Shown here: positions 1-64,000 of the stretch, piece by piece
Layout: each line of letters begins with the position of its first letter
Numbering within the stretch: position 1 is the stretch's first letter
NCBI GenBank assembly: GCA_034669905.1
Contig: JAXMOL010000032.1
Span: 25,097-89,096 of the forward strand
Source: Candidatus Hydrogenedentota bacterium
Lineage (GTDB): Bacteria > Hydrogenedentota > Hydrogenedentia > Hydrogenedentales > JAEUWI01
Length of the DNA stretch: 64,000 nt
Direction: 5' to 3'
Made by a program: the position numbers and the translations under genes
The notes under the pieces: model-generated
Told to the model about the DNA's origin: nothing
Seen by the model: only the letters and a program-made list of their open reading frames with translations
The model's database searches: none

Positions 1-1433
1 CCGTGCTCTGGGTATTGTCGGCCGCCTACACGGTGCACCTGATTCGCTACTACGACGCATCCTTGGCAAACGGCGCGTCGGTCGAAAGGGCCGTTGCCCA
101 GGCCCTGGCCATCGGAGTACGCCCATGTTTTCTGGCGGCGACCACGACCTGCCTCGGTTTTCTGGCTCTGCTCACGGCAGACATGGTGCCGGTTCGGGAA
201 TTGGGAATTGCGGCCGCCCTGGGAATCCCCGTGGCCTTCGTCGTTAGCATGGGGGTGACCCCACTGCTGCTCCAGTACCTGAGGCCCACCTCTCCGGACG
301 CGGTAAGCACACCCCAATCGGTCGGCAAACTCCGCGCTTCCCATCACGCCAAGCCCATACTCCTGGCCGCGGTCGTGCTGGCCATGGCCTCCGCCTTTTT
401 CACCACGCGGGTTGACATCAAGTCCAACCCCCTTACGTTTCTACCGCCCGACGCCCCTATCGTTCGGGACTCTGCCATCGTCGCCGAACAGTTCACCGGA
501 CTCTACCCCCTGGAAACGGTGCTCGAACTGAAAAGTCCGTGGCTCCGCCCCGAAAACTGGCCCGCCATTGAATTCCAGACCGAAACGCTCCAGGGCGCCA
601 CCGGCGTTGCCCGGGTACTCAGTCCGTTGGACTACCTCAAGAAGCTGAATCAGTGGAACGAGGGAGGTGGCACAGAAAACTACCGACTGCCCGCCGACCA
701 GGCGACGGCCGAAGCCTTGCTCCGTGATGTGCCCGAGGAACAACTGGGCCTGCTCACGTCGTTGGTTTCACCCGATGCCACCCGGGTCCGCCTTTCCGCC
801 CTCGTAAACGTCATGGACGGCAAGGAATTGCTGGCCATTGTGGAGGCTTCCCGTGCCGCCCTTAGCCGGTCAGAAGACATCAAGGGGAGCTATCACACCG
901 GCGTCGTGCTGCGATTGGTAGATGCGCAGTTCGCCTTGATTCGAACCCAGCTGAAAAGCCTGGCCATGGCCATTCTCATCATCTTCGGCTGCATGGCCAT
1001 CGGGCTCCGCTCCCTTCGACTCTTGCTACTCGCCATTGCACCCAACCTCGCCCCCGTGCTGGCCCTCTTTGGCATCATGGGCTTGGTCGGCTTATCCCTC
1101 GATCCCGCCACCGTCATGGTGGCCGCTATGGTCCTGGGCATCGCCGTCGACGATACGATGCATCTCTTGCTGACCTGGCGGGAGCGATGGGTGAAGTCGG
1201 GGAACGCGGCTATGGCACTGCAGGACGCCGTCGCCTTGAATGGCCCCGCTATGACCACGACCACGTGGGTGGCTTGCGCGGGATTTCTCGTTCTCGCCTT
1301 TTCCCATTTCGCGCCCATACGCTACTTCGGGCTCCTGTCCGCCGCGGCCATGGCAGTGGCACTCCTCGCGGACCTGTGGCTGTTGCCCGCCCTCATGCAC
1401 CTGAGCAGTCTAAGAAAGGTCCGCGCCACGTGA
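1..1433 (+). CDS. MMPL/RND-family membrane transporter (5' end outside window)
   Basis: Two TM bundles with a periplasmic loop; RND/MMPL motif GIAVDDTMH; ORF open at the window edge. Confidence 0.85.
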   Translation, partial: VLWVLSAAYTVHLIRYYDASLANGASVERAVAQALAIGVRPCFLAATTTCLGFLALLTADMVPVRELGIAAALGIPVAFVVSMGVTPLLLQYLRPTSPDAVSTPQSVGKLRASHHAKPILLAAVVLAMASAFFTTRVDIKSNPLTFLPPDAPIVRDSAIVAEQFTGLYPLETVLELKSPWLRPENWPAIEFQTETLQGATGVARVLSPLDYLKKLNQWNEGGGTENYRLPADQATAEALLRDVPEEQLGLLTSLVSPDATRVRLSALVNVMDGKELLAIVEASRAALSRSEDIKGSYHTGVVLRLVDAQFALIRTQLKSLAMAILIIFGCMAIGLRSLRLLLLAIAPNLAPVLALFGIMGLVGLSLDPATVMVAAMVLGIAVDDTMHLLLTWRERWVKSGNAAMALQDAVALNGPAMTTTTWVACAGFLVLAFSHFAPIRYFGLLSAAAMAVALLADLWLLPALMHLSSLRKVRAT

Positions 1434-2473
1434 CAGATTTCCAGCAACATGTGGAGGAAATTATCGCCCTCCACTTCGACCCCCGGTGGGGCACGCCCTA
1501 TTGGCTTGAACGCGCGCCAAGCCTTCCCTTCAATCCCCAGAGGGATATATGCACGGTGGAAGACCTCCTCCGCTTCCCCCCCTTCCCCATGTACCTTCTC
1601 TCGAATTGCCCCGTGGAGCATCTCATTCCGAAACGATTCCACGACGACCTTGCGAACTTCATTACCGCCGAAACGGGCGGGGCCACCGGCGTACCCAAGC
1701 GCACGGCTTACCATAGCGATGACTTCACCGCGGCCTTTGTCGACCCCTTCGTCGCGGCAGCCACCCTTATGGATTTTCCCCGCAACCGGCATTGGCTCTT
1801 TATCGGGCCATCAGGTCCCCACATCATCGGCAAAGCGGCACGGGCCTGCGCCCACGCCCTCGGCTCCCTCGATCCCTTCTCCGTCGACTTTGACCCCCGT
1901 TGGGTACGCAAACTCCCTGAGGGCTCCCTGGGACGTACGCGCTACCTGGAGCATGTGCTGGAGCAGGCCCTGCAGGTATTGCATACCCAGCACATCGGTG
2001 TCCTATTCAGCACGCCCCCCGTGCTTGAAGCCCTGGCAGGCCGACTGACAGAGGAACAACGAATGCACATCACGGGTATCCACCTCGGCGGTATGGCGGC
2101 GTCTGCGACCTTTTGGGAACAGCTTACGACCAACTGGTTTCCCAACGCCATCGCCCTTTCTGGCTATGGAAACAGCCTCGCCGGCGTATGTCCTCAAATA
2201 ACACCCTGCCTCGATGGGGCACCAGTCTATGTCCCTTTCGGCACTCGCATTGCCTTTGCTATGGAACGGAACGACGACGGCGCACCCGCCACGGTACGCT
2301 TTCACCGCCTGGACCGGGCCGCTTTGCTCCCCCACGTGATAGAGGGCGATGAGGCTTTTGTCGACGTCGCCACGCCCCCCAAAGCACAGCAACTTGGTTT
2401 TCATGCTACCGGGTTACGTAACCCGCAGCCGATCCAACGACAGCACGAAGTCCGGCAGGGAGGACTCTACTGA
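1430..2473 (+). CDS. EhpF/EsmB1-like adenylate-forming (ANL superfamily) ligase
   Basis: GTG at 1430 overlaps the upstream TGA (GTGA). HFDPRWGTPYW N-terminus, ETGGATG P-loop-like motif, GPSGPH, DFDPRWVRK and GYGNSL resemble EhpF-type proteins. The track start at 1187 is probably too long. Confidence 0.65.
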   Translation: MTDFQQHVEEIIALHFDPRWGTPYWLERAPSLPFNPQRDICTVEDLLRFPPFPMYLLSNCPVEHLIPKRFHDDLANFITAETGGATGVPKRTAYHSDDFTAAFVDPFVAAATLMDFPRNRHWLFIGPSGPHIIGKAARACAHALGSLDPFSVDFDPRWVRKLPEGSLGRTRYLEHVLEQALQVLHTQHIGVLFSTPPVLEALAGRLTEEQRMHITGIHLGGMAASATFWEQLTTNWFPNAIALSGYGNSLAGVCPQITPCLDGAPVYVPFGTRIAFAMERNDDGAPATVRFHRLDRAALLPHVIEGDEAFVDVATPPKAQQLGFHATGLRNPQPIQRQHEVRQGGLY

Positions 2474-2475
2474 CC

Positions 2476-3186
2476 ATGGTGGCACATGACTTTATCGAAG
2501 AGTCCGTAACCATACCCTGTGGCGACCGCAGCCTGGAAGGCATTTTGGCCTACCCGGAACGGGATAGCCCCAGACAGGGCGTGCTGCTCTTGTCACCCCA
2601 CCCCCACATGGGTGGCCGGATGGACAACAACGTTATCGAACACCTCGCCCGACGCCTCGCCGAAGCGGGCAGCGTTACCCTCCGCTTCAACTACGGCGGT
2701 GTGGGCGGCAGTTCCCTGGAACTACCAGAAGACGTCACCACGTTTGACTATTGGGGACGCATCGAAGCCGAGCAAGACTATCGCGCCGTCCTGCCCGATG
2801 TAATTGCCGCGCGGGATTTCCTCGTGCAGGCCCTTCCACCACGGACGCCAGTGGTCTATCTGGGCTACTCCTTCGGAAGTTGTATGGCGACGTTGTTGAC
2901 GGGCGTGTCCGCCCCCCACGCGCTCATCGCCATCAGTCCCCCGGTGAGCCGGGTTCGCTTTGAAAATCTCGACGCGTGTACCATGCCCGTGTGTTTCGTG
3001 ACCGGAGACCAGGATTTCGTATTCGACCCGGAGCGCTTCCGGGAGACCCGTGACGCTGTGCCCGGCCCCATAACCCATGTCCACCTGAACGGCTGCGACC
3101 ACTTCTTTCGGAAAGAAGAAGGACGGGTCTATGATGTACTCCGCGCCTTTCTCAAAGAAAATATTCTCTTCGGAGCACCACTATGA
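2476..3186 (+). CDS. Alpha/beta hydrolase
   Basis: PHPHMGGRMDN, LRFNYGGVG, nucleophile GYSFG, GDQD acid and DHFF His motifs. Confidence 0.85.
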   Translation: MVAHDFIEESVTIPCGDRSLEGILAYPERDSPRQGVLLLSPHPHMGGRMDNNVIEHLARRLAEAGSVTLRFNYGGVGGSSLELPEDVTTFDYWGRIEAEQDYRAVLPDVIAARDFLVQALPPRTPVVYLGYSFGSCMATLLTGVSAPHALIAISPPVSRVRFENLDACTMPVCFVTGDQDFVFDPERFRETRDAVPGPITHVHLNGCDHFFRKEEGRVYDVLRAFLKENILFGAPL

Positions 3187-3881
3187 TCGGCCTGCTTCTC
3201 TGCCTCTTCAGCCTCGCCACAACGCCAACGGCCGAGCCTGTCGTCGAACTGGCAGAGGCCACCCGCACCTACGACCTCAGCAGGGCACAAGCCCTCGTGG
3301 CCTCTCTGAAACAAGCGACGGATAGCGACTCCGTGGCCCTCCGGGTGAAGGCACACTTGCTCGTGGCAGAGCTGCTGCGCCTGGAGTTTTCCTACCTTCC
3401 CGCGACAGAAACCAAAACCCGGCGGGCCCTCGGGAAGCAGATCGATGCTGCCGCCGATGCCGGTCTCGCGGACCTCGATGGCCTGCCGGAAAGCTCAGAG
3501 AAACATCGCCTCAAGGCCGATCTGTTCGGCACAAAAATCCGCTCCACCTACCGTGCTGGAAAACTCAAGGGTCCATTGAACGCGGCCGTGGAGCGGGCCC
3601 TGCAGTTAGATCCGGAGAACGCGCGGGCCTATGTGACAAAAGCCAAGACCCTGCTCTTTCAGCCCTCCCCCACGGAAGGCGCACTTCAGGAAGCCCTTCG
3701 TCTTCTGAAGACAGCCCGCTCACGGGAGCCGACCCTCGAGCAAATCCGCCTCCTGCTGGCCTACGCCTACACACAAACAGGCGATACAGAAGCGGCCACC
3801 GAATGCTGGCAGCAATGCCTGCAGGAAAACCCGGATTGTCTACCCGCTGCCCGTGAATTGAATTCAGTCCGACCTGATTGA
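3183..3881 (+). CDS. Secreted TPR-repeat protein
   Basis: Signal peptide; TPR-like ALQLDPENARAY and CLQENPDC segments; ATGA overlap with the upstream gene. Confidence 0.7.
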   Translation: MIGLLLCLFSLATTPTAEPVVELAEATRTYDLSRAQALVASLKQATDSDSVALRVKAHLLVAELLRLEFSYLPATETKTRRALGKQIDAAADAGLADLDGLPESSEKHRLKADLFGTKIRSTYRAGKLKGPLNAAVERALQLDPENARAYVTKAKTLLFQPSPTEGALQEALRLLKTARSREPTLEQIRLLLAYAYTQTGDTEAATECWQQCLQENPDCLPAARELNSVRPD

Positions 3882-3964
3882 ACGCCCCCCAGCCCCCTCG
3901 GACTCCGGCGCTCCACCCGATGAAGCATTCCGCTACCGTTTCACGTCGGATACGATACCCGCAG

Positions 3965-4010
3965 AAAAAACAAAAAGGCCCAACGAGTCAACCGTTAACT
4001 CGTTGGGCCT
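3965..4010 (-). terminator. Intrinsic terminator (probable original host tRNA-Arg terminator; may also serve the convergent TPR gene)
   Basis: Perfect 13-bp inverted repeat AGGCCCAACGAGT (3976-3988)/ACTCGTTGGGCCT (3998-4010) followed by a T-tract on the minus strand. Confidence 0.8.
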
Positions 4011-4014
4011 GAAT

Positions 4015-4070
4015 TACTTAAATGGCGCGCCCGACAGGATTCGAACCTGTGGCCTCTTGCTCCGGAGGCA
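4015..4070 (-). repeat. att site: displaced 3' portion of tRNA-Arg (56-bp direct repeat of 10698-10753)
   Basis: Exact match TACTTAAATGGCGCGCCCGACAGGATTCGAACCTGTGGCCTCTTGCTCCGGAGGCA at both positions. Confidence 0.95.
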
Positions 4071-4182
4071 GACCTGATAGCCCCTCAGATTCCGCATCCA
4101 CTCTATAGATATGGAAAGTAGTGACTGCTGGCTAAAGAAGCATTGCACCAAGACTCAATAAGTAGTATAAACTTCTGGGATA

Positions 4183-4202
4183 TTGTTGCAAAATTGTTGC
4201 AG
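4183..4202. promoter_or_regulatory. Candidate integrase arm-type binding sites (left)
   Basis: Tandem TTGTTGCA with 11-bp period; 17/20 identical to 10618-10637 at the other end of the element. Confidence 0.6.
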
Positions 4203-4266
4203 CGCTATCAAGACAATATGATCTCTACCCACAAGAGAATACGTGTCTGACGCTCAATTGCACATC

Positions 4267-4295
4267 TTGATAGACTATTTGAAACTCCGTATACT
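4267..4295 (+). promoter_or_regulatory. Sigma70-type promoter of the cargo operon
   Basis: TTGATA (4267-4272)-N17-TATACT (4290-4295); GAGGGG RBS at 4346-4351. Confidence 0.7.
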
Positions 4296-4360
4296 TACCA
4301 ACTTAAAACCATCTATTCAACTCCATGAAATCGGTATGAAAATTTGAGGGGTACCTGGCC

Positions 4361-5098
4361 TTGTTCGATTACATCATGAGCCACCAATTTGCGTACTATG
4401 CATCCGGCACTCATTTGGACCCGGAGCCCAAAATTATAAGCGAGCTCCTTAACGCGTTTTCCGGTAAAGACTTAATCCCAACGACAGTAACAGCATTTCT
4501 GGTGGATACCACTGTAAAATCGAAATCAGAACTACATTTTGTTAGTTCAAATGGTGATTTGCGCCTCGCTTTCGAAGCGAAACGTATCATGCTACGAAGA
4601 CAATGTACTTCGGAACGGGACGCAGGAAACTCCGAAGACTTCTCCAGGGAAACCTGTGACTTGTTCTCTAGCCTTTTAGAGACCTTGCCAATTCCAGGCC
4701 ACCGACTAGCATACGTGGTTAATGGTCTCTTCCCCGAGTTTTCCGAAGACCAACTGTTGCATGCACGTCAAGAATTCCTGAACGACCTAGATTTCTATAA
4801 AGACTTTCCACCAAGCCGCTGGGAAACAAAAACGGTTACGAGGGTTGATAGGACTTTCGGTCAAAAGAGCGAAAAGATGAACGTACTAACAGACATCAAT
4901 CGCTCCCAAGGGGAATTCTTAGGTGCCGCAGAGCACGGACTCCAATTCGACAGAATTCAGTCCGAGATTGACATCAACACAACACAACATAATGAGATTG
5001 CCCGATTTGGTACTACAGATGTCGAACCATTCTTAAACGAAGCAATGACGCTAGCCACGGAACTAGAGACGCAAGTAGGTAGGCTACTCAATGTCTAA
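4361..5098 (+). CDS. Hypothetical protein, TIGR04255-like (putative chaperone/sensor)
   Basis: 245 aa alpha/beta pattern with HRLAYVVNG and C-terminal EIDINT motifs followed by an amphipathic helix, reminiscent of TIGR04255-type proteins; start is TTG 4361 or ATG 4376. Confidence 0.5.
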   Translation: MFDYIMSHQFAYYASGTHLDPEPKIISELLNAFSGKDLIPTTVTAFLVDTTVKSKSELHFVSSNGDLRLAFEAKRIMLRRQCTSERDAGNSEDFSRETCDLFSSLLETLPIPGHRLAYVVNGLFPEFSEDQLLHARQEFLNDLDFYKDFPPSRWETKTVTRVDRTFGQKSEKMNVLTDINRSQGEFLGAAEHGLQFDRIQSEIDINTTQHNEIARFGTTDVEPFLNEAMTLATELETQVGRLLNV

Positions 5099-5852
5099 AA
5101 AATTCTCGCATCCAAATTTGGACTACTTCAATCAAGCGCTAGCAACATACGTCGAGAGCGGTCACTTATTTCTCGACGAAACTTCGGATACAGTCGATCC
5201 TGGAAGTCTCCTCAAGTTCAAATTCAGAGAGCGATTCGAAAACCTTGAAACAAACTCCTTCAGACATTTCTTTGATGCTACCTCAGAGCCACTACATTTA
5301 GATGATGAGACTCAGTCGTTCTCGGAATATCATGATAAGAAGGCACTGCTTGCTGAGGCAGCAACCTCACAATCAGAAATTCGTCTAGAGTTTCTAAAGC
5401 AGCTTGAGCACCTGATAAGAAAGTCGGAATTCGAATTTGGCTTCAACACTCCTGCTGATGACTATGTAAGAAATGCTCTAAAAACATACGGCGTATTCCC
5501 CCGAGCCTGGTTAAACGAACTCTTCTTAAGATTATTTAACAAGCCCTCTGAACTCAGCGGACTTCTCAGGGTAATAGCGCACTTCGAGTACCATGAAATT
5601 AGCCCAGAAGGCCCGACAATGGCTGTCGCTGCTCTTTCCCACAAAGACCCAGACATTCGCGAATGTGGCATACGCTGTTTCGAGAACTGGGAAAACGCGT
5701 CGTCTATTGATGTACTCGAAAATCTTATGATTCCTGAGCCTTGGCTTCGGGAGTATTTGTCGGACGTTATATCGGATTTAAAGGGGCTCACTGAGAATGT
5801 CACTACTGATCAGAAAAATTCAACTCAGCAAATGGATGCAGAACGATATTAA
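5091..5852 (+). CDS. Hypothetical protein with acidic N-terminus and HEAT-like helical C-terminus (putative antitoxin)
   Basis: Overlaps both neighbours; ALSHKDPDIRECGIRCFENW is HEAT-like. Confidence 0.55.
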   Translation: MSKKFSHPNLDYFNQALATYVESGHLFLDETSDTVDPGSLLKFKFRERFENLETNSFRHFFDATSEPLHLDDETQSFSEYHDKKALLAEAATSQSEIRLEFLKQLEHLIRKSEFEFGFNTPADDYVRNALKTYGVFPRAWLNELFLRLFNKPSELSGLLRVIAHFEYHEISPEGPTMAVAALSHKDPDIRECGIRCFENWENASSIDVLENLMIPEPWLREYLSDVISDLKGLTENVTTDQKNSTQQMDAERY

Positions 5853-6294
5853 GAGAGGTGCCCCTCCTTCCGCAGATGCTATTACGCACTGCACGAAGAC
5901 TCAATATAACACCCTTTCCGTTTGGTCAATCAACGCCGATCACGACTTGACGGATGCCGTTTTGGCGATAGCCACTGGTGCACATCATCTCGAGACATTC
6001 GACGTGGTAAAATTAAACCGAAATTCGCTAGAGCAAGGGGGGCTTTCCATAGAAAACGTGCCTGGGGAGACTGCATATCACGATTTTATCCAGAAGCACT
6101 ACGACATTCAGAAGCTTGATATCCGCTCTTTAACTCTCTTATCTGAGGAAATAGTACGAGCAATTAGAGATGAACAATGTATCCGCTACACCAAAGGAGC
6201 GTTGAAAAAACTTCTGCGTGCGGGAATTGACGAAGGTAAGATTTCGTGTGATGATTTGGCACCTGACGTCAAAAAAATTTTTGTCGAGAGCTAG
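5797..6294 (+). CDS. Hypothetical protein, possible ADP-ribosyltransferase-fold toxin
   Basis: 165 aa; N-terminal strand with Arg (LLIRK), LSVW strand and HYDI strand, a pattern seen in ART-fold toxins (inference). Confidence 0.45.
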   Translation: MSLLIRKIQLSKWMQNDIKRGAPPSADAITHCTKTQYNTLSVWSINADHDLTDAVLAIATGAHHLETFDVVKLNRNSLEQGGLSIENVPGETAYHDFIQKHYDIQKLDIRSLTLLSEEIVRAIRDEQCIRYTKGALKKLLRAGIDEGKISCDDLAPDVKKIFVES

Positions 6295-6323
6295 AGGCAA
6301 TATTCTTTTACACGTCTACCCGC

Positions 6324-6644
6324 TTACGTCCTTCCACGCACCAACGCTTCTTGTCGATTCAAGTCCAGTTGTCCCTCTACGTACCCGTCAAGGTCAACCC
6401 GACGAAATAACACCTTCGACTTTCGCTCTTCGCCCAATTTCGCCCGCCTAATCTGCCCAGACTCCGACAGACTGTCGAGCATTCGAGGCGACATACGCAA
6501 GTACTCCGCGGCTTCTTCCCGCGTAAAATAGTTGGGCTGGGGAGGAACTCTACTATTCGTCGCGATTCGCATAAACTGCTCTTCAAGAACTTCTCGAAGC
6601 CGGTCTATGGACGCGGCCACTTCTTCTGGCACCACAACTTCCAT
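6324..6644 (-). CDS. Excisionase-like helix-turn-helix protein (HTH_17-type)
   Basis: YFTREEAAEYLRMSPRMLD...VLFRRVDLD pattern; strong GGAGG RBS. Confidence 0.85.
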   Translation of the reverse strand: MEVVVPEEVAASIDRLREVLEEQFMRIATNSRVPPQPNYFTREEAAEYLRMSPRMLDSLSESGQIRRAKLGEERKSKVLFRRVDLDGYVEGQLDLNRQEALVRGRT

Positions 6645-6658
6645 CTCGATTGCCTCCC

Positions 6659-6865
6659 TCAGAATTTCACGATATTGGCTTTGACCTGGCGGTGCTGGTC
6701 AATTAACTTCTTCACCCAATGTCGAAGGAGCTCGTCGACATCAACGCCCTTGTCCTTCGCGATAATGCCGAGTTTGGTTCGGTCCCAACTAGACACCGGC
6801 ACGGAGACATGTTGATTCGTCGCGTGAAGCGATACCTTCTTGTACTGCGCCTTCGCCTTAGCCAT
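6659..6865 (-). CDS. Small hypothetical protein, possible ribbon-helix-helix
   Basis: 68 aa, start overlaps the rep stop; strand-helix-helix pattern (VSVPV...LGIIAKDKGVDVDELLRHWV). Confidence 0.5.
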   Translation of the reverse strand: MAKAKAQYKKVSLHATNQHVSVPVSSWDRTKLGIIAKDKGVDVDELLRHWVKKLIDQHRQVKANIVKF

Positions 6866-8240
6866 GGGCCTGTGCTCCCTTCCAGCGTGCCACTACGCCC
6901 CAATCCTCGCCTTCGTCCACCCAGGGCTCTTCGCACGTCGCTATGAAGCTGTTCGGAAGCACTGCGCCGCCGTAGCTCACAACCCGTTGTGCGGCTTTCT
7001 TGGTGAACTTCTCACGAAACCCACTATCCCCCATGGAATCGATACCCCACTCAAGGACCTCTTGGGCGTGCACGCGAAATTCCTCCCGTGTCATGTGCAA
7101 CTCTTGAGTCAGGTCAGCGACGGCGGCCAATATGCAACCGCTTGCCTGTTTGACCAATCGGATTGGATCTTTACACATCCCTCGTTGCTTGCGCTCGACC
7201 GACTCCCGGGGCTTTTTCATCCATGACCGGAAAGCCTCTTGCACCGCAACCCATTCGGGCGCCGTCGATTGACGGGTCTGGTGATTGTTCTTCCGGTCTG
7301 GTTCCTCCTTAACGATACGAAACCAATCGCCGGTCAAATACGCAGCAAGGGCGGCACCCTTCGCGTAGAAGTCGCCCATGGTGTTGATACCAAGTTCTTT
7401 CAAGGCAGGTCGCCGCAACTGATATTCAACGCGCATGGCGTGGTCTGGACTTTTGCCCCAGCGCTTTTCAATCAAGTATTTCTCTTTCTCCAAATCGGGG
7501 TGGCCGTGTCGAACCTCATGCAGCTTGTCATAGATGCGCAGCATAATGTCCCCTTTCCCAACCGTCACCCCGGTCAGCTTGGAGCCATCCTCGTGGTAGT
7601 CTTTCTTCGTTGCTCGGGTAACACACTTTTTCTCCCAGACCATGCGTGCCAGGTCGGCAGTATCAATACCAGGCAAATCAGCGCAAATATCCAAGCGGCT
7701 GAATTTGTGCCAGAAGATGCGCCCGCCCAGGGCCTCTACGATGTTTCGGACGGTCGCCCAGGCACCATCAATACCATTGAGCATTAGAAAGAGTGAGCCG
7801 CATTCAACCATGACATTCGCATTCTGCTGGGCTTCGTCCGCCGTCGCCCCTTTCGTGAGCTTGAGTGTGATTCCACCACGCTTGAGGAAATAGGAATAGT
7901 AGATTCCTTTACCGCCTCCTGTGCCCTTCCCGCCTCCAGCGATGGCGAATACATGACCATTGATGGGGATGGTAATATCATGATGCTTTTCCTGGGCCTG
8001 CAATTTGCCAGAATCGAGAGCATGAAGAAGGTCCTCGAAGGGGAACTCATAGTCCCAGGTAACCCCAAGATTCCAGACCACCGAATCCACCCCGCCGCTC
8101 TCGAGTGGGTTGATTTGGCTATTTTGCAGGTGGGTGTTACTCGAACCAACCACCTGCACTTCTACACTGTCAGACTCGGCCAACAAGGCGGTCAGACCTT
8201 CACCATAGGGTTGTTTCTGTGTTATAGTCTCACCAGACAT
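6858..8240 (-). CDS. Rep_trans-family rolling-circle replication initiator/relaxase
   Basis: Motifs SRLDICAD, TGVTVGK, LRIYDK (catalytic Tyr) and RVEYQLRR; AAAGGAGG RBS. Confidence 0.8.
   Translation of the reverse strand: MSGETITQKQPYGEGLTALLAESDSVEVQVVGSSNTHLQNSQINPLESGGVDSVVWNLGVTWDYEFPFEDLLHALDSGKLQAQEKHHDITIPINGHVFAIAGGGKGTGGGKGIYYSYFLKRGGITLKLTKGATADEAQQNANVMVECGSLFLMLNGIDGAWATVRNIVEALGGRIFWHKFSRLDICADLPGIDTADLARMVWEKKCVTRATKKDYHEDGSKLTGVTVGKGDIMLRIYDKLHEVRHGHPDLEKEKYLIEKRWGKSPDHAMRVEYQLRRPALKELGINTMGDFYAKGAALAAYLTGDWFRIVKEEPDRKNNHQTRQSTAPEWVAVQEAFRSWMKKPRESVERKQRGMCKDPIRLVKQASGCILAAVADLTQELHMTREEFRVHAQEVLEWGIDSMGDSGFREKFTKKAAQRVVSYGGAVLPNSFIATCEEPWVDEGEDWGVVARWKGAQAHG
8125..8158 (-). 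other. Candidate double-strand origin (nick hairpin) inside the 5' end of rep
   Basis: 9-bp perfect inverted repeat TGCAGGTGG/CCACCTGCA with a loop reading ...GAGTAACAC on the coding strand. Confidence 0.5.
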
Positions 8241-8324
8241 TGATTGCCTCCTTTCGTGAGGTTTTCATGTTTTTCTGTGGTCCTGCGTCGCGTCGCCAAA
8301 CTCAGCGCAGGGCCATTTTTTAGC

Positions 8325-8576
8325 TTACGCGTCGGGTTCCTCGCTAGCGGGGAACCAGCCGATATCCTCGCGGAACACCCCACGAGCAACACATTGCAAT
8401 CCTTGCCATATCTCATAGCTTGTGCAATCCCTTTCCTCTGCACCCATAGCTATTCCAAACTCAATTACGGACTGAGTACCAGGATCCTCCCAGTCCCTGC
8501 AGGCCTCCTCATCGAGTTTCACAACGAATTTTCGTATACCCTTGCTATCGACTGATACAGACATTTCGTCATTCAC
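8325..8576 (-). CDS. Small hypothetical protein
   Basis: 83 aa, GTG start with GAGGAG RBS, co-oriented with rep. Confidence 0.55.
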   Translation of the reverse strand: MNDEMSVSVDSKGIRKFVVKLDEEACRDWEDPGTQSVIEFGIAMGAEERDCTSYEIWQGLQCVARGVFREDIGWFPASEEPDA

Positions 8577-8679
8577 AACGTCTTTCTCCTCTGAAACTCA
8601 CCAACAAAGACGAGGGGCGCGCCCTCTTATCATCGTCTGCGCTCGTTCCTGTGCCTTCTTCACTTTGCCATCGTGCTCT

Positions 8680-8732
8680 GCAGTATCAAGGCTTCCCTCG
8701 CTTCGCTCGGCGCTGCGCGGCCTTGACACTGC
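8680..8732. other. Candidate single-strand origin / ssDNA-promoter hairpin
   Basis: GCAGTATCAAGGC (8680-8692)/GCCTTGACACTGC (8720-8732), 12/13 inverted repeat enclosing CGCTTCGCTC; TTGACA lies in the stem. Confidence 0.45.
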
Positions 8733-8863
8733 CTGCGCGCGTTGGCTGCAGGAAGGCACGACGGAACGGCTCCGACGAAGACAAGAGGGCTCAACAGGCA
8801 CCCCATACCAAAGACACTGCCTCCGGTGGAGCGCGAAGCGCCCAGGAGGTCGCTCCGCGACTC

Positions 8864-9061
8864 CTAGGCGCATTCCCGCTCCTCTACCGAGGACCCAAGA
8901 ATTCCTTTTGATACAGACACCGCCTCGCGGAGCAACCGTCTTACGTTGACCCCGACTTCTTGAGCCGTCTTCGCATCAACATCACCCGAGGCTCTTTCTA
9001 GCCAGGGTTGCAATTCTTCAATGACCCCGGTTATGTGACGGACCCTATCATTGACTTTCAT
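8864..9061 (-). CDS. Small hypothetical helical protein
   Basis: 65 aa; strong AAAGGAGG RBS. Confidence 0.6.
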   Translation of the reverse strand: MKVNDRVRHITGVIEELQPWLERASGDVDAKTAQEVGVNVRRLLREAVSVSKGILGSSVEERECA

Positions 9062-9081
9062 AATGCCTCCTTTCCTCAGTT

Positions 9082-9414
9082 CTAGGCCTTTTCAAGACTC
9101 TCGTTATCATCACTTATGCTCTCAGCCTTCCGACTGCGCTTTCGGGTAAAACGCGTCGGTGGCTCTTCATCCTCAAGTCGCTTAATTGGGAGCTTGCTTA
9201 TTACACCTCGTACCTTGTCCGGGTCAGCTCCAAACATTTCAATCAATGACTCTACTTGGTCAACATCCTGCCATAGCGCAATCAAACTCCGTTGCACGAC
9301 GAGTGACCGATTTAGTCCGACCGTGTCCGCGAAATTATCCAGCGCCTCTACGTAGTTCACCGGAAGTGAAATGCTCACGCTCACTTTTTCAACGATCTTG
9401 TCTCTCTTAGTCAT
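9082..9414 (-). CDS. CopG/ribbon-helix-helix-type regulator
   Basis: VSVSISLP...EALDNFA..VGLNRSLVVQRSL matches the RHH pattern; AGGAGG RBS. Confidence 0.75.
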   Translation of the reverse strand: MTKRDKIVEKVSVSISLPVNYVEALDNFADTVGLNRSLVVQRSLIALWQDVDQVESLIEMFGADPDKVRGVISKLPIKRLEDEEPPTRFTRKRSRKAESISDDNESLEKA

Positions 9415-9498
9415 ATTGACCTCCTAAACGCGACTGGTCTTTTCGGTTTTTGTATCGCCTCTCGGCTTTCTGTTTTGGATTGCCAGTTCGCTTAGGCA

Positions 9499-9527
9499 AT
9501 TATCGTATATTTTTAAAAAATATGCAA
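9499..9527 (-). promoter_or_regulatory. Sigma70 promoter of the element's replication operon with an internal palindrome
   Basis: TTGCAT-N17-GATAAT on the minus strand; ATATTTTT-A-AAAAATAT palindrome (9507-9523) over the spacer. Confidence 0.6.
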
Positions 9528-9542
9528 TAAGTTTATTCGAGA

Positions 9543-10598
9543 CTATCCGAATCTATCTATGTCCTCGTCGTACTCCTGCAGCCCCGCATAGTGCTTGGCG
9601 GTCACATCAACCGAGCTATGGCCCATCCATTTGGAAATCTTGTAAATGCTCGTTCCCGCAATCGCGTGTTGGCTCCCGAAAGTATGCCGCATCAGCTGGA
9701 AGGTCGCCCGGGGAACGCCGGCAGTCTTCGCAATGGTCGCGAAGCTCTTGCGAGGGTCATAGCGATACCGATACTTCCCCTCATTCGGACGTGAGCTGGT
9801 CAACAAGTACCCTTCTCCCCCGTCCTGTTCTCCCAATACTTCATGTATCCGTGAACTCAAGGGGACCGAACGTTCCTCGCTGTCCTTTATTTCGAAGCCA
9901 TTGCTATTGCGGACTCGCAGGAGTTTGTTTTCGAAGTCGAACCACTCCCAACGCGCACAGACGATTTCCTTCTTTCGGAGGCCGCAATAGATGCCTAGCA
10001 GGCATACCCAGTGCAACTGACGACTGTGTTCTTCCGCCGCGAGAAGCAGCTTCCCGATTTCATCTTGACTGAGAAAATCCGGCGTGCTCTTTGGAATCTT
10101 GAACCGAGCGACGTTTAGCACAGGATTCGTGCCGTTGAAAAGCCCGAGTTTCAGGGCGTGATTGTAAATGGCCTGTAGGTGCCTGAGCGCATCATTAATT
10201 GATTCATCCGCCAGCGGCCTCCCACGCATTCCCTTGCGTTTTAATATAGACTTGAATCGCTCGATATCCCGTGGCCGAACATCGCCCAATCGCTTCGCAC
10301 CAGTGAACTCCAACAATTGACGCCAGTAGTTCTTTTCAATCGCGATGGTGGATTCTCGCTTGTGCTGTTCTGCCCAGGCGAAGTACTCACGCTCGAATTC
10401 TTCCACTTCTGGATTACGTGACTCCCGGAGAAAACTCCCTGTATCACGCCGGTATTCGGCGATGCGTTCCTGACGGACGAACTCCGCATCCCGCTTCCTT
10501 TCGACGCCTAAGGATTCCCATTCTGTCCGCTTGTCCAGGCGGTACTTCCACCACCAGACCCGGCCACGCTTGATTAGTGTTCCGTTCGTTATCCCCAT
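9543..10598 (-). CDS. Tyrosine recombinase/integrase
   Basis: GLRKKE (Arg I), FQLMRHT (H-x-x-R with Gln at the first position), MGHSS and KHYA (catalytic Tyr); N-terminal arm-binding-like beta domain. Confidence 0.95.
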   Translation of the reverse strand: MGITNGTLIKRGRVWWWKYRLDKRTEWESLGVERKRDAEFVRQERIAEYRRDTGSFLRESRNPEVEEFEREYFAWAEQHKRESTIAIEKNYWRQLLEFTGAKRLGDVRPRDIERFKSILKRKGMRGRPLADESINDALRHLQAIYNHALKLGLFNGTNPVLNVARFKIPKSTPDFLSQDEIGKLLLAAEEHSRQLHWVCLLGIYCGLRKKEIVCARWEWFDFENKLLRVRNSNGFEIKDSEERSVPLSSRIHEVLGEQDGGEGYLLTSSRPNEGKYRYRYDPRKSFATIAKTAGVPRATFQLMRHTFGSQHAIAGTSIYKISKWMGHSSVDVTAKHYAGLQEYDEDIDRFG

Positions 10599-10617
10599 CG
10601 CTCTACGGCCTCACCGG

Positions 10618-10637
10618 TTGTCGCAAAATGGTTGCAA
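10618..10637. promoter_or_regulatory. Candidate integrase arm-type binding sites (right)
   Basis: TTGTCGCAAAATGGTTGCAA, 17/20 identical to 4183-4202. Confidence 0.6.
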
Positions 10638-10653
10638 TTTTCGCCAAAAACAC

Positions 10654-10693
10654 AAAAAAGGCCCAACGAGTTATGTACTAACTCGTTGAGCCT
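10654..10693 (-). terminator. Element-borne replacement terminator downstream of tRNA-Arg
   Basis: 15-bp stem (10659-10673/10679-10693, one G-U pair in the transcript) followed by U6. Confidence 0.8.
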
Positions 10694-10705
10694 GAAATAC
10701 TTAAA

Positions 10706-10782
10706 TGGCGCGCCCGACAGGATTCGAACCTGTGGCCTCTTGCTCCGGAGGCAAGCGCTCTATCCAGCTGAGCTACGGGCGC
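10706..10782 (-). tRNA. tRNA-Arg (anticodon CCG)
   Basis: 77-nt cloverleaf GCGCCCGTAGCTCAGCTGGATAGAGCG-CTTGC-CTCCGGA-GCAAG...GGTTCGAATCC...CGCGCCA with encoded CCA. Confidence 0.97.
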
Positions 10783-10992
10783 CAAAGGGAGCCGTATAGT
10801 AGCATGGTGAATGGGAGCGTGTCTACTTTCCGTGGGGTCTTTTCGCGTTGCCCGGTGTTCGAGTGCGACTTGGCGGATGAACACACCTTCCGCGGTGGCC
10901 GTGGCGTCGGGAAGGTAGGGGACACGAATCACCGGCGCCCATCGGGCCTTTTCCGGAGGCTGACGAACACGCCGGGGCGTTCGCCGTTACTT

Positions 10993-13977
10993 TCAGGCGA
11001 CGTGCTGTTTGGCGAGGGCTGTTTCAATGACCTGAAGCAATTGGGCCATGTTGAAGGGCTTACGCAGGATATCGCGTACGCCACTGCCGGAAGCTTCCCC
11101 TATCTCCAGGTTGGAGGTAGGCCCGGCCAGCATAATTACGGAGAGGTGGGGCTTGCGCTTTTGAATCTCGTCGACGAGGGCCTGGGGCGTATTTACGCCT
11201 GGAATGGCGCCATCAAGCAACACCAGATCCACCGGATTGGCAATAACTTCGGCAAGGGCTTCCAAGCCGTCTGCTGCGGTGCAAACGGTGTAGCCACGAT
11301 TCTGGAGGGCTTCGGTCAGCACGTCGCCCAGCGCGGGATCATCGTCTACCAGCAGAATCCGGCTATCGGGCTTGCCACTGGCTTGTGGCCGTGGCCGCAC
11401 CGGTGCGGGCGCGGGGGCTGACGCGGCGGGAGGGCGTTCTGCTGTCGGTGCCGGTGGAGTGGCTACCGGGGACGCGGGCTGCCATGCCGGCGCTTCGGCG
11501 GTGGCAAAACCGGGTACCTCTGGCGTACGCTCCCGACGGGTGTCTGGCGCACTATCGAAGGGGGAAATCTGCTCTCTGGGCGCTTCCGGCACGGGTCTGG
11601 GTGCGGCTGCGACGGGTTCGGGTGTCGCGGGCTTCGGCGCGGCGGGATGCGCTGACTCCGCCGTTGATACGGCACTTCGGCGCCGTGCTTCTGCATCGTC
11701 TTGCAGGGCCGCTGCCACTTCGGGCACCAATCGGGGGTGTTCGGCTCGGGAAGGGGATTCCAACGGAGGCCGGGTACCGACCGCTATGGCTTCGGCGGGA
11801 CGGGCCACGGCTTCGTCAATCCGGGTCTCCACTTTGTCGGTGGAAATGGGCAGGGCGACGGTACACGTGGTCCCTATCCCTTCCTGACTGTGAAGGGTAA
11901 TTGAACCCCGGTGGGCTTCGATAATTCCATGGCAAACCGCGAGGCCCATTCCCGTACCCTCGGCGCCTGGCTGGGTGGTAAAGAAGGGCTCGAAGACCTT
12001 GTCCATAATATCGGCGGCAATACCCTGCCCCGTATCGATAATCTGTACAAGTACGGCGGTGCGGTCTTGATTGGGTCGCACCCGAACGGTGAGCTTGTCA
12101 CCCTGACGGGTCATGGCCTGTTCCGCGTTCTTCAGCAGGTTCTGGAAGACCTGGTCGAGTTGCATACGGTCTACAGGAATCTGCGGGAGATCCTGGGCGT
12201 ATTCTTCGACCAGTTGAATGCCTTCTTCGGACAATTTCTGACGCACACGGTCCACCGAGGTCTTCACCAGATAGCTCAGGCGATTGGGCATGAGCTGGGG
12301 CGGATTCGGGCGGGCGAACTGGAGCAGGTCGCGCAGGATGCCACAGGCCCGTTGGCTGTGTTCCACGATGACTTCCAGGGCTTTGCGGTCCTCGGGGCGC
12401 TCCGTGTTGGCGAGCAGCATCTGGGCCTTGCCGGAAATCACCGCAAGCGGGTTGTTGATCTCGTGGGCCGCGCCAGCAGCCATTTTCCCAACACTGATGA
12501 GGCGTTCGGTGCGCCGGTCATGGCGGTGGCTGAGTTCCTGCTTCCATACGGCCGCCGCGAGCGACTCCGCTTCGTCGTAGACACCGCGGACGGCGCGACA
12601 ACGTGCGAGCGCGGCACCGGCGCTCTTTACGAAACGCATGAGATCACTCAGAAAACTATCGGAGAGGTTGGGCGAATTTGCCCCCCCCCTGAAAATCAAC
12701 TGGCCCAGGCTACGGCTGCCATCCAACAACGGCAGGGCGATAAAGCCATGTCGATGGGCGGGTCCGGTCATATCTTTCGCGGTGACACCACTTTTTTCCA
12801 ACGTGCCAATAAGCGAATCCAGGGACTTTCCATCGTCTGCTTCCCCACTGGCATCCTTGCCATAGACGCTCTCCGGCTCTTCTTCCAGACTGCGCCAACG
12901 GAGCACCACGGAGGTGTCGCTCGCCTGATCGGTCAGATAGCACAAGCCGACCGGAATTGCGAAGGCCTTGCGAAGACCATCGACAAATACCGCAAGCTGC
13001 GCTGCGGGGGCCATGCCGGGCAACATCCGCTCATGCAAGGTGCACAGGGACTCATAGTAATTTCGTTCAAAGCGAAGGCGCGACGATTCCGTACGCGATT
13101 CCGTCGTGGCGGGCGTTTCCGCGGGTAAGGTATCCGAGCTGTCGGACGGCGTGGAATTGGCCGTACCATCCCGGAGTAATTCCAGCACGTCGACCCGCTC
13201 CATCCCCAGCCGCAAATAGCGCTGCTCATCGAGGGACGCCACCCGCTCCTGGGGTGGCGACTCCAGGGCATCACCATGGGCGAGGAAATTCGCCAGGGAT
13301 ACGATCTCGATCAATTCAATGGGATAGGGTGTGGCGTCCAGCGTTCCTGGGGGATGGTGGTGAAGCCAAATGGTCGATACCACCGAGGCCGGTGCGCCCC
13401 AGGCATCGGCGAGCCATTTACCGGCCACCGTATGATCCGCCCCTAACTCACGGCGTTCGGCTTCCAGGGCGTAGAGCCCCTGCTGCCGTACGAGTTCCAG
13501 GGCGCGGGTAAAGCCACCCGGAGTAACGCGATCGAGGGCGGGCTTGCCAATATCGTGGAGCAAGCCTGCCACATACGCAAGGGGCTGGTATCGGCTCTCA
13601 ATCTTTCGGGCGATGCGGTCCGCATAGCCCGCCACAGAAAAGGCATGGGCCCAGAAGGCTTTCATATCGAGGCCGTGGCTGCGTGACCCGTCAAAAAGTG
13701 CAGGAGCCACCCGCTTAAAGGTCAGCTCCACGACCCGGGACAAGCCCAGGGCCTTCAGGCGATCTTCGAGGGGCGTCCCTTCCGGGCAGTGACACTCGTC
13801 GGCGGAAGCGGCCAGAAACTGACGCATCATGGCTTCGTCAAACTCGGCGATCGCGGCCAACTCGCTCCAGTTCACCGTCCCGGCATCGAGCGACGAGAGG
13901 ATCTCGCGCGCAATGTGGGGCAGCACGGGCAGTTGCTGCAATGAGCTTATTCGCTGTTTGACGTCAGAATTTGTCAT
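10993..13977 (-). CDS. HDOD-domain hybrid histidine kinase (HDOD-GAF-like-HisKA-HATPase-Pro/Ala linker-REC)
   Basis: LPVLP, AGLLHDIGK, LHHHP (HDOD); AHEINNPL H-box; DTGQGI and GTGMGL; C-terminal receiver. Start could be 13977 or 13989. Confidence 0.85.
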   Translation of the reverse strand: MTNSDVKQRISSLQQLPVLPHIAREILSSLDAGTVNWSELAAIAEFDEAMMRQFLAASADECHCPEGTPLEDRLKALGLSRVVELTFKRVAPALFDGSRSHGLDMKAFWAHAFSVAGYADRIARKIESRYQPLAYVAGLLHDIGKPALDRVTPGGFTRALELVRQQGLYALEAERRELGADHTVAGKWLADAWGAPASVVSTIWLHHHPPGTLDATPYPIELIEIVSLANFLAHGDALESPPQERVASLDEQRYLRLGMERVDVLELLRDGTANSTPSDSSDTLPAETPATTESRTESSRLRFERNYYESLCTLHERMLPGMAPAAQLAVFVDGLRKAFAIPVGLCYLTDQASDTSVVLRWRSLEEEPESVYGKDASGEADDGKSLDSLIGTLEKSGVTAKDMTGPAHRHGFIALPLLDGSRSLGQLIFRGGANSPNLSDSFLSDLMRFVKSAGAALARCRAVRGVYDEAESLAAAVWKQELSHRHDRRTERLISVGKMAAGAAHEINNPLAVISGKAQMLLANTERPEDRKALEVIVEHSQRACGILRDLLQFARPNPPQLMPNRLSYLVKTSVDRVRQKLSEEGIQLVEEYAQDLPQIPVDRMQLDQVFQNLLKNAEQAMTRQGDKLTVRVRPNQDRTAVLVQIIDTGQGIAADIMDKVFEPFFTTQPGAEGTGMGLAVCHGIIEAHRGSITLHSQEGIGTTCTVALPISTDKVETRIDEAVARPAEAIAVGTRPPLESPSRAEHPRLVPEVAAALQDDAEARRRSAVSTAESAHPAAPKPATPEPVAAAPRPVPEAPREQISPFDSAPDTRRERTPEVPGFATAEAPAWQPASPVATPPAPTAERPPAASAPAPAPVRPRPQASGKPDSRILLVDDDPALGDVLTEALQNRGYTVCTAADGLEALAEVIANPVDLVLLDGAIPGVNTPQALVDEIQKRKPHLSVIMLAGPTSNLEIGEASGSGVRDILRKPFNMAQLLQVIETALAKQHVA

Positions 13978-14078
13978 GGCCTCTTGCATCACAACGAGTC
14001 GAATGGGTGTGTTGAAGTGCTCTAAGGCGTTCACCCTACAACACATTCGTGCAGTTCGCTCGTGTGACTCTTTGCCTA

Positions 14079-14119
14079 CTATATCATGTATGGTCGATAA
14101 TCACCAACACAATATATAG
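14079..14119. promoter_or_regulatory. Tandem NrdR-box-like motifs (31-bp spacing)
   Basis: CTATATCATG (14079) and CAATATATAG (14110) upstream of the HDOD kinase. Confidence 0.4.
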
Positions 14120-14268
14120 ATGGCAAATGGAGTCCATCCGCACCCCTGCTTCGCACACACATTCCCCAGGTATCGCTTCATTCCCATGTCTTCGCACCAC
14201 TATAATAGCAGGATTTTCCTGATAAGTGTCAACTTTCTGTCGATCGATTACCCTATACCGACCGGTAG

Positions 14269-15546
14269 CTAATCTTTCGCCGCGCTGAAGTCCCTCGAAA
14301 ACGTGGCTACCCGGGACGCCTTCGATGGCTGAGTTTGGTAATCGGGCAGCAATTCCATCACGCGCACGCGATGACGTCGGAGGGACCACAAGATCCGCCG
14401 GTAGCCTTCCGATTCCTGATCCTCCAGCGCCAACTCCACCAATCGTCGCAGGACCCGGTCATCCTTGTCAACCATAGCAGACAATCCGTAATACACGGCG
14501 GCCTGTCGTACAGCGGGCTCCTCATCCTCCGCGAGGTAAAGGGCCAGATCGATGGCCTCCGCCGTGGGCTCCCGGACTGCCCCAATCCACCGTTCGCCGA
14601 CCATTCTGGCGGTTTGCGCACGGACCTCGGGGTCGGCATCTGCACTGCATTGCGCGAAGGCCGAAACGTGGGAATCATCCATGATGAGGGCAATATGCTC
14701 CCGTGCGATCAGTTCGAGCACTTCACGGCGCGTTTTGGAATTCCCTGTGTGCAGTGCCGCAGTCAGCGATGCCAACTGGTCACCCCAGCTTGCCTGGGCG
14801 GCTTCGCGGCGTTTGGCGGTGGCCCACGTAACGGCTTTCAGTTCCCGGGCCAGGATTTTCCGTACGGCCTCCGCCTTCTCCCGAATGGCAGGATCCGAAT
14901 CGGTCTCGTAGGGCACGAGGAACGACGCCGCCTGCTCCCGCTGCTTTCCCACCCCCCAGGTAATGCGACTGAGGTCGTTGGGGTCATCGACCCGCATGGA
15001 AATATCCACGAGCGTCCGGAGTATGGCGTCCGTCTTCGGCCGTACGACCGCGAGTCCGAAATAGATGGCAGGCCCCCGTGTGCCGTAGCGGTCTTCGTTG
15101 ATTTCATTGCAGGTGGCCGCGTGGTACATGAGCTCGATAGCGGCGGGATGCTGAGGCGACTTCCCCCAGATGAAGGTATTTCCGACCCAGCGGAGAAGGG
15201 GCACCGGCGACCGGGGATAGCGGCGTAGTCCCTGGCGAACGCGCGCCAGGTCGTCGTCATTGCCTGCAGCATTCCCATCCCGCTGTGCCCACCAGACGGC
15301 CAGCGCCTCGGCCCCTTTGGCGTCATCGGGAAAATAGGCCTCAAAATCAGGGGCCTGGTACGGGTCACTGCTGTTCCAGGCATAGCACACCTCGGCCGGC
15401 TTCTCGGCCCCTGGGGCGGCTCCGTCAACCTGAGCGGCCCCTGCGACAACGACCACTCCGCCCCAGCAACACCGTAGAAGTAGTCCCCGTGTCCATTCCC
15501 GAAATGGAGTGCTCATAGCATTGACCCTTCCTTCGATGGGCTTCAC
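14269..15546 (-). CDS. Exported HEAT-repeat protein
   Basis: Hydrophobic N-terminal segment; repeats DSDPAIREKA, DADPEVRAQTA, DEEPAVRQAAV; start uncertain. Confidence 0.7.
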   Translation of the reverse strand: MKPIEGRVNAMSTPFREWTRGLLLRCCWGGVVVVAGAAQVDGAAPGAEKPAEVCYAWNSSDPYQAPDFEAYFPDDAKGAEALAVWWAQRDGNAAGNDDDLARVRQGLRRYPRSPVPLLRWVGNTFIWGKSPQHPAAIELMYHAATCNEINEDRYGTRGPAIYFGLAVVRPKTDAILRTLVDISMRVDDPNDLSRITWGVGKQREQAASFLVPYETDSDPAIREKAEAVRKILARELKAVTWATAKRREAAQASWGDQLASLTAALHTGNSKTRREVLELIAREHIALIMDDSHVSAFAQCSADADPEVRAQTARMVGERWIGAVREPTAEAIDLALYLAEDEEPAVRQAAVYYGLSAMVDKDDRVLRRLVELALEDQESEGYRRILWSLRRHRVRVMELLPDYQTQPSKASRVATFSRDFSAAKD

Positions 15547-15554
15547 TTCTTTCG

Positions 15555-16667
15555 CTACAACGCGATGGCGGCCACCAACGCACCGAGTAATTGTTCCACC
15601 ATCCGCATGGCCGGTCCCAGCGCCACACTACACAGGAACCAGGCCATAACAAAACCACACCCCCCTTCCAAACGAAGCGGAAATCGGGCGGCGATCATCA
15701 GTAGTTTGATGACGAACGTGACAAAAAAGGCCATCACCATCAGAATACTCGCCATCGGACCGAAGACCCCGAAATGGGCAGCCCCCAACGTAACCAGACT
15801 ATTCATCACGGCAAAGGCGATACCCAAATAGATGACAGGGCGCAAATTGTCCCATTTGTCCTCATAGAGCAGGTCAAGCAACGCGAGCGTCACGTAGAGC
15901 CCCAACCCCTGACCCAAGGCACTCGCCACAAAACCGAAGCCCTTGACCACCCACATCCAGGCAATCGGGAGTTCTTGTGCCCGCGCCCGATCCGGGGCAA
16001 AAATCTGGGCTACCCAGTACTCGACAGGGAGGAGCGTGACCGCGATGACGGCAATAGCGCCGCAGGCGGCGAGGACGAGGAGGCCCTTCTTGTTCTCTTC
16101 CCATTTACTGGGGACCTTTTCCGTCGCCTGCACGATTGGACGGGGTGCGTCGGGCCGCATCATATCGCGCCGTTCACGGAACGTCGGGACCTTATAGGTA
16201 TCATCGGCCCGGGCGGCACACAAATGGCATACGTCGCCATCATGGCGGGGATTCCGATCCCAATCCCCACGAAAAGCCTTGCCACATCGGGCACAGGCCC
16301 CATGGCCCCCTTCCGCAGCGGCTTCCCGAACCCCTTCGGACCAAACCCGCGGGGCTCCCGCGGCCACTGGGACGGATGGAATGCTTTCTTCTGGTGCTTC
16401 CGAGGGAGTGGGACTCTCAAAACTGTTTATCGTCGCGTCGGGCCCCTCCGCACCTCCGTCACCGAAGGCGTCGGAAGGCACTTCCGGTACAAATGACTCG
16501 ACCAGGAGCTCGGCTTCCGGAAGATGCAATGCCTTCCCGCAGGCCAAACACAGCTTCGCCTCGCCATATCCAAAGACAGCCAAATCGTTTCGCTGTCCAC
16601 ACTCACATACGACCGCTCGCCCCAAGGCAACGTACTCCCAATCCTGCGGTGCGATGAAATTGTCCAA
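15555..16667 (-). CDS. Membrane protein with N-terminal zinc-ribbon motifs
   Basis: CECG...CLACG and CARCG...CHLC; several C-terminal TM helices. Confidence 0.7.
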   Translation of the reverse strand: MDNFIAPQDWEYVALGRAVVCECGQRNDLAVFGYGEAKLCLACGKALHLPEAELLVESFVPEVPSDAFGDGGAEGPDATINSFESPTPSEAPEESIPSVPVAAGAPRVWSEGVREAAAEGGHGACARCGKAFRGDWDRNPRHDGDVCHLCAARADDTYKVPTFRERRDMMRPDAPRPIVQATEKVPSKWEENKKGLLVLAACGAIAVIAVTLLPVEYWVAQIFAPDRARAQELPIAWMWVVKGFGFVASALGQGLGLYVTLALLDLLYEDKWDNLRPVIYLGIAFAVMNSLVTLGAAHFGVFGPMASILMVMAFFVTFVIKLLMIAARFPLRLEGGCGFVMAWFLCSVALGPAMRMVEQLLGALVAAIAL

Positions 16668-16923
16668 TGCCTATCCGGCCTCAAGTAGTCGGATAGCCAC
16701 CATCGACACCACCCTAACCATACACTGTGCCCACCCGATCTATTCAAGGATGCCACGAAGCCCCGCCCCTGCCATCTTCCTGGACCCCGATCAGGCGGCG
16801 TTTGGTCGCCCATGAAAAACGATTTTTATAGTTGCAATTGATCAGATCGCCAGCGTAGCATCATTGTAGGTATTGATCACTTCGAAGCAATCGGTTTCAT
16901 ACCGACCAAAGGGAGCACGCGGC

Positions 16924-19900
16924 ATGGGTGACAATCTACGACTGGCAGGTATCGGCGCATTCTTTCTACTGGTGCTGGCAGGCATCGGCTTTCTCGTCAT
17001 GCAGGACGATGGCACCATCCCCGAAGTGGCGCCCGCAAGCACCACGCAGCAAACAAGCGCTCAGGATGGGGGCGATGCCCTGGCCCTCCGATCTGGTGGA
17101 AGAGCCTCGGGTGGCACACCGGCGCCGCAAAGAAATGATGACACACCGGACACTTCCCTGAATACGGAAGCGGTCGAAGAAGAGTCGGCAGAAGACAGCG
17201 CGGGTGATGAACCCCGCAAACGGGCCAGCCGCCCCCGGGGCCCCGGCGTGGTGAAAGGGAAAGTCACGTGGCATGGTGACGGGGCACCCGTCTCCGGTGC
17301 GTCCATCCTGTTGGACTATGTGAAGCGGGAAAACAGTTACGATCCCTATCCCGACGAACGGGCCCAATGGACAGCCCGTTCCAATGAAGACGGGGAATTC
17401 CGTATCACCAATCTTCCCGTGAATCATGTGGCAGGCCGTCGCGGCGGGCGTCTGGTGGTCATTGCGACGAAAGACGGGGCGAGTGCCATCGCGCACGCCG
17501 GCATGACTGACGACGAGACCGATGCCCTCGTCGAGCTGGAATTACGCCCTACATCGGGCATCGGTGGACAAGTCCTGGGCGGTGACGGATCCCCTGTCGC
17601 CGGTGCCGTGGTGCTCCCCCACGAAATCCAGGAAAAGGAATTGGAGCGCACCTCCTATGGCGCTCGAAGCTTATGGGCCCGAACGGGGGCAGACGGCCGT
17701 TTTCAGCTGGACCACATGCCCGAAGGCACGTGGACCCTGGCGGTGCAGGCAAAGTCTTACGCCAATGTAATCTCGGACGCCGTCAAGACGGGCGAAACCA
17801 ACGCACACATCGTGTTAAAGCGGGGCAGTACGGTGAGCGGAACGGTCGTGGAGGCCAACGGCGGTGAGCCCGCTCCCAACGTATTCGTCACGATCAACGA
17901 CCAGAAGAATTACCGCAATCAGCAGCGGGTCAAAACGGACGAGGAGGGGGCCTTTCACGCCGATGCCCTGGCCGACAGCGAGTACATCGTTCATTTGGAA
18001 GACGAGAACCGCATCCTCGTGGGCGAGCCCCCTACCTTCACCATTAGCGACGAAGAGCCGGTGGAGGGCATCAAACTCGCCATCATCGACGGGGGCATTG
18101 TGTCAGGCATGATCACCGACGCGGACACGGGTAACCCCATCGCAGGGGTTCGCATTCGCGCCCGGGGCAATAATCGTTCGACCAATCGCTCCCTGGAGGG
18201 CAGCAGCGACGCCACGGGATACTACCAGATCACCGGGATGCCCGGGGGCAGCTACACCTTGCAGCGGCGCTGGAAAGAAGGCTATCTCCACGGGGAATCC
18301 CGAGAAAACAAATCGGTGTCGGTCACCTTGGGCGAACACCTCGAGAACATTGATTTCTTGGTGCGGCGCGGCCTCTCGGTGACGGGCATCGTGGTCGATC
18401 AACAGGGTGAGCCGGTGCAAGGGGTCAATGTGGGTTGCCATCCGCTGGTTGACACGGGTGAAGGGGAAAACATATCCACCAAGGAAGACGGCACCTTTGC
18501 GGCCCGGGGCTTTTCGCCCAACGTCGAATTCAATATCCGGGTTAACGGTCGCGGCTACACCGCCCCTATGATGGGCCCCCTCAACACCGGAGAGACGGGA
18601 TTGGAAGACATCAAGATTGTCGTTGAACCGGGAGCCTCTATTGCGGGCGTGGTGGTCGATACGAGTGGGAAACCCCTCTCGGGCATGTCGGTGAGTGCCC
18701 AGAAAGTGGGCGGTGGAAACGGTGGCGGTGCCGAATCTTTGGGCCCGGAAGGCGAATTCCACATCAAGAGCCTGGAAGAAGGCACCTATCAATTGAGTGC
18801 CCGTAACCGCAATTCCTGGGGCCGATCGGATGGGCCCAAAGAGGAGATCACCGTCAGCCAGGGAGAGAAAGTGACGGGGGTGCGGGTGGTATTCGGGGGC
18901 ACCGATGGCGCAACGATTTCCGGAAAAGTCACCAACTCCAAGCGGGAACCGGTCAAGGATGCCAGTGTGCAGGCCTACAGCCAGCAAGGCGGCGGTGGCT
19001 CCTATGTGCAAACGGAGGAAGACGGCACCTTCGAGCTGAGCGTGGAGAAGGATCGCGTCTATCGCGTCGACGTCAATCACCGCGACTACAGCAGTGCCCA
19101 TCGTGAAGAGGTCTCGCCGGGCGAGCGCAATCTGAATATCGAGCTGGAAGGCCGTGGCACGGTGGAAGGCCAGGTGCTCGATGCCACCACAGGACGCCCC
19201 ATACCCAACTTCGAAATTGCCCACCATAAGGGGCATTCGAATGGTATTAATTATCAAAACGGTGGCTATGTCGGCTTCTATGACGAAGATGGCCGTTTCA
19301 GCATTTCCACGGTAGAAGCAGGAGAAGCCACGCTCTACGCACGGGCCAGTGGATACGCCCCCACCTTCCAGCAGATTCCCTACGTCGAGCCCGATGGCGT
19401 CACTGGAGGTATACAGTTCCGGCTCAGTCCCGGTGCCTCTATCGAAGGTGTCGTGTTGAATCTAGAGGGCGCCCCCATCTCGGGTGCGCGCATTTTCCTG
19501 GCGGCGCGGGTGGATGATTGGATGATTCGCCAGGGCAGTGGCTATGGTGCGGTGGCCACCTCCGATGCGAATGGCGCCTTTACCATCGATTCCGTCGGAG
19601 ATGACCTGCCCAAAATCACGGCCGTCCATCCGGATTACCCGAACACCACCATTGATGTCAGTCTTGACCTTGGCCAGGTCACCACCGTCGAAATTATTAT
19701 GACCGGTGGTGCCACCATCGAAGGCACCGTGTCGGCCAATGGTGTCCCCATGGCGAACCAACACGTCTATATCCAAAGCAATCAGGGCGGAGGCCATCAA
19801 TCGACACAAAGCGATGCCAACGGCTTTTACACGATCGAGAAAGTCCCGGCAGGTGAGATTACAGTACACGCGCGGATACAGCGTGACGGGGCAACGAAGA

Positions 19901-20556
19901 CCCAGTCCAAAACGGTCACGGTTCAGGGCGGATACACCACCACGGTCGACCTCGATGTGGAGTTTGGGACCGCAGCCGTGGAAGGTCGATTGACCGTCGG
20001 AGGCCAACCGGTGACCCAGGCCCATGTCGCGGCCATCCGCGTGGGTGGGGACAATACCAGCCCGGAACAGGTTCAGGGCCAGGTGTCACCAGACGGCACC
20101 TACCGCATCGATGGGCTCTCGTCAGGCACCCACCGCATCATGGCCAATGCTGCCGCCCCGGGGTCCGATCAGCGCCGGATGCGCATCATTGAGATCACGG
20201 TTCAAGACGGCCAAACGGTTCAGCTGGACATCGAGTTGGAAGACGGGGCACACATCCGGGGAATAATTTCAGGGGTTTCCGATTCCCGCCGGGTACAAGT
20301 GCTGGCCCTCTCCGGCGCTGTGACGATCACGGATCCGCAGACGGACATGACGTCGCCCGCCATGCAGTCGCTGATGGCGGGCTATTCTTCCGTTGCGGCC
20401 GACGGCAGCTACGATCTCAGCGGGCTGGATGCTGGCCAATATACGGTGGTCGCCCTCGAGTTCGGGCAGAATGGCTATGCCGATGCCGCGTTTGCCACGG
20501 GGACCCTTCAGCTTGGTAACACCGGCGATGGCGCGCTGAACCTCGCTATTCGCTAG
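16924..20556 (+). CDS. Large membrane-anchored carboxypeptidase-regulatory-like (beta-sandwich) repeat protein
   Basis: N-terminal TM; about a dozen GxVxDxxGxPVxGAxV...TDxxGxF repeats; ATG 16924 with GGGAG RBS. Confidence 0.85.
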   Translation: MGDNLRLAGIGAFFLLVLAGIGFLVMQDDGTIPEVAPASTTQQTSAQDGGDALALRSGGRASGGTPAPQRNDDTPDTSLNTEAVEEESAEDSAGDEPRKRASRPRGPGVVKGKVTWHGDGAPVSGASILLDYVKRENSYDPYPDERAQWTARSNEDGEFRITNLPVNHVAGRRGGRLVVIATKDGASAIAHAGMTDDETDALVELELRPTSGIGGQVLGGDGSPVAGAVVLPHEIQEKELERTSYGARSLWARTGADGRFQLDHMPEGTWTLAVQAKSYANVISDAVKTGETNAHIVLKRGSTVSGTVVEANGGEPAPNVFVTINDQKNYRNQQRVKTDEEGAFHADALADSEYIVHLEDENRILVGEPPTFTISDEEPVEGIKLAIIDGGIVSGMITDADTGNPIAGVRIRARGNNRSTNRSLEGSSDATGYYQITGMPGGSYTLQRRWKEGYLHGESRENKSVSVTLGEHLENIDFLVRRGLSVTGIVVDQQGEPVQGVNVGCHPLVDTGEGENISTKEDGTFAARGFSPNVEFNIRVNGRGYTAPMMGPLNTGETGLEDIKIVVEPGASIAGVVVDTSGKPLSGMSVSAQKVGGGNGGGAESLGPEGEFHIKSLEEGTYQLSARNRNSWGRSDGPKEEITVSQGEKVTGVRVVFGGTDGATISGKVTNSKREPVKDASVQAYSQQGGGGSYVQTEEDGTFELSVEKDRVYRVDVNHRDYSSAHREEVSPGERNLNIELEGRGTVEGQVLDATTGRPIPNFEIAHHKGHSNGINYQNGGYVGFYDEDGRFSISTVEAGEATLYARASGYAPTFQQIPYVEPDGVTGGIQFRLSPGASIEGVVLNLEGAPISGARIFLAARVDDWMIRQGSGYGAVATSDANGAFTIDSVGDDLPKITAVHPDYPNTTIDVSLDLGQVTTVEIIMTGGATIEGTVSANGVPMANQHVYIQSNQGGGHQSTQSDANGFYTIEKVPAGEITVHARIQRDGATKTQSKTVTVQGGYTTTVDLDVEFGTAAVEGRLTVGGQPVTQAHVAAIRVGGDNTSPEQVQGQVSPDGTYRIDGLSSGTHRIMANAAAPGSDQRRMRIIEITVQDGQTVQLDIELEDGAHIRGIISGVSDSRRVQVLALSGAVTITDPQTDMTSPAMQSLMAGYSSVAADGSYDLSGLDAGQYTVVALEFGQNGYADAAFATGTLQLGNTGDGALNLAIR

Positions 20557-20568
20557 TCCTCAATAAAG

Positions 20569-20617
20569 AACCCGCCTGTCTCGCAACGCCATTTGCGGGA
20601 CAGGCGGGTTTAGTTTT
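20569..20617. terminator. Intrinsic terminator between convergent genes
   Basis: AACCCGCCTGTCTCGCAA/TTGCGGGACAGGCGGGTT stem followed by TAGTTTT. Confidence 0.75.
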
Positions 20618-20636
20618 GTGCCACTGATTCCGGCCT

Positions 20637-21242
20637 TCAGTCGGAGTCTTTCTCCGGCTCCGGCGCGTCAAACCCATAGAGCATGAGCAAATCCAGGTGC
20701 CGTTTCAGCGTGCTCTGAATCGACTCATCCGTGCGGTGGCCCACCCGTTGCGCCCGGGGCGTGCCGGCCCACACTTCATTCTCTCCGACATTCTTGGTGA
20801 CGATGCTGCGGGGCAGTATGACCGCACCCCGGCCAATCTTCACCCCCGGCATAATATAGCTGTGATTTCCGATAAAACAGTTTTCACCAATAATTATGGG
20901 ATCACTCTGGTGGGGCGTCAGGCGCCAATGGACATCGGTACCCCGGAAACTGTGGTTCATATCACGAATCACGCTGTAGGCTTCAATACACGTATTGTTG
21001 CCAATCTCAACGTAGTCGTTCCCGGCGATAAGCACGTGGTCTTGCAACACGACGTCGTCGCCCACCATAATCTTTCCGCGCTTGTGGGTGCGCATGAGGA
21101 CATTGTTATACACCGTGCAGCGGGCACCCAATTCGACGTGCCCCTTTATCTCCAGGTGCTCTGCCTGGAAGGTGCAGCCCTCCCCCACGCGCTTGAATAG
21201 ACGCTTATGCCGACGCTGTCGCCACGTTTCGAAAATACTCAT
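20637..21242 (-). CDS. Left-handed beta-helix (hexapeptide repeat) acyltransferase
   Basis: IRDMNH, PIIIGENCFIG, IMPGVKIGRGAVI, VTKNV..VWAG motifs. Confidence 0.88.
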   Translation of the reverse strand: MSIFETWRQRRHKRLFKRVGEGCTFQAEHLEIKGHVELGARCTVYNNVLMRTHKRGKIMVGDDVVLQDHVLIAGNDYVEIGNNTCIEAYSVIRDMNHSFRGTDVHWRLTPHQSDPIIIGENCFIGNHSYIMPGVKIGRGAVILPRSIVTKNVGENEVWAGTPRAQRVGHRTDESIQSTLKRHLDLLMLYGFDAPEPEKDSD

Positions 21243-21492
21243 GGTAGTCATCCTTTGGCGGTATTTTACGGATGCGGTCGCTGCGGCTCAATATTCTACC
21301 GCCGGATGTCGAAAAGAAGGGTACGAACATCACACCGCGACGTGCCCGCCCCAACCTTGCCATTGGCTTCCGAGCGTCCCATTTCCTGCCGGGACCGATG
21401 GATACCAAAGTGGGACAGCTTCCCGCATAACGTATTGATTTCAGACAACTTAACCGATTAAATCCCGAAAAGTACGGAAAAAATCCGGCGGT

Positions 21493-21583
21493 GTACATTT
21501 TTGTACTTGCAGATGTTCCCCATACATGATAGTATTTGTTCCAACATATAGTGTAGACACTGCGTCACCACGCCTATATGTTG
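21493..21583 (+). promoter_or_regulatory. Composite promoter: GTACA-N4-TGTAC palindrome, sigma70 promoter, tandem NrdR-like boxes
   Basis: GTACATTTTTGTAC 21493-21506; TTGCAG (21507)-N17-TAGTAT (21530) with extended TGn; CAACATATAG (21542) and CTATATGTTG (21574). Confidence 0.6.
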
Positions 21584-21626
21584 TGTCAAGTCAACAACGC
21601 GATCAATTGGGAAGCAGCCTACGACC

Positions 21627-23303
21627 ATGGGTGCCCGTGTCCTTCTATATGTTGTGCCAGGTTTGCCGCTACACGTGGAAGATCTGATGCCCCAAGCGCT
21701 TCCGGCCCGTTGCGCCGGCGTGCTCCGCGCACACGGTCACCGCGTCTTGATCGTCGACGACGGGACGGTAGACGCTATCGATAACGTCACCGATAGCACG
21801 CTCCAAACGCAACTCACCGAGCGCCTGGAAACGGCCAGCCCTGAAAAGCGCGCCTGGACCGCCCTTATCCCCACCGCCCGCACCGCCTATTACCGCGCGC
21901 TCGACACCTGCCGGACGTTGCGAATCGAACGGGCATTGGCGGACAACACGGTCGGGCCCATTCCTCCCCAACTGGCCGTCATTTTTGCCCATCGGCGAAA
22001 AGACCTGCGGGAGGGGCTGAAGCTTGCCACGGCACTGAAACACCGCTGGCCCGATTGCTGTGTGGCCCTGGCGGGTGAAATGGCCCGTAGTTTCGGACGG
22101 CAGATTCTGACGCGCTGCGCGGCGGTCGACGCCATCTGTGGCACCGCGCCGGAAGCGGCTATTGCGGGACTCGCAGTACACTGGAACAACCAGGGCAACT
22201 GGCATCAGATACCCGGGCTGCTCAGTCGTGCCGGAGAGCACGAATTGCAGGAAACCCCGTCGGCGACGACCATGCCCGCCCATGCCCCACCGATCTATCA
22301 CCCGGAAGTCTATCCGGCTATATTGGACGGTGGAAAGTTCCGCCTGTTCACCCTGCGCCAGAGCGCGGGATATACACACATGGGGCATTATCGCGGGGGA
22401 CAACGCAACGCCATCCAGTCGCGCACGGTTCGACAACTCCGAGCGGAGATGCTGGCCCTGTATGAGCTCTTTGGCACGCGTACCTTCCACGTGGAGGGGG
22501 AGCACACCCCGGAGCAAGCGATCATCGAACTGGCCAACGCCTGCCAGGGGCTTCCCTTTCCCGTCGACTACAGCCGAGACACCCACGTTTTTGAAATCCG
22601 GCCCAAGACCGTAGCCCACCTGTCGGCTTCCGGCTGCCGGGCGCTTCGTTTTTCCCTGTTAACCGGCAGTCAGATGACCTTGACGGATTACTTTGGTGAG
22701 AACTGGACCATCAGCCACGTGGACCGCTGCCTGCGCCTCTGTCGCGATGCGGGCCTCTATGTGCACGGCGATCTCATTCACCCGGTTCCCGTTGATGACT
22801 ACCACACGCGCGCCGAAACCATACGGCTGCTTCACCGGTGCCGTCCCGACGGGTTGCGTATCCATCTGCCCCGGTTGATTCCCGGGAGTGCCTGGCACCA
22901 GCATGCGGCGGAATTCGAGTTTCTGGTGGACGCCAAACGGGTGGGATTGTGGACCGACGCACCCGACCTGGAATTGACCCGGGCCCAGGAAGCATCCTTA
23001 TATCCCCACCGATTTGGTGGCGGCCAACGCAGCTCGGTCTTGCAGCGCCTCGCGTCCTTCGAAGCCGATCTGGAGCATTTCCCCGTACCCGTGGAAAGTG
23101 GATGCCAATCCGGCTTACTGGCCCGGGTATCAGGACACGTCGGCACCGAACAGCCCTATATCCAGGGGTTGGAACGGGCCGCGAAGACCTTGGATATTTC
23201 GGCGATGCGGGAGTACGTTGACACGTTCAACATCCACGCGACGGCGACCATAAACACCCTCGATTTTCATCGAACCGCGGCCAAAAAAGTAGTGGGGAAC
23301 TAA
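21627..23303 (+). CDS. B12-binding/radical-SAM-like protein lacking the CxxxCxxC motif (probable pseudoenzyme)
   Basis: Class-B architecture (LRAHGHRV, VALAG, VDAICG..PE, IPGL, SGC..L.F...TGSQ, PGS); the cluster motif position reads SAGYTHMGHYR. Confidence 0.7.
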   Translation: MGARVLLYVVPGLPLHVEDLMPQALPARCAGVLRAHGHRVLIVDDGTVDAIDNVTDSTLQTQLTERLETASPEKRAWTALIPTARTAYYRALDTCRTLRIERALADNTVGPIPPQLAVIFAHRRKDLREGLKLATALKHRWPDCCVALAGEMARSFGRQILTRCAAVDAICGTAPEAAIAGLAVHWNNQGNWHQIPGLLSRAGEHELQETPSATTMPAHAPPIYHPEVYPAILDGGKFRLFTLRQSAGYTHMGHYRGGQRNAIQSRTVRQLRAEMLALYELFGTRTFHVEGEHTPEQAIIELANACQGLPFPVDYSRDTHVFEIRPKTVAHLSASGCRALRFSLLTGSQMTLTDYFGENWTISHVDRCLRLCRDAGLYVHGDLIHPVPVDDYHTRAETIRLLHRCRPDGLRIHLPRLIPGSAWHQHAAEFEFLVDAKRVGLWTDAPDLELTRAQEASLYPHRFGGGQRSSVLQRLASFEADLEHFPVPVESGCQSGLLARVSGHVGTEQPYIQGLERAAKTLDISAMREYVDTFNIHATATINTLDFHRTAAKKVVGN

Positions 23304-23311
23304 CGCAGACT

Positions 23312-24556
23312 ATGAAGTCACATGCTGTCGTAGTTACGGGAATTGGCGTACTTTCCTGCAATGGATTGGGGCGGGAGGCCTATTGGGATGCGATCTCCAA
23401 TGGTGTTTCCGGAATTCGACCGGTCACGCGCTTTGACGCTGGCGATCTCCCCTGCCAGATTGCAGGCGAATTGCTGGATTTCAATCCCGAAGACTTTATG
23501 AAGAAAAGCGTGGTCCGCAATTGGAACCGCCATGTGCATCAGGCGCTCGCCTGCTCACGCCTTGCGGTAGAAGATGCCGACCTGAAATCCGCCAAGTATG
23601 ATCCCGAACGTATCGCCGTGGGCATTGGCACCAGCATTGGATCGCCCGATGAGGCCTACGAAGGCAGCCAGCTGGCCATGGAAACCTCGGGCTACAAAAA
23701 AATCAACAAGCTGGCCTCTTCGGCCTTCTCCGGCCACTCCGCGACGGTCCATGTTTCTGTCGACATCGGAATACGGGGCCCGGCTATCACGATATCCAGT
23801 GGCTGCGCCACGGGACTGGATGCCCTGATGTGGGGCTTCAATCAGATTCGCATGGGGCAGGTCGAAGCCGCGGTCGTCGGGGCCACCGAGTCCCCCATTT
23901 TCCCCCTCTCCATGGCGTCTGCCTGCTCGTTGGGCATCTTGTCCAAGCGCAATAACGAACCCCAATCGGCCATGCGCCCCTTTGATCGTCATCGGGACGG
24001 AATTGTGCTCAGTGAAGGGGCCTGCACGGTGGTGCTGGAGCGGGAAGACACGGCCCGGGCACGGGGCGCCCAGATTCTCGGCGTCGTCGCGGGTTGTGGC
24101 TCGGCCGCCGAAGGAACGAATCCCCTGATTCTGGACCGGGAAGGAAAATCCCTGGCGGATGCCATTGAGCGCACCCTCCGCAGTTCGGGCGTTACGACCC
24201 GCGAAATCGATTGCATACAGGCCCATGGGGTCTCTCTCGACATGTACGACCGGTGCGAGACCAATGCCTACAAACGGGTCTTTGGCGATGATGCCTACCG
24301 CATTCCCGTGAGTGCCGTAAAGTCAATGATCGGCCAATCCTATTCGGCTGGAGGACTGCTGGGATTCGCGGCCGCCCTCCTGTCGCTGAACCGGGACATT
24401 ATCTCCCCCACCTTGAATCTGGATGACCCCGATCCCCTGTGTGATCTCGACTTCGTGCCCAAACTGGCCCGACTCAACGACGTGGGCGCCGCCCTGGTGG
24501 TAGCTATCAGCTTTGGCGGTACGCACAGCGCAACCATTGTCCGGAGAGCCGCCTGA
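23312..24556 (+). CDS. FabF-like beta-ketoacyl synthase with non-canonical triad (Cys-His-Gln)
   Basis: VVVTGIG, SSGCATG (Cys), RPFD..RDG...EGA, QAHG, KSMIGQS, SFGGT. Confidence 0.88.
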   Translation: MKSHAVVVTGIGVLSCNGLGREAYWDAISNGVSGIRPVTRFDAGDLPCQIAGELLDFNPEDFMKKSVVRNWNRHVHQALACSRLAVEDADLKSAKYDPERIAVGIGTSIGSPDEAYEGSQLAMETSGYKKINKLASSAFSGHSATVHVSVDIGIRGPAITISSGCATGLDALMWGFNQIRMGQVEAAVVGATESPIFPLSMASACSLGILSKRNNEPQSAMRPFDRHRDGIVLSEGACTVVLEREDTARARGAQILGVVAGCGSAAEGTNPLILDREGKSLADAIERTLRSSGVTTREIDCIQAHGVSLDMYDRCETNAYKRVFGDDAYRIPVSAVKSMIGQSYSAGGLLGFAAALLSLNRDIISPTLNLDDPDPLCDLDFVPKLARLNDVGAALVVAISFGGTHSATIVRRAA

Positions 24557-24558
24557 CT

Positions 24559-27087
24559 GTGTGGGATTATAATTACATAGGCACCTCGGTCTTGCTGGTA
24601 ATGGCCGTCATTTCCAGCTGCCTGCTGGGCGGTGTCGTGTTTTTTCGGAATCCCGAGCGCACCACGCACAAGGCCTTTGCCGTCCTCACCCTGAATCTTG
24701 CGCTCTGGGCCCTGGGCGTGTTGCTGATCATACATTCGCACACCTACGACACGGCCCGGCTCTGGATCATGGTCACCTTCGGCGTGGCCACCTTTCTCCC
24801 CGCAACCTTCTACCATTTCATTGGCCATTTCCCCGACCAGACCTTCCGCGGTATGCGGTGGTATCTCTACCTCCTCTTCGCTTCCGCCCTCGTCTTGACC
24901 GGACTGGTCAACACGGAATGGTATATTCTCGATCTTCAGGTGAGTCCTTTCTCCCCGCCCAGCGTGGTCTATGGCCCCGTATTCAAGGCCTACACCCTGA
25001 TGATCGTGGCCACGCTGATCCTCATGTCCGCCAACCTCATCCGCAAACTGCGCCGTGCCGAAGGCATCGAACGCCGCCAGTTGGAGCATGTGCTGGGCTC
25101 CATCCTCGGTGGCCTCGGCTTTGCCATCGCCACCAACGTCATCGCCCCCTTCTTTGGTGTGGGCGATATGGAACTCTACGGACCCTGCTTTCTGGTTCTG
25201 ATGATGGCCGGTCTGGCCTACTCCATGATCCGGTATCACCTGCTTGATATCTGGTTCATCGTCTCCCGCACCACGACATACGCCATCGTCACGGCCGCTG
25301 TGTTCATCTTGTTCTCCTCGGTTGTTACCCTCGTAAATATCGTCCACCGGGTATTCCGCACGGCCGATACCCCCGCCTACGAGTACCTGGCCATCGCCCT
25401 GACCTCCCTGGTCGTCGCGATCATCATCCAGCCCCTCCGGGAACACGCCCAACTGCTTATCGATCGGGCCATTCGCCACCGCCGCTACGATACCGAGGCC
25501 CTTACGCAACGGGTCAGCCGCCTGGCCAGTCAATTTGTTCAGCTCGATGACATCATGGAGCGGGTCTTCCTCGACTTTCGCCAGACGATGGGGGTCACTG
25601 GACTGCGGGTCCTCCTCGCCAGCCCCCAGGGCGATGGCAATCTGGTAGCCGCCTTCAGCACGCCCTTGGACAGTGGCACCCGTGCACGCAACTCGAATTT
25701 CGTGCTGGAATATATTCGAAAGAATCCCGAGCCGCTCATCCTGGATGAACTGGCGCACCAGGGCAGGACTCCCAATCGCCAACGGCTCATCCACCATATG
25801 GAAAGCCTGGGCGCACAGGTGCTTATTCCGCTGGTCACCAATTCCGGCGTCTTGGGGATGATCATCCTGCGCAAGAAAGAAAACGGCGACATTTACACCC
25901 AGGACGATCAGCGGGTCTTTGCCACGGTCGCTGCGCCGCTCGCCGCCGCTATCGAGAATGCACGGCTTTATGGACGCCTGGAAGAACTGAACGTACACCT
26001 CGAACTCATCTTGCGTAATATGCGGGGCACGGTCATCGCCGTAGATACCAAGGGGGTCATTACCACCATCAACCAGGAAGGCCGGTCCCTCTTTCCAGAT
26101 ATCGCGCCCGGTATGGCCCTGGGCGTCCTGGATGCCAAGGTGGCCCATCTTCTCCAGATGACACTGGACAACCGCCGTGGTATTCTGGATGTGGAAACGA
26201 CGATTTGTGGGGGCAAGACGGATGAGATTCCGGTGGCCATGTCCACCTCCTGTTTGGAGACACCGGAACAGAGCACCACGCTGGGAGCCATGGTACTCAT
26301 TCATGACATGACCCAGATCAAACGTCTGGAAAGCAATGTGCAGCGGGCGGATCGGTTGACGTCTATCGGTACGATGGCCGCTGGCATGGCCCATGAGATT
26401 AAGAACCCGCTCCAGTCGATCAAGACCTTTACGCAGCTGCTCTTAGACCGCTACGACGATGCGGATTTTCGAATGACGTTTGCCGAAGTGGTACCGCCGG
26501 AAGTGGATCGTATTGACAACATTGTCACGCGGCTCCTCCACTTCGCCCGGCCCCAGCCCGTGTCATTCAACCTGCACGACGTCCGACAGATAATCCGCGA
26601 GGTCTTTGCGCTCGTGGAGAATCAGATGCACAAAGAAGGCATCGAGCTTCGCCTCCATCTCCCGGAAAAGCCGATAGGCGTCATGGCCGATGACCAGCAA
26701 TTACACCAGGTGTTCCTGAATCTGGTGCTCAATGCCATAGAAGCCATGCGGGAGACCTCGTCCAACTTCATCGAGGTCCGCATCCAGACCGGCCTGACCC
26801 ACCTCCAACAACCGGGCACCCAGGTACGCCACGACGTGCCCTGTGTCAAGGTGGTCATCTCGGATTCGGGCTGTGGCATTTCCCGCGAAAACCTGAAACA
26901 ACTCTTCACGCCCTTCTTCACGACGAAAGCCGATGGCAGTGGCCTCGGGCTCTCGGTCGTGCATCGTATCATCACAGAACATCGCGGCATTATAGACGTC
27001 GACAGCAATCCCGGAGTCGGGTCATCCTTTACGGTGACGTTCCCGCTGGCCGGCAACACGGAATCCAAGGAAAGGGTCGGCACATGA
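24559..27087 (+). CDS. Membrane sensor histidine kinase (7TM-type input, GAF, PAS, HisKA, HATPase; PrsK-like layout)
   Basis: Many N-terminal TMs ending in YSMIRYHLLDI; GAF (LIPLV...AAAIENARLY); AHEIKNPL; DSGCGI and GSGLGL. Confidence 0.9.
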   Translation: MWDYNYIGTSVLLVMAVISSCLLGGVVFFRNPERTTHKAFAVLTLNLALWALGVLLIIHSHTYDTARLWIMVTFGVATFLPATFYHFIGHFPDQTFRGMRWYLYLLFASALVLTGLVNTEWYILDLQVSPFSPPSVVYGPVFKAYTLMIVATLILMSANLIRKLRRAEGIERRQLEHVLGSILGGLGFAIATNVIAPFFGVGDMELYGPCFLVLMMAGLAYSMIRYHLLDIWFIVSRTTTYAIVTAAVFILFSSVVTLVNIVHRVFRTADTPAYEYLAIALTSLVVAIIIQPLREHAQLLIDRAIRHRRYDTEALTQRVSRLASQFVQLDDIMERVFLDFRQTMGVTGLRVLLASPQGDGNLVAAFSTPLDSGTRARNSNFVLEYIRKNPEPLILDELAHQGRTPNRQRLIHHMESLGAQVLIPLVTNSGVLGMIILRKKENGDIYTQDDQRVFATVAAPLAAAIENARLYGRLEELNVHLELILRNMRGTVIAVDTKGVITTINQEGRSLFPDIAPGMALGVLDAKVAHLLQMTLDNRRGILDVETTICGGKTDEIPVAMSTSCLETPEQSTTLGAMVLIHDMTQIKRLESNVQRADRLTSIGTMAAGMAHEIKNPLQSIKTFTQLLLDRYDDADFRMTFAEVVPPEVDRIDNIVTRLLHFARPQPVSFNLHDVRQIIREVFALVENQMHKEGIELRLHLPEKPIGVMADDQQLHQVFLNLVLNAIEAMRETSSNFIEVRIQTGLTHLQQPGTQVRHDVPCVKVVISDSGCGISRENLKQLFTPFFTTKADGSGLGLSVVHRIITEHRGIIDVDSNPGVGSSFTVTFPLAGNTESKERVGT

Positions 27088-29003
27088 ACGTAATTCTCGT
27101 CATCGCGGAAACGGCGGCCGTTTGGGAATCACTGCGGGCGGCGCTACCGGACGGCGATCTCGTCCTCCATGAACGGGATGTCGCCACGGCCCGGCGCCGA
27201 ATCACCACCGTGGCAGTAGACGCTATCCTGCTCGACGAAAGCAGCTCGAAGGGTGAAGACTTCGTGGAAACCGTCAAGGACATGGCCCCGGGCATCCCCC
27301 TCGCCGTGCTTTCGGGCCGGGAAGACCTCCTTACCCAGGCGGCCCTGACCCGCGCGGGTGCCAATGCCATCGTCACAAAGCCCTTTTCCTGTGAAACATT
27401 GCATGAAGCCATGGACTCCCTGTTACACACCACGATCTTGTCCGATGAGCCCCCCCGCTTGCCCGATGTCTCTCCCGCACCGCCCATGGGCCTGGTGCAG
27501 CACCAGATGGCCCTGCGATGGATCAGTCGCCTGGCCAATTGCCGGGGCGATGGGGAGCGCCTGGCGCGTCGGCTCATTGAAGGTACGCCCGACATTTTCG
27601 ATACGGTACGCTGCACCCTCCTGCTGGAGCGCCGTGGCACCGTACATGTGGCGGCGGCCCATGGCATGCCGGAGCACATTACGGAACAACTTCAGCTTTC
27701 CTTTGAACATGGTCTCATGCACTGGTTTGACAGCCATGCCTGCCTCTTCGACAGTTTCGCCATCCGCTCGGCACCGGAGGCCACCAAGGAACTCCGAATC
27801 TTGCGGGGTGTGCTTGCAGCGCCCCTTATGGACAAGGGGCTGGTTTTCGGCGCACTCGTATTGGGTGAAAAGGCCTCGGGGATGCCCTACAGCCAGGAAG
27901 AACGGGAGCTCCTGACCCTCTTCGCACGCTCCGTCGAAATACTTTTCGAACGGACCGATAATCGCTATGCCGCCACGGCGCCCGCCCTTCCCTCTCAGCA
28001 GGTACTGAACAGTCTCCCAATGGGACTGATTACCGTGTCGGCGGATCGCAAGGTAGCCCTTCTCAATCATAACGCGGAGTCCATCCTGTCGGTCACACGA
28101 CAAGATGCGGTCGGCTCCAGCGTGCAAAAGCTGGGATCGGCCTTCGCCGACGTGGTTCTCCGGGCAATTGCCGATGGCGAGGTACGCAACAACGAGGTCA
28201 TCCGGGAGCCCCGTTCCAACGTCAATCTGAGTGTGAACGTATCGCCTAACGAAGACGGGGGCGCCATTGTAACTTTTCTTCCCCAGCCGGAAGAGGGGAT
28301 CAAGCACGAGGAATTGGCCTACAGCCCCTTCTGGGAGTATCTGTCTACCCGGGTTGCCCAGGAGATCAAGAACCCCATGGTGGCCATCAACACCTTTGCC
28401 CAGTTATTGCCCCGAAAGTATGAATCGGAGGAATTCCGTGATGCCTTCAGCCGGGTGGTGCAGCAGGAGGTCGAGCGGATCAACCGGGTTGTTGAAACCC
28501 TGTTTGAGTTTGCCCGCAACCCGAAACTGCGCCTCCAGCACTGTGATCTGAACGAAACGGTGCGCACGGTCCTGACCTCCTTTCAGCAGGAATTGGACAA
28601 GCACTCCATCAAGCTTGCGCAGAACTATGACCCTCAGGTGACAGAAACGGACATGGATCCGGTATTCTTCTCACAAGCGTTGCACAATATTGTACAAAAC
28701 TCTATCGAAGCCATGCCGACGGGTGGTACCATACAGGTAAGTACTTCGAAACAGGCGGATAAAGTAGAAATTCGGGTTTCTGATTCGGGCCCGGGTATCT
28801 CACAGGAAGATTCCGATCTGGTCTTTCTGCCTTTTTACAGTACGAAAGAGCAAGGTATGGGATTGGGGCTGACTATTGCCAATCGCATTCTCCATCAACA
28901 CCAGGGCGTCTTACGCTGGGTGTCTGATGATAAAAATGGCAACTATTTTGCCTTGGAGATTCCAACCTCGGAGTTAAGTCATGCAGACCATCCTGGCAAT
29001 TGA
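27084..29003 (+). CDS. REC-GAF-PAS histidine-kinase-like protein with His->Gln H-box (pseudokinase)
   Basis: H-box VAQEIKNPM; N, G1, F and G2 boxes intact; degenerate receiver (IAE in place of the acidic pair). Confidence 0.85.
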   Translation: MNVILVIAETAAVWESLRAALPDGDLVLHERDVATARRRITTVAVDAILLDESSSKGEDFVETVKDMAPGIPLAVLSGREDLLTQAALTRAGANAIVTKPFSCETLHEAMDSLLHTTILSDEPPRLPDVSPAPPMGLVQHQMALRWISRLANCRGDGERLARRLIEGTPDIFDTVRCTLLLERRGTVHVAAAHGMPEHITEQLQLSFEHGLMHWFDSHACLFDSFAIRSAPEATKELRILRGVLAAPLMDKGLVFGALVLGEKASGMPYSQEERELLTLFARSVEILFERTDNRYAATAPALPSQQVLNSLPMGLITVSADRKVALLNHNAESILSVTRQDAVGSSVQKLGSAFADVVLRAIADGEVRNNEVIREPRSNVNLSVNVSPNEDGGAIVTFLPQPEEGIKHEELAYSPFWEYLSTRVAQEIKNPMVAINTFAQLLPRKYESEEFRDAFSRVVQQEVERINRVVETLFEFARNPKLRLQHCDLNETVRTVLTSFQQELDKHSIKLAQNYDPQVTETDMDPVFFSQALHNIVQNSIEAMPTGGTIQVSTSKQADKVEIRVSDSGPGISQEDSDLVFLPFYSTKEQGMGLGLTIANRILHQHQGVLRWVSDDKNGNYFALEIPTSELSHADHPGN

Positions 29004-30366
29004 CGACGAAATCAGCATCCGCGAGTCCTACCGTATCATTCTCGGTGATACCTACCGGGTTTATCTGGCGGAAAGCGGCGAGGAAGGGTTGCGTCTCCTC
29101 CAGGAGAAGCACATCGACCTGATCCTGCTGGACCTCAGTATGCCCAAAATGGGCGGGATGGCCTTTCTTGAGGAATTGGAAAAGCGGGGCGAATTGGTGC
29201 CGATTCTCATTGTGACCGGTTCCAACACGGTGGATATTGCCGTAAAAGCCATGAAAAAGGGCGCCCGCGAATTTGTCATCAAGCCCTTCGATGTGGATGA
29301 CCTGCTCCTGTTGGTGGAACGCACCCTGGAAGAACTCCGCGAGAAGCGGGAACTGAGCACCCTTCGGGAGCAAGGGGTCGCCGGCTTTGAGCACATTATC
29401 GGTGATGCTCCCCCGCTCCGGGAAGCGATCGCCGGGGCCCGTCAGGCGATGGAGGTGGATTCGACCGTATTGATCACGGGCGAAACCGGCACCGGAAAAG
29501 ACGTGTTGGCCCGGGCCATCCATTTCGGCGGCACCCGCAAGAGCAAACCCTTTGTACCCCTCTCGTGCTGCGCCATTCCGGCCAACCTGGTGGAGAGCGA
29601 ACTCTTCGGCCTGACCAAGGGCGCTTTCACCGGGGCCACGGAAAACCGCGTCGGGAAGATGCAGGTCGCCGATGGGGGCTCCCTCTTTCTTGATGAAATC
29701 GGCGAAATGCCCATTGAAGCCCAGGGCAAATTGCTCCGTGTCTTACAGGAAGGCACCTTTTACGCCGTGGGCGGAAACCGCGAGATCGAAGTGGATGTGC
29801 GCTTTATCTGCGCCACCAACCGCCCCTTCGACAAAGCCATCGAAGAAGGCCTGTTTCGACAGGACCTCTTTTATCGTATCAACGTCTTGCCCATAATCAT
29901 GCCGCCCCTTCGAAAGCGCCGGGAAGACATCCCCAAATTGATCGCCCACTTCGTGGCCAAGCATGGCCCCCGGGTCAACTCCCGTGTGAAGGACTTCGAG
30001 CCCCGGGCACTTTCCCGCCTCATGTCGTGTCAGTGGCCGGGCAATGTGCGCGAATTGGAAAATACCGTCGAGCGTATTCTGGTGTGCAATCGCAGCGAAT
30101 CGGTGATCAAGGCCGAATTCCTGAATGGCATCGTGGCCAGTGACGGAAGCACCGATGTGAATGCCCTGGAGGACTTCTCCGGACTCCCCTTGCAGGAAGC
30201 GACCCAGCGCCTTGAGCGCCATCTCATCAAGCAGGCCCTGGAACGGTGCGAATTCGTCCAGAGTCAGGCGGCCGAATCGCTGGGGACCACCCGACGCATC
30301 CTGAAATACAAGATGGACCAACTTGGCATCACCGATCCCAGCGACAAGCAGTCCATGGCGAGCTAA
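28981..30366 (+). CDS. Sigma54-dependent response regulator (NtrC/AtoC family)
   Basis: Receiver (IDDE, LLD, KPF), Walker A GETGTGK, GAFTGA, FLDEIGE, WPGNVREL, Fis-type HTH. Confidence 0.95.
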   Translation: MQTILAIDDEISIRESYRIILGDTYRVYLAESGEEGLRLLQEKHIDLILLDLSMPKMGGMAFLEELEKRGELVPILIVTGSNTVDIAVKAMKKGAREFVIKPFDVDDLLLLVERTLEELREKRELSTLREQGVAGFEHIIGDAPPLREAIAGARQAMEVDSTVLITGETGTGKDVLARAIHFGGTRKSKPFVPLSCCAIPANLVESELFGLTKGAFTGATENRVGKMQVADGGSLFLDEIGEMPIEAQGKLLRVLQEGTFYAVGGNREIEVDVRFICATNRPFDKAIEEGLFRQDLFYRINVLPIIMPPLRKRREDIPKLIAHFVAKHGPRVNSRVKDFEPRALSRLMSCQWPGNVRELENTVERILVCNRSESVIKAEFLNGIVASDGSTDVNALEDFSGLPLQEATQRLERHLIKQALERCEFVQSQAAESLGTTRRILKYKMDQLGITDPSDKQSMAS

Positions 30367-30729
30367 AGGGGCGAAGGTAGACCTCGAGCAAATCCAACTC
30401 GCTCGTTACGACAGCGCACGCAAGCACTTGCAAAAGGCCAACGTGCTGGCGGCTTGGCCACTATCGCTCAACGCAACCTTTGACAATTGGGAGCGCAGGC
30501 GACGCACCTGTCGACGTGCCGGATAACGCAACACCGCCGACGCACGGCCCTTCCCATGAGCCCGCAAGTGCGGATCACGGGCGGTGTCAGCCTTCGAGAG
30601 GGCATGCCCCTTCTTCTATCTGCTATGATAGGGCCTTAAATTCGTTCCCTTCGCAGGTTGTTCGTGCCCGATTTCCCGAAATGGGCGCGTCACGATATTG
30701 ATTTCCCGAAAACTAAGGAGAAGTGTTTT

Positions 30730-31629
30730 ATGAGTATCACCGTCGTCGGATCCGTTGGTCTGGACACTGTGGAAACGCCTTCGGGCAAGAACGAAGAAGG
30801 ACTGGGCGGCGCGGCCGTCTATTTCAGTCTTGCAGCGGCCAACCTCACCCAGGTAAACCTGGTCGCCATCGTCGGTGACGATTTCCCCGAGGCCCACGTG
30901 GCGCTCCTCGAATCCAAGCACATCAATCTGGATGGGCTGGAACGGGCCGAAGGAAAGACCTTCCGCTGGACCGGCAAATACCACGACGATGTGAACGAAC
31001 GGGACACGCTGGATACGCAGCTCAACGTGTTTGCCGACTTCCACCCGAAAGTGCCCGAGGCCGCCTGCACGGCCCCCTATCTCTTTCTGGGCAACATCCA
31101 CCCTTCCCTGCAGTTGGAAGTGTTGGACCAGGCGAAATCGGAATTTGTTGGTCTGGACACGATGAATCTCTGGATTGACATCACCCTGGACGATCTCAAG
31201 GCCGTGCTGAAGCGGGTGAACTGCCTCATTATTAACGACGGCGAGGCCAAGCAGCTCACGGGACAACTGAATCTCCGCGACGCCGCTAAGGATATCCAGG
31301 CGATGGGTCCGGACATCGTGGTGATCAAAAAGGGCGAGCATGGCTGCATGCTTTTTGGGGCCGATGGCGAAATCTTTGCGATTCCCGCGTTCCCCCTGGA
31401 AGAGGTGAAAGACCCCACCGGTGCCGGCGATAGCTTCGCGGGCGGGTTCATGGGTTATATCGCCACCCAGGATGCCACGGACTTTGACACCCTGCGCCAG
31501 GCCGTGGTCTATGGCAGCGCCATGGCTTCCTTCACCTGTGAGGCCTTCGGACCGGACGCCCTTTCCACGGTCGACAAGGCCAAGCTGGAAGCGCGCTACA
31601 CGGCCTTTCGCCAGTTGACGAACTTCTAA
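30730..31629 (+). CDS. PfkB/ribokinase-family carbohydrate or nucleoside kinase
   Basis: GGAAVY, IKKGEHG, DPTGAGDSFAGG; AAGGAG RBS. Confidence 0.92.
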   Translation: MSITVVGSVGLDTVETPSGKNEEGLGGAAVYFSLAAANLTQVNLVAIVGDDFPEAHVALLESKHINLDGLERAEGKTFRWTGKYHDDVNERDTLDTQLNVFADFHPKVPEAACTAPYLFLGNIHPSLQLEVLDQAKSEFVGLDTMNLWIDITLDDLKAVLKRVNCLIINDGEAKQLTGQLNLRDAAKDIQAMGPDIVVIKKGEHGCMLFGADGEIFAIPAFPLEEVKDPTGAGDSFAGGFMGYIATQDATDFDTLRQAVVYGSAMASFTCEAFGPDALSTVDKAKLEARYTAFRQLTNF

Positions 31630-31644
31630 GCCCCCCCCTTGAAA

Positions 31645-31694
31645 CAACCCGGGCCCGGCCTCGCAACCTTTGTGCGATGCCGGACCCGTTTTTC
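31645..31694 (+). terminator. Intrinsic terminator
   Basis: CGGGCCCGGCCTCGCA/TGCGATGCCGGACCCG imperfect stem followed by T5. Confidence 0.6.
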
Positions 31695-31712
31695 GTTCCG
31701 TCTCAGGGGGGA

Positions 31713-32447
31713 TCAGGGCGTATCGGTATCTTCCGATGATATTTCCACGACCTCGCCGGCCTGTGTACGCTTCAGGGCCTCTAGGAAATGCTTCGCGATG
31801 GCCTCTTCTCCGGCCTCGTTGGGGTGAACGCCATCGGGCTTGAGATGGCGCTCGTCCCCGGCGATCAGCTGGTTCATATCCACCAGGGACACCTTCATTT
31901 CCCGGGCCACGGTTTGGGTGGCGGCGCGGTATCGGGCCAGAATGGCCTCCAGCCCGCCTTCCGGATCATAGAATTCTTTGGGATGCCGGGTGTAGTAGGG
32001 TGCCGCGATAATCGGCAGCAGGGTGCCCAGGATGGGCGTAGCGCCCCGTTTGCGACATTCCGCCACCATCTTCTCCAGATCCGCCTGAAAGCGCTTCAGC
32101 GGCGTCCGGTACTGCCCCGCCCCACGCAACACACTGTCGTTGGTGCCAAACATGATCAACACGATGTCCGGCGATTTTTCCAACACATCCGTTTCCATCC
32201 GCACCAGACCGGCCCCCGTAGTATTGCCCCCGACACCCGCGTTGATAACCTCAAGTTCGGGTGCCTGGGCGGCGAGTATCTCAGGATACCGGGCCGCTGT
32301 GATACTGTCCCCGAAACAGACGACCCGCGTGCGGGCCTCCCCGGCACCACCGGAAGCGGCGGGATCGGCCGCACAGGCCCCCGCCGCAATCAGCACTCCG
32401 CAGGATATCGTTGTCACTACCCGTTGGAGGGCGCTACCAAAAAACAA
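31713..32447 (-). CDS. SGNH/GDSL hydrolase
   Basis: FGDSIT, NAGVGG, FGTND and DGVHP blocks. Confidence 0.92.
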   Translation of the reverse strand: MFFGSALQRVVTTISCGVLIAAGACAADPAASGGAGEARTRVVCFGDSITAARYPEILAAQAPELEVINAGVGGNTTGAGLVRMETDVLEKSPDIVLIMFGTNDSVLRGAGQYRTPLKRFQADLEKMVAECRKRGATPILGTLLPIIAAPYYTRHPKEFYDPEGGLEAILARYRAATQTVAREMKVSLVDMNQLIAGDERHLKPDGVHPNEAGEEAIAKHFLEALKRTQAGEVVEISSEDTDTP

Positions 32448-32613
32448 AATCAGACTCCTTCTCGTTCTGGCTATTTGACTCCCAACATAGGCTCGTATAT
32501 TCTTCTTTTCACGATTCCGAATGCAACACCGTCAGTTATAAACCAACCGGGCGGGGCCAATCCGGCTGCGGCTCACCAGGATTTCCGCCCTCCCCCGAAT
32601 CTGGAGTACAGTC

Positions 32614-33570
32614 ATGAAGCGCGCCATCTCCCAGACTTTTTTGGTTCTCTTGCTTTGTATGGTGCCCGGTGTGGCCGTGGCGCAGGAGGAAGCCCCCTCC
32701 CCCCCTGCGGAACCGACGGTTACGGAAGCCAACCCGGCTGCCGACACCAGCGAAACGACACCGGAGGCCGCCGCCGAAGCAGCTCCGGAACGCCCCCTCG
32801 TCCGCATTGCCATACTCCCCTTTCAGAGCCGTCCCAAAATTGACACCCGGGTGGCGGCCGCGATGGTACGGGAAATGACAGCGGCGCTGACAGCGACGGG
32901 CCGCTTCAGCCTCCTGGAACGGGATGCCATGGCAGATGTTGCCAGCGCGCTGGATTACACCCGAAAAGGGGTCCTGAAACCGGAATCTGCCGCCGCCTGG
33001 GGCGCACAACATCAGTTGGACCACATCATTGCCGGCGAAGTATTGGCGGCCGGCAAGGGTCTCGGTGGTATGGGTATCGGAGGCGTGCGCATCAGCTCCA
33101 AGGCCATTTCACTGGCCATCGACATCCAGCTTATTGCCTGCCCCTCGGCGGAGACACCGGTTTCTGATACCTTTAAAGAAGAGAAAACAGGACTTGGCCT
33201 CGCGGTGGGCTCGGTAGAGTTTGACCCGGAGAGCCGTCGGGGCAGCGAGATGCTCCAGGTGGTGCTGGGGCACATCCTCCGCGAAGTCCTTTCTGCGATC
33301 GAGCCCCCAACGGTCCTTTCGGTGGCAGGCGATGGTGAAGTGGTCACCCTCGATGCCGGAACCATGGTGTTTGCGCCGGAACAGCGCTGGGAACTGTTTA
33401 AGCCCGCGACAGAATCGGGCGAAGGAAAGAAATCCAAGCCCGACAAGGTCGGTGCATTGCGGATCATCACCGTAGACGAAACCACGGCGACGGCCACTGT
33501 GGTCGATGGCACGGCCACCGTCGGCGACATCGTCCGATTTGATAAAATGGGGAAGAAGAAAAAAGAATAG
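32614..33570 (+). CDS. Exported CsgG/HfaB-like protein
   Basis: Signal peptide; RIAILPF...LTATGRFSLLER...DHIIAGEV pattern. Confidence 0.65.
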   Translation: MKRAISQTFLVLLLCMVPGVAVAQEEAPSPPAEPTVTEANPAADTSETTPEAAAEAAPERPLVRIAILPFQSRPKIDTRVAAAMVREMTAALTATGRFSLLERDAMADVASALDYTRKGVLKPESAAAWGAQHQLDHIIAGEVLAAGKGLGGMGIGGVRISSKAISLAIDIQLIACPSAETPVSDTFKEEKTGLGLAVGSVEFDPESRRGSEMLQVVLGHILREVLSAIEPPTVLSVAGDGEVVTLDAGTMVFAPEQRWELFKPATESGEGKKSKPDKVGALRIITVDETTATATVVDGTATVGDIVRFDKMGKKKKE

Positions 33571-33690
33571 CAACCTGGCAACCTGCGGTAGCTCCTGCGA
33601 CCTTCGATACCCATCGGCCGCCGCACGTGCTACCGGGGCCCGCCACCCGACCCAGGCCGACACTATCGGCCCCATAAGGATAGTATAGAA

Positions 33691-34938
33691 ATGAGTACTC
33701 CTACACGCAGAGATTTCCTGAAGACGGCCACGCTGAGCGCCGCCGCTGTTTCCATGAGTGCGGCCAGCTACGCCCGCGTCAAGGGCGCCAATGATCGTAT
33801 CGCCCTCGGGCTCGTGGGCTGTGGGCGGCGGGGCATCGGGGCCCACATGGTCGGCGTACACAATCATGACAAGGATGAAAATGTCGAATTTGTGGCCGTG
33901 TGCGACCCGTGGAAAGTCTCCCGCGACAAGGCCGCGGCCCGGGTCAAGGACTGGTATGGCCTGGACGCGAAGCACTATGTGTCCCATGAGGACCTGATAG
34001 CCGATGAGAAGGTGGATGCCGTAATGATTGCGTCGTGCGACCACCAGCACACGACCCATCTGGAAGCGGTGGCGAAGGCGGGCAAAGACACCTACTGTGA
34101 AAAGCCCCTGGCCAATAATTTCGGCAAACTCCAGCGCGCCGTGAAGGCCGTCGAAGAGAGTGGCATTATTTGCCAGATCGGCACCCAGCTCCGGAGCTAC
34201 CCGAGCTTCGGTGGTGCGAAGGCCGTCGTCGAATCGGGCGTGCTGGGTGACATCCACCGTATTGAGCAGGTCCGGAATGGTGCTACGCCCTATTGGCTCG
34301 ACCGTATCGGTGAAGCCAAGCCGGAGGAAGTCGCGTGGGATGTTTTCCTCATGGACGCACCGAAGATCGATTTTGATCCCGTCAAGTTTACGGCCTGGAT
34401 GGGCTACATGGATTATTCCCACGGTCCCGTGCCCCAGCTGGGCGTCCACTTCCTGGACCTCGTGCACTACATCACCGGAGCCAAGCGGCCGAGCAGTGCC
34501 ACCTGCCAGGGGGGATTGCTCACCTGGAATGACGAGCACAAGTTCACCGCGCCCGACCAGGTATCGGCCCAGTACCTCTACCCCGAAGGCTTCATGGTCT
34601 CCTATACGTCCAACTTCGGCAACGCGGATGGGAACACGTTTAAGATCTACGGCACGAAGGGCACGATGGACCTGAGCGATTGGAACAACCCGACCATCAG
34701 CGCGGCGGGTGCGCGAAAGGGTGAAGGCCTGGACGCTGGTGATGGATCCGTCGCCCCGGTGGCCCGTCCGAACCACATGCTGAATTTCCTCCAGTGTCTG
34801 CGGAACCGGGAAACGCCCCATGCTCCCATCCAGGCGGGCTACGACCACTCGGTAGCCTCCATCATGGCGACGCAGGCCCTGGCCCGCAAACGGACCCAGG
34901 TTTATGATGAAGCGACGAAGGTGATTAAAGACGCGTAA
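33691..34938 (+). CDS. Gfo/Idh/MocA-family oxidoreductase with Tat signal
   Basis: TRRDFLK, GLVGCGRRG, YCEKP, GVHFLD. Confidence 0.92.
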   Translation: MSTPTRRDFLKTATLSAAAVSMSAASYARVKGANDRIALGLVGCGRRGIGAHMVGVHNHDKDENVEFVAVCDPWKVSRDKAAARVKDWYGLDAKHYVSHEDLIADEKVDAVMIASCDHQHTTHLEAVAKAGKDTYCEKPLANNFGKLQRAVKAVEESGIICQIGTQLRSYPSFGGAKAVVESGVLGDIHRIEQVRNGATPYWLDRIGEAKPEEVAWDVFLMDAPKIDFDPVKFTAWMGYMDYSHGPVPQLGVHFLDLVHYITGAKRPSSATCQGGLLTWNDEHKFTAPDQVSAQYLYPEGFMVSYTSNFGNADGNTFKIYGTKGTMDLSDWNNPTISAAGARKGEGLDAGDGSVAPVARPNHMLNFLQCLRNRETPHAPIQAGYDHSVASIMATQALARKRTQVYDEATKVIKDA

Positions 34939-34971
34939 GTTCCAGTCACACTTGATTAGCGGAACGATTTG

Positions 34972-35006
34972 AAACGCCATCCCAAGGCATTGGGGTGGCG
35001 TTTTTT
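34972..35006 (+). terminator. Intrinsic terminator
   Basis: ACGCCATCCCAA/TTGGGGTGGCGT stem followed by T-tract. Confidence 0.8.
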
Positions 35007-35056
35007 CGTGGGGTTCATGGGAAGAAACCGGTGAGCTGATCATACCGTGTACATGG

Positions 35057-35236
35057 TCTTCCGTCGTTCGTGGCACGCACCCGTAAACACCGTGACCGGC
35101 GGTCGCCTCTCGCGGTGTGTAAGGGTGGCACCCCCGACGCCGTGTAAAAGTAGTTAGAGGAGAGCTTGCTGGCGGTGTATCGTGAAAAAAGACGGCGGTG
35201 ACTAGAGACGCCTGATCGGCAACACCAGACGGAAGA
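35057..35236 (+). ncRNA. Candidate ~180-nt structured non-coding RNA (6S-like size; family not recognised)
   Basis: Terminal 9-bp stem and nested helices; bracketed by two terminators; no credible ORF. Strand inferred from G-U pairs and the downstream terminator. Confidence 0.5.
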
Positions 35237-35240
35237 AAAC

Positions 35241-35277
35241 AACGCCACCCTGGAATATACAGGGTGGTGTTTTATTT
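35241..35277 (+). terminator. Intrinsic terminator after the candidate RNA
   Basis: ACGCCACCCTG/CAGGGTGGTGT stem followed by TTTATTT. Confidence 0.75.
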
Positions 35278-35454
35278 GGGGGATAGCTGGCTTGAGGCGG
35301 ATGGGCAAGACGCCGTAAGACGCGGTGGATTCCCGCTGGCGCTGTGGACTTGGTGGACAATCGTGGACGGAGTGGATATGTATCAGACAGCGCTCTCTTC
35401 CACCCCGTCGGCCCCACCCGCTGTCAACTATCAACTCTCCACCGTCAACTAAAC

Positions 35455-35493
35455 AAAACGGTGCCCGGGGAGCGCTTGGCTCGCCCGGGCACC
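35455..35493 (-). terminator. Terminator of the ompA-like gene
   Basis: CGGTGCCCGGG/CCCGGGCACCG stem with a T-tract on the minus strand. Confidence 0.75.
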
Positions 35494-35522
35494 GGTGCGT
35501 ACTAACTTATGGTGTCGGTAAC

Positions 35523-36176
35523 TTAGTTAACGACGGTGATTTCGAACACTGCGCGACGGTTCAGTGCGCGGTTAGCGCGGGAATCGTTGGGCACTGCGGG
35601 GGAAGTTTCACCCATGCTCTTGGTCTGAATGCGGCTGGCGTCGATACCGGCAGCTTTCATGTAGCTGGCAACCGAGTCGGCGCGACGCTGACCGAGGCCC
35701 ATGTTGTAGGCGTCGGTACCGATGCTGTCGGTGTGACCCACAACAACGACCGTGTCTTTGCCGAACTTCTTCATCTCAGCGACGAGCTTGTCAATCTCAG
35801 CCTTACCTTCGGGCTTGAGGTTGGTCTTGTCGAAGTCGAAGAGCACGTTGTTCAGCACGACAGCCGTACGCTCAGGTGCGGGGTTCGGTGCCGGAGCGGG
35901 AGCGGGAGCCGGTGCAGGGGCAGGAGCCGGTGCAGGCTTTTCCCAGGCATGGTACACGATTCCGCGGTTACCCCAAAGCTCACCGTCGTTGGCGTTGGAG
36001 GCGGGCTCTTTCGGCCACCACCAGTAACCGGAACGGCCTTTGGTATCCATAGTCGGTTCGGGGGTGGCGCCGGTATTGCCCCACCAGGACATGTCGTCCC
36101 ACATTTTGGCGGCGTCTGCCGTACCACCCATTCCACAAAGGGCGGCAATCAGAGCCAATGCGATAATACGTTTCAT
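35523..36176 (-). CDS. OmpA-family peptidoglycan-binding protein with (PA)n linker
   Basis: Signal peptide; VLFDFDK, GHTDSIG..YN..L..RRA, NRRA; AGGAG RBS favours ATG 36176. Confidence 0.93.
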   Translation of the reverse strand: MKRIIALALIAALCGMGGTADAAKMWDDMSWWGNTGATPEPTMDTKGRSGYWWWPKEPASNANDGELWGNRGIVYHAWEKPAPAPAPAPAPAPAPAPNPAPERTAVVLNNVLFDFDKTNLKPEGKAEIDKLVAEMKKFGKDTVVVVGHTDSIGTDAYNMGLGQRRADSVASYMKAAGIDASRIQTKSMGETSPAVPNDSRANRALNRRAVFEITVVN

Positions 36177-36468
36177 AGCGGTCATCTCCTTCTGCGCTGC
36201 TACGTTACACTGTCATTCCGCGTTATTACTTGATGGTCATACAAAGCATACACAGCTTCGTAACCACCATTTAACCACAATACTTAGGTCGTGTCAAGCA
36301 ATACCCGTTCCGAATCCCTTTGCGTGTTTACAAAGAGACCCGTTTCGGAAGAGTGCGTACACTTTTCCTATGTTTTCATTCTAACACGTGGGATCCCCCG
36401 GCGCAACATTACCGGTGGAAATCGGGAGCGGGCACCACAAAATGCCGTGCGCGATGGCGTCCGTCGGT

Positions 36469-36903
36469 TCACACGGCCTCCCGGAGCCTACCCTGAAGGG
36501 AGCTGAGGGCCTGGGTGATCTGAGGATCATCGGTCTTGTCGATTAATTTACGTAGCTTGGGTATGGCCCCCCCCACCTTCTTGCCGCCTCGGACCGTTCC
36601 AAAAAGGTGGCGGCTGACGGTGGATTGGGTCAATTGCAGGATAACCGCAATATCTTCCTGCGTCTTCCCATAGAAATAATAGAGCTTCACGACTTCACGC
36701 TGCCGCTCGGTCAGGCAATTATCGATAAAGCTGTCGACGGAAGGCCGCACTTCCTCGTAGAAGTGCTGCATGGCATAGCGCCGCTCCCGGTCATCTTCGG
36801 ATTCGTAGTAGAGTGCTTCGGTGGAAGGAACCCGGTCCAAGGTTGCAAACTCGGTGGGAACTTCCCAGAAATCAGGATTATAGCTGGCCATTGCTCGGTT
36901 CAC
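36469..36903 (-). CDS. Stand-alone sigma70 region-4 HTH protein
   Basis: LTERQREVVKLYY..GKTQEDIAVILQLTQSTVSRHL; no region 2; start 36903 or 36891. Confidence 0.8.
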   Translation of the reverse strand: MNRAMASYNPDFWEVPTEFATLDRVPSTEALYYESEDDRERRYAMQHFYEEVRPSVDSFIDNCLTERQREVVKLYYFYGKTQEDIAVILQLTQSTVSRHLFGTVRGGKKVGGAIPKLRKLIDKTDDPQITQALSSLQGRLREAV

Positions 36904-37030
36904 TTTCCCTGTAGTGTTGTTGTCGGTCGATCTGTCCTGCGTCGTAATTCCGGTCCATAGATAGGGCGTTGGCGGCTACCCACACTCGGGACATAAAGCA
37001 TCGGGTCGTTACATTAATCAGGTGTTTCAT
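36878..37030 (-). CDS. Possible 50-aa peptide upstream of the sigma4 gene
   Basis: ATG 37030 with AAAAGGA RBS; the stop overlaps the sigma4 gene start. Confidence 0.35.
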   Translation of the reverse strand: MKHLINVTTRCFMSRVWVAANALSMDRNYDAGQIDRQQHYRESEPSNGQL

Positions 37031-37086
37031 TTCAGGTATTCCTTTTGGTTTTCGGGTTGTGGTGGGCCCCATGGCACACCGGTAAT

Positions 37087-37119
37087 AAAAAAGCCGCAGA
37101 CCTTTGAGAGGCCTGCGGC
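37087..37119 (-). terminator. Terminator-like hairpin in the leader of the sigma4 gene
   Basis: GCCGCAGGCCT/AGGTCTGCGGC followed by T6 on the minus strand. Confidence 0.6.
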
Positions 37120-37455
37120 GTTGTGAGCGTATATGTTGTAGCGGAATCGCTAACCCATACCCAACACCCCAGGCGCGGTGCATACGGATACACCGGTGTG
37201 CCACACGCGTGCGAAGGATCGCATCGTGTTACACAGAATGGCGCCGTATTTGGCCGTGAGGTTGGACATGTTCGTAAGATTCCTTGTTGGGTTTGTTGAT
37301 ACCTGAGGCTACCACAAACGGGCCGGGCAATCAAGCCCGTATAGTGTCGTCGCAACCGGTAGTGGCGATACCTTAAACCGGAATATGCGCACTTTTTGAG
37401 GCTGGGCCCGAAATATCATAATTCCGGGAATCCCCCTTCCCTTGCGCACATTTCA

Positions 37456-37593
37456 GTACAATTTTGTACAAACCCAATCCCTTTTTGGGACCAGCGTACA
37501 TATTTGTACACAAAGTCCCCCTCCATTAAAACCTGTCAACCGCATACATCAAAAGCACTTACAGCCTATGTCCATCGATGGCACAATCTATGC
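37456..37593 (+). promoter_or_regulatory. Sigma54 promoter with two upstream palindromic enhancer-like sites
   Basis: TGGCACAATCTATGC (37579-37593; GG-N10-GC); GTACA-N4-TGTAC at 37456-37469 and 37496-37509. Confidence 0.7.
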
Positions 37594-37813
37594 GTAGGTT
37601 AGGGCATCGGACGAAGTAGACCCAGGGCATGGGTCAAAGCGAAACGTTTGGGGGGCACGTCCATCTTAGAGACCATTTGGTGTGAATGAAGTAAAATGGA
37701 GAAACCCCTTGAGTGTCTTGAATCCATCACCATCGGCGCATTTGACGCCTCGCCAAGTCGACGCCCCTGTCCTTATCCCCATTAACGCCCACGCTATTAC
37801 CCCCCGGACCGCC

Positions 37814-38941
37814 ATGAATCAAGCCACGAATACTCAGGACGCCACCAGTGCCTTTAACTTCAATACCCATCCCCGTATCCTGATTGTCGATGACGAAAAT
37901 GGACCACGGCAATCCCTGCGGATGGTGCTGAAGGAAGACTATGACATCCGTCTCGCGACGGGTGTGGACGATGCCCTGTCCCAGTTGGCAGAAGAGACCG
38001 TGGACCTGATCATTACGGATATCCGGATGCCCCACAAGACGGGCATGGACCTGTTGAAGGCCGTGCGGGAGGGCTTTGGCGATATCGAGATCATTATCCT
38101 GACCGGGTATGGCGAGCTCGACACGGCGATGAAGGCCATCGAATATGGTGCCTTCGCCTATCTTGAGAAGCCCTTTGATCATGACAAGATGATGGAGAAG
38201 GTGCGGGCCTGCATGGAGAAGCGCCGCCGCGAACAGGACCGCAAGGCCCTGGAATCACTCGCGATGGAAGCGAACCGTTTTGAAACACTGGGACGGCTTA
38301 TCTCTGGCACCATGCACGATTTGGGCACGCCCCTGTCGGTGCTGGGCACCCATCTTGAGATGCTGATTGCAGACCCGAGCCCCGAGAGCTTCGACAAGCG
38401 ACTGGGCACCATGGAATCTCAGGTCCGCCATTGCACCGAGTTGGTTCGCTCGACCATGAACTTCCTGCGGCACAGCCCCAACGAACAGACCCCCTTCGAC
38501 GTCAATGCGGCGGTGCAGGTCTGCCTCGAGGTTGCCCACCCCCTTCTGTTGCGTCAAAACATTGATGTAAAGACGACGCTCAGCCCGGACATCTCCATCT
38601 GCGTGGGTGATTTTGTGCTGGTGCGACAGGCCCTGTTGAACCTTATTTATAACGCGTGTCAGGCCATGGAAGCACAGCAGAAGCCCCGAACGCTCTACAT
38701 TGAGACCACGATGGAGGCCGGCAACCTGGTCCTCACGGTGGAAGATACGGGCCCGGGCATTCCGGAAGCAGACCGTAACCGCGTCTTCCACACCCTCTAC
38801 AGCACCAAAGGCAACAAGGGTACGGGATTGGGCCTCAGTGTGGTGAAGAACGTCATGCAGCAACACGGTGGCGAAGTGACCCTGGAAGACAACGAAGGCC
38901 CCGGCGCCAAATTCAAGATGAGTTTCCCCCCACGCCGATAG
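37814..38941 (+). CDS. Receiver-histidine kinase hybrid
   Basis: ILIVDDE, TDIRMP, EKPF; MHDLGTPL H-box; DTGPGI and GTGLGL. Start uncertain (37682-37814). Confidence 0.9.
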   Translation: MNQATNTQDATSAFNFNTHPRILIVDDENGPRQSLRMVLKEDYDIRLATGVDDALSQLAEETVDLIITDIRMPHKTGMDLLKAVREGFGDIEIIILTGYGELDTAMKAIEYGAFAYLEKPFDHDKMMEKVRACMEKRRREQDRKALESLAMEANRFETLGRLISGTMHDLGTPLSVLGTHLEMLIADPSPESFDKRLGTMESQVRHCTELVRSTMNFLRHSPNEQTPFDVNAAVQVCLEVAHPLLLRQNIDVKTTLSPDISICVGDFVLVRQALLNLIYNACQAMEAQQKPRTLYIETTMEAGNLVLTVEDTGPGIPEADRNRVFHTLYSTKGNKGTGLGLSVVKNVMQQHGGEVTLEDNEGPGAKFKMSFPPRR

Positions 38942-38966
38942 GCCGTGCGGTTATCCCCCCGGGCAC

Positions 38967-41900
38967 TCAGGCGGGCTTACTGGCCGCCACCCAACGCATG
39001 ACGGTTTCAAAAAGCACGTTGGCATCAACCGGCTTGCTGATGTAGTCGTCCATTCCCACTTCGAGACAACGCTCCCGGTCTCCCCGCATCGCGTTGGCGG
39101 TCATGGCCACAATCGGGATTCGCCGTTTCGTTTCCTGCTCTGCTTGGCGTATGGCGCGGGTAGCAGCAAACCCATCCATCTCCGGCATCTGACAGTCCAT
39201 GAGAATCAGGGCGTAGGGTTCTCGGGCCAACTGCGCGATGGCTTCTTTCCCGTTGGCCGCGATGTCGCAGGCAAAGCCGTGCTTCTGAAGCATTCGAACG
39301 GCTACTTTCTGGTTGATCAGGTTATCTTCCGCCAGCAGGATACGGATTCCTTCCGGTCCGTCTACGGAGGTAGGAACGGGGGCCGGCGCCACACTCTCCA
39401 CCTCGGCTTCGGAGCCATCGCACACGGTGAAGAGGCGCTCCAGGGTGCCACGTAGCGTGGTCCACTTGAGGGGCTTGGCCACATATTCGTCAAACCCCAT
39501 GGCCCGATCATGCTGTGTGTCACCCCGCACGGACAGGGAGGTCATGAGCAACTTGGGCACCCCGGCGAAAGCCTCCCGTAGCTGAATCGCTTCCCCCAGC
39601 TCCACCCCGTCCATCCCGGGCATGTCGTGGTCGATAAGCATCCCATCGATGGAAAGGCCATCGTCCAATTCATCCAGGAGCGCCAGGGCCGCCGGACCAT
39701 CGGGGCACCCGGTAACCCGCGCTCCCCACGCTTCCAAGGTAGTGGCGAGGAAGGTCAGGCTGCTTTCGTTATCGTCCACCACGAGGAGATGAAGCCCTTC
39801 CAGGGGATGCTCGGAATCGGATGCCGTGGGAACCGACAGGGCCGCGCCAAACTGCGCGGAGAATTCGAAAGAGGTACCGTCACCGGGCGTGCTGAGACAC
39901 CGAATCTCGCCGCCCATCAGGTCGATCAGTTGGCTTGAAATCACCAGGCCCAACCCGGTGCCCCCGAAGCGACGGGTCGTGGATTCGTCGACCTGGCTGA
40001 AGAGATTGAAGAGGCGATCCATGCGCTCTTCGGGAATCCCGATGCCCGTATCAGCGACTTCAAAACGCAGATTTACCCCGGCGTCGTTGCTTTCAATTCG
40101 CTGCACCGTCACGGTGACCTCTCCGACTTCGGTAAACTTCACCGCATTGGCCAGCAAATTCAACAGGACCTGTCGCAGGCGACCAGGATCGCCGAGGACA
40201 TTCTCGGGTACATTGGACTTGATAAGACTCACCAACTCCAGATTCTTCTCTTCGGATTCCGTCGCCAGCAGGTCAATGGCCTCTTCCAGGGTCTTCCGGG
40301 GAGAGAAAGGAATCGACTCAAGCCGGATTTTACCGGCTTCAATTTTGGAGAAATCGAGGATATCGTTCAGAAGGTTCAACAGGGCCTGGGCACTGTGTTG
40401 AATCGTATCGACGCAATCCCGTTGCTCCTCCGAAAGGGGGGTATTCTGGAGCAACTGGATCATCCCGATGACCCCATTCATGGGCGTGCGAATCTCGTGG
40501 CTCATATTGGCCAGAAACTGGCCCTTCGCCGTATTGGCCAACTCGGCCCGTTCGGCCATCTCCTTGGCACGGACCGCAGCTTCCTCGAGTTCTTTGTTGA
40601 GCTGCTCCGCATCCTTCCGTGCCTGCTCCGCTTCCGTCTTCCGTTGCAGATTGAGCACGGCGAGTCCCAGTTGCCGCCCAATGCCTTCGAGGATATTCAT
40701 CCACAACTCATCACGTCGGGGAGACGGCTGGGCGCAAACACCGACAACCCCCGCGACCTGGCCTGCCGCGAGCAAGGGAATGAAATAGTAGCCGCAGGTG
40801 GGCGCCTCCAGGCCTTCAGAAGGGGAAACCAGATCGCGAAAACCACCTACTACGATGTGGCCTTCCTGGACAACTGACTGTTGCCAGGCGCGCTGGAGGG
40901 CTTCCCAGAGAATCTGAAAATAGGGATCCTCCTGTGAGATGCCATAGGCCCCGGCAAACTCCAGGCAGTTGTCACGGTCGGCCAGAAACACACAGGCCCG
41001 CGCGGTGGGCCCCGTTTCCCGAATGTGGGCAATGACGGGCAACACGCTTTCCACCAGCTCTTCTCTATCCTGGGCCGACTGAATGGATGCGTAGAGTGCC
41101 GACTGAATGCGAAGGGCTTCGTTGTTGAACTGGAGCGACTCCTGGGCAGCCTTCTGCGTCCGAATGTCCCGCACGACCCCGGCATAGCCCGCACTGCCGA
41201 CATCTTCCATGCGCACCATGACCATCTCAACAGAGAATCGGCTGCCGTCCCGATGTTGGATCAGGGCCTCTCCGTTGGTTTCTCCAATCTGCAGCATGTC
41301 ACCCAGACCGTGGGCGCTGCCTTCGGGGCCGAAAGAGGCGACGAAATCCCCGCCGTAGAGCAGGCTCAGAAAGTTTTCATTGACCAAGGCTCCCCGCTCG
41401 TAGCCGAGCATCCGCTCCATCGCGGGGTTGGCTACTTCAATACGGCCTGTCTCGTCCAGTGCAACGACGCCATCCTGGATCGTGTCCAGCACGAGCGTAT
41501 GCATTGCCCGGGCCTCTAACTGATGCTCGATCATATGGTTCAATGCAAGGGCAAGCCGTCCGATTTCATCCTGGGCGAGAATTTCCGCGTAGACGTCTTT
41601 TTCGCCGCGCCCCCGCGCCGCCATGGCCAACTCCAGGGCGTGGACGGGGGTTATCACATAGCGTTGGAGGATGAAATAGAGGAGAGCCAACATCAGGGTG
41701 AGCATCAGAAAGACGACCAACCAGACATAGTGCAACGCGTCGGAAATACCCCCCGTGACCGCTTTCCCATCTACCTCCACCAGCAGGACCGCGTTTCTTT
41801 CCGCTTCGTTTGGGAAGAGTGCGGAAGGCAGTGTCACCCGCGTCGCATGGAGCCAGTAGCCCGCCACCGGACGGTGAGAAACCGACTGCCCCCCCGACGC

Positions 41901-42281
41901 CGCCATGAGCTCCGCCCCGATGGCGGCAACCCAGTGTGAGGCTGTGTCCGCCACGCTATCCGATGTCCCTGGCGACTCTGAGTCCAACAGGATTCGGGAA
42001 GCATCGCTCCCGGTAAGGAGTTGGATTCGAACCTGCTTCTCGGCCCCCACGACGGCAAGCAGCCGATGCAATTCGTGCTCATCTGCGGCGGTGGCGATGG
42101 CCTCACGAAGAGATTGGGAGGTACGTTCAGCCCGTCGCTCAAACCCGGTGTCGGACGCCCGGCGAAACAGCACCGCGGATAAGGCACACACAAGCAGGGC
42201 CGCACTCACCCCCAAGATGATGAGCGGCAGAAAGATCTTGAGTCCGAGCGAATTGCGCACGCGCTCCCGTAAGGTCGTCAC
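38967..42281 (-). CDS. Membrane hybrid sensor kinase (HAMP-PAS-GAF-HisKA-HATPase-REC-REC)
   Basis: [30 protein letters not shown], two receivers (LLAEDN..MDCQMP); GTG 42281 is the likely start. Confidence 0.93.
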
Positions 42282-42674
42282 AGCCCATCCCCCGCACGTA
42301 TCACCCCACCCACCTGATTCCGCAAGCTGGAAATGAGGTCCGTTTCGGCTTCCCGGCACGAATCGTATCGTAGCACCATTTTCCGCTCGCCTGTATCGCG
42401 GAAGACCGACAACTCCGGCCCCCGCTGGTTGTGAATGCGTTACGAAATGTCTGCTGTCTTACGGCCACTGGACCACAGTATATACCAAAATCAATTGGGG
42501 ATAAAGCGCGCGCTATGACGCTCAAACAGGTTTGGTTGCGGTCTCAGACAGATGCTACTATTGGGGTCAGGAAAAACGGGCGCTCACCTCCCCGTCGGGA
42601 AGGGGGTCCGTCCATGGGCGTTACTACGACCGACCGGACGGGCTGCCCCCTGTGACTATCAAAGGAATTCACTG

Positions 42675-43808
42675 ATGATTAAGGCCTCCACACGCTGGAA
42701 GTTCATAGCACATTCAATCACGGTCACCTGCCTGCTGAGCGGTGCTATGGGGTGTGGTCTTCTTGCGGACACGGATCGTATCGTTGTGGCAGAGATGGAT
42801 GGAAAAACCATCAATCGGGGCAAGCTCTTTAATATTATTTATGATATGCCCGATGAGGAGCGTCCGCGTATCCAGAGCCGACAGGATTATCTCCGGGTCC
42901 TTAATGACTACATCGACAAGGAGATCAAGATCCCCCTGGGACAGCAACTGGCCGACGAAGGCAAGATTGAGATTCCCCGTGATCTGGCCCGCGAAATGTA
43001 TTTCCAGTCCATAGGCGATGAACAGGAGCAGCAGACCCAGCGGCACATGTGGACCATACCCGTGCCGAAGCCCGGAGAAGAGAGTGATCTCATGCGGGTC
43101 TATGATCTGACGCCGGAAGCCATCCAATTCAAGAAGGATGTCATCGACCAGGGCACCGACAAATTCATGGAGAAGATGCTGGGCGACCAAGCGGTGGCCT
43201 ATCTGGCCATGGAAGCCTACAAGGCCAAGGAGTTGGTGCTGGATGAAGAGACCCTCCGGCTGGAATATGAGATGGCCAAGGACAGCTACCAGACGCTGGA
43301 GCAGTTGACCATCCTGGGCCTGCAGTTTCCGGCGGACAAGGCGGGCGCCTCGGGGGAAGCGGCGAAAGTCCGGGAGCGGATCAGGGCCGGCGAAGACTTT
43401 GACACCGTATTCAATGAGTATATCGCGCGGGATATCCGCCTGGGCGTAGAGTCGGTCATCGAGAACAATCCCGACCTGGACCGATTCAAGGGGTTCTGGC
43501 TGGAAGCTTCCGGCGCCAAAGTGGATGACGTGTGTGGCCCGGTCTTCATGCCGGCGTACACGCGCATGAAAGAGAATGCGCAGGGACAGGTGGAGCAGGC
43601 CGTTGTGCCCGAGTGCTACCTGGTGTTCAAGGTGCTCGAACACAAGCCCGCCGCCGTGAAACCCTTCGAAGAAGCGGTCCCGCTCATTGCGCCGACGGTA
43701 GCCTATTCGGAAATGATGGAACGCCTGCGGGAAGAGCACGGCGTGGTCATCTATGAAGACAAACTTCCCAACCCGAGCGGTGGCAACTCCGTCCTCCTCC
43801 AGGAATAA
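42675..43808 (+). CDS. PpiC/SurA-like foldase lipoprotein
   Basis: Lipobox-like AMGC, VVAEMDGKTI, ERIRAGEDF, PFEEA; AAAGGA RBS. Confidence 0.65.
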   Translation: MIKASTRWKFIAHSITVTCLLSGAMGCGLLADTDRIVVAEMDGKTINRGKLFNIIYDMPDEERPRIQSRQDYLRVLNDYIDKEIKIPLGQQLADEGKIEIPRDLAREMYFQSIGDEQEQQTQRHMWTIPVPKPGEESDLMRVYDLTPEAIQFKKDVIDQGTDKFMEKMLGDQAVAYLAMEAYKAKELVLDEETLRLEYEMAKDSYQTLEQLTILGLQFPADKAGASGEAAKVRERIRAGEDFDTVFNEYIARDIRLGVESVIENNPDLDRFKGFWLEASGAKVDDVCGPVFMPAYTRMKENAQGQVEQAVVPECYLVFKVLEHKPAAVKPFEEAVPLIAPTVAYSEMMERLREEHGVVIYEDKLPNPSGGNSVLLQE

Positions 43809-43815
43809 GGGCAAC

Positions 43816-45414
43816 TCAGGGTATATAGCGCCCCGGTGCCAGGATTCGCCCCGGGTCCAGGGCGGCCTTGATATCTCGGGCCACTTCCCAAAAGGTGTCG
43901 TCGGGCTGTACGAGATGCGCCATGCCCATCAGACTGCTGCGGTAGGGCACGTAGCCGTGCGCCAGCAGCGTCGTGGTGACCACCTCGTAACAGGCTGCGG
44001 CCCGTTGCGCCTCCTCCTCCACGGTCTTATCGAAGGAGATGTTAAAAACGGCCACCATGGAGCGCTCGTTCAGCATGGTGAGGGTGATGGGCAGATCAAA
44101 GCCGTGGGCGTGAAAGAGGGGCGTCGCCAACTTCACGATGCTTTCCGCATCTTCCCCCCGTAGCGGTAAGACGGGGGCCATCCAAATCAGGCCGATGTCG
44201 CTCGCGAGGGGGTCCTCCAGGGGCGCTGAGAGCGGACGTCGCAATCGCCAGGCGAGACTCTGGAGCGGCATGCGGGTGGGTATTCCCTGAAGCAGGCCGT
44301 AGTTGGGCACGAGGGCGCCCATATTCTTTACGAGGGCCTTACCGAGCCCGAAGCGATCCAATAAATTCGCCACGCCTTTTCCGAGGGCCAACTTTCGATC
44401 ATCCACAAAGATCACGTCGCCGAGATGACCACAGGCCTTCTTCATACGACGGCGTGCCTCCCGGACCTGGGCCTTGGTCCCCGTGAGTGAACCCGTGACA
44501 TTCCAAGCACCCAGTTTCGCATCCTCACGCATTCCGGTGCGCAGTGCGGGTGGCAGGGGGGTCTCCCCTTCCGTTTCATCCCAGGGGTAGGTATCGAGGC
44601 TTGTAAACACCCGCAGGTCGTTTCCGATATGGACCGCGCTGTTGAGCAAGCCCTTCATCCGCAGGGGGCGCAGTGCCTCGACCGTTTCGCCCAGTTTGGA
44701 TTCATCGGGCACCTTGATATAGAAAAACGAAAAGGCCTCGGGCCGGGGGCACAACCAGACCCCAATCCGGGTCACTATCCCCAGGTTAGATTGAGAAAAG
44801 AGGCCGTCGAGCATGGGACCTACGCCGTAGGGGTAGAGGTGGCGGGCTTTGCTCTTCGCGAAGTGCCCGAAGCCCGTCTCCAACACCCGACCGTCGGGCA
44901 GCACGACCGTCATGCCGCAGGTGCTGCGCACGTGGTCTGCATAGGGGGTATGCCCGAAGCCCCGCTCCATGGCGTTGCCAATGATGGTGGCGTCGGGTCC
45001 TGCGCCAGTGACATCCACCCAAAACTCGGGGGCGGCGTCTTTCACGGCTTCGTAGAGCTGCTGCTGGGTAACCCCGGGCTCAATAACGGCATAGCCCATC
45101 TCACTGTCTATTTCGAGGATCCGATTCATACCGCTCAGATCGACGACGGCCGCGTCTTCTTCCGGCGCGCAGGCCGATCCGTATCCCCAGTTCTTCCCAC
45201 CCGACACCGGATAAAGGGGGTGCCCATGGGCCTGGGCGATGGTCACAATGGTCTGAACATCGTCCCCACTCGCCGGACGTAGTACACAACGGGGTGTGGT
45301 TCCCTGCGGCAGGGCAGTCCGGGCAAAGTTCTGTCGAATCGCGTCCGATTCCCCCACCTTCTCGTCGCCCAATGCCTCACGCCAGGCTTCAACAGCCGCT
45401 TCCATTCCAGTCAT
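43816..45414 (-). CDS. FAD-linked oxidoreductase, VAO/p-cresol methylhydroxylase flavoprotein family
   Basis: SGGKNWGYGS, IEPGVT, GNAMERGFGHTPY, YGVGPMLDGLFSQSNLGIVT, ALDP..ILAPG. Confidence 0.88.
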   Translation of the reverse strand: MTGMEAAVEAWREALGDEKVGESDAIRQNFARTALPQGTTPRCVLRPASGDDVQTIVTIAQAHGHPLYPVSGGKNWGYGSACAPEEDAAVVDLSGMNRILEIDSEMGYAVIEPGVTQQQLYEAVKDAAPEFWVDVTGAGPDATIIGNAMERGFGHTPYADHVRSTCGMTVVLPDGRVLETGFGHFAKSKARHLYPYGVGPMLDGLFSQSNLGIVTRIGVWLCPRPEAFSFFYIKVPDESKLGETVEALRPLRMKGLLNSAVHIGNDLRVFTSLDTYPWDETEGETPLPPALRTGMREDAKLGAWNVTGSLTGTKAQVREARRRMKKACGHLGDVIFVDDRKLALGKGVANLLDRFGLGKALVKNMGALVPNYGLLQGIPTRMPLQSLAWRLRRPLSAPLEDPLASDIGLIWMAPVLPLRGEDAESIVKLATPLFHAHGFDLPITLTMLNERSMVAVFNISFDKTVEEEAQRAAACYEVVTTTLLAHGYVPYRSSLMGMAHLVQPDDTFWEVARDIKAALDPGRILAPGRYIP

Positions 45415-45423
45415 AGCACCTCT

Positions 45424-45678
45424 CTAGAATCGAAAATGTACGAAGAGTCGGCCGAAATTCTTGCTGTCTTTTTCGACGCGATGATAGAGCTGCTTGATGT
45501 CGCCCCGGTCCAGAAACTTGAGCACCTTCTTCTTCAGTTGACCGCTGCCTTTACCGGGGATGATTTCCACGAGCTTGATTCGTTTGTCTACCGCCTCGTG
45601 GATAACCCGATTCAACTCATCTTCTATACGCTGGCCTTTGTTGTAGATATCATGCAGGTCTAGTTTCAGCTTCGCCAT
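45424..45678 (-). CDS. Stand-alone Smr/MutS2-domain protein
   Basis: KLDLHDI...EIIPGKGSGQLKK...NFGRLFVHF. Confidence 0.88.
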   Translation of the reverse strand: MAKLKLDLHDIYNKGQRIEDELNRVIHEAVDKRIKLVEIIPGKGSGQLKKKVLKFLDRGDIKQLYHRVEKDSKNFGRLFVHFRF

Positions 45679-45849
45679 GGTCGTCCTATCGGGTACTTGT
45701 TCCAGTCGCGCCCATGGGGTACCATCCTTGGGCACAAAGCAGATCGTGCCCACCAGTATATAAGATCTGCGAAACAAAGGCGAAAAGCGCCCGCACCCAC
45801 CGTGTCTGGGTGACTGGCGCGCATACCCCCAACCTACCGGAGTTTTTGA

Positions 45850-47016
45850 ATGAAATCCCTCGCCCCCCTATCGGGCCTCTTGATGGCCCTGTCTCTTGTT
45901 GCATTGGGAGCGCTCCGTGCCCCGGCACAGGCAGACGTTGTCTCCGTACCTGCCAACCTCCTCCTCGCACCGACGGAAGAAAACCCGCGCAATTCAGAGG
46001 GAGACTTCATCGCCCTGAAGGATGGCCGGATACTGTTTGTCTATACCCATTTCTCCACCGGAGCCGGCGATTATGCCCAGGCCCACCTCGCCGGGCGCTA
46101 TTCCTCCGATGGCGGGAAAACCTGGGACGAAAAAGACACGGTCATCCTCCCCTTCCCCGGCGGTATGAATATCATGTCGGTTTCTCTGCTGCGCCTGCAG
46201 GATGGTCGAATCGCCTTCCTCTATCTCCACAAGGTGCATGAAGATGAATGCATTCCCATGTTGATGTTCTCCACCGACGAAGCCAAGACCTGGTCGGCAC
46301 CGGTCCAATGCATCACGGACCCGCTAGGCTACTATGTGGTCAACAACGACCGCATGATCCAGTTGAAAAGCGGACGCCTACTGATTCCGGCCGCCCGCCA
46401 TCTCCTTAAGGGAGAAACCGATTTCCAACGGGGTCAGGCCCTCTGCACCATCTCCGACGATGGGGGCAAAACCTGGCACATGAGTAAGACCACCCTCGTT
46501 GCACCGGACGACATCAAATCCGGCCTGCAGGAACCGGCCGTGCTCGAGTTGCTCGATGGCCGCGTCCTCATGCTCATCCGCACGAGTGGCGGTGCCCAGT
46601 ACCGCTCCTATTCGGAAGACCAGGGAGAAACGTGGTCGCCCGTGGAAAAGACGGCGCTGGCGTCCCCTGTTTCCCCCGCGACTGTCGAGCGCTTTCCCGG
46701 CAGCGACGACCTGCTGCTGGTCTGGAACGACCACACCGATGTGGACGAAACCCGTCGTGGCAAACGCACCCCCCTGCGGGCTGCCATCTCGAAGGACGAC
46801 GGGAAGACGTGGCACGTCACCCAGACCCTCGAAGACCTCGCCTCGGGCTGGTATTGCTACATTGCCATGGATTTCGTCGGCGACCACGTGTTGTTGGGCT
46901 ACTGTGCCGGCGACCGCCGAAACGGCAATGGCCTGGAGACCACCAAAGTAACGCGTCTCGCGATTAGCGATCTGTACCACGACCTGGGCAACGCCCGAAC
47001 CATAAAGGAACAATAA
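45850..47016 (+). CDS. Exported sialidase-like BNR/Asp-box protein
   Basis: Five SxDxGxTW-type Asp-boxes; signal peptide. Confidence 0.88.
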   Translation: MKSLAPLSGLLMALSLVALGALRAPAQADVVSVPANLLLAPTEENPRNSEGDFIALKDGRILFVYTHFSTGAGDYAQAHLAGRYSSDGGKTWDEKDTVILPFPGGMNIMSVSLLRLQDGRIAFLYLHKVHEDECIPMLMFSTDEAKTWSAPVQCITDPLGYYVVNNDRMIQLKSGRLLIPAARHLLKGETDFQRGQALCTISDDGGKTWHMSKTTLVAPDDIKSGLQEPAVLELLDGRVLMLIRTSGGAQYRSYSEDQGETWSPVEKTALASPVSPATVERFPGSDDLLLVWNDHTDVDETRRGKRTPLRAAISKDDGKTWHVTQTLEDLASGWYCYIAMDFVGDHVLLGYCAGDRRNGNGLETTKVTRLAISDLYHDLGNARTIKEQ

Positions 47017-47017
47017 A

Positions 47018-47416
47018 ATGAAACGTTTCATCGCTGTGGCACTGCTCGCCGTAGTTGCCGGAATAACTGTCTCCCATGTCGCCGTCAAGGCCGTCGAAAA
47101 GAAGGAACCCACCAAGGTGCTCCGACACATCGTACTCTTCAAGTTCAGCGAAAGCGCCCCGAAGGAAGACGTCCAGAAAATCGTGGATGCCTTCATCGCA
47201 CTGGAAGACAAGATCGATCTCATTGCCGATTTCGAGTGGGGCACGAATGTAAGTAAAGAAGGCCTCGACAAGGGCTTGACCCACGGCTTCAACCTGACCT
47301 TCAAGACGCAGGAAGACTTAGACGCCTACATCGTGCACCCCGACCATAAGGCCTTTGTGGCCATGCTGGGCGACAACATCGCCGACGTCTGTGTCTTCGA
47401 CTACTGGGCTGAATAA
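47018..47416 (+). CDS. Dabb-family (stress-responsive A/B barrel) protein
   Basis: LRHIVLFKF...GLTHGF...YIVHPDH...VFDY. Confidence 0.9.
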   Translation: MKRFIAVALLAVVAGITVSHVAVKAVEKKEPTKVLRHIVLFKFSESAPKEDVQKIVDAFIALEDKIDLIADFEWGTNVSKEGLDKGLTHGFNLTFKTQEDLDAYIVHPDHKAFVAMLGDNIADVCVFDYWAE

Positions 47417-47444
47417 GCGCCCGACCCAGTTCAAGAACACGTTT

Positions 47445-47480
47445 AACGCGGGCCGCCCCGGATTGGGGCGGCCCGTGTTG
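47445..47480 (+). terminator. Terminator-like hairpin
   Basis: AACGCGGGCCGCCCC/GGGGCGGCCCGTGTT stem; weak U-tract. Confidence 0.6.
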
Positions 47481-47890
47481 CATCCATTGACATATAGGCC
47501 CGATAGTGTCACTATAAATGGGCAGCATTGACATAAGCTCTCCTGACGTTGTGGTTAGTACAACAGCAATGGGTCTGGGCGACGCGTTTTCTATCGGATA
47601 TCGCAGGGCAACTCCGGCATCACGCCGGAACATTCACAGGAAAGGGGCAACTACCACCACGGGCTTGACTGTCTAACGGGGCACGGCAATATTACGCCGT
47701 CGCAACAGTCAGCCACCATAACGGCCAACCCAGAAATCCTTGTTCCGCCTTAGGGGGCAGACCGCATTTTTGGGATCCGTGTCCGCTTTCAGCGATTGGG
47801 CGGTGTCTAAGGGGCAAGCAGTGCGCCTGACACCCACTATCAGACCAAGCGGCGCACACGGTGGCCATCGCGGCAGAAAAGAAGGTTTCT

Positions 47891-50812
47891 ATGGATTCCC
47901 TATCAGATATTGCGCTATTGCGGCAATGGCGCGACAGAAGGGACGCACACGCGTTCAATATCCTCGCCCAACGTTACGGCGGACTCGTATTTGGTATCTG
48001 CAACCGGGTGCTGAAAAACGGGGCCGACGCCGAGGAAGTCACCCAGGAGTGCTTCCTCAAACTGGCAACCCATTCCCGGCCCCCGGAACGCTCCCTCGGC
48101 CCCTGGCTCCACTCAGTAGCGGTGCGCAGTTCCCTCAACTTCCTGCGAAGCGAAACACGGCGTCGACACCGGGAGGAAAGGTTTGCCGCCACCCAATCCG
48201 CCGACGATCGGGTGGGGGCGCGGAAGGTTATTGAACACGTCGACGAGGCCATTTCCGCACTGCCGGACGAACTTCGCCATTGTCTCGTGGCAGCCTTCCT
48301 GGAAGGCAAATCCCAGGGGGAAGTGGCAGAGGAACTGGAGCTCTCTCCACGTACGATACGTCGCAAAACAGACGAAGCCATCGAAGGGGTCCGTCGAATT
48401 CTGGCAGAGCGCGGCGTAATGACGGGCACGGGCGCACTTGGGATTATGCTGGCCGGACTGAGGGCGGAGGCAGTTCCCCCGGCGCTGGGCATGGCCCTGG
48501 GCAAACTGGCGGTGAGCGGAAGCAGCGCGACGGGGCAGCAGGCTCCAGGGGCTGTGGCAGAGCGGGCAACATTCAAAGGAGGCACTTTCACCATGAAGCA
48601 TCTCATCTGGGCCGTGGCGGGCATGGCAATCGTAGCAGGCAGTTTCAGCTGGGGCAACCGGGATCGGGGCACCACAGGGGAAGGCCGTGGAAACACCATC
48701 GTGCTGGCACAGCGCACAGAAGCGCCCACTCCGGCACCGGAGGCCATCACTCCGGAAACCGAAACACCCCCTGCAACGGTCGTTCGCTCCGAGGAAAGCC
48801 CACACAGCGCCCCCCCACCGGCCCTCCGTACGATTGCGGATATCCTGCCCATTGCGCAGCCGACGGACTACGCGTCCCTCTCCGGCGTGGTAGAAGACAT
48901 GGCGGGCCAGCCCATTCCCGGCGCCACGGTTTCGGCCCTGGTAGCCGGGGTGACGCTGGAGGAGACGGCGGGCCTGTCTCTGGAGGGGTATCCGGAGCCG
49001 ACCGAGGGCATGGCCGGTGCCATCTTCTCCGAACGTCCCCATCGGGTCCTGGAAAGAGCCTTTGCAACACCTGGGCACCAGTTCCGTGCCCAATCAGGGG
49101 CGGGAGGCGGCTTTCTCCTACGGGATATTCCTTACTATGGCGAGACCCGCATGCTGGCCGAGGCGGATGGCTACGCCCCGGAAATGCAACGCACCCAACT
49201 TACTGCGGCTCCCCATTCCGAGGTACACTTCGCCCTGCGCTCCGCACGCCCGTTGCGGGGACGTATCGTTACGCCGACGGGCACGGGTGTGGTCGATGGC
49301 CGGGTCGCGGTTACGGGGACGCGAAACCAACATGGTGGGGGAAGTTCCAGCAGTTCGCCCCTGCCCGAGTCCTTTTGGGCCCGAACGGATCACGAAGGCT
49401 ATTTTACCCTTTGGATCGCCGACGCCGAGTGGGCAACCGTGATCGTACGCAGCGAACGTTACGGCAAGGGGGCCTTCTACGATGTGCCCGTAGGCAGTGA
49501 AGCACCGGTCACCTTGGCCCTCACATCCCATATGGGCGCCTTGGAAGGGCACCTTGTTCTCGCCACCACCCAGCCCGCAAGCGGCTATTATGTTCATCTG
49601 GCCGGGGCACTCCACGACACCGCTTCGGACAGTGAAAGCAGTCCCCAATTTCCGCTCGACGGATCGCGCTTCGAGATCCAGACCGATTCTGAAGGACGAT
49701 TCGAAATCGCGCCCATCCCCACCAATGAAGAATTCAAGGCTGCGATCTATGATGCCACGGGCAAGAAAGTCGGTGATGCCAGTGTACCGGTCCTCCTGCC
49801 CAAGACATTGACGCCGTGGACCCATCGGCTGGAAGCACCCACGCGTATTACCGGAAGGGTAATCGCCCGGAAGAGCGGGAAAGGCATGGCCAACGTGCTC
49901 GTCCGTGGCATGCGGGCTGCCGACTTGGGACATCGCGGGCTGACTATCGACAGCACGACCACGGCGGAAGATGGCTCCTTTACGCTGGCGCTCTATTCCG
50001 GAGACGGAGAGTACCTGGTCCAGGCCACGACCGATCCCCACGCGGGCGTGACCCACGATCCCACGCTCTACGAATCCGTCGTGGTCAAAAGAGGCAAGCC
50101 ACCGCACGTCACCATCCAACTGGCGGAAACTTGGTCCCGTCGCTTTCTGGTGGTGGATCCGCATGGGAACCCCGTTCCCGAGGCGACCGTACGGCTGAAT
50201 CAAATGGGTCCGCAGGGCGGATCGCAGCGCCACCTCCGGGGGGTGTCGACCGACGAGACAGGGCTATTCACGTACGAGCAGCTGGCGGGGGACGCGAAAT
50301 CGGTGTTTACCTTTCAGAAAGCAGGTTTTCTGGACACCGAGAGCGTGGCCCTTTCGGCACCGGATGTGGAGCACACCGTGGAAGAGATCATTACCCTGTA
50401 TCCCGCCGCGACAGTTACCCTTCGCGCACTGACGGGTTCCGGGGCTCCCTTGTCGGATACGGAACTTCTCGCCACCGTGTACCTCCCCGACGGCACGGTG
50501 CGTAGCATCGATGTCACCAGCGACGCCGACGGGTGGATTATTCTCCGGGACTGGCTCCCTGCGACCGTCATCGATCTAAGCCTCCGCCTCCCGGGGAACG
50601 ACACGGCAGACGGCCAGAAGATGTTTATGGGGGGCAGCGGCGCCCCGACCGTTGCCATGCGAGAACGTATGGCGGCGCTCGCCGTGAAGACTGCCGCAGC
50701 GCAGAACACCCCCTCCGCCCTGCTGGAAGGGGTTGCACTCCAGGCAGCCATGGAGACGGAACTGGGCGATGTCTGGCTTCAGACGCCATCGAAGGGTGTG
50801 ACTTCCCAATAA
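47891..50812 (+). CDS. ECF sigma factor fused to a TM helix and extracytoplasmic carboxypeptidase-regulatory-like repeats
   Basis: Region 2 (DAEEVTQECFL..WLHSVA) and region 4 (LPDELR...SQGEVAEEL), then a hydrophobic segment and beta-sandwich repeats. Confidence 0.88.
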   Translation: MDSLSDIALLRQWRDRRDAHAFNILAQRYGGLVFGICNRVLKNGADAEEVTQECFLKLATHSRPPERSLGPWLHSVAVRSSLNFLRSETRRRHREERFAATQSADDRVGARKVIEHVDEAISALPDELRHCLVAAFLEGKSQGEVAEELELSPRTIRRKTDEAIEGVRRILAERGVMTGTGALGIMLAGLRAEAVPPALGMALGKLAVSGSSATGQQAPGAVAERATFKGGTFTMKHLIWAVAGMAIVAGSFSWGNRDRGTTGEGRGNTIVLAQRTEAPTPAPEAITPETETPPATVVRSEESPHSAPPPALRTIADILPIAQPTDYASLSGVVEDMAGQPIPGATVSALVAGVTLEETAGLSLEGYPEPTEGMAGAIFSERPHRVLERAFATPGHQFRAQSGAGGGFLLRDIPYYGETRMLAEADGYAPEMQRTQLTAAPHSEVHFALRSARPLRGRIVTPTGTGVVDGRVAVTGTRNQHGGGSSSSSPLPESFWARTDHEGYFTLWIADAEWATVIVRSERYGKGAFYDVPVGSEAPVTLALTSHMGALEGHLVLATTQPASGYYVHLAGALHDTASDSESSPQFPLDGSRFEIQTDSEGRFEIAPIPTNEEFKAAIYDATGKKVGDASVPVLLPKTLTPWTHRLEAPTRITGRVIARKSGKGMANVLVRGMRAADLGHRGLTIDSTTTAEDGSFTLALYSGDGEYLVQATTDPHAGVTHDPTLYESVVVKRGKPPHVTIQLAETWSRRFLVVDPHGNPVPEATVRLNQMGPQGGSQRHLRGVSTDETGLFTYEQLAGDAKSVFTFQKAGFLDTESVALSAPDVEHTVEEIITLYPAATVTLRALTGSGAPLSDTELLATVYLPDGTVRSIDVTSDADGWIILRDWLPATVIDLSLRLPGNDTADGQKMFMGGSGAPTVAMRERMAALAVKTAAAQNTPSALLEGVALQAAMETELGDVWLQTPSKGVTSQ

Positions 50813-50931
50813 GGACCCCGTTAACGGGCCATGGAGCCGCCCCCTGTGCGGTGGCTTCATGGCCTTCGCCTTGCCGTCGTACCCGCCCGTGCGTTAGGCT
50901 GCCAAAGAGCCCCAAACCTCGGAGGTCCCCC

Positions 50932-51708
50932 ATGCTGCTCACCTGTGCCGTCCTGTTGCTCCTCTACGCCCTCCTACTCTGGGTAGCAAGTGCCCTCCTG
51001 CACGACGCCAGTATTATCGACCGATTCTGGGGCGCGGGATTCATTCTGGTGGGGGCAACAGGCCTCTGGCAGGCGGAGACGATCACATCCCACCACGCCC
51101 TGCTGGTCGGACTGGTCACCCTCTGGGGAGCGCGCTTGTCGCTCCATCTGACGTGGCGCAACTGGGGCACCGGAGAAGATTACCGCTACCGCGCGATGCG
51201 AGAAAAACATGGGCGCGCCTTCGTCTGGAAAAGTCTCTTCTCCGTGTTTCTCCTGCAGGCATTCCTGACCTGGTTTATTTCCCTTCCCCTCCAGTGGACC
51301 TTCGTCTCCCCGGTGGAAGGCCCCCTGCCTCCCCTCGCACTCGCTGGCACGGCAATTTTTGCTATCGGATTCCTTTTCGAGGGGATCGGCGACTGGCAAC
51401 TGGCCCGCTTCAAGGCGAACCCTGAAAACGCGGGGAAGGTCATGGACCAGGGCCTGTGGCACTATACGCGTCACCCCAATTACTTTGGCGACGCGGTCTT
51501 GTGGTGGGGACTCTACCTCAGTGCCCTGCCCGCGCCCGGGACGATTTACACCTTCCTCAGCCCGGTGGTCATGACCCTCTTCCTGATGAAGGTATCGGGA
51601 GTCCCACTCCTGGAAAAACGTATGGCCGAAACACGCCCGGCCTATGCGGACTATGCGCAGCGCACACCAACGTTCTTTCCGTGGTGGCCGAAACCCGACA
51701 GGTCGTAA
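50932..51708 (+). CDS. DUF1295 / steroid 5-alpha-reductase-like membrane protein
   Basis: SIIDRFWG, EDYRY, GDWQL..FK, GLWHYTRHPNYFG, SGVPLLE; GGAGG RBS. Confidence 0.92.
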   Translation: MLLTCAVLLLLYALLLWVASALLHDASIIDRFWGAGFILVGATGLWQAETITSHHALLVGLVTLWGARLSLHLTWRNWGTGEDYRYRAMREKHGRAFVWKSLFSVFLLQAFLTWFISLPLQWTFVSPVEGPLPPLALAGTAIFAIGFLFEGIGDWQLARFKANPENAGKVMDQGLWHYTRHPNYFGDAVLWWGLYLSALPAPGTIYTFLSPVVMTLFLMKVSGVPLLEKRMAETRPAYADYAQRTPTFFPWWPKPDRS

Positions 51709-51732
51709 CCCACAGCGCCCCGGGCATAGCCC

Positions 51733-53025
51733 CTACTCCAGGTCGCCGAGGAGCATAATGGCACCGGCGTACCAATTGGTCCCGTCAAAGCGTTCCGGCT
51801 TGTCCATCGTGTTTCCATTCTTGCTCAAGATGGCCGCCTTGTCGGGCTGCTCCGGGTGAACCGTGACTTCCACCGTGTGGACGCCCTCTTCCAGGCCCGT
51901 CGCGAGTGTGAGGGTCGCGAGGCGGTGATAGGTGCAGTAGGCGTCGAAGCGGGGCACCACCTTGGGCTCACCGCCGTCGACACGGACCGTCACTTGTCCA
52001 CAATCGGGGCCGACCAGATCGTAGATGGCCGCATGGGTTCCGCGAAAGCGAAAGGTGAGGGTGGTTCCCGGAGTTTCGGCCCGCCACATGGCCGGCATCT
52101 TCGATTGGAAGCGCTTAGCCAACGCGTTGGCCTTGGGGTCCAGCCTGACCCAACCTTCCCCCAATTTTGCGTGGTCAAAAGGCACCATCTTGGCCTTTTC
52201 CCAGTTATCGGCGACAAAGGGATCGGGCAGGGCGTGGGTCCCCGGCGTGCCCCCTTCCTTGATGGACGTCATGGCACGGGATACCGCTTCCAGATAGAGC
52301 ACATGCCCCCCTTCGGGGTAGGGGTGCACACCGTCTTTGGAGAAAAGGATTTTACCTCCCAGGGCGGCCTTTTCTGCCTCGGATTCGGGTTGGGGTGCCT
52401 TAAAGATGACCGTGCCTGCCGCCTCGCGCCGTGCCACTTCCAGGCCCATGTGGATCGAGGGAATGCCGTAATGGTCAGCAATGTGCTCCATGGCGCTGGC
52501 GGCCCGGGGAAACTTACCCCCTTGCAGGTCTTCGAGCATCTTGTCGGTGAGCGTATAGACGAAACAGATATCGGTGGTGGGGTCGGCCTTCCGGGTTTGT
52601 CGGACGATGCCTTCCATGGAGCGGTAGATGCTCTCGGGGGCCGTGCCACCGTCGTTAACCGCAAACTCCACGAAGAGCAGGTCGGGTTTATGTTGCAACA
52701 CATCCTGCTGCACCCGGAAGACGCCGAGATTCGATCCGGTGCCGCCGATGGCCGCATTGAGCTCCGACAGCTTCGCTCCGGGATACTGCGCCTGAAACCA
52801 GGCGAGGGTCTTAGGGCGCCACCCGGGCTGGGCTGTGATACTGCCGCCAAGATAGCCAATCTTAACTGCGGCACCCGATTCGAGCTTGGCGAAGAAATTC
52901 GGAAGACCATCGCGGACGGTGTATTCCACCGCGTCGCGGAGTGGGAAGTCCGGGGCGTCTTCGGCGTGGATGACCAGAGATGTGAGTAGAATAAAAAGGC
53001 TGGGGACGTAACGTAGAAGTCGCAT
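51733..53025 (-). CDS. Exported SGNH/GDSL hydrolase with C-terminal beta domain
   Basis: LGGSIT, AAIGGTGS, EFAVND, DGVHP; signal peptide from ATG 53025. Confidence 0.88.
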   Translation of the reverse strand: MRLLRYVPSLFILLTSLVIHAEDAPDFPLRDAVEYTVRDGLPNFFAKLESGAAVKIGYLGGSITAQPGWRPKTLAWFQAQYPGAKLSELNAAIGGTGSNLGVFRVQQDVLQHKPDLLFVEFAVNDGGTAPESIYRSMEGIVRQTRKADPTTDICFVYTLTDKMLEDLQGGKFPRAASAMEHIADHYGIPSIHMGLEVARREAAGTVIFKAPQPESEAEKAALGGKILFSKDGVHPYPEGGHVLYLEAVSRAMTSIKEGGTPGTHALPDPFVADNWEKAKMVPFDHAKLGEGWVRLDPKANALAKRFQSKMPAMWRAETPGTTLTFRFRGTHAAIYDLVGPDCGQVTVRVDGGEPKVVPRFDAYCTYHRLATLTLATGLEEGVHTVEVTVHPEQPDKAAILSKNGNTMDKPERFDGTNWYAGAIMLLGDLE

Positions 53026-53185
53026 AGAATTACCTTTGGGATGTGTACGGAACAGATTTACTCCGGATGATTCTCGTTTATCCACGGTATTGGGTGCAAG
53101 CCTTGGGAACAGGCTGCCCCCGTCCCGCTGGAGCGGAACGGCAGGCGTCACGACGGGAGACCGTCGTGACGAGTAACATGAGGAG

Positions 53186-53288
53186 GGGGACAGCCTCGAC
53201 CTCGCCGACATGAGCCCAATTTATGGCCTCGCTGACCGCCAAGACGGTTGCGTACGTAGGGATAGCAAACCGGGTCGAGGCAGTCCCC
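53186..53288. repeat. 103-bp element bounded by 16-bp inverted repeats (REP/MITE-like)
   Basis: GGGGACAGCCTCGACC (53186-53201)/GGTCGAGGCAGTCCCC (53273-53288), 15/16 match. Confidence 0.55.
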
Positions 53289-53302
53289 GCAGTCCCCATG
53301 CG

Positions 53303-53335
53303 AAAACGCCCGCGTCTCGATTGAAACGCGGGCGT
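53303..53335 (-). terminator. Terminator of the PFOR gene
   Basis: ACGCCCGCGT/ACGCGGGCGT stem with TTTT on the minus strand. Confidence 0.7.
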
Positions 53336-53362
53336 CGTATTACTTATGGGTTGGGCAGCAGG

Positions 53363-56300
53363 CTATGCCTTGGCTTCTTCTTCCAGGGCTGCTGCACCTT
53401 TGGCCCACACGTCTTCGCGGGTGATTTTACCGGCGTCGAGGGCTTTGATGAGCTTGCGCTGCAACAAGTAGTCCTTGTTTTCCTGACCAGCCTTGCTCTG
53501 GAGCATACGCCAGGCCTTGCGGCGCTCGACGTTGAAGAGGACCATCTGACGGGAAAGCTTCATGGGGAAGATATTTCCACTGGCTCCTTCCACCATGACG
53601 TAGGACCCGAAATCGGGTACGAAGCTACGGGATTCGGGGTCGATGTAACGACGGTTGACCACGTCTCCCTGTTCGATGCAGAGCAGGAGATTGTCCAACG
53701 GCACCATGTTGGCCACATCTTCTTCCGTGGTCTTCTTGATGTGCTGACGGAAGCGCGCTTCGGTCGCCGCCCAGTGGGACACCGTGTAGTTGTACTTCTC
53801 TTTGGTCGACTTGTAGGTTGCCGTCATCCAATCCTGATCGGGATTGCGGTTACCTTTCAGGCTCATGGCCTCGTCGTAGGTTTCGCCGAGGGCCGGGTTA
53901 AAGGTGAACTCGGGAAGACCGCGGGAATCCCGGATCATCTTGGCCTGCTGGGTCGCCATATCATCCCCCACGCCGTGTTCGGGCTGGCAGGTGGTGAAGC
54001 ACAGGTAGAAGGCCGTACCCCGGTAGGTGAGGCCATCGAGCAGGCATTTGTAGAACTTGGGCTCGTCGGCCATAGAGACCTGGGCGATATAGGGTGAACC
54101 GTGACCGCTGGTAAAGGACTCGGCGATGTTTTTCATCTCGACGAGCTTGCCCTGCGATGCGGCACCGAACTGGTTCATATCGAAGCCACCCGTCATGGGC
54201 GAGGCATCCGAGTTCTGACCACCGGTGTTGGAGTAGACCTGGGTATCGAGCATGAGGCACTTGATGTTGGGCCGGTTCTGCACGATAACCTTGGAGACGT
54301 TCTGGTAGCCAATGTCGCCCATACCACCGTCACCGCCGACGCACCAGACTTTGGGCAGTTCGGCAATTTCCCGCTCGGTCATGAGCGTATCGGTGAAGTG
54401 GGTATAGTTGAAGTAATCCACCTCGGTCATGGCGCGGCCTTCGAGCAAATGATCGGCCAGACGCTCCGGCGTAATGGAGAAGCGCGCATTTTCGATCATG
54501 AAGCTCTCGCCCATGAGCCAGCTGATGGTGGCACCATCCTGGAAGAGGGAGTTCATCCAGGGGTAAGGGTGCGGATTGTTGGGCGGTGTGGAGCCGTACA
54601 CCGTGTTACACCCGGTGTGGGCACCCATGGCCATGACGGACATGCCGTTGGAAAGGCGTCCGTCCAGGGCCTGCAGGGTATCGTGATTGAAGGCCGTCTG
54701 ACGCATTACCGCCACGAGCGCCTCAATAAGCTGTGCGTCGCTGATTACCCCGTGTTTCGCGAGCCGGTAGGTGGTGTCGTCGTCAGTCTCACCACCCAGT
54801 CCCATGATAATGTGGGCCACCGAACGCTTGAACAACGCGTGGGCTTCGGGCGACTTTTTCGCCAGGGCTTCGAGTGACGCCAGGCCATTCTGCTCCAGCT
54901 CATTGGCTTTCATACGGAAGCGTTTGGCCTTGGAGTGATAGAGGGGGCGCATGTAGGCTTCGGTCACCGACGCGAGGGCGTGGAGCACGGATTTCTCACC
55001 GCAACCGGCGCAGGCACCATCACCCGACACCATGGCCTCATAGTTCCGTCGCACCATAAAGTGGTTACGCAGGGCCGCCTGACGGGATTCTTCCGGGCTT
55101 TCGGCGTCGTATTTGCCGAGGTATTTGTCGGGCGTTTCGGGCAGCAGGTCAAAGAAGTTCTGCGCCGACGTAATTCCCGAGTTCACTTCTTCGTTGTCCG
55201 GCACCATGACCAGGGCATTGTGATCGCCACATTCCGTCACGCACTCGCCGCACCCTTTGCACAGGTCCGATACGAAGATGGAGAACATACCGCCGGAACC
55301 CGCTTCTTTCTTCTCGCGGCTGGCGAAAATGGCGTTGGTCTTGGTATAGGCCACGGGCACACGATTCAATACGGTGCTCAGTTCTTCACGGGATTCGCCG
55401 GAGACAACACCCTGAAGGTCAATCTCATCCATGATGAGTTCGGCATAGCTGGGCGGTTCTTTGGACTTGGCGTTCTCCAGCATCTTGGCGCGAACCGTCG
55501 TGTCGATAGCCGGTACAGCTTCGAGCAGTTTCTTGCGGTCCTCTTCATCACGCACGTAGTTGGTGATGGCCGTTTCCATGATGGTCGACAAGTCCTGGGC
55601 CGTATTGGGCAGGGCGGTGTCGGGACAGGCCGCGATGCATTCCATACACTGGGTGCAGTTTTCCGGAATCCATTTGGGCGTTTCCCGCCGGGCACCATAC
55701 TTGGAAGCCGTGGCGCCGGAGCCCGCCGCCATGACGCCCACGGAGGACAGGGGCGAAGCCGGCTGGTTGTAGCCCAGGCCCGCACGGTACTCGTCGTCAA
55801 AGGTTTTCATTTTGTACATGGGCACGCGCTCGGGCTGAGCCTCGGGCGTACCGCAACCACAGCGGCTTCCGCAACCGGTGAGGGGCTCGAGGGCCGCGCC
55901 GCGCATGCTGGATGCGTCCATGGCTGCCACGTCGCCGTAGTTTACCTTCTGGAGTCGCTCACCCCCCTGAATCATGACTTCCATGTTGGAGGCCACGACC
56001 GACTCACCGAAACGTCCAAACTTCTTGTTGTACTGGGCTTCCACCAGCTCACGGAAGAGTTCTTCGGAAATATCGAAATTCTGAAGGAGGGGCGAAACCT
56101 TGAAGAAGGCACCGAGGAAGGCGTTGCCCTGCATACGAAGCTGCAGGTCCGGCCGGTCGGTAGCTTCCTTGGCGATCTTGAAGCCGGGCAGGATGTAGAC
56201 ATTGATGTTCTTGTCGATAATCTGCTGGCGGTATTTCTTGGGGATACGGGTCCAGGCCTTTTCGGGCGTTTCTTCGGATTCCCACACCAGGGTGCCGCCT

Positions 56301-58009
56301 TCGGCGATACCGTCGATGGGATTGATGTGGGTGAAGGCCCGGGGGTCGCAGCACAGCACCACGTTCACGTGACGCAGGTCGCAATTCACCCGAACCCGCT
56401 CGGGGGCCGCCACGAGGAAATAGGACGTGGGCGAACCTTTTTTCTCGGAGCCATATTTGGGGTTGGCGCTGATGTGGATGACTTCGCCCTGCTGGTCGAA
56501 CTCGTCTTTCACGCCATCGCGCTCGGCCACATGGTTACCGATCTCACCGACGATCTCCGCCAGGTTCTTACCGGTCGTGATCATACCCCAGCCGCCGATG
56601 GAGTGGAGTCGGACGGCTACTGCATTTTCCGGCAGCAGCGAGGGGGTCTCTTCGGAGCGCACGTTGTAGGGGTGCTCGATTCCAAGGGTGAAGAAAGAGG
56701 CCCCATCGGCCAGGGTTTTGCCATCCTGGCGCTTCGTCTGGCCCTGGGTATATTCGTAGGCCCCGATGATATCTTCGGGCCGGAAGTCACGGGAGCCGAG
56801 TCCATAGATACCCGTGGCAATATGCGGCATCTCTGCGGGCGAAATCGCGGGAATACCGGCATAGGCCACGCCATCGTGATTCTGGAGGGCCTTGCTGAGG
56901 GCGGTGCGAATGTCGCGCGCCATGGGGTTGTCACCGGCCATAGGCTCATCGGTACGCTCGAGGATGATGACCTGCTTCTTGCCGGCCAGGGCTTTCACCA
57001 TGGCGGCTTCCGGGAAGGGGCGAATCACGTTGAGATGGATCGAGCCGACCTTGGCGTTCCGCGTCTTGCGGAGGTAGTCGGTGGCCGCTTCGATGTTTTC
57101 GGCGGCCGAACCCATGGAGACATAAACCGTATCGGCGTCTTCCGTGTTGTATTCGCTGATGAGGCCATAACGACGGCCAGTCAACTCAGCGAACTCCTCA
57201 TAGGCTTCTTCAAGGAAACCGAGGATGGGTTCAATAAAGTTGTTACGACGTGCCGCCACGCCGTTCATGTAGTGTTCCTGATTCTGCACCGGGCCGATCA
57301 TGGCGGGGTGCTGCAAATCAATCACCTTGGGTACCCGCAACCGGGTCGGGCCGAAGAGGGTACGCTGGGTCTCCGTCGGGCACTCGATGATATCGTCGGG
57401 GGAACCCAGGAACTCCCGGATCAAATCGGACTCGTGCTTGAGGAAGGTCCGCTCCAGGTGGGAGGTCAGGAAGCCGTCCTGGATATTCATGCCGGGCGTG
57501 AGAGACTTTTCCGTGACCTTACGGATGATCAGGGCCTGATCTGCCGCCTGCTGGGCATCTTTGCCGAAAAGCATAATCCAGCCTACGTCCAGCGCGGCAT
57601 AGATATCATCGTGGCCACAGTGCACGTTGAGGGCATGTTTGGTGAGGGCACGCGCCGCCACCTCAATGACCATGGTGGAGAGCTTGCCGGGAGCGTGGTA
57701 GTACTGCTCGATACCGTAGACAATACCCTGGCCGCTGGTGAAGTTTACCGTACGACGTCCGGTTACGGAGTAGGCAATGGCACCACCCTGGGCCGCGTGT
57801 TCGCCCTCACATTCGATGGCAATCTTTTGACGTCCAAAGACGTTGAGCTTCCCTTCCGCATAAGACTGCTGGTAGAGCTCCCCCATTTCCGTCGATGCGG
57901 TAATGGGATAGAAAATGCCACCGTCGGTCAATCGCGTTTCCGTATGGTAGGAAACCAGCTGATTGCCGTTGGTCGTAATTCGTGTGCCCGGATACTTGGG
58001 TGTAGCCAT
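53363..58009 (-). CDS. Single-chain pyruvate:ferredoxin/flavodoxin oxidoreductase (PFOR/NifJ-like)
   Basis: YPITAS, FTSGQG, YGSEKKG, 4Fe-4S motifs CTQCMECIAACP and CKGCGECVTEC, GACAGCGE, GGDG, LDTQVYSNTGGQ. Confidence 0.95.
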   Translation of the reverse strand: MATPKYPGTRITTNGNQLVSYHTETRLTDGGIFYPITASTEMGELYQQSYAEGKLNVFGRQKIAIECEGEHAAQGGAIAYSVTGRRTVNFTSGQGIVYGIEQYYHAPGKLSTMVIEVAARALTKHALNVHCGHDDIYAALDVGWIMLFGKDAQQAADQALIIRKVTEKSLTPGMNIQDGFLTSHLERTFLKHESDLIREFLGSPDDIIECPTETQRTLFGPTRLRVPKVIDLQHPAMIGPVQNQEHYMNGVAARRNNFIEPILGFLEEAYEEFAELTGRRYGLISEYNTEDADTVYVSMGSAAENIEAATDYLRKTRNAKVGSIHLNVIRPFPEAAMVKALAGKKQVIILERTDEPMAGDNPMARDIRTALSKALQNHDGVAYAGIPAISPAEMPHIATGIYGLGSRDFRPEDIIGAYEYTQGQTKRQDGKTLADGASFFTLGIEHPYNVRSEETPSLLPENAVAVRLHSIGGWGMITTGKNLAEIVGEIGNHVAERDGVKDEFDQQGEVIHISANPKYGSEKKGSPTSYFLVAAPERVRVNCDLRHVNVVLCCDPRAFTHINPIDGIAEGGTLVWESEETPEKAWTRIPKKYRQQIIDKNINVYILPGFKIAKEATDRPDLQLRMQGNAFLGAFFKVSPLLQNFDISEELFRELVEAQYNKKFGRFGESVVASNMEVMIQGGERLQKVNYGDVAAMDASSMRGAALEPLTGCGSRCGCGTPEAQPERVPMYKMKTFDDEYRAGLGYNQPASPLSSVGVMAAGSGATASKYGARRETPKWIPENCTQCMECIAACPDTALPNTAQDLSTIMETAITNYVRDEEDRKKLLEAVPAIDTTVRAKMLENAKSKEPPSYAELIMDEIDLQGVVSGESREELSTVLNRVPVAYTKTNAIFASREKKEAGSGGMFSIFVSDLCKGCGECVTECGDHNALVMVPDNEEVNSGITSAQNFFDLLPETPDKYLGKYDAESPEESRQAALRNHFMVRRNYEAMVSGDGACAGCGEKSVLHALASVTEAYMRPLYHSKAKRFRMKANELEQNGLASLEALAKKSPEAHALFKRSVAHIIMGLGGETDDDTTYRLAKHGVISDAQLIEALVAVMRQTAFNHDTLQALDGRLSNGMSVMAMGAHTGCNTVYGSTPPNNPHPYPWMNSLFQDGATISWLMGESFMIENARFSITPERLADHLLEGRAMTEVDYFNYTHFTDTLMTEREIAELPKVWCVGGDGGMGDIGYQNVSKVIVQNRPNIKCLMLDTQVYSNTGGQNSDASPMTGGFDMNQFGAASQGKLVEMKNIAESFTSGHGSPYIAQVSMADEPKFYKCLLDGLTYRGTAFYLCFTTCQPEHGVGDDMATQQAKMIRDSRGLPEFTFNPALGETYDEAMSLKGNRNPDQDWMTATYKSTKEKYNYTVSHWAATEARFRQHIKKTTEEDVANMVPLDNLLLCIEQGDVVNRRYIDPESRSFVPDFGSYVMVEGASGNIFPMKLSRQMVLFNVERRKAWRMLQSKAGQENKDYLLQRKLIKALDAGKITREDVWAKGAAALEEEAKA

Positions 58010-58453
58010 TGCTATATCGCCTTTCTCTCATGGTCCCGTTGCATCGCTGCCCGCTGGACGCCGAGATATGATGGTTTTATGACGAGGGAGGAAATGTCTT
58101 CCTTTGCTCTAACCTCGTAATTACAATGCCCGATGGGATGGTCTATCGGACCCGACTCAGAACCTGCGTGAGGCCCTCTTGCAGCGTGCTATTCTACGCT
58201 ATCCGGACGCTTCGATGCGAACGAAGCGCGCGGCCTGAAAACTTTCTGAACGCAGCCCCCCCACAGGCACTCGAATCCCTGTTTCTCTATTAATAGCAAT
58301 CGGTTGGGAACTTGATAGCCTCCGGATATACCGGGTAGGATGCATAAGCTACATCGTAAAGATATATTATGCGTACTCCTATACACCGTAAACAGTCTTT
58401 TTACCCCTAAAATTCCCGCCTGGCGGGAGTGCCCGTGGCACGCAGGAGGCCGG

Positions 58454-61246
58454 ATGTCGGAAGAGCGTAAGACCATTCATGTTGTATCCAATTCGCACTG
58501 GGACCGGGAGTGGGGCTACCCCTTCGAAGAAACCCGCCTGCTCCTGCTGGACTTTATGGATGAACTGCTGGATCTGCTTGACAGCGACCCCGATTTCAAG
58601 TCCTTCACCATGGATTCCCAGACCCTCTGCGTAGAGGATTACCTGGAATTGCGCCCGGAAATGCGCGCCACCGTGGAAAAACACGTCCGCTCGGGGCGCC
58701 TGATCGTGGGGCCCTGGTACAGCCTTCCGGAAGAGTATATCGTCAACGGCGAGTCCCTGGTGCGCAACCTGGTCGTCGGCCATCGGGTGGCCGATGCGCT
58801 GGGCGGCTGTTCCAAAACAGGCTATACGCCCTTCAGCTACGGGCAGACCTCCCAGATCCCTCAGATTTACCAGGGCTTCGGCATCGACACCATCATCTTC
58901 TACCGGGGTATCAACACCCCGAAAAGCGAATTCTTGCTGGAAGGGGTCGATGGCAGCCGACTCCTGGGCATGCGCTTTGGCTGTATGAGCCGCTTCAGCT
59001 ATTACGTCTACGTCTACCGGGTACTCCGCTATGGCAGTGATGATGTCTTCAAGCGTTATGACTGGGACCGGGGTGCGGCCCCTTTCCGCATGGCCGGGGA
59101 CGACCGCCCGCGGAGTCACTATTACGTCCTCGACGACCAGAAGAAACAGTGGAATGAGGGGCCCATTCGTGACCAACTCCTGAAGCTGGTCCGCGATGAG
59201 TCGGAGCACTTCACCACCCGCCATATCTGCTGCATGCAGGGCTTTGACACCTCCAATCCTGACCCCAAAGAGTCGGACATCATCAAAACGTGTCAGGAAT
59301 TACTGCCCGAGCACGACATCAAGCTCTCCAACCTGAAAGACTACATGGAAGCCATGCGCGCGGAGGTCGGGGAGCTGGAACCCATCCCGGGAGAGTGGCG
59401 TGACCCTGGCTCGGTGGGGAAATGGACCCACCTCTATGGCGATGTCATCAGTGCCCGGCAAATCCTGAAAAAAGCCAACAACGCGGCCGAGGTCAATCTC
59501 CAGCGTAAGGCAGAGCCGTGGAGTGCCATCGGGAAAATGGCCGGCGGGCGCTATGAGAAAAGTGCGCTGGACCGCTGTTGGAAGCTGCTCCTGAAAAACC
59601 ACCCCCACGACACCATCACCGGCGCGGGCATTGACCAGATGGAGAAGGATTCCCTCTTCCGGGTGGACCAGATAAACATTATCAGTGAGGGACTCACCCG
59701 CCGGGGCATGCAGGCGGTCCAGATTGCCGTCGACAATAGTGACCTGGATGCCAAAGACGCGGTACTCACCGTCTTCAACGGCACCCCCTTCCCCCGCAGC
59801 GGCGTAGTGTCCGCCTACATCGACCTCCCGGACAACATGGGTTATGAGGCGTTCCGCATTGAAACCCCCGATGGCCAACCGGCCGGGCGCATCCAGGTGA
59901 AGGAACAGTTCCCCTGGTGTTCGCTGGTCCGCAATCTCCAGGATGTGTCCATTGAACTGAACAGCCTGCGGGTACGGTGTCACGTGGAGGTTTCCAACAT
60001 CCCCGCCTTCGGTTATCAGACCTTCCATCTCGTGCGGGAAGAAAAGTTCGTGAGTGAAGCGGGCACCCTTGCCCCCGAGACGAACGTGTTGGAAAACGAG
60101 CATCTGCGGGTCCGATTCAATGCCGATGGCACCCTCAACCTGACCCAGAAAGACACGGGAAATACCTTCGAAAACATCCACTATCTCGAGGATTCGGGCG
60201 AAACGGGCCACAGTTGGGTGCATATGGAACCCGACGACAACGCCGTCATTACGTCCCACGGTTTTCCCTGCACTATCGCGCTGGAAGAGTCCGGCCCCCT
60301 GTTGGCCCGCATGCGGGTGGATTATCACCTCCAGATCCCCGTCACCATCGAGGACGAACTGGATGAGCATTTTCGGGGAGAGCGCATGGACCATACGCGG
60401 CGCACCCGGGAAAGCCGTGAAATGGTGGTAAGCAGCCGCTTTACCTTGCGGGCGGGTCAAAAACGTCTGGACGTGCTAACCCGTTTTGAAAACACCTGTA
60501 AGCATCACCGGCTCCGGGTAGTCTTCCCCACGCGCCTCCAGTGTGATCGCACGGACTCGGAGGCGGGCTTTGATGTGATCTCCCGGGACATCCACGTCAA
60601 AAAGGGCAACGCGTACTACGGCAAGCCCAACCCCCAGTATCCCATGCACCGCTTTGTAGACATGACCGATGGCAAACAGGGTTTTGCCGTACTGAACAAC
60701 TCGGGCCTCCGCGAATATGAAGCCATGGACCGGGCAGACCGCCCCCTGGCCATCACCCTCATGCGGGCCTTCACTTATCGTAACTGTCCCATCTTCGGGC
60801 GCTTCGAGACCCACCCCGAGATGACGCGTTCCCAGTGCCTCGGAGAACACGAATACAGCTACGCCCTCTACCCCCACGGGGGCGACTGGGAAAACGGTGT
60901 CTTCGCGGAGGCGGAAGACCTGAACCTGCCGCTCGAGCCCGCCCAGGCCGGCCCCCACGAGGGCACCTTGCCCAAAGGCATGGGCTTTGTGGAATTGACA
61001 GGCGACAACCTCCAGCTCACCGCCTTCAAGCAGGCCGAAGACCGCCCAGACAGCTATGTGGTGCGACTTTTTAACCCCACGGAACGAACGATAAACGGTA
61101 CGCTGAAGCTTTGCCGCCCCCTGAAGGCCGCCTGGCGCACAAATCTGAATGAGGAGCGACAGGAGGAATTGAAGGTCGCGGGCCAGACCATAGCGCTTGA
61201 AGTTGCGAAGAAGAAGATCGTGACACTGGAATTGGTGTTGACCTGA
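58454..61246 (+). CDS. GH38 alpha-mannosidase-family glycoside hydrolase
   Basis: SHWDREW, VGPWY, GESLVRNL, HPHDTITG; AGGAGG RBS before ATG 58454. Confidence 0.9.
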   Translation: MSEERKTIHVVSNSHWDREWGYPFEETRLLLLDFMDELLDLLDSDPDFKSFTMDSQTLCVEDYLELRPEMRATVEKHVRSGRLIVGPWYSLPEEYIVNGESLVRNLVVGHRVADALGGCSKTGYTPFSYGQTSQIPQIYQGFGIDTIIFYRGINTPKSEFLLEGVDGSRLLGMRFGCMSRFSYYVYVYRVLRYGSDDVFKRYDWDRGAAPFRMAGDDRPRSHYYVLDDQKKQWNEGPIRDQLLKLVRDESEHFTTRHICCMQGFDTSNPDPKESDIIKTCQELLPEHDIKLSNLKDYMEAMRAEVGELEPIPGEWRDPGSVGKWTHLYGDVISARQILKKANNAAEVNLQRKAEPWSAIGKMAGGRYEKSALDRCWKLLLKNHPHDTITGAGIDQMEKDSLFRVDQINIISEGLTRRGMQAVQIAVDNSDLDAKDAVLTVFNGTPFPRSGVVSAYIDLPDNMGYEAFRIETPDGQPAGRIQVKEQFPWCSLVRNLQDVSIELNSLRVRCHVEVSNIPAFGYQTFHLVREEKFVSEAGTLAPETNVLENEHLRVRFNADGTLNLTQKDTGNTFENIHYLEDSGETGHSWVHMEPDDNAVITSHGFPCTIALEESGPLLARMRVDYHLQIPVTIEDELDEHFRGERMDHTRRTRESREMVVSSRFTLRAGQKRLDVLTRFENTCKHHRLRVVFPTRLQCDRTDSEAGFDVISRDIHVKKGNAYYGKPNPQYPMHRFVDMTDGKQGFAVLNNSGLREYEAMDRADRPLAITLMRAFTYRNCPIFGRFETHPEMTRSQCLGEHEYSYALYPHGGDWENGVFAEAEDLNLPLEPAQAGPHEGTLPKGMGFVELTGDNLQLTAFKQAEDRPDSYVVRLFNPTERTINGTLKLCRPLKAAWRTNLNEERQEELKVAGQTIALEVAKKKIVTLELVLT

Positions 61247-61274
61247 GCCCCCCTCGTCTATTTTACTGGAACAG

Positions 61275-61303
61275 TTGACAGGGGCCATTTTTTGGCGTAC
61301 AAT
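61275..61303 (+). promoter_or_regulatory. Near-consensus sigma70 promoter upstream of the PEP-CTERM gene
   Basis: TTGACA (61275)-N17-TACAAT (61298). Confidence 0.75.
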
Positions 61304-61527
61304 TTGGCCGAATTCACGAATGGGTACTGCCCCGGAATTTCGGTGGGGTTGCACCTCAGCAACCCGGGTGAGTCTGGTGCACACTGTGTGCGCCATTCAC
61401 CGCAGCGGACACCTTGTGTTCGCCATCATTGGGCAACTACAGAAGGCCAGGTAGAGAAAACACGAAATGTGCGCGTCAATCCGTCCGTTCATTTTCCCTC
61501 TAACTTCACCTCTGTAGGAAGTCCCCC

Positions 61528-62484
61528 ATGTCTCTTCGACGTGTATGTCCCATTCTTCTGGCTGCCCTGTGCATTGCCTGCTCAGCACCAGCCATCACCG
61601 TTTCTTCCACCCTCAGCCTTGGCGGCCCCTTCGACTGGTTCACCTATTCCACGCCGAGCACCTTAAACGAGGACTGGTATGAATCCCGTGTCGGCATTAA
61701 CGGCTCCCCCATCACGGGAATCGCCAACGAGCTTGGCTTCGCCCTGCCCGGACACCCGCTGTATCGCATCGGATCTGGCCTCGACTCGACTTCCCCCGGA
61801 ACGGGCGGCCAGAATTTCGATATTGAACAGGGATTCTACGGCTTCTCCGGCAATATGTCGGGTGGCACCCTGTTCATCGGCCTGGTCACGGGCTTTGACC
61901 CGACAGGCGTGCGCTCAAACGGAGCCAACTACTTTTCGGGTGATTTCTTCCTGAATCTGGGCGACCAGACCGTCGGGCCTAACGCCGCCTATGATATCGC
62001 GCTGGGCACGTCGATAGCGGGGCCGGGCGCCAATCTCGCCGCGAATCACGCCCCCACCACGGTAAATGAAGCGACGTCCCGCCTGGGAATGGCGTGGGAT
62101 TTGACCCAGCCCTGGACCCGAACCCGTGTCAGTATTCCAGCGCACCGGCCTGTCTCTGATCCCTATCGCGTTGCCACGGGAACGGCCTATACCGGTGCCT
62201 ATGAAGTATCGTGGCTCATGGACATTCTGGGCAACCGCTCGGATCATAACCTCCTGCAAGTGGCCATCAACCTGAACCAGGCCCAGACCGCCCTGTTGGC
62301 CCAAGGTGGTTTTGGTGCCCATTGGACCATGGAGTGCGGGAACGACCTGCTCCCCATACTTGGCAGTGTGCGCATTCCTCTGGATCCGGGACCGATGAAT
62401 CCCGTTCCGGAGCCGGCGACCTTCCTCCTCCTCGGCACGGGGCTCCTGGGTATACTCTTGCGGGCCCGTCGGATGACGATTTAG
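61528..62484 (+). CDS. PEP-CTERM sorting-domain protein
   Basis: Signal peptide; HWTMECGND; C-terminal PVPEPATFLLLGTGLLGILLRARR. Confidence 0.93.
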   Translation: MSLRRVCPILLAALCIACSAPAITVSSTLSLGGPFDWFTYSTPSTLNEDWYESRVGINGSPITGIANELGFALPGHPLYRIGSGLDSTSPGTGGQNFDIEQGFYGFSGNMSGGTLFIGLVTGFDPTGVRSNGANYFSGDFFLNLGDQTVGPNAAYDIALGTSIAGPGANLAANHAPTTVNEATSRLGMAWDLTQPWTRTRVSIPAHRPVSDPYRVATGTAYTGAYEVSWLMDILGNRSDHNLLQVAINLNQAQTALLAQGGFGAHWTMECGNDLLPILGSVRIPLDPGPMNPVPEPATFLLLGTGLLGILLRARRMTI

Positions 62485-62525
62485 CACCCGGCAGTCTTTT
62501 CCTGCGGTACCCTGATGAAAACAAC

Positions 62526-62556
62526 GCGGACCGCGGACTTTCGGGTTCGCGGTCCG
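62526..62556. terminator. Hairpin between convergent genes
   Basis: CGGACCGCGGA/TTCGCGGTCCG stem. Confidence 0.55.
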
Positions 62557-62608
62557 ATTCATTTCTCTGTAGCGTGGGGCCACGCGGTAGAACGGAACCG
62601 CACCAGGA

Positions 62609-63298
62609 TTAAATGCCGAGACTACGAAGGCCCTTTTTCCCTTTTACCCCTTCATAGTGGGTGCGCTGTTCCTGGCTGAGCACCTCCGACGCTACCCAGC
62701 GCTCCAAGTCCAGAAAGGCCGCGGCGCTGGGATTGACCGCCCCCTGATTGAGCGCCTGGGCAACGGCTTCGGGGCCCGTCTGGGAGATAGCCGCAACCTG
62801 CTCCGCACTGAGCCCCAGGGGCTCCATCGTCGTCAGCAAACGGGTGGACACCTCATGACCCTGCCATTGAATCTGTTGCGACGGCGTCAGCGCATCCAGA
62901 ATAGCTTGTTCACCGTCCTCTACGATCTTTCGCAATGCCTCCCGGAGGGGGGTGGCCGCTTGGGTCGACGCTCGCACCCCCGCGAGATCCTGGTTCCGGG
63001 CTGCTACGGCCATCTCTGACTCGAGTGCAATGAGCTTTTGCCCCCGCTCTCCCGCCAGAAAGTTCTCGAAAGCCATATCCCGGGCCTCGAATGCGGCCGC
63101 CACCCGATCGGCGTCCGCCCCGGACAATCCGAGCACCGCTATCATTGACGCCCGCTTCTCATCTGGAGGGCCCTCCGCACGGAGCTTCGCCTCCACTTCT
63201 TCCTGCATGCCGGCTGGAGGCCCCTCTTCCACCGGCGCACAACCGACCACGCCCAATCCTATACCAAAAACGATTGCACACTTCGTAACGATTCTCAA
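62609..63298 (-). CDS. Helical lipoprotein (Spy/LTXXQ-like motifs)
   Basis: Lipobox VVGC; LTPSQQ, LSAEQ and LSQEQ motifs. Confidence 0.65.
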   Translation of the reverse strand: MRIVTKCAIVFGIGLGVVGCAPVEEGPPAGMQEEVEAKLRAEGPPDEKRASMIAVLGLSGADADRVAAAFEARDMAFENFLAGERGQKLIALESEMAVAARNQDLAGVRASTQAATPLREALRKIVEDGEQAILDALTPSQQIQWQGHEVSTRLLTTMEPLGLSAEQVAAISQTGPEAVAQALNQGAVNPSAAAFLDLERWVASEVLSQEQRTHYEGVKGKKGLRSLGI

Positions 63299-63385
63299 CG
63301 AAAACGCTCCCTTTCTTATTCAGCCAGCCCGCGACATCCACACCGCGGACTATAGCACCACTGCCGCAATTACCTAAGCCGTCTA

Positions 63386-64000
63386 CTATTCCTCAGGACC
63401 TGATCTCGTCCACGATGCCAACAGCAGCAGCGAAACCCCGAGCAGGAACAGGTCTCCCAGTGAACGGGTGATACCCTTCATGAAGTCGGCCTTACTAAGT
63501 GGACATCCTGCTGTCGGCGTCTCACCTTCACCTTCACCTTCACCTTCACCTTCACCTTCACCTTCACCTTCACCTTCACCCGCGACAACCTGGGCTGCCA
63601 GTTCGGACGACGACAGGAAACCATCACCGTCCGTATCGATGGTGTCAAATTGAGACTGGGTCAGTCCGGAGAATACCGAAGCGGCTTCCGAAAAGCTCAG
63701 CTGTCCATCAGAATCTTCATCTGCGCTCTCAAAGGCCTCAATGAGATCTTGGGAAATCTCCATCAGTTCACCTTCGCCCTCACCTTCACCTTCACCTTCA
63801 CCTTCACCTTCACCTTCACCTTCACCTTCGCCTTCGCCTTCGCCTTCGCCTTCGCCTTCGCCTTCGCCTTCGCCCTCGCCTTCGCCTTCGCCTTCGCCTT
63901 CGCCTTCGCCTTCGCCTTCGCCTTCGCCTTCGCCTTCACCTTCACCTTCGCCTTCGCCTTCGCCTTCGCCTTCGCCTTCGCCTTCGCCTTCGCCTTCACC
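63386..64000 (-). CDS. C-terminal part of a surface protein: (GE)>=39 - EF-hand pair - (GE)10 - Cys/TM tail (5' end outside window)
   Basis: The frame reads ...GGT GAA CTG ATG with no stop up to the window edge; EF-hands DEDSDGQLSFSE and DTDGDGFLSSSE. Confidence 0.9.
   Translation of the reverse strand, partial: GEGEGEGEGEGEGEGEGEGEGEGEGEGEGEGEGEGEGEGEGEGEGEGEGEGEGEGEGEGEGEGEGEGEGEGEGEGEGELMEISQDLIEAFESADEDSDGQLSFSEAASVFSGLTQSQFDTIDTDGDGFLSSSELAAQVVAGEGEGEGEGEGEGEGEGEGETPTAGCPLSKADFMKGITRSLGDLFLLGVSLLLLASWTRSGPEE
63521..63580 (-). repeat. Hexamer repeat encoding (Gly-Glu)10
   Basis: 10 x GGTGAR on the coding strand. Confidence 0.95.
63767..64000 (-). repeat. Hexamer repeat encoding (Gly-Glu)>=39
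   Basis: 234 bp = 39 GGYGAR units; only synonymous positions vary. Confidence 0.95.

Follow-up and report, generated by a model that had tools for sequence, protein, structure and literature searches.

A conserved three-gene cassette combining a putative remote TIGR04255 relative with a predicted ADP-ribosyltransferase-fold protein: a possible tripartite anti-phage system carried by mobile elements

Satellites and integrative mobilizable elements carry defense systems in cargo positions, and the locus described here raises the question of whether three overlapping genes in such a cargo slot encode an anti-phage system. The window analyzed, that is, the whole stretch of 64,000 nucleotides from a Candidatus Hydrogenedentota bacterium (GCA_034669905.1, JAXMOL010000032.1:25097-89096), contains a 6.7-kb element integrated in a tRNA-Arg gene. 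Its features, numbered from the first letter of the window, are the following:

3962..4070, minus strand: att repeat beside the cargo, comprising the 3' part of tRNA-Arg and a downstream terminator-like hairpin (3976-4010)
4267..4295, plus strand: candidate sigma70 promoter of the trio, TTGATA-17-TATACT, 10/12 consensus positions
4361..5098, plus strand: ORF1, 245 aa, TTG start, putative distant TIGR04255 relative
5091..5852, plus strand: ORF2, 253 aa, variable N-terminal tail and conserved C-domain
5797..6294, plus strand: ORF3, 165 aa, predicted ADP-ribosyltransferase (ART) fold, R6-S41-H101
6324..6644, minus strand: excisionase-like HTH protein (PF12728, E 1.5e-7; TIGR01764, E 1.4e-5, below cut-off)
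6858..8240, minus strand: 460-aa putative replication initiator or relaxase (phrog_33635 "endonuclease", E 1.1e-9)
9082..9414, minus strand: small ribbon-helix-helix-like regulator (PF01402, E 0.016, below cut-off)
9543..10598, minus strand: tyrosine integrase (PF00589, E 6.7e-18)
10706..10782, minus strand: intact tRNA-Arg(CCG), the integration site, found by ARAGORN; overlaps the repeat copy 10645-10753

The layout agrees with the initial annotation: the three ORFs overlap by 8 and 56 bp and lie beside att, a 109-nt direct repeat at tRNA-Arg(CCG) (3962-4070 and 10645-10753, 89% identity, spacing 6683). The annotation had also called the trio AT-rich, which holds in relative terms (its GC content is 0.45; the element backbone has 0.533 and the host about 0.60, its two flanks measuring 0.614 and 0.594). 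The promoter that it had proposed plausibly corresponds, by its sequence, to the sigma70-like candidate at 4267-4295, the best of seven promoter-like sites in 3900-6700, where shuffled sequences give 3.5 +/- 1.7. The start of ORF1 in the protein collection is the ATG at 4376 (240 aa), and the alignments of its relatives begin at the TTG.

The integrase, the regulator, the putative initiator, and the excisionase are all encoded on the strand opposite the trio. The 460-aa protein has no match in a Pfam search and carries motifs that we take to be Rep_trans-like. As no capsid or conjugation genes were found among its ORFs, the element may be a satellite or a mobilizable element. The att duplication runs about 60 nt beyond the tRNA 3' end and takes in the terminator hairpin, and the changes in its stem are compensated between the two copies. 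In five genomes of the same genus, homologs of the host genes on either side of the element do not lie next to each other, so that this comparison says nothing about an empty att site; homologs of the genes at 3183-3881 and 10993-14046 are approximately 2.1 Mb apart in a complete genome of the genus (G068), and the tRNA integration site may also be a point of rearrangement. Neither an excision joint nor variant letters were found in four sequencing runs, from one study, covering the stretch, and a search for RNA data sets containing it listed none.

The trio is conserved well beyond this element. We found 1070 relatives of ORF3 (E <=0.001) among representatives of clusters at 50% identity and fetched 100 loci through ORF3, near-duplicates included (85 distinct ORF2 ends of 97). 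The three genes stand together in the same order in 80 of the 81 loci with at least 1350 bp upstream, the exception being decayed, and ORF2 is still visible in 18 of 19 shorter loci. By their annotation, these loci span Bacteroidota, Desulfobacterota, Planctomycetota, Bacillota, and Pseudomonadota. The distribution is sporadic: the trio occurs in 2 of 135 genomes of the host phylum, source genome counted, and in 3/301, 4/301, 14/251, and 2/291 genomes of other samples, with the seed genome included in every count. It was also found on plasmids of 4-8 kb, where it is almost the sole cargo, as it is on the 6.7-kb element, and behind the lysin gene in Acinetobacter prophages. Many copies lie between chromosomal housekeeping genes. 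The mobile or defense setting proposed by the initial annotation applies to 16 of 36 larger loci in a tally based on crude gene calls and without a background control: ten have restriction-modification, toxin-antitoxin, Wadjet, or HNH genes among their nearest called neighbors, and six more have a phage gene, an integrase, or an IS; the remaining 20 have neither.

Searches for a name returned nothing meaningful for the trio in Pfam, NCBIfam, and PADLOC, and PDB sequence searches gave no match; the 2023 version of PADLOC gave no match for the three proteins and weak, unrelated ones among 19 relatives. ORF1, ORF2, and ORF3 match phrog_19817, phrog_21208, and phrog_10743, respectively, PHROG families with no function assigned, and the ESM Atlas neighbors of ORF1 and ORF3 are unnamed clusters. 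A scan of viral contigs gave 57 pattern matches, none of which was confirmed, and DNA of the Klebsiella trio did not match E. coli genomes. The literature searched, in which few subscription papers were covered and whose supplementary prediction lists may hold the family, contains no description of the trio; ART or chaperone systems are not mentioned in the portion of PMC13586616 consulted. The trio thus appears to be unnamed, as the initial annotation had anticipated, and apparently a variant of tripartite toxin-antitoxin defense.

The initial annotation had assigned an ART fold to ORF3, and the predicted structure points the same way. The model is confident (pLDDT 97.6), and most of the 50 matches listed by a wide fold search are ART-fold proteins. 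The best ART match has a Z of 6.2 (rmsd 3.2, 85 aligned), a modest value relative to the caution level of 8 of the tool, and AvrPphF, RES, DarT, Tpt1, and Tse2 are listed as well. Foldseek gave no E below 0.001 and ranked Tpt1 first, no sequence or profile match to solved ARTs was obtained, and none of 138 family members searched matched the Pfam RES or DarT families. Single scores being modest, it is the agreement across the match list that argues for the fold. S41 and H101 are conserved in 138/138 members and R6 in 132/138. In the model, they lie on strands 1, 2, and 5 (residues 3-8, 39-45, and 101-105), the strands on which ART triads sit according to the part consulted of 10.1101/2020.07.21.169896. 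By strand position in the predicted model, ORF3 thus has the split beta-sheet and the triad strands of an ART, with the strand-5 Glu of the R-S-E clade replaced by His; position 103 is D in 115 members, N in 16, and E in 4. With His instead of Glu on strand 5, NAD+ hydrolysis is as possible as transfer. ORF3 may be an ART-fold effector.

Several of the RES (VPA0770, MbcT, ParT), DarT, and Tpt1-type proteins are toxins of toxin-antitoxin systems, as we propose for ORF3. The fold matches are similar for VPA0770 (Z 5.2, rmsd 3.9, 104 aligned), DarT (Z 5.2, rmsd 4.0, 103 aligned), and Tpt1 (Z 5.1, rmsd 3.7, 94 aligned); the RES and DarT antitoxins, Xre and DarG, are absent from the trio, and the strand-5 residue of ORF3 is His. 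Tse2 of Pseudomonas aeruginosa (Z 4.5, rmsd 3.8, 103 aligned, 16% identity) has a triad that we take to be Arg-Ser-His. Tse2 is delivered by type VI secretion and is paired with one immunity protein; the neighbor survey of 36 larger loci showed no secretion genes around the trio.

ORF2 consists of two parts with distinct conservation. Its N-terminal tail (approximately residues 1-95) is unconserved, acidic, and Ser/Thr-rich, whereas the C-domain (approximately 96-232) is conserved (column conservation of 0.19 vs 0.54). The acidic N-terminus noted by the initial annotation is present, but its HEAT-like helices are a label given by eye that has no Pfam match. The C-domain is predicted to bind ORF3: the complex scores 0.85, against 0.01 for the best control, with at least 96% of contacts in agreement between runs and partner pLDDT of at least 68. 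The mark applied to this score is reached by 116 of 157 solved pairs and 2 of 215 mismatched pairs. A PDB sequence search found no solved homologs of ORF2 or ORF3, which makes it less likely that the score reflects memorized structures. The contact between antitoxin and toxin that characterizes type II systems is thus found for ORF2-ORF3 as a prediction. The interface involves the invariant E198, W218, and Y222 of ORF2 and R130 and T132 of ORF3. Interface residues of ORF2 are more conserved than the rest of the protein (0.66 vs 0.52), whereas those of ORF3 are not (0.45 vs 0.47), and the confident ORF3 interface (9-14, 34, 62-68, 130-135, and 157) does not include R6, S41, or H101. ORF2 may accordingly be an antitoxin or an adaptor. 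No fused, longer forms of ORF2 were found among 7998 candidates, which is weak evidence.

ORF1 appears to be a distant member, by remote sequence similarity, of the uncharacterized TIGR04255 family. The similarity claimed by the initial annotation is below detection with the family HMM, which matches two of 69 ORF1 relatives (best E 1.8e-4), but it emerges when the ORF1 profile is compared with an alignment of 20 TIGR04255-type proteins (prob 77, E 2e-5, 163 columns; unrelated controls, 0.2 and 1.7). In the ORF1 model (pLDDT 95.3), helices pack against a long antiparallel sheet in a saddle-like alpha/beta arrangement. The best fold match is the McsB kinase domain (Z 8.3, rmsd 3.8, 172 aligned); others are TBP (Z 6.9, rmsd 5.1, 163 aligned, and Z 6.7), rolling-circle initiators (Foldseek E 4.7e-5, TM 0.30), and viral TBP-like proteins. 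No known chaperone is among the top fold matches listed. The SecB or PsbP/Mog1 fold that had been suggested is not borne out in that form, neither being among the 50 matches listed in the two fold searches, and SecB was not found by sequence search either. By eye, each half of ORF1 has a strand-strand-strand-strand-helix order, which we take to be that of the SecB monomer, and a remote link to SecB may exist on this basis; the signal for internal duplication is weak (prob 4.5, E 0.009). ORF1 is acidic (pI 4.9, 38 D/E vs 24 K/R). It may act as a sensor or chaperone, and it would likely be the phage-sensing controller of the trio.

In a sample of 201 genomes from one large phylum, the TIGR04255 family was identified in 21, at 23 loci. 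At 21 of them it heads a coupled trio, followed by a middle and a third gene; one locus has no trio and one is cut. Pfam names none of the third genes. By their motifs, we take 11 to be R/S ART-like, four MazF/PemK-like, two peptidase-like, and one HEPN-like, and three more, longer and with an HTH-type middle gene, to be MazF/PemK-like also. The ORF3 profile shows no similarity to the 11 R/S proteins (prob 0.2), so that their ART label is based on motif alone. The middle genes often start with long variable stretches, as judged by eye. Those of three loci (L122, L127, and L139) match the C-terminal part of the PADLOC candidate PDC-M32A (best E 1.2e-8). At two TIGR04255 trios (L119 and L120), the third gene matches phrog_11836, a PHROG family with no function assigned, and is presumably a papain-like peptidase candidate. 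The subfamily of ORF1 itself seems to swap effectors: L118 (G348:C16:23478-26774) has an ORF1 homolog (E 7.7e-8), then a 216-aa protein, then a 143-aa gene that we take, from its motif, to be HEPN-like.

Conversely, the gene preceding ORF2 varies. Among 20 further ORF3 loci, 19 are readable, two of which repeat earlier loci, and L147 was left out. The preceding gene is of ORF1 type in two, a canonical TIGR04255 gene in five, and a third remote type in seven (prob 67, E 5e-5 against ORF1); it is absent in three, and the remaining two are a decayed locus and a distant ORF3 relative without ORF2. L162 (G1431:C3:726500-729796) lacks ORF2; the gene in front of its distant ORF3 relative (E 3.5e-8) is unrelated and encodes 359 aa. 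In four independent pairs without the first gene (L112/L116, L113, L146, and L154; the length of L144 was left out), the ORF2 tails measure 42-64 aa, against 74-131 aa in 74 trio rows. If the earliest possible start codon is used instead, two of the four short tails lengthen to 74 and 83 aa, and deletion of ORF1 could itself clip the start of ORF2 and shorten the tail. The short-tail pair of L113 (G249:C1:2306278-2309673) lies between genes that resemble, by eye, a DNA methylase (type III mod-like) and a type III res gene.

Loss patterns across the trio loci are mixed. In phage B1251, ORF3 is cut or missing and ORF1 and ORF2 are kept, and eight phage records match only the first 52 residues of ORF3. 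ORF3 is likewise lost or cut next to ORF1 and ORF2 at L157, L159, and L160, and ORF2 alone is kept at L111. The Acinetobacter phages of L108 and L109 display several states behind the lysin gene: the trio may be whole, may have ORF3 truncated after approximately 52 residues, or may lack its 5' part. L111, L112, and L116 share one chromosomal site, flanked by a ferredoxin-like and a MarR-like gene; two of the contigs have ORF2 and ORF3 there and the third has only ORF2, and both forms occur in G260. Two loci show the reverse: at L024, a single stop interrupts ORF2 at codon 143 and ORF3 is intact, and at L088 an intact ORF3 accompanies a remnant of ORF2, ORF1 being gone. An intact ORF3 beside a broken ORF2 argues against a freely toxic ORF3, except where the operon is not expressed or folding of ORF3 depends on ORF2. 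The role of ORF2 as antitoxin put forward by the initial annotation is thus favored by the predicted binding and weakened by these two loci, whose pattern fits silencing, a folding requirement like that of CmdT, or an activating role of ORF2.

Two known systems resemble the trio. CmdTAC (PD-T4-9) also comprises three genes, an ART-fold effector, a middle gene with an unstructured tail, and a third component proposed as sensor, as described in the portion consulted of PMC11618068. However, the triad of CmdT is H-Y-[E,D,Q] whereas that of ORF3 is R-S-H; CmdC is SecB-like, and the 245-aa ORF1 gave no SecB match among the 50 listed; the unstructured part of CmdA is C-terminal whereas that of ORF2 is N-terminal, its C-terminus being conserved and predicted to bind ORF3; the gene order is reversed; and PADLOC gives no match for the trio. 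As the triad and the polarity of the tail differ, the trio is not a CmdTAC in the reversed gene order to which the initial annotation pointed. DS-42 (PRO1, DefensePredictor) is a validated three-gene E. coli system, scored as defensive, that encodes 238-aa and 190-aa hypothetical proteins and an MBL-fold hydrolase (PMC13092281 and its tables S6 and S8, insofar as consulted). By eye, its first gene is similar in size to ORF1 and its second has a low-complexity N-terminus, but the latter shows no visible likeness to the ORF2 C-domain, and the 165-aa, ART-like ORF3 has no MBL match. DS-21 was rejected as the same system because it consists of other proteins with a PD-(D/E)XK effector. Azaca was also rejected: PADLOC gave no match, and a single relevant listing groups it with nuclease-NTPase systems.

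In the reading that we prefer, the trio is a conserved mobile cassette encoding a tripartite, controller-antitoxin-toxin-like anti-phage system with an N-terminal addiction tail; taken as a whole, it is a credible proposal that falls slightly short of probable. That the trio is some kind of defense cassette with an ART-fold effector is, by itself, quite probable. By its predicted fold, ORF3 would be an NAD+-using toxin, with NAD+ itself, RNA, DNA, or protein as possible substrates, and ORF2, by its predicted binding, would likely keep it off. ORF1 would hold the unconserved tail of ORF2 until displaced by a phage product; the exposed tail would then lead to destabilization or remodeling of ORF2, and the freed ORF3 would arrest the infected cell. 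The working principle would be analogous to that of TAC systems, built from other parts. This reading draws on the order of the trio together with its carriage by plasmids and prophages and its defense or mobile neighbors; on the ART-fold list, the conserved residues of strands 1, 2, and 5, and the ORF2-ORF3 complex; on the loss or truncation of ORF3 beside a kept ORF2 (B1251, L157, L159, L160, and L111); on TIGR04255 genes, which head 21 of 23 trios and precede ORF2-ORF3 homologs in five loci; and on the short tails of the four pairs. Against it stand L024 and L088, an interface located off the triad and not extra conserved on the ORF3 side, the modest ART Z and Foldseek E values, top ORF1 matches that have nucleic-acid-binding saddles among them but not a known chaperone, a tail comparison with n=4, and the 20 of 36 loci with neither defense nor mobile neighbors.

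Part of this contrary evidence would be explained if the trio were a defense system in which ORF3 depends on ORF2 for activation or folding and ORF1 is a brake that masks ORF2 via its tail until a phage removes it. An intact ORF3 beside a broken ORF2 (L024 and L088) and the predicted docking site away from the triad residues agree with such roles, and there is a precedent in CmdT, whose folding depends on CmdA and which, by itself, is neither soluble nor toxic (PMC11618068, as far as consulted). Yet four lineages retain ORF2 and ORF3 with no first gene; with ORF1 as the sole brake, such cells would die, and we consider this arrangement unlikely. The TBP, viral TBP-like, and rolling-circle initiator matches suggest instead that ORF1 could be a nucleic-acid sensor or regulator, whose saddle would bind phage DNA or RNA or the operon DNA and signal to ORF2-ORF3, the tail being a linker rather than an addiction tag. 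These matches are, however, middling (5-12% identity), ORF1 is acidic, and long variable starts are frequent in middle genes behind TIGR04255, making such a role distinctly improbable.

An addiction or maintenance module of the mobile element, devoid of anti-phage role, would account for a trio that is nearly the only cargo of the 4-8 kb plasmids and of the 6.7-kb element; it accords poorly with the many copies that neighbor restriction-modification and Wadjet genes or are embedded among chromosomal housekeeping genes, with the pair between type III mod-like and res-like genes, and with the defensive score of DS-42, whose layout is similar. We judge it a shade less probable than a nucleic-acid sensor. 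Lastly, the ART likeness of ORF3 might be an artifact of a common fold, or ORF3 might be catalytically dead, the trio then having another job: the best Z lies within the chance range and solved ARTs give no sequence or profile match. The variety of ART families in the match list, together with the R, S, and H residues conserved at the triad strands, renders this very improbable.

TIGR04255 is not named in the main texts of the literature searched but stands in the prediction tables of PMC13092281, in the portion consulted; a link of the family to defense has therefore already been predicted, without a mechanism. The new observations are TIGR04255 at the head of coupled trios with varied putative effectors and the short tails of the four headless pairs. 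A broader generalization is possible, although we lean against it: TIGR04255-like proteins would form a second widespread class of toxin-antitoxin controllers, apart from SecB-type chaperones, which grip the N-terminal addiction tails of interchangeable antitoxins and subject five or more kinds of effector to a common phage-sensing switch (R-S-H ART, other R/S ART-like, MazF/PemK-like, peptidase-like, HEPN-like, and possibly the DS-42 hydrolase). In that generalization, the trio would represent the branch whose effectors form a hitherto undescribed R-S-H ART family, with more than 1000 clusters.

Small enterobacterial plasmid versions of the trio make direct testing in laboratory E. coli feasible. 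If the preferred reading is true, it would give a function to the TIGR04255 family, and ORF3 would define a new ART family, with approximately 1070 clusters at 50% identity and His at a catalytic position. It may also explain DS-42, for which we did not find a mechanism described. Control resembling chaperone addiction would then have arisen with a different fold, the opposite tail polarity, and a swappable effector.

Follow-up and report, generated by a model that had tools for sequence, protein, structure and literature searches.

The window analysed here is a 64,000-nucleotide stretch from a Candidatus Hydrogenedentota bacterium (assembly GCA_034669905.1, contig JAXMOL010000032.1, positions 25,097 to 89,096), and it contains five co-directional open reading frames spanning positions 21627-30366. 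Intergenic gaps (8 bp, then 2 bp) separate the first three genes, and the two following junctions overlap by 4 and 23 bp. The products are a radical-SAM-like (rSAM-like) protein, a ketosynthase (KS), two kinase-fold proteins (HK1 and HK2), and a sigma54 activator (Table 1). A preliminary description of this DNA had listed these genes with their spacing and three active-site substitutions, and all of this was confirmed as real. A search of openly accessible literature found no publication on the five-gene operon.

Table 1. Operon genes and neighbouring features, in window coordinates.
Feature	Position	Strand	Characteristics
Hexapeptide-repeat acyltransferase	20637..21251	-	Pfam Hexapep; divergent from operon
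Predicted sigma70-type promoter	21507..21535	+	TTGCAG, 17 nt, TAGTAT (sequence)
NrdR-type box 1	21539..21554	.	Score 15.6
NrdR-type box 2	21571..21586	.	Score 16.5; linker to box 1, 16 bp
Possible third NrdR-type box	21642..21657	.	Score 13.1; within first codons of rSAM-like gene
P0001, 558 aa, cobalamin-domain/radical-SAM-fold pseudoenzyme	21627..23303	+	Without Cys triad
P0002, FabF-fold ketosynthase (KS)	23312..24556	+	Cys165/His305/Gln342; HGTST changed to HGVSL
P0003 (HK1), sensor histidine kinase	24559..27087	+	HisKA_7TM-GAF-PAS-HisKA(His612)-HATPase; His612 intact
P0004 (HK2), soluble kinase-fold protein	27084..29003	+	REC-GAF-PAS-HisKA(Gln426)-HATPase; His to Gln426
P0005, NtrC-type sigma54 activator	28981..30366	+	REC-sigma54 AAA-HTH; Asp51, Walker A/B, GAFTGA, Fis HTH
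PfkB-family kinase gene	30733..31629	+	Co-directional, downstream of activator

The complete five-gene set was present in the window's order at 49 of 80 relative loci, and no alternative gene order was seen among the relative loci. Across 135 genomes of the phylum, the rSAM-like gene was found in 126, the KS gene in 84, and the HK2 gene in 83; dN/dS values for KS, HK2, and the activator were 0.00-0.13. The operon is a Hydrogenedentota unit under purifying selection, not decay. The synteny and residue invariance bear out the preliminary description, which had proposed an undescribed conserved unit joining altered enzymes to a relay of kinase, His-less kinase, and sigma54 activator; when gene order, substitutions, and dN/dS were examined in relatives, a pattern of canonical residues without synteny did not occur. 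Its treatment of the three substitutions as a single event was not supported: several phyla share the KS change, which is therefore old, whereas only Hydrogenedentota show the Gln of the kinase and the decay of the radical-SAM protein. The hexapeptide gene, which it had placed in a shared promoter region, is a divergent and old neighbour but an optional one, lying divergently from the rSAM-like gene in 12/54 relatives and at 3/20 further loci. Downstream, 31 of 49 genomes had the PfkB gene on the same strand directly 3' of the activator, and it is a probable sixth member of the unit in many relatives; the solved structure nearest to its product, 3kd6, is named only PfkB carbohydrate kinase. 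This gene and the tandem boxes at 21539-21586 were both absent from the preliminary description.

P0001 contains no CxxxCxxC motif, and its match to Pfam Radical_SAM is below threshold (22.1 bits versus a cut-off of 29.5). The AlphaFold2 model (pLDDT 85), the Foldseek search, and the Atlas neighbours all pointed to retention of a Rossmann cobalamin domain and a partial TIM barrel, the Foldseek matches (TsrM, AprD4, and MgmA) being enzymes with both a complete cobalamin domain and a barrel. Conserved motifs included GSQ, PxxxDDxHTxxET, and a VGN-type C-terminus; this C-terminus was considered as a proteome-wide tag and rejected, as it was not enriched and does not resemble the tmRNA tag. Among the phylum orthologs, the Cys triad (CX3CX2C or CX4CX2C) was intact in 9/64 and absent in 55/64, which rules out cluster loss in all Hydrogenedentota. 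The cobalamin-domain and SAM-ribose signatures GGxH and GEGE, chosen in part from an ortholog alignment, were each found in 1/61 phylum orthologs, compared with 65 and 60 of 72 outgroup orthologs. Fitch parsimony gave two changes of the Cys triad on the tree, and we read this history as loss-only because the outgroups are intact and motif remnants survive; on this reading, the sequences indicate that the triad has been lost repeatedly within Hydrogenedentota. P0001 showed a dN/dS of 0.12 against its nearest relative, the values for the gene were alike with and without the triad, and it persists in genomes lacking KS and HK2. The signature counts and the retention of the gene in relay-less genomes weaken the earlier suggestion that the radical-SAM fold acts as a cobalamin/SAM sensor for the relay. 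A role as a missing adenosyltransferase was also discarded, since a PduO-type enzyme is already encoded in the genome.

In P0002, Cys165, His305, and Lys337 are present, and Gln342 occupies the position of the second His of FabF. The best solved relatives were FabFs; however, the score against TIGR03150 (342.6 bits) fell under the FabF cut-off of 493.75. The Cys, His, and Gln were invariant in 70/70 rows. Outgroup loci picked by an intact radical-SAM ortholog form a sample independent of the KS residue; at the third position, their 27 rows comprised 16 with Asn, 10 with Gln, and a single one with His, and the condensing triad of FabH is described as Cys-His-Asn (PMC10869286). The KS proteins formed a clade separate from three FabFs, and a canonical FabF is encoded elsewhere in the genome. 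Both Thr residues of HGTST were changed across the 48-row clade, and therefore the enzyme probably does not work as an ordinary malonyl elongase; judging from these residues, it may perform one condensation, or acyl transfer and release. The term 'Cys-His-Gln' did not occur in the papers listed by one search of openly accessible literature. The KS, at 52-97% identity, was better conserved than the kinase and varied less than a 'dialect' signal would lead one to expect, which speaks against a signal role.

The phospho-accepting His of HK1 was present in 68/68 covering rows. HK2 has Gln at this position in the window and in 69/69 covering loci, and retains the receiver residues Asp51 and Lys99, as well as Glu427, Asn430, and the ATP boxes. 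Asn430, at the H+4 phosphatase position, was conserved in 70/70 rows, and N539 and D567 in 68/68; a Thr or Asn in HisKA domains is given as the phosphatase residue in PMC3510030. The genome encodes rpoN. In kinases from genomes without KS, 15/40, 15/39, and 10/40 of the conserved 7TM residues were lost, whereas in the 72 genomes with KS the median loss was 5% and the highest 17%. The sole clean case is genome G021, in which the 7TM domain is decayed and the remaining kinase domains are normal; G042 shares its family, and both G042 and G098 show decay in other domains too.

A -35/-10 pair similar to the predicted promoter was found in 45/56 orthologous upstream regions, a count made without a shuffle control. 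A strong -24/-12 site was found in 0/56 of these regions, and sigma54 autoregulation, with positive feedback through the system's own activator, was rejected. The two tandem boxes of the window match the six fixed positions (C4, A6, A8, T9, T11, and G13) and the 15-16 bp linker published for NrdR boxes (PMC13584703). Scored with a matrix whose training set excluded this genome, they were the top-scoring of the 12 tandem pairs in the genome, which also encodes nrdR (contig C5, 155536-155982) and carries a pair upstream of the gene preceding nrdJ on contig C94; its nrdA and nrdD-like genes had no box. At least two boxes were found in 53/56 orthologous upstream regions versus 4/560 shuffles, with a matrix for which 55 of these 56 counted regions had served as training data, and 69/109 gaps between boxes measured 30-32 bp. 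The strict tandem pattern occurred at 51 sites in 27/41 genomes (control, 2 sites), including 12 sites before the rSAM-like gene and 11 before the nrdJ operon. A tandem pair was present at 2/8 nrdA loci and 0/12 true nrdD loci, and a single box at 11/12 nrdD loci; outgroup loci had no tandem pair (0/74). The boxes were also considered as an operator for the operon's own activator, which was rejected because they remain where the activator is missing.

Other phyla share this gene order; there, the B12 radical-SAM enzyme is intact, the KS has Gln or Asn, and a FadL porin is often present. In a GTDB scan that was selected for Gln, and in which 27 of the 80 fetched matches were chance, an HK1-type kinase immediately followed the Gln-KS at 18/25 non-Hydrogenedentota loci among the matches listed. 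Loci chosen through an intact radical-SAM ortholog contained the radical-SAM, KS, and 7TM-kinase genes together in 23/80 cases, and in 15/30 cases when only loci of at least 12 kb are counted. FadL-like genes were found at 7 of these 23 loci and at two GTDB loci among the matches listed, five of them confirmed by Pfam; other outgroup extras were MetA-type porins at three loci, ICMT methyltransferases at four, and additional intact B12 radical-SAM enzymes at several. No FadL gene was found in 100 Hydrogenedentota loci scanned, and no dedicated carrier-protein or release gene was seen in the window operon; secretion therefore stays hypothetical in this phylum.

In its layout, the operon resembles Ralstonia phcBSRQ (PMC8578825), where a single operon encodes the enzyme for a lipid signal, the membrane kinase, a soluble protein with receiver and kinase domains, and a response regulator, but the synthase there is a methyltransferase and here would be a FabF-fold KS, with an ancestral B12 radical-SAM enzyme. 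The window operon further differs in its HisKA_7TM receptor, sigma54-activator output, and NrdR-type boxes, and its signal is a prediction. At the gene level, the linkage of a putative signal-synthase gene to a membrane kinase and a regulator, as in Phc-like quorum sensing, was found. PrsK/PrsR of the PEP-CTERM system likewise pair a 7TM-GAF kinase with a sigma54 activator, whereas the window operon has an additional PAS domain and also encodes enzymes and a second, His-less kinase; scores under the cut-offs of TIGR02916 (92.4 versus 300) and TIGR02915 (345.5 versus 502.6) speak against membership in that family. The KS shares fold, sequence, Cys, first His, and Lys with FabF/KAS II, and its amide third residue with FabH, but differs from the former in the second His (Gln/Asn), the changed HGTST, the score, and a clade of its own that is always tied to signalling genes. 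P0001 has the predicted two-domain fold of the cobalamin-dependent radical SAM enzymes TsrM, AprD4, OxsB, and CysS (TM about 0.55-0.59), and the Brocadia orthologs carry CX4CX2C, a variant reported for OxsB (PMC9204698). In contrast to these enzymes, the Hydrogenedentota orthologs mostly lack the triad, have lost the SAM and cobalamin signatures, and are kept as orphans behind NrdR-type boxes. The 16-bp boxes, 16-bp linker, and adjacent predicted promoter are like those of the NrdR regulon (nrdAB, nrdJ, nrdDG; PMC13584703), except that the predicted target is a pseudoenzyme plus two-component relay and not a reductase.

We consider, tentatively and at somewhat less than an even chance, that the operon is the Hydrogenedentota form of an old KS/7TM-kinase module, with a KS-made lipid signal, kinase sensing, a sigma54 output, and predicted NrdR gating. 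The KS is predicted to be active, as its Cys, His, and Lys are invariant and its third residue is an amide (Gln/Asn) as in FabH, and it would likely convert acyl-ACP into a hydrophobic signal. This product would reach the 7TM domain of HK1 and be sensed there, outgroup loci adding FadL porins and tailoring enzymes. HK1 would then autophosphorylate and phosphorylate the sigma54 activator. HK2, predicted to be incapable of autophosphorylation but keeping the phosphatase Asn and a phosphorylatable receiver, would act as a phosphatase or brake. The ancestral B12 radical-SAM enzyme may have tailored the signal; in Hydrogenedentota, its chemistry would have been lost and replaced by a separate, non-catalytic job. 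NrdR-dATP would repress the transcript, so that the operon is on while DNA precursors are consumed. The lipid-signal branch of the preliminary description gains indirect support from the amide-only KS site, the FadL porins, the tailoring enzymes, and the 7TM decay after KS loss.

That decay is equally well consistent with a bound KS co-sensor, the less probable of the two roles for this protein and one we regard as doubtful. Acyl chains from acyl-ACP would be loaded on Cys165 and left uncondensed, and the KS would bind the cytoplasmic loops of the 7TM kinase and report the state of fatty-acid synthesis. The remodelled malonyl-side residues (second His to Gln/Asn, both Thr) fit such a role, as do the tight coupling of KS to the kinase gene across phyla and the residues lost in G021, which include predicted cytoplasmic-loop as well as periplasmic-side positions, the topology being our interpretation. 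Rokubacteria and Tectomicrobia loci with KS and kinase and without any tailoring enzyme, among the matches listed, point the same way. However, FadL/MetA-type outer-membrane channels and variable tailoring enzymes elsewhere suggest a small molecule that crosses the envelope, and up to four genes separate KS and kinase at some loci (L072, L106, L222, L270, and L277).

It may be only the first gene that the boxes serve. Extended into a full explanation, which we judge unlikely, the pseudo-radical-SAM protein would be a non-catalytic accessory of DNA-precursor supply or replication (for example, an NrdJ partner), and the relay genes would be passengers with an unrelated input. The wider distribution of the rSAM-like gene compared with KS and HK2 argues for this, as do its similar dN/dS with and without the triad, the presence of NrdJ (AdoCbl type) in 38/41 genomes, and the retention of a box scoring at least 14 together with the GSQ motif in 20/20 relay-less or partial loci. 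Against it stand the eroded cobalamin-domain signatures and the existing PduO-type adenosyltransferase. Further tandem pairs precede genes that we take to be gyrB and PBP2, and therefore the regulon may simply be growth-linked. This accessory reading is compatible with either KS model.

TsrM functions without a radical. As TsrM was the top fold match to the P0001 model, in which the complete two-domain fold appears retained, and intact orthologs adjoin KS in other phyla, P0001 might still be an enzyme and tailor the KS product as a cobalamin methyltransferase of the non-radical, TsrM-like kind; we find this improbable, since P0001 has lost both the Glu motif for the SAM ribose and the motifs of the cobalamin domain, the rSAM-like gene stays where KS is gone, and KS stays at loci without the rSAM gene. 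Strain-specific decay, chance adjacency, or a part in ladderane or routine fatty-acid synthesis is very improbable and already largely refuted: anammox Brocadia loci do carry the module, one (L128) beside extra KS genes and an ACP, but the residues are invariant and under purifying selection, the module is present in many non-anammox phyla (GTDB loci, among the matches listed), and the canonical FabF lies elsewhere. The resemblance of L128 to the published ladderane candidate cluster kuste2802-2805 was followed and rejected, because in Table S2 of PMC4790861 kuste2802 is AcpS and kuste2803 is a different, shorter radical-SAM protein with a different N-terminus; by-eye comparison with that table and the alignment gave no orthology of the radical-SAM and KS genes to kuste2803 and kuste2802.

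A broader extension of the make-and-sense module is speculative, and we rate its chances as low. It proposes a new class of lipid autoinducer system in at least eight phyla, in which a Cys-His-Gln/Asn synthase of the FabF fold makes the signal, a B12 radical-SAM enzyme tailors it, and a HisKA_7TM kinase receives it, and which one phylum would have wired to NrdR to broadcast or read its DNA-replication state, while the tailoring enzyme became a near-universal pseudoenzyme serving DNA-precursor metabolism.

In the P0001 family, the path from B12 radical-SAM enzyme to pseudoenzyme can be followed as a clean evolutionary series, with selection staying constant throughout, and through the predicted NrdR link a signalling operon would join that regulon. 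We know of no ligand for HisKA_7TM kinases; the proposed module, if true, would give these widespread receptors a ligand class and a testable circuit, and the FabF fold would gain a type of ketosynthase whose triad includes an amide. Anammox bacteria, Rokubacteria, Nitrospirota, and Hydrogenedentota would each have a candidate signal between cells, and NrdR gating would tie signalling to DNA replication.

The preliminary description was correct on the five open reading frames, on the three catalytic-residue substitutions and on the gene junctions, which are gaps of 8 and 2 bp followed by overlaps of 4 and 23 bp. The closest homologs assign the window to Candidatus Hydrogenedentota. All five genes were single-copy in the window's genome, which encodes a canonical FabF elsewhere. 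Among 135 Hydrogenedentota genomes, some incomplete, orthologs were found in 84 for the ketosynthase (KS, P0002; threshold 1e-120), in 83 for the His-less kinase-fold protein HK2 (P0004; 1e-70) and in 126 for the radical-SAM-like protein P0001 (1e-40). The complete ordered set was present in 49 of 80 loci taken around KS or HK2 matches; contig ends truncated most of the others, G021 showed a clean absence of the KS, and no activator was seen behind HK2 in G018 and G120. In 31 of the 49 genomes, the operon was followed by a co-directional PfkB kinase gene. Cys165, His305, Lys337 and Gln342 of the KS were each found in 70/70 covering rows, and His612 of the 7TM sensor kinase HK1 in 68/68. In HK2, Gln replaced the phospho-accepting His in the window and in 69/69 covering loci, with Glu427 and Asn430 kept in 70/70 rows and receiver residues Asp51 and Lys99 in 67/68 and 66/68. 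Pairwise dN/dS over 14 genome pairs, some close to saturation, was 0.00-0.10 for the KS, 0.02-0.13 for HK2 and 0.09-0.22 for the radical-SAM-like gene. Decay of the operon is ruled out because order and residues are conserved and dN/dS is low; the conservation in relatives that the preliminary description proposed to test held for gene order and for the KS and kinase substitutions.

Locations of the operon genes, NrdR-type boxes and neighbouring or related features
Feature	Location	Strand	Remarks
Radical-SAM-like gene (P0001)	window 21627..23303	+	first operon gene
KS (P0002)	window 23312..24556	+	
NrdR-type boxes	window 21539-21554, 21571-21586		upstream of P0001 gene
Strong lone box (15.3)	window 14107-14122		weak partner 31 bp off; directly upstream of 1017-aa gene
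1017-aa gene	window 10993-14046	-	
1227-aa membrane-anchored protein	window 16873-20556		carboxypeptidase-regulatory-like repeats; beside hexapeptide gene
Further boxes, window's genome (G000)	C42:51434, C35:36967, C48:38582, C5:156068		
NrdD-like protein (P0277)	G000:C22:102770-105058 (L323); also L345-L361		ATP-cone-like N-terminus, no glycyl-radical motif
357-390 aa proteins	L102:5408-6478, L222:279-1448, L277:4106-5242		sole domain match sigma54 DNA-binding
Insertion, one Brocadia genome	L128:12107-15004		between activator and radical-SAM gene

A GTDB motif scan for Gln-type KSs returned at least 120 stretches, and the 80 examined comprised 53 true KSs and 27 chance matches. Twenty-five of these true KSs fell outside the Hydrogenedentota type and were labelled Brocadia and other Planctomycetota, Rokubacteria/Methylomirabilota, Tectomicrobia, Nitrospirota, Thermodesulfobacteriota, Elusimicrobia and one acidobacterium; an HK1-type kinase was the next gene in 18 of the 25. 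In an independent sample of 80 metagenome loci chosen via intact radical-SAM orthologs, the radical-SAM gene, KS and 7TM kinase occurred together in 23, and several loci (L239, L254, L259, L269, L296 and L298) had the gene order of the window. The module KSs formed a single clade (48 rows, support 99, with three FabFs as the only outgroup), in which Gln was ancestral with a single Gln-to-Asn switch; the third residue in 27 metagenome-locus KSs was Asn in 16, Gln in 10 and His in one. Since FabH has a Cys-His-Asn site, according to the available text of PMC10869286, the amide-only position argues for a working FabH-like site, and the altered HGTST motif argues against ordinary elongation; we infer that the KS is catalytically active. 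The L128 insertion comprises an ACP gene and two KS genes, one canonical and the other coding for a product without either His. In some lineages, the 357-390 aa proteins lie directly upstream of the module activator.

Of 40 conserved 7TM residues, three KS-less kinases had lost 38%, 38% and 25%, compared with a median loss of 5% (maximum 17%) in 72 KS-bearing kinases; among the three, only that of G021 was otherwise normal. Constraint on the 7TM sensor therefore depends on the KS, which may act via its product or via direct binding. FadL-family genes occurred in 7 of the 23 three-gene loci and in 2 GTDB loci, and in 0 of 100 scanned Hydrogenedentota loci; the window's genome has one remote FadL-like gene. 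PMC9938287 deals with how FadL handles long-chain AHL signals. MetA-type porins, ICMT methyltransferases and extra intact B12-radical-SAM genes recurred in module versions outside Hydrogenedentota. These neighbours speak for a ligand that is small and hydrophobic. We tentatively favor signal synthesis by the KS as the mechanism; that the KS instead serves as a co-sensor is less likely.

Outside the phylum, the HK2 counterpart keeps His in L100, L105, L239, L254, L259, L269 and L296, has Asp in Rokubacteria and L298, and stops short of the kinase domains in Brocadia. Autokinase output is thus dispensable. The HisKA Thr/Asn four residues past His is needed for phosphatase, not kinase, activity (PMC3510030, available part), and because it is invariant in the phylum, HK2 is likely a receiver-gated phosphatase or inhibitory partner.

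The predicted model of P0001 retained the complete cobalamin-domain and barrel fold. The Cys triad and the aromatic residue that goes with it were present in 71/72 outgroup orthologs; the triad was kept in 9/64 phylum orthologs, in two nested groups (at least four losses on the FastTree tree if only losses are allowed, two changes by a two-way count), and in 42 of the best 150 library matches. The GGxH, GEGE and ribose-Glu signatures each occurred in 1/61 phylum members. dN/dS was equal with the triad (0.12-0.15, 3 pairs) and without it (0.09-0.22, 11 pairs), and the gene was intact, mostly standing alone, in 20 loci of genomes without KS or HK2 matches; intermediate layouts joined it to HK1 (G098, G042) or the activator (G129). 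Because the triad is lost yet the gene stays intact without the relay under equal selection, the present job of P0001 is non-radical and relay-independent; this independence is one of the two best-supported new points. Residues 542-558 form a low-confidence tail with a conserved VGN-type end (VGN in 47/64 phylum orthologs, lacking in outgroup orthologs), possibly a docking or degradation motif. In L256, L262, L266 and L267, intact orthologs without the relay lie behind ~1240-aa kinase-AAA-TPR proteins and ahead of nucleotidyl- and glycosyltransferases. The 1227-aa repeat protein, beside the hexapeptide gene in the window, is a neighbour in just two close relatives.

By membership tests, P0001 is not a radical-SAM enzyme, the KS is not a FabF, and the module is not PrsK/PrsR. 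The phcBSRQ system works alike but belongs to another family (PMC8578825, available text). The kuste2802-2805 cluster is not the window module, judging from the available parts of PMC2649909, PMC4790861 and its supplement rows, PMC9204698, PMC12053348 and bioRxiv 10.64898/2026.05.19.726425. No description of the five-gene unit was found in the literature searched; the operon is real, conserved and, within that literature, undescribed.

A 16-bp quasi-palindrome was enriched upstream of the radical-SAM-like gene across relatives. With a matrix built from 55 relatives, at least two boxes were found in 53/56 upstream regions versus 4/560 shuffles, and a box scoring at least 14 in 20/20 untrained loci; outgroup loci had box pairs in 0/74. 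The window's two boxes, at a 32-bp pitch, ranked top of 12 tandem pairs in its genome. Six fixed positions and the linker agreed with the published NrdR site (PMC13584703, available text). The window's genome contains nrdR, itself preceded by a box pair; its nrdA had no box. On contig C94, a 31-bp pair precedes a gene, presumably thyX, that lies upstream of AdoCbl-type nrdJ. A strict tandem pattern gave 51 sites in 27/41 genomes (reversed control, 2), 12 preceding the radical-SAM-like gene and 11 lying 0.4-2.9 kb before nrdJ. The reductase genes nrdA and nrdD argue against NrdR control: pairs occurred in 2/8 nrdA loci, and true nrdD loci had single boxes (11/12) and no pairs. All 18 low-scoring NrdD loci examined encoded the motif-less NrdD-like protein, which several genomes have in addition to a true NrdD; it is possibly a second pseudoenzyme of nucleotide metabolism. 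A near-identical tandem pair recurs in G008:C1 (4 sites), G006 (3) and G002 (1), which suggests the end of a mobile element carrying NrdR-type boxes. The further G000 boxes lie before nrdR and before genes that are presumably gyrB, PBP2 and murC; genes of the cell cycle may belong to the regulon in Hydrogenedentota. The predicted NrdR-type promoter is the other best-supported new point. Because NrdR represses as dATP rises (PMC13584703, available text), expression of the operon would coincide with ongoing DNA synthesis.
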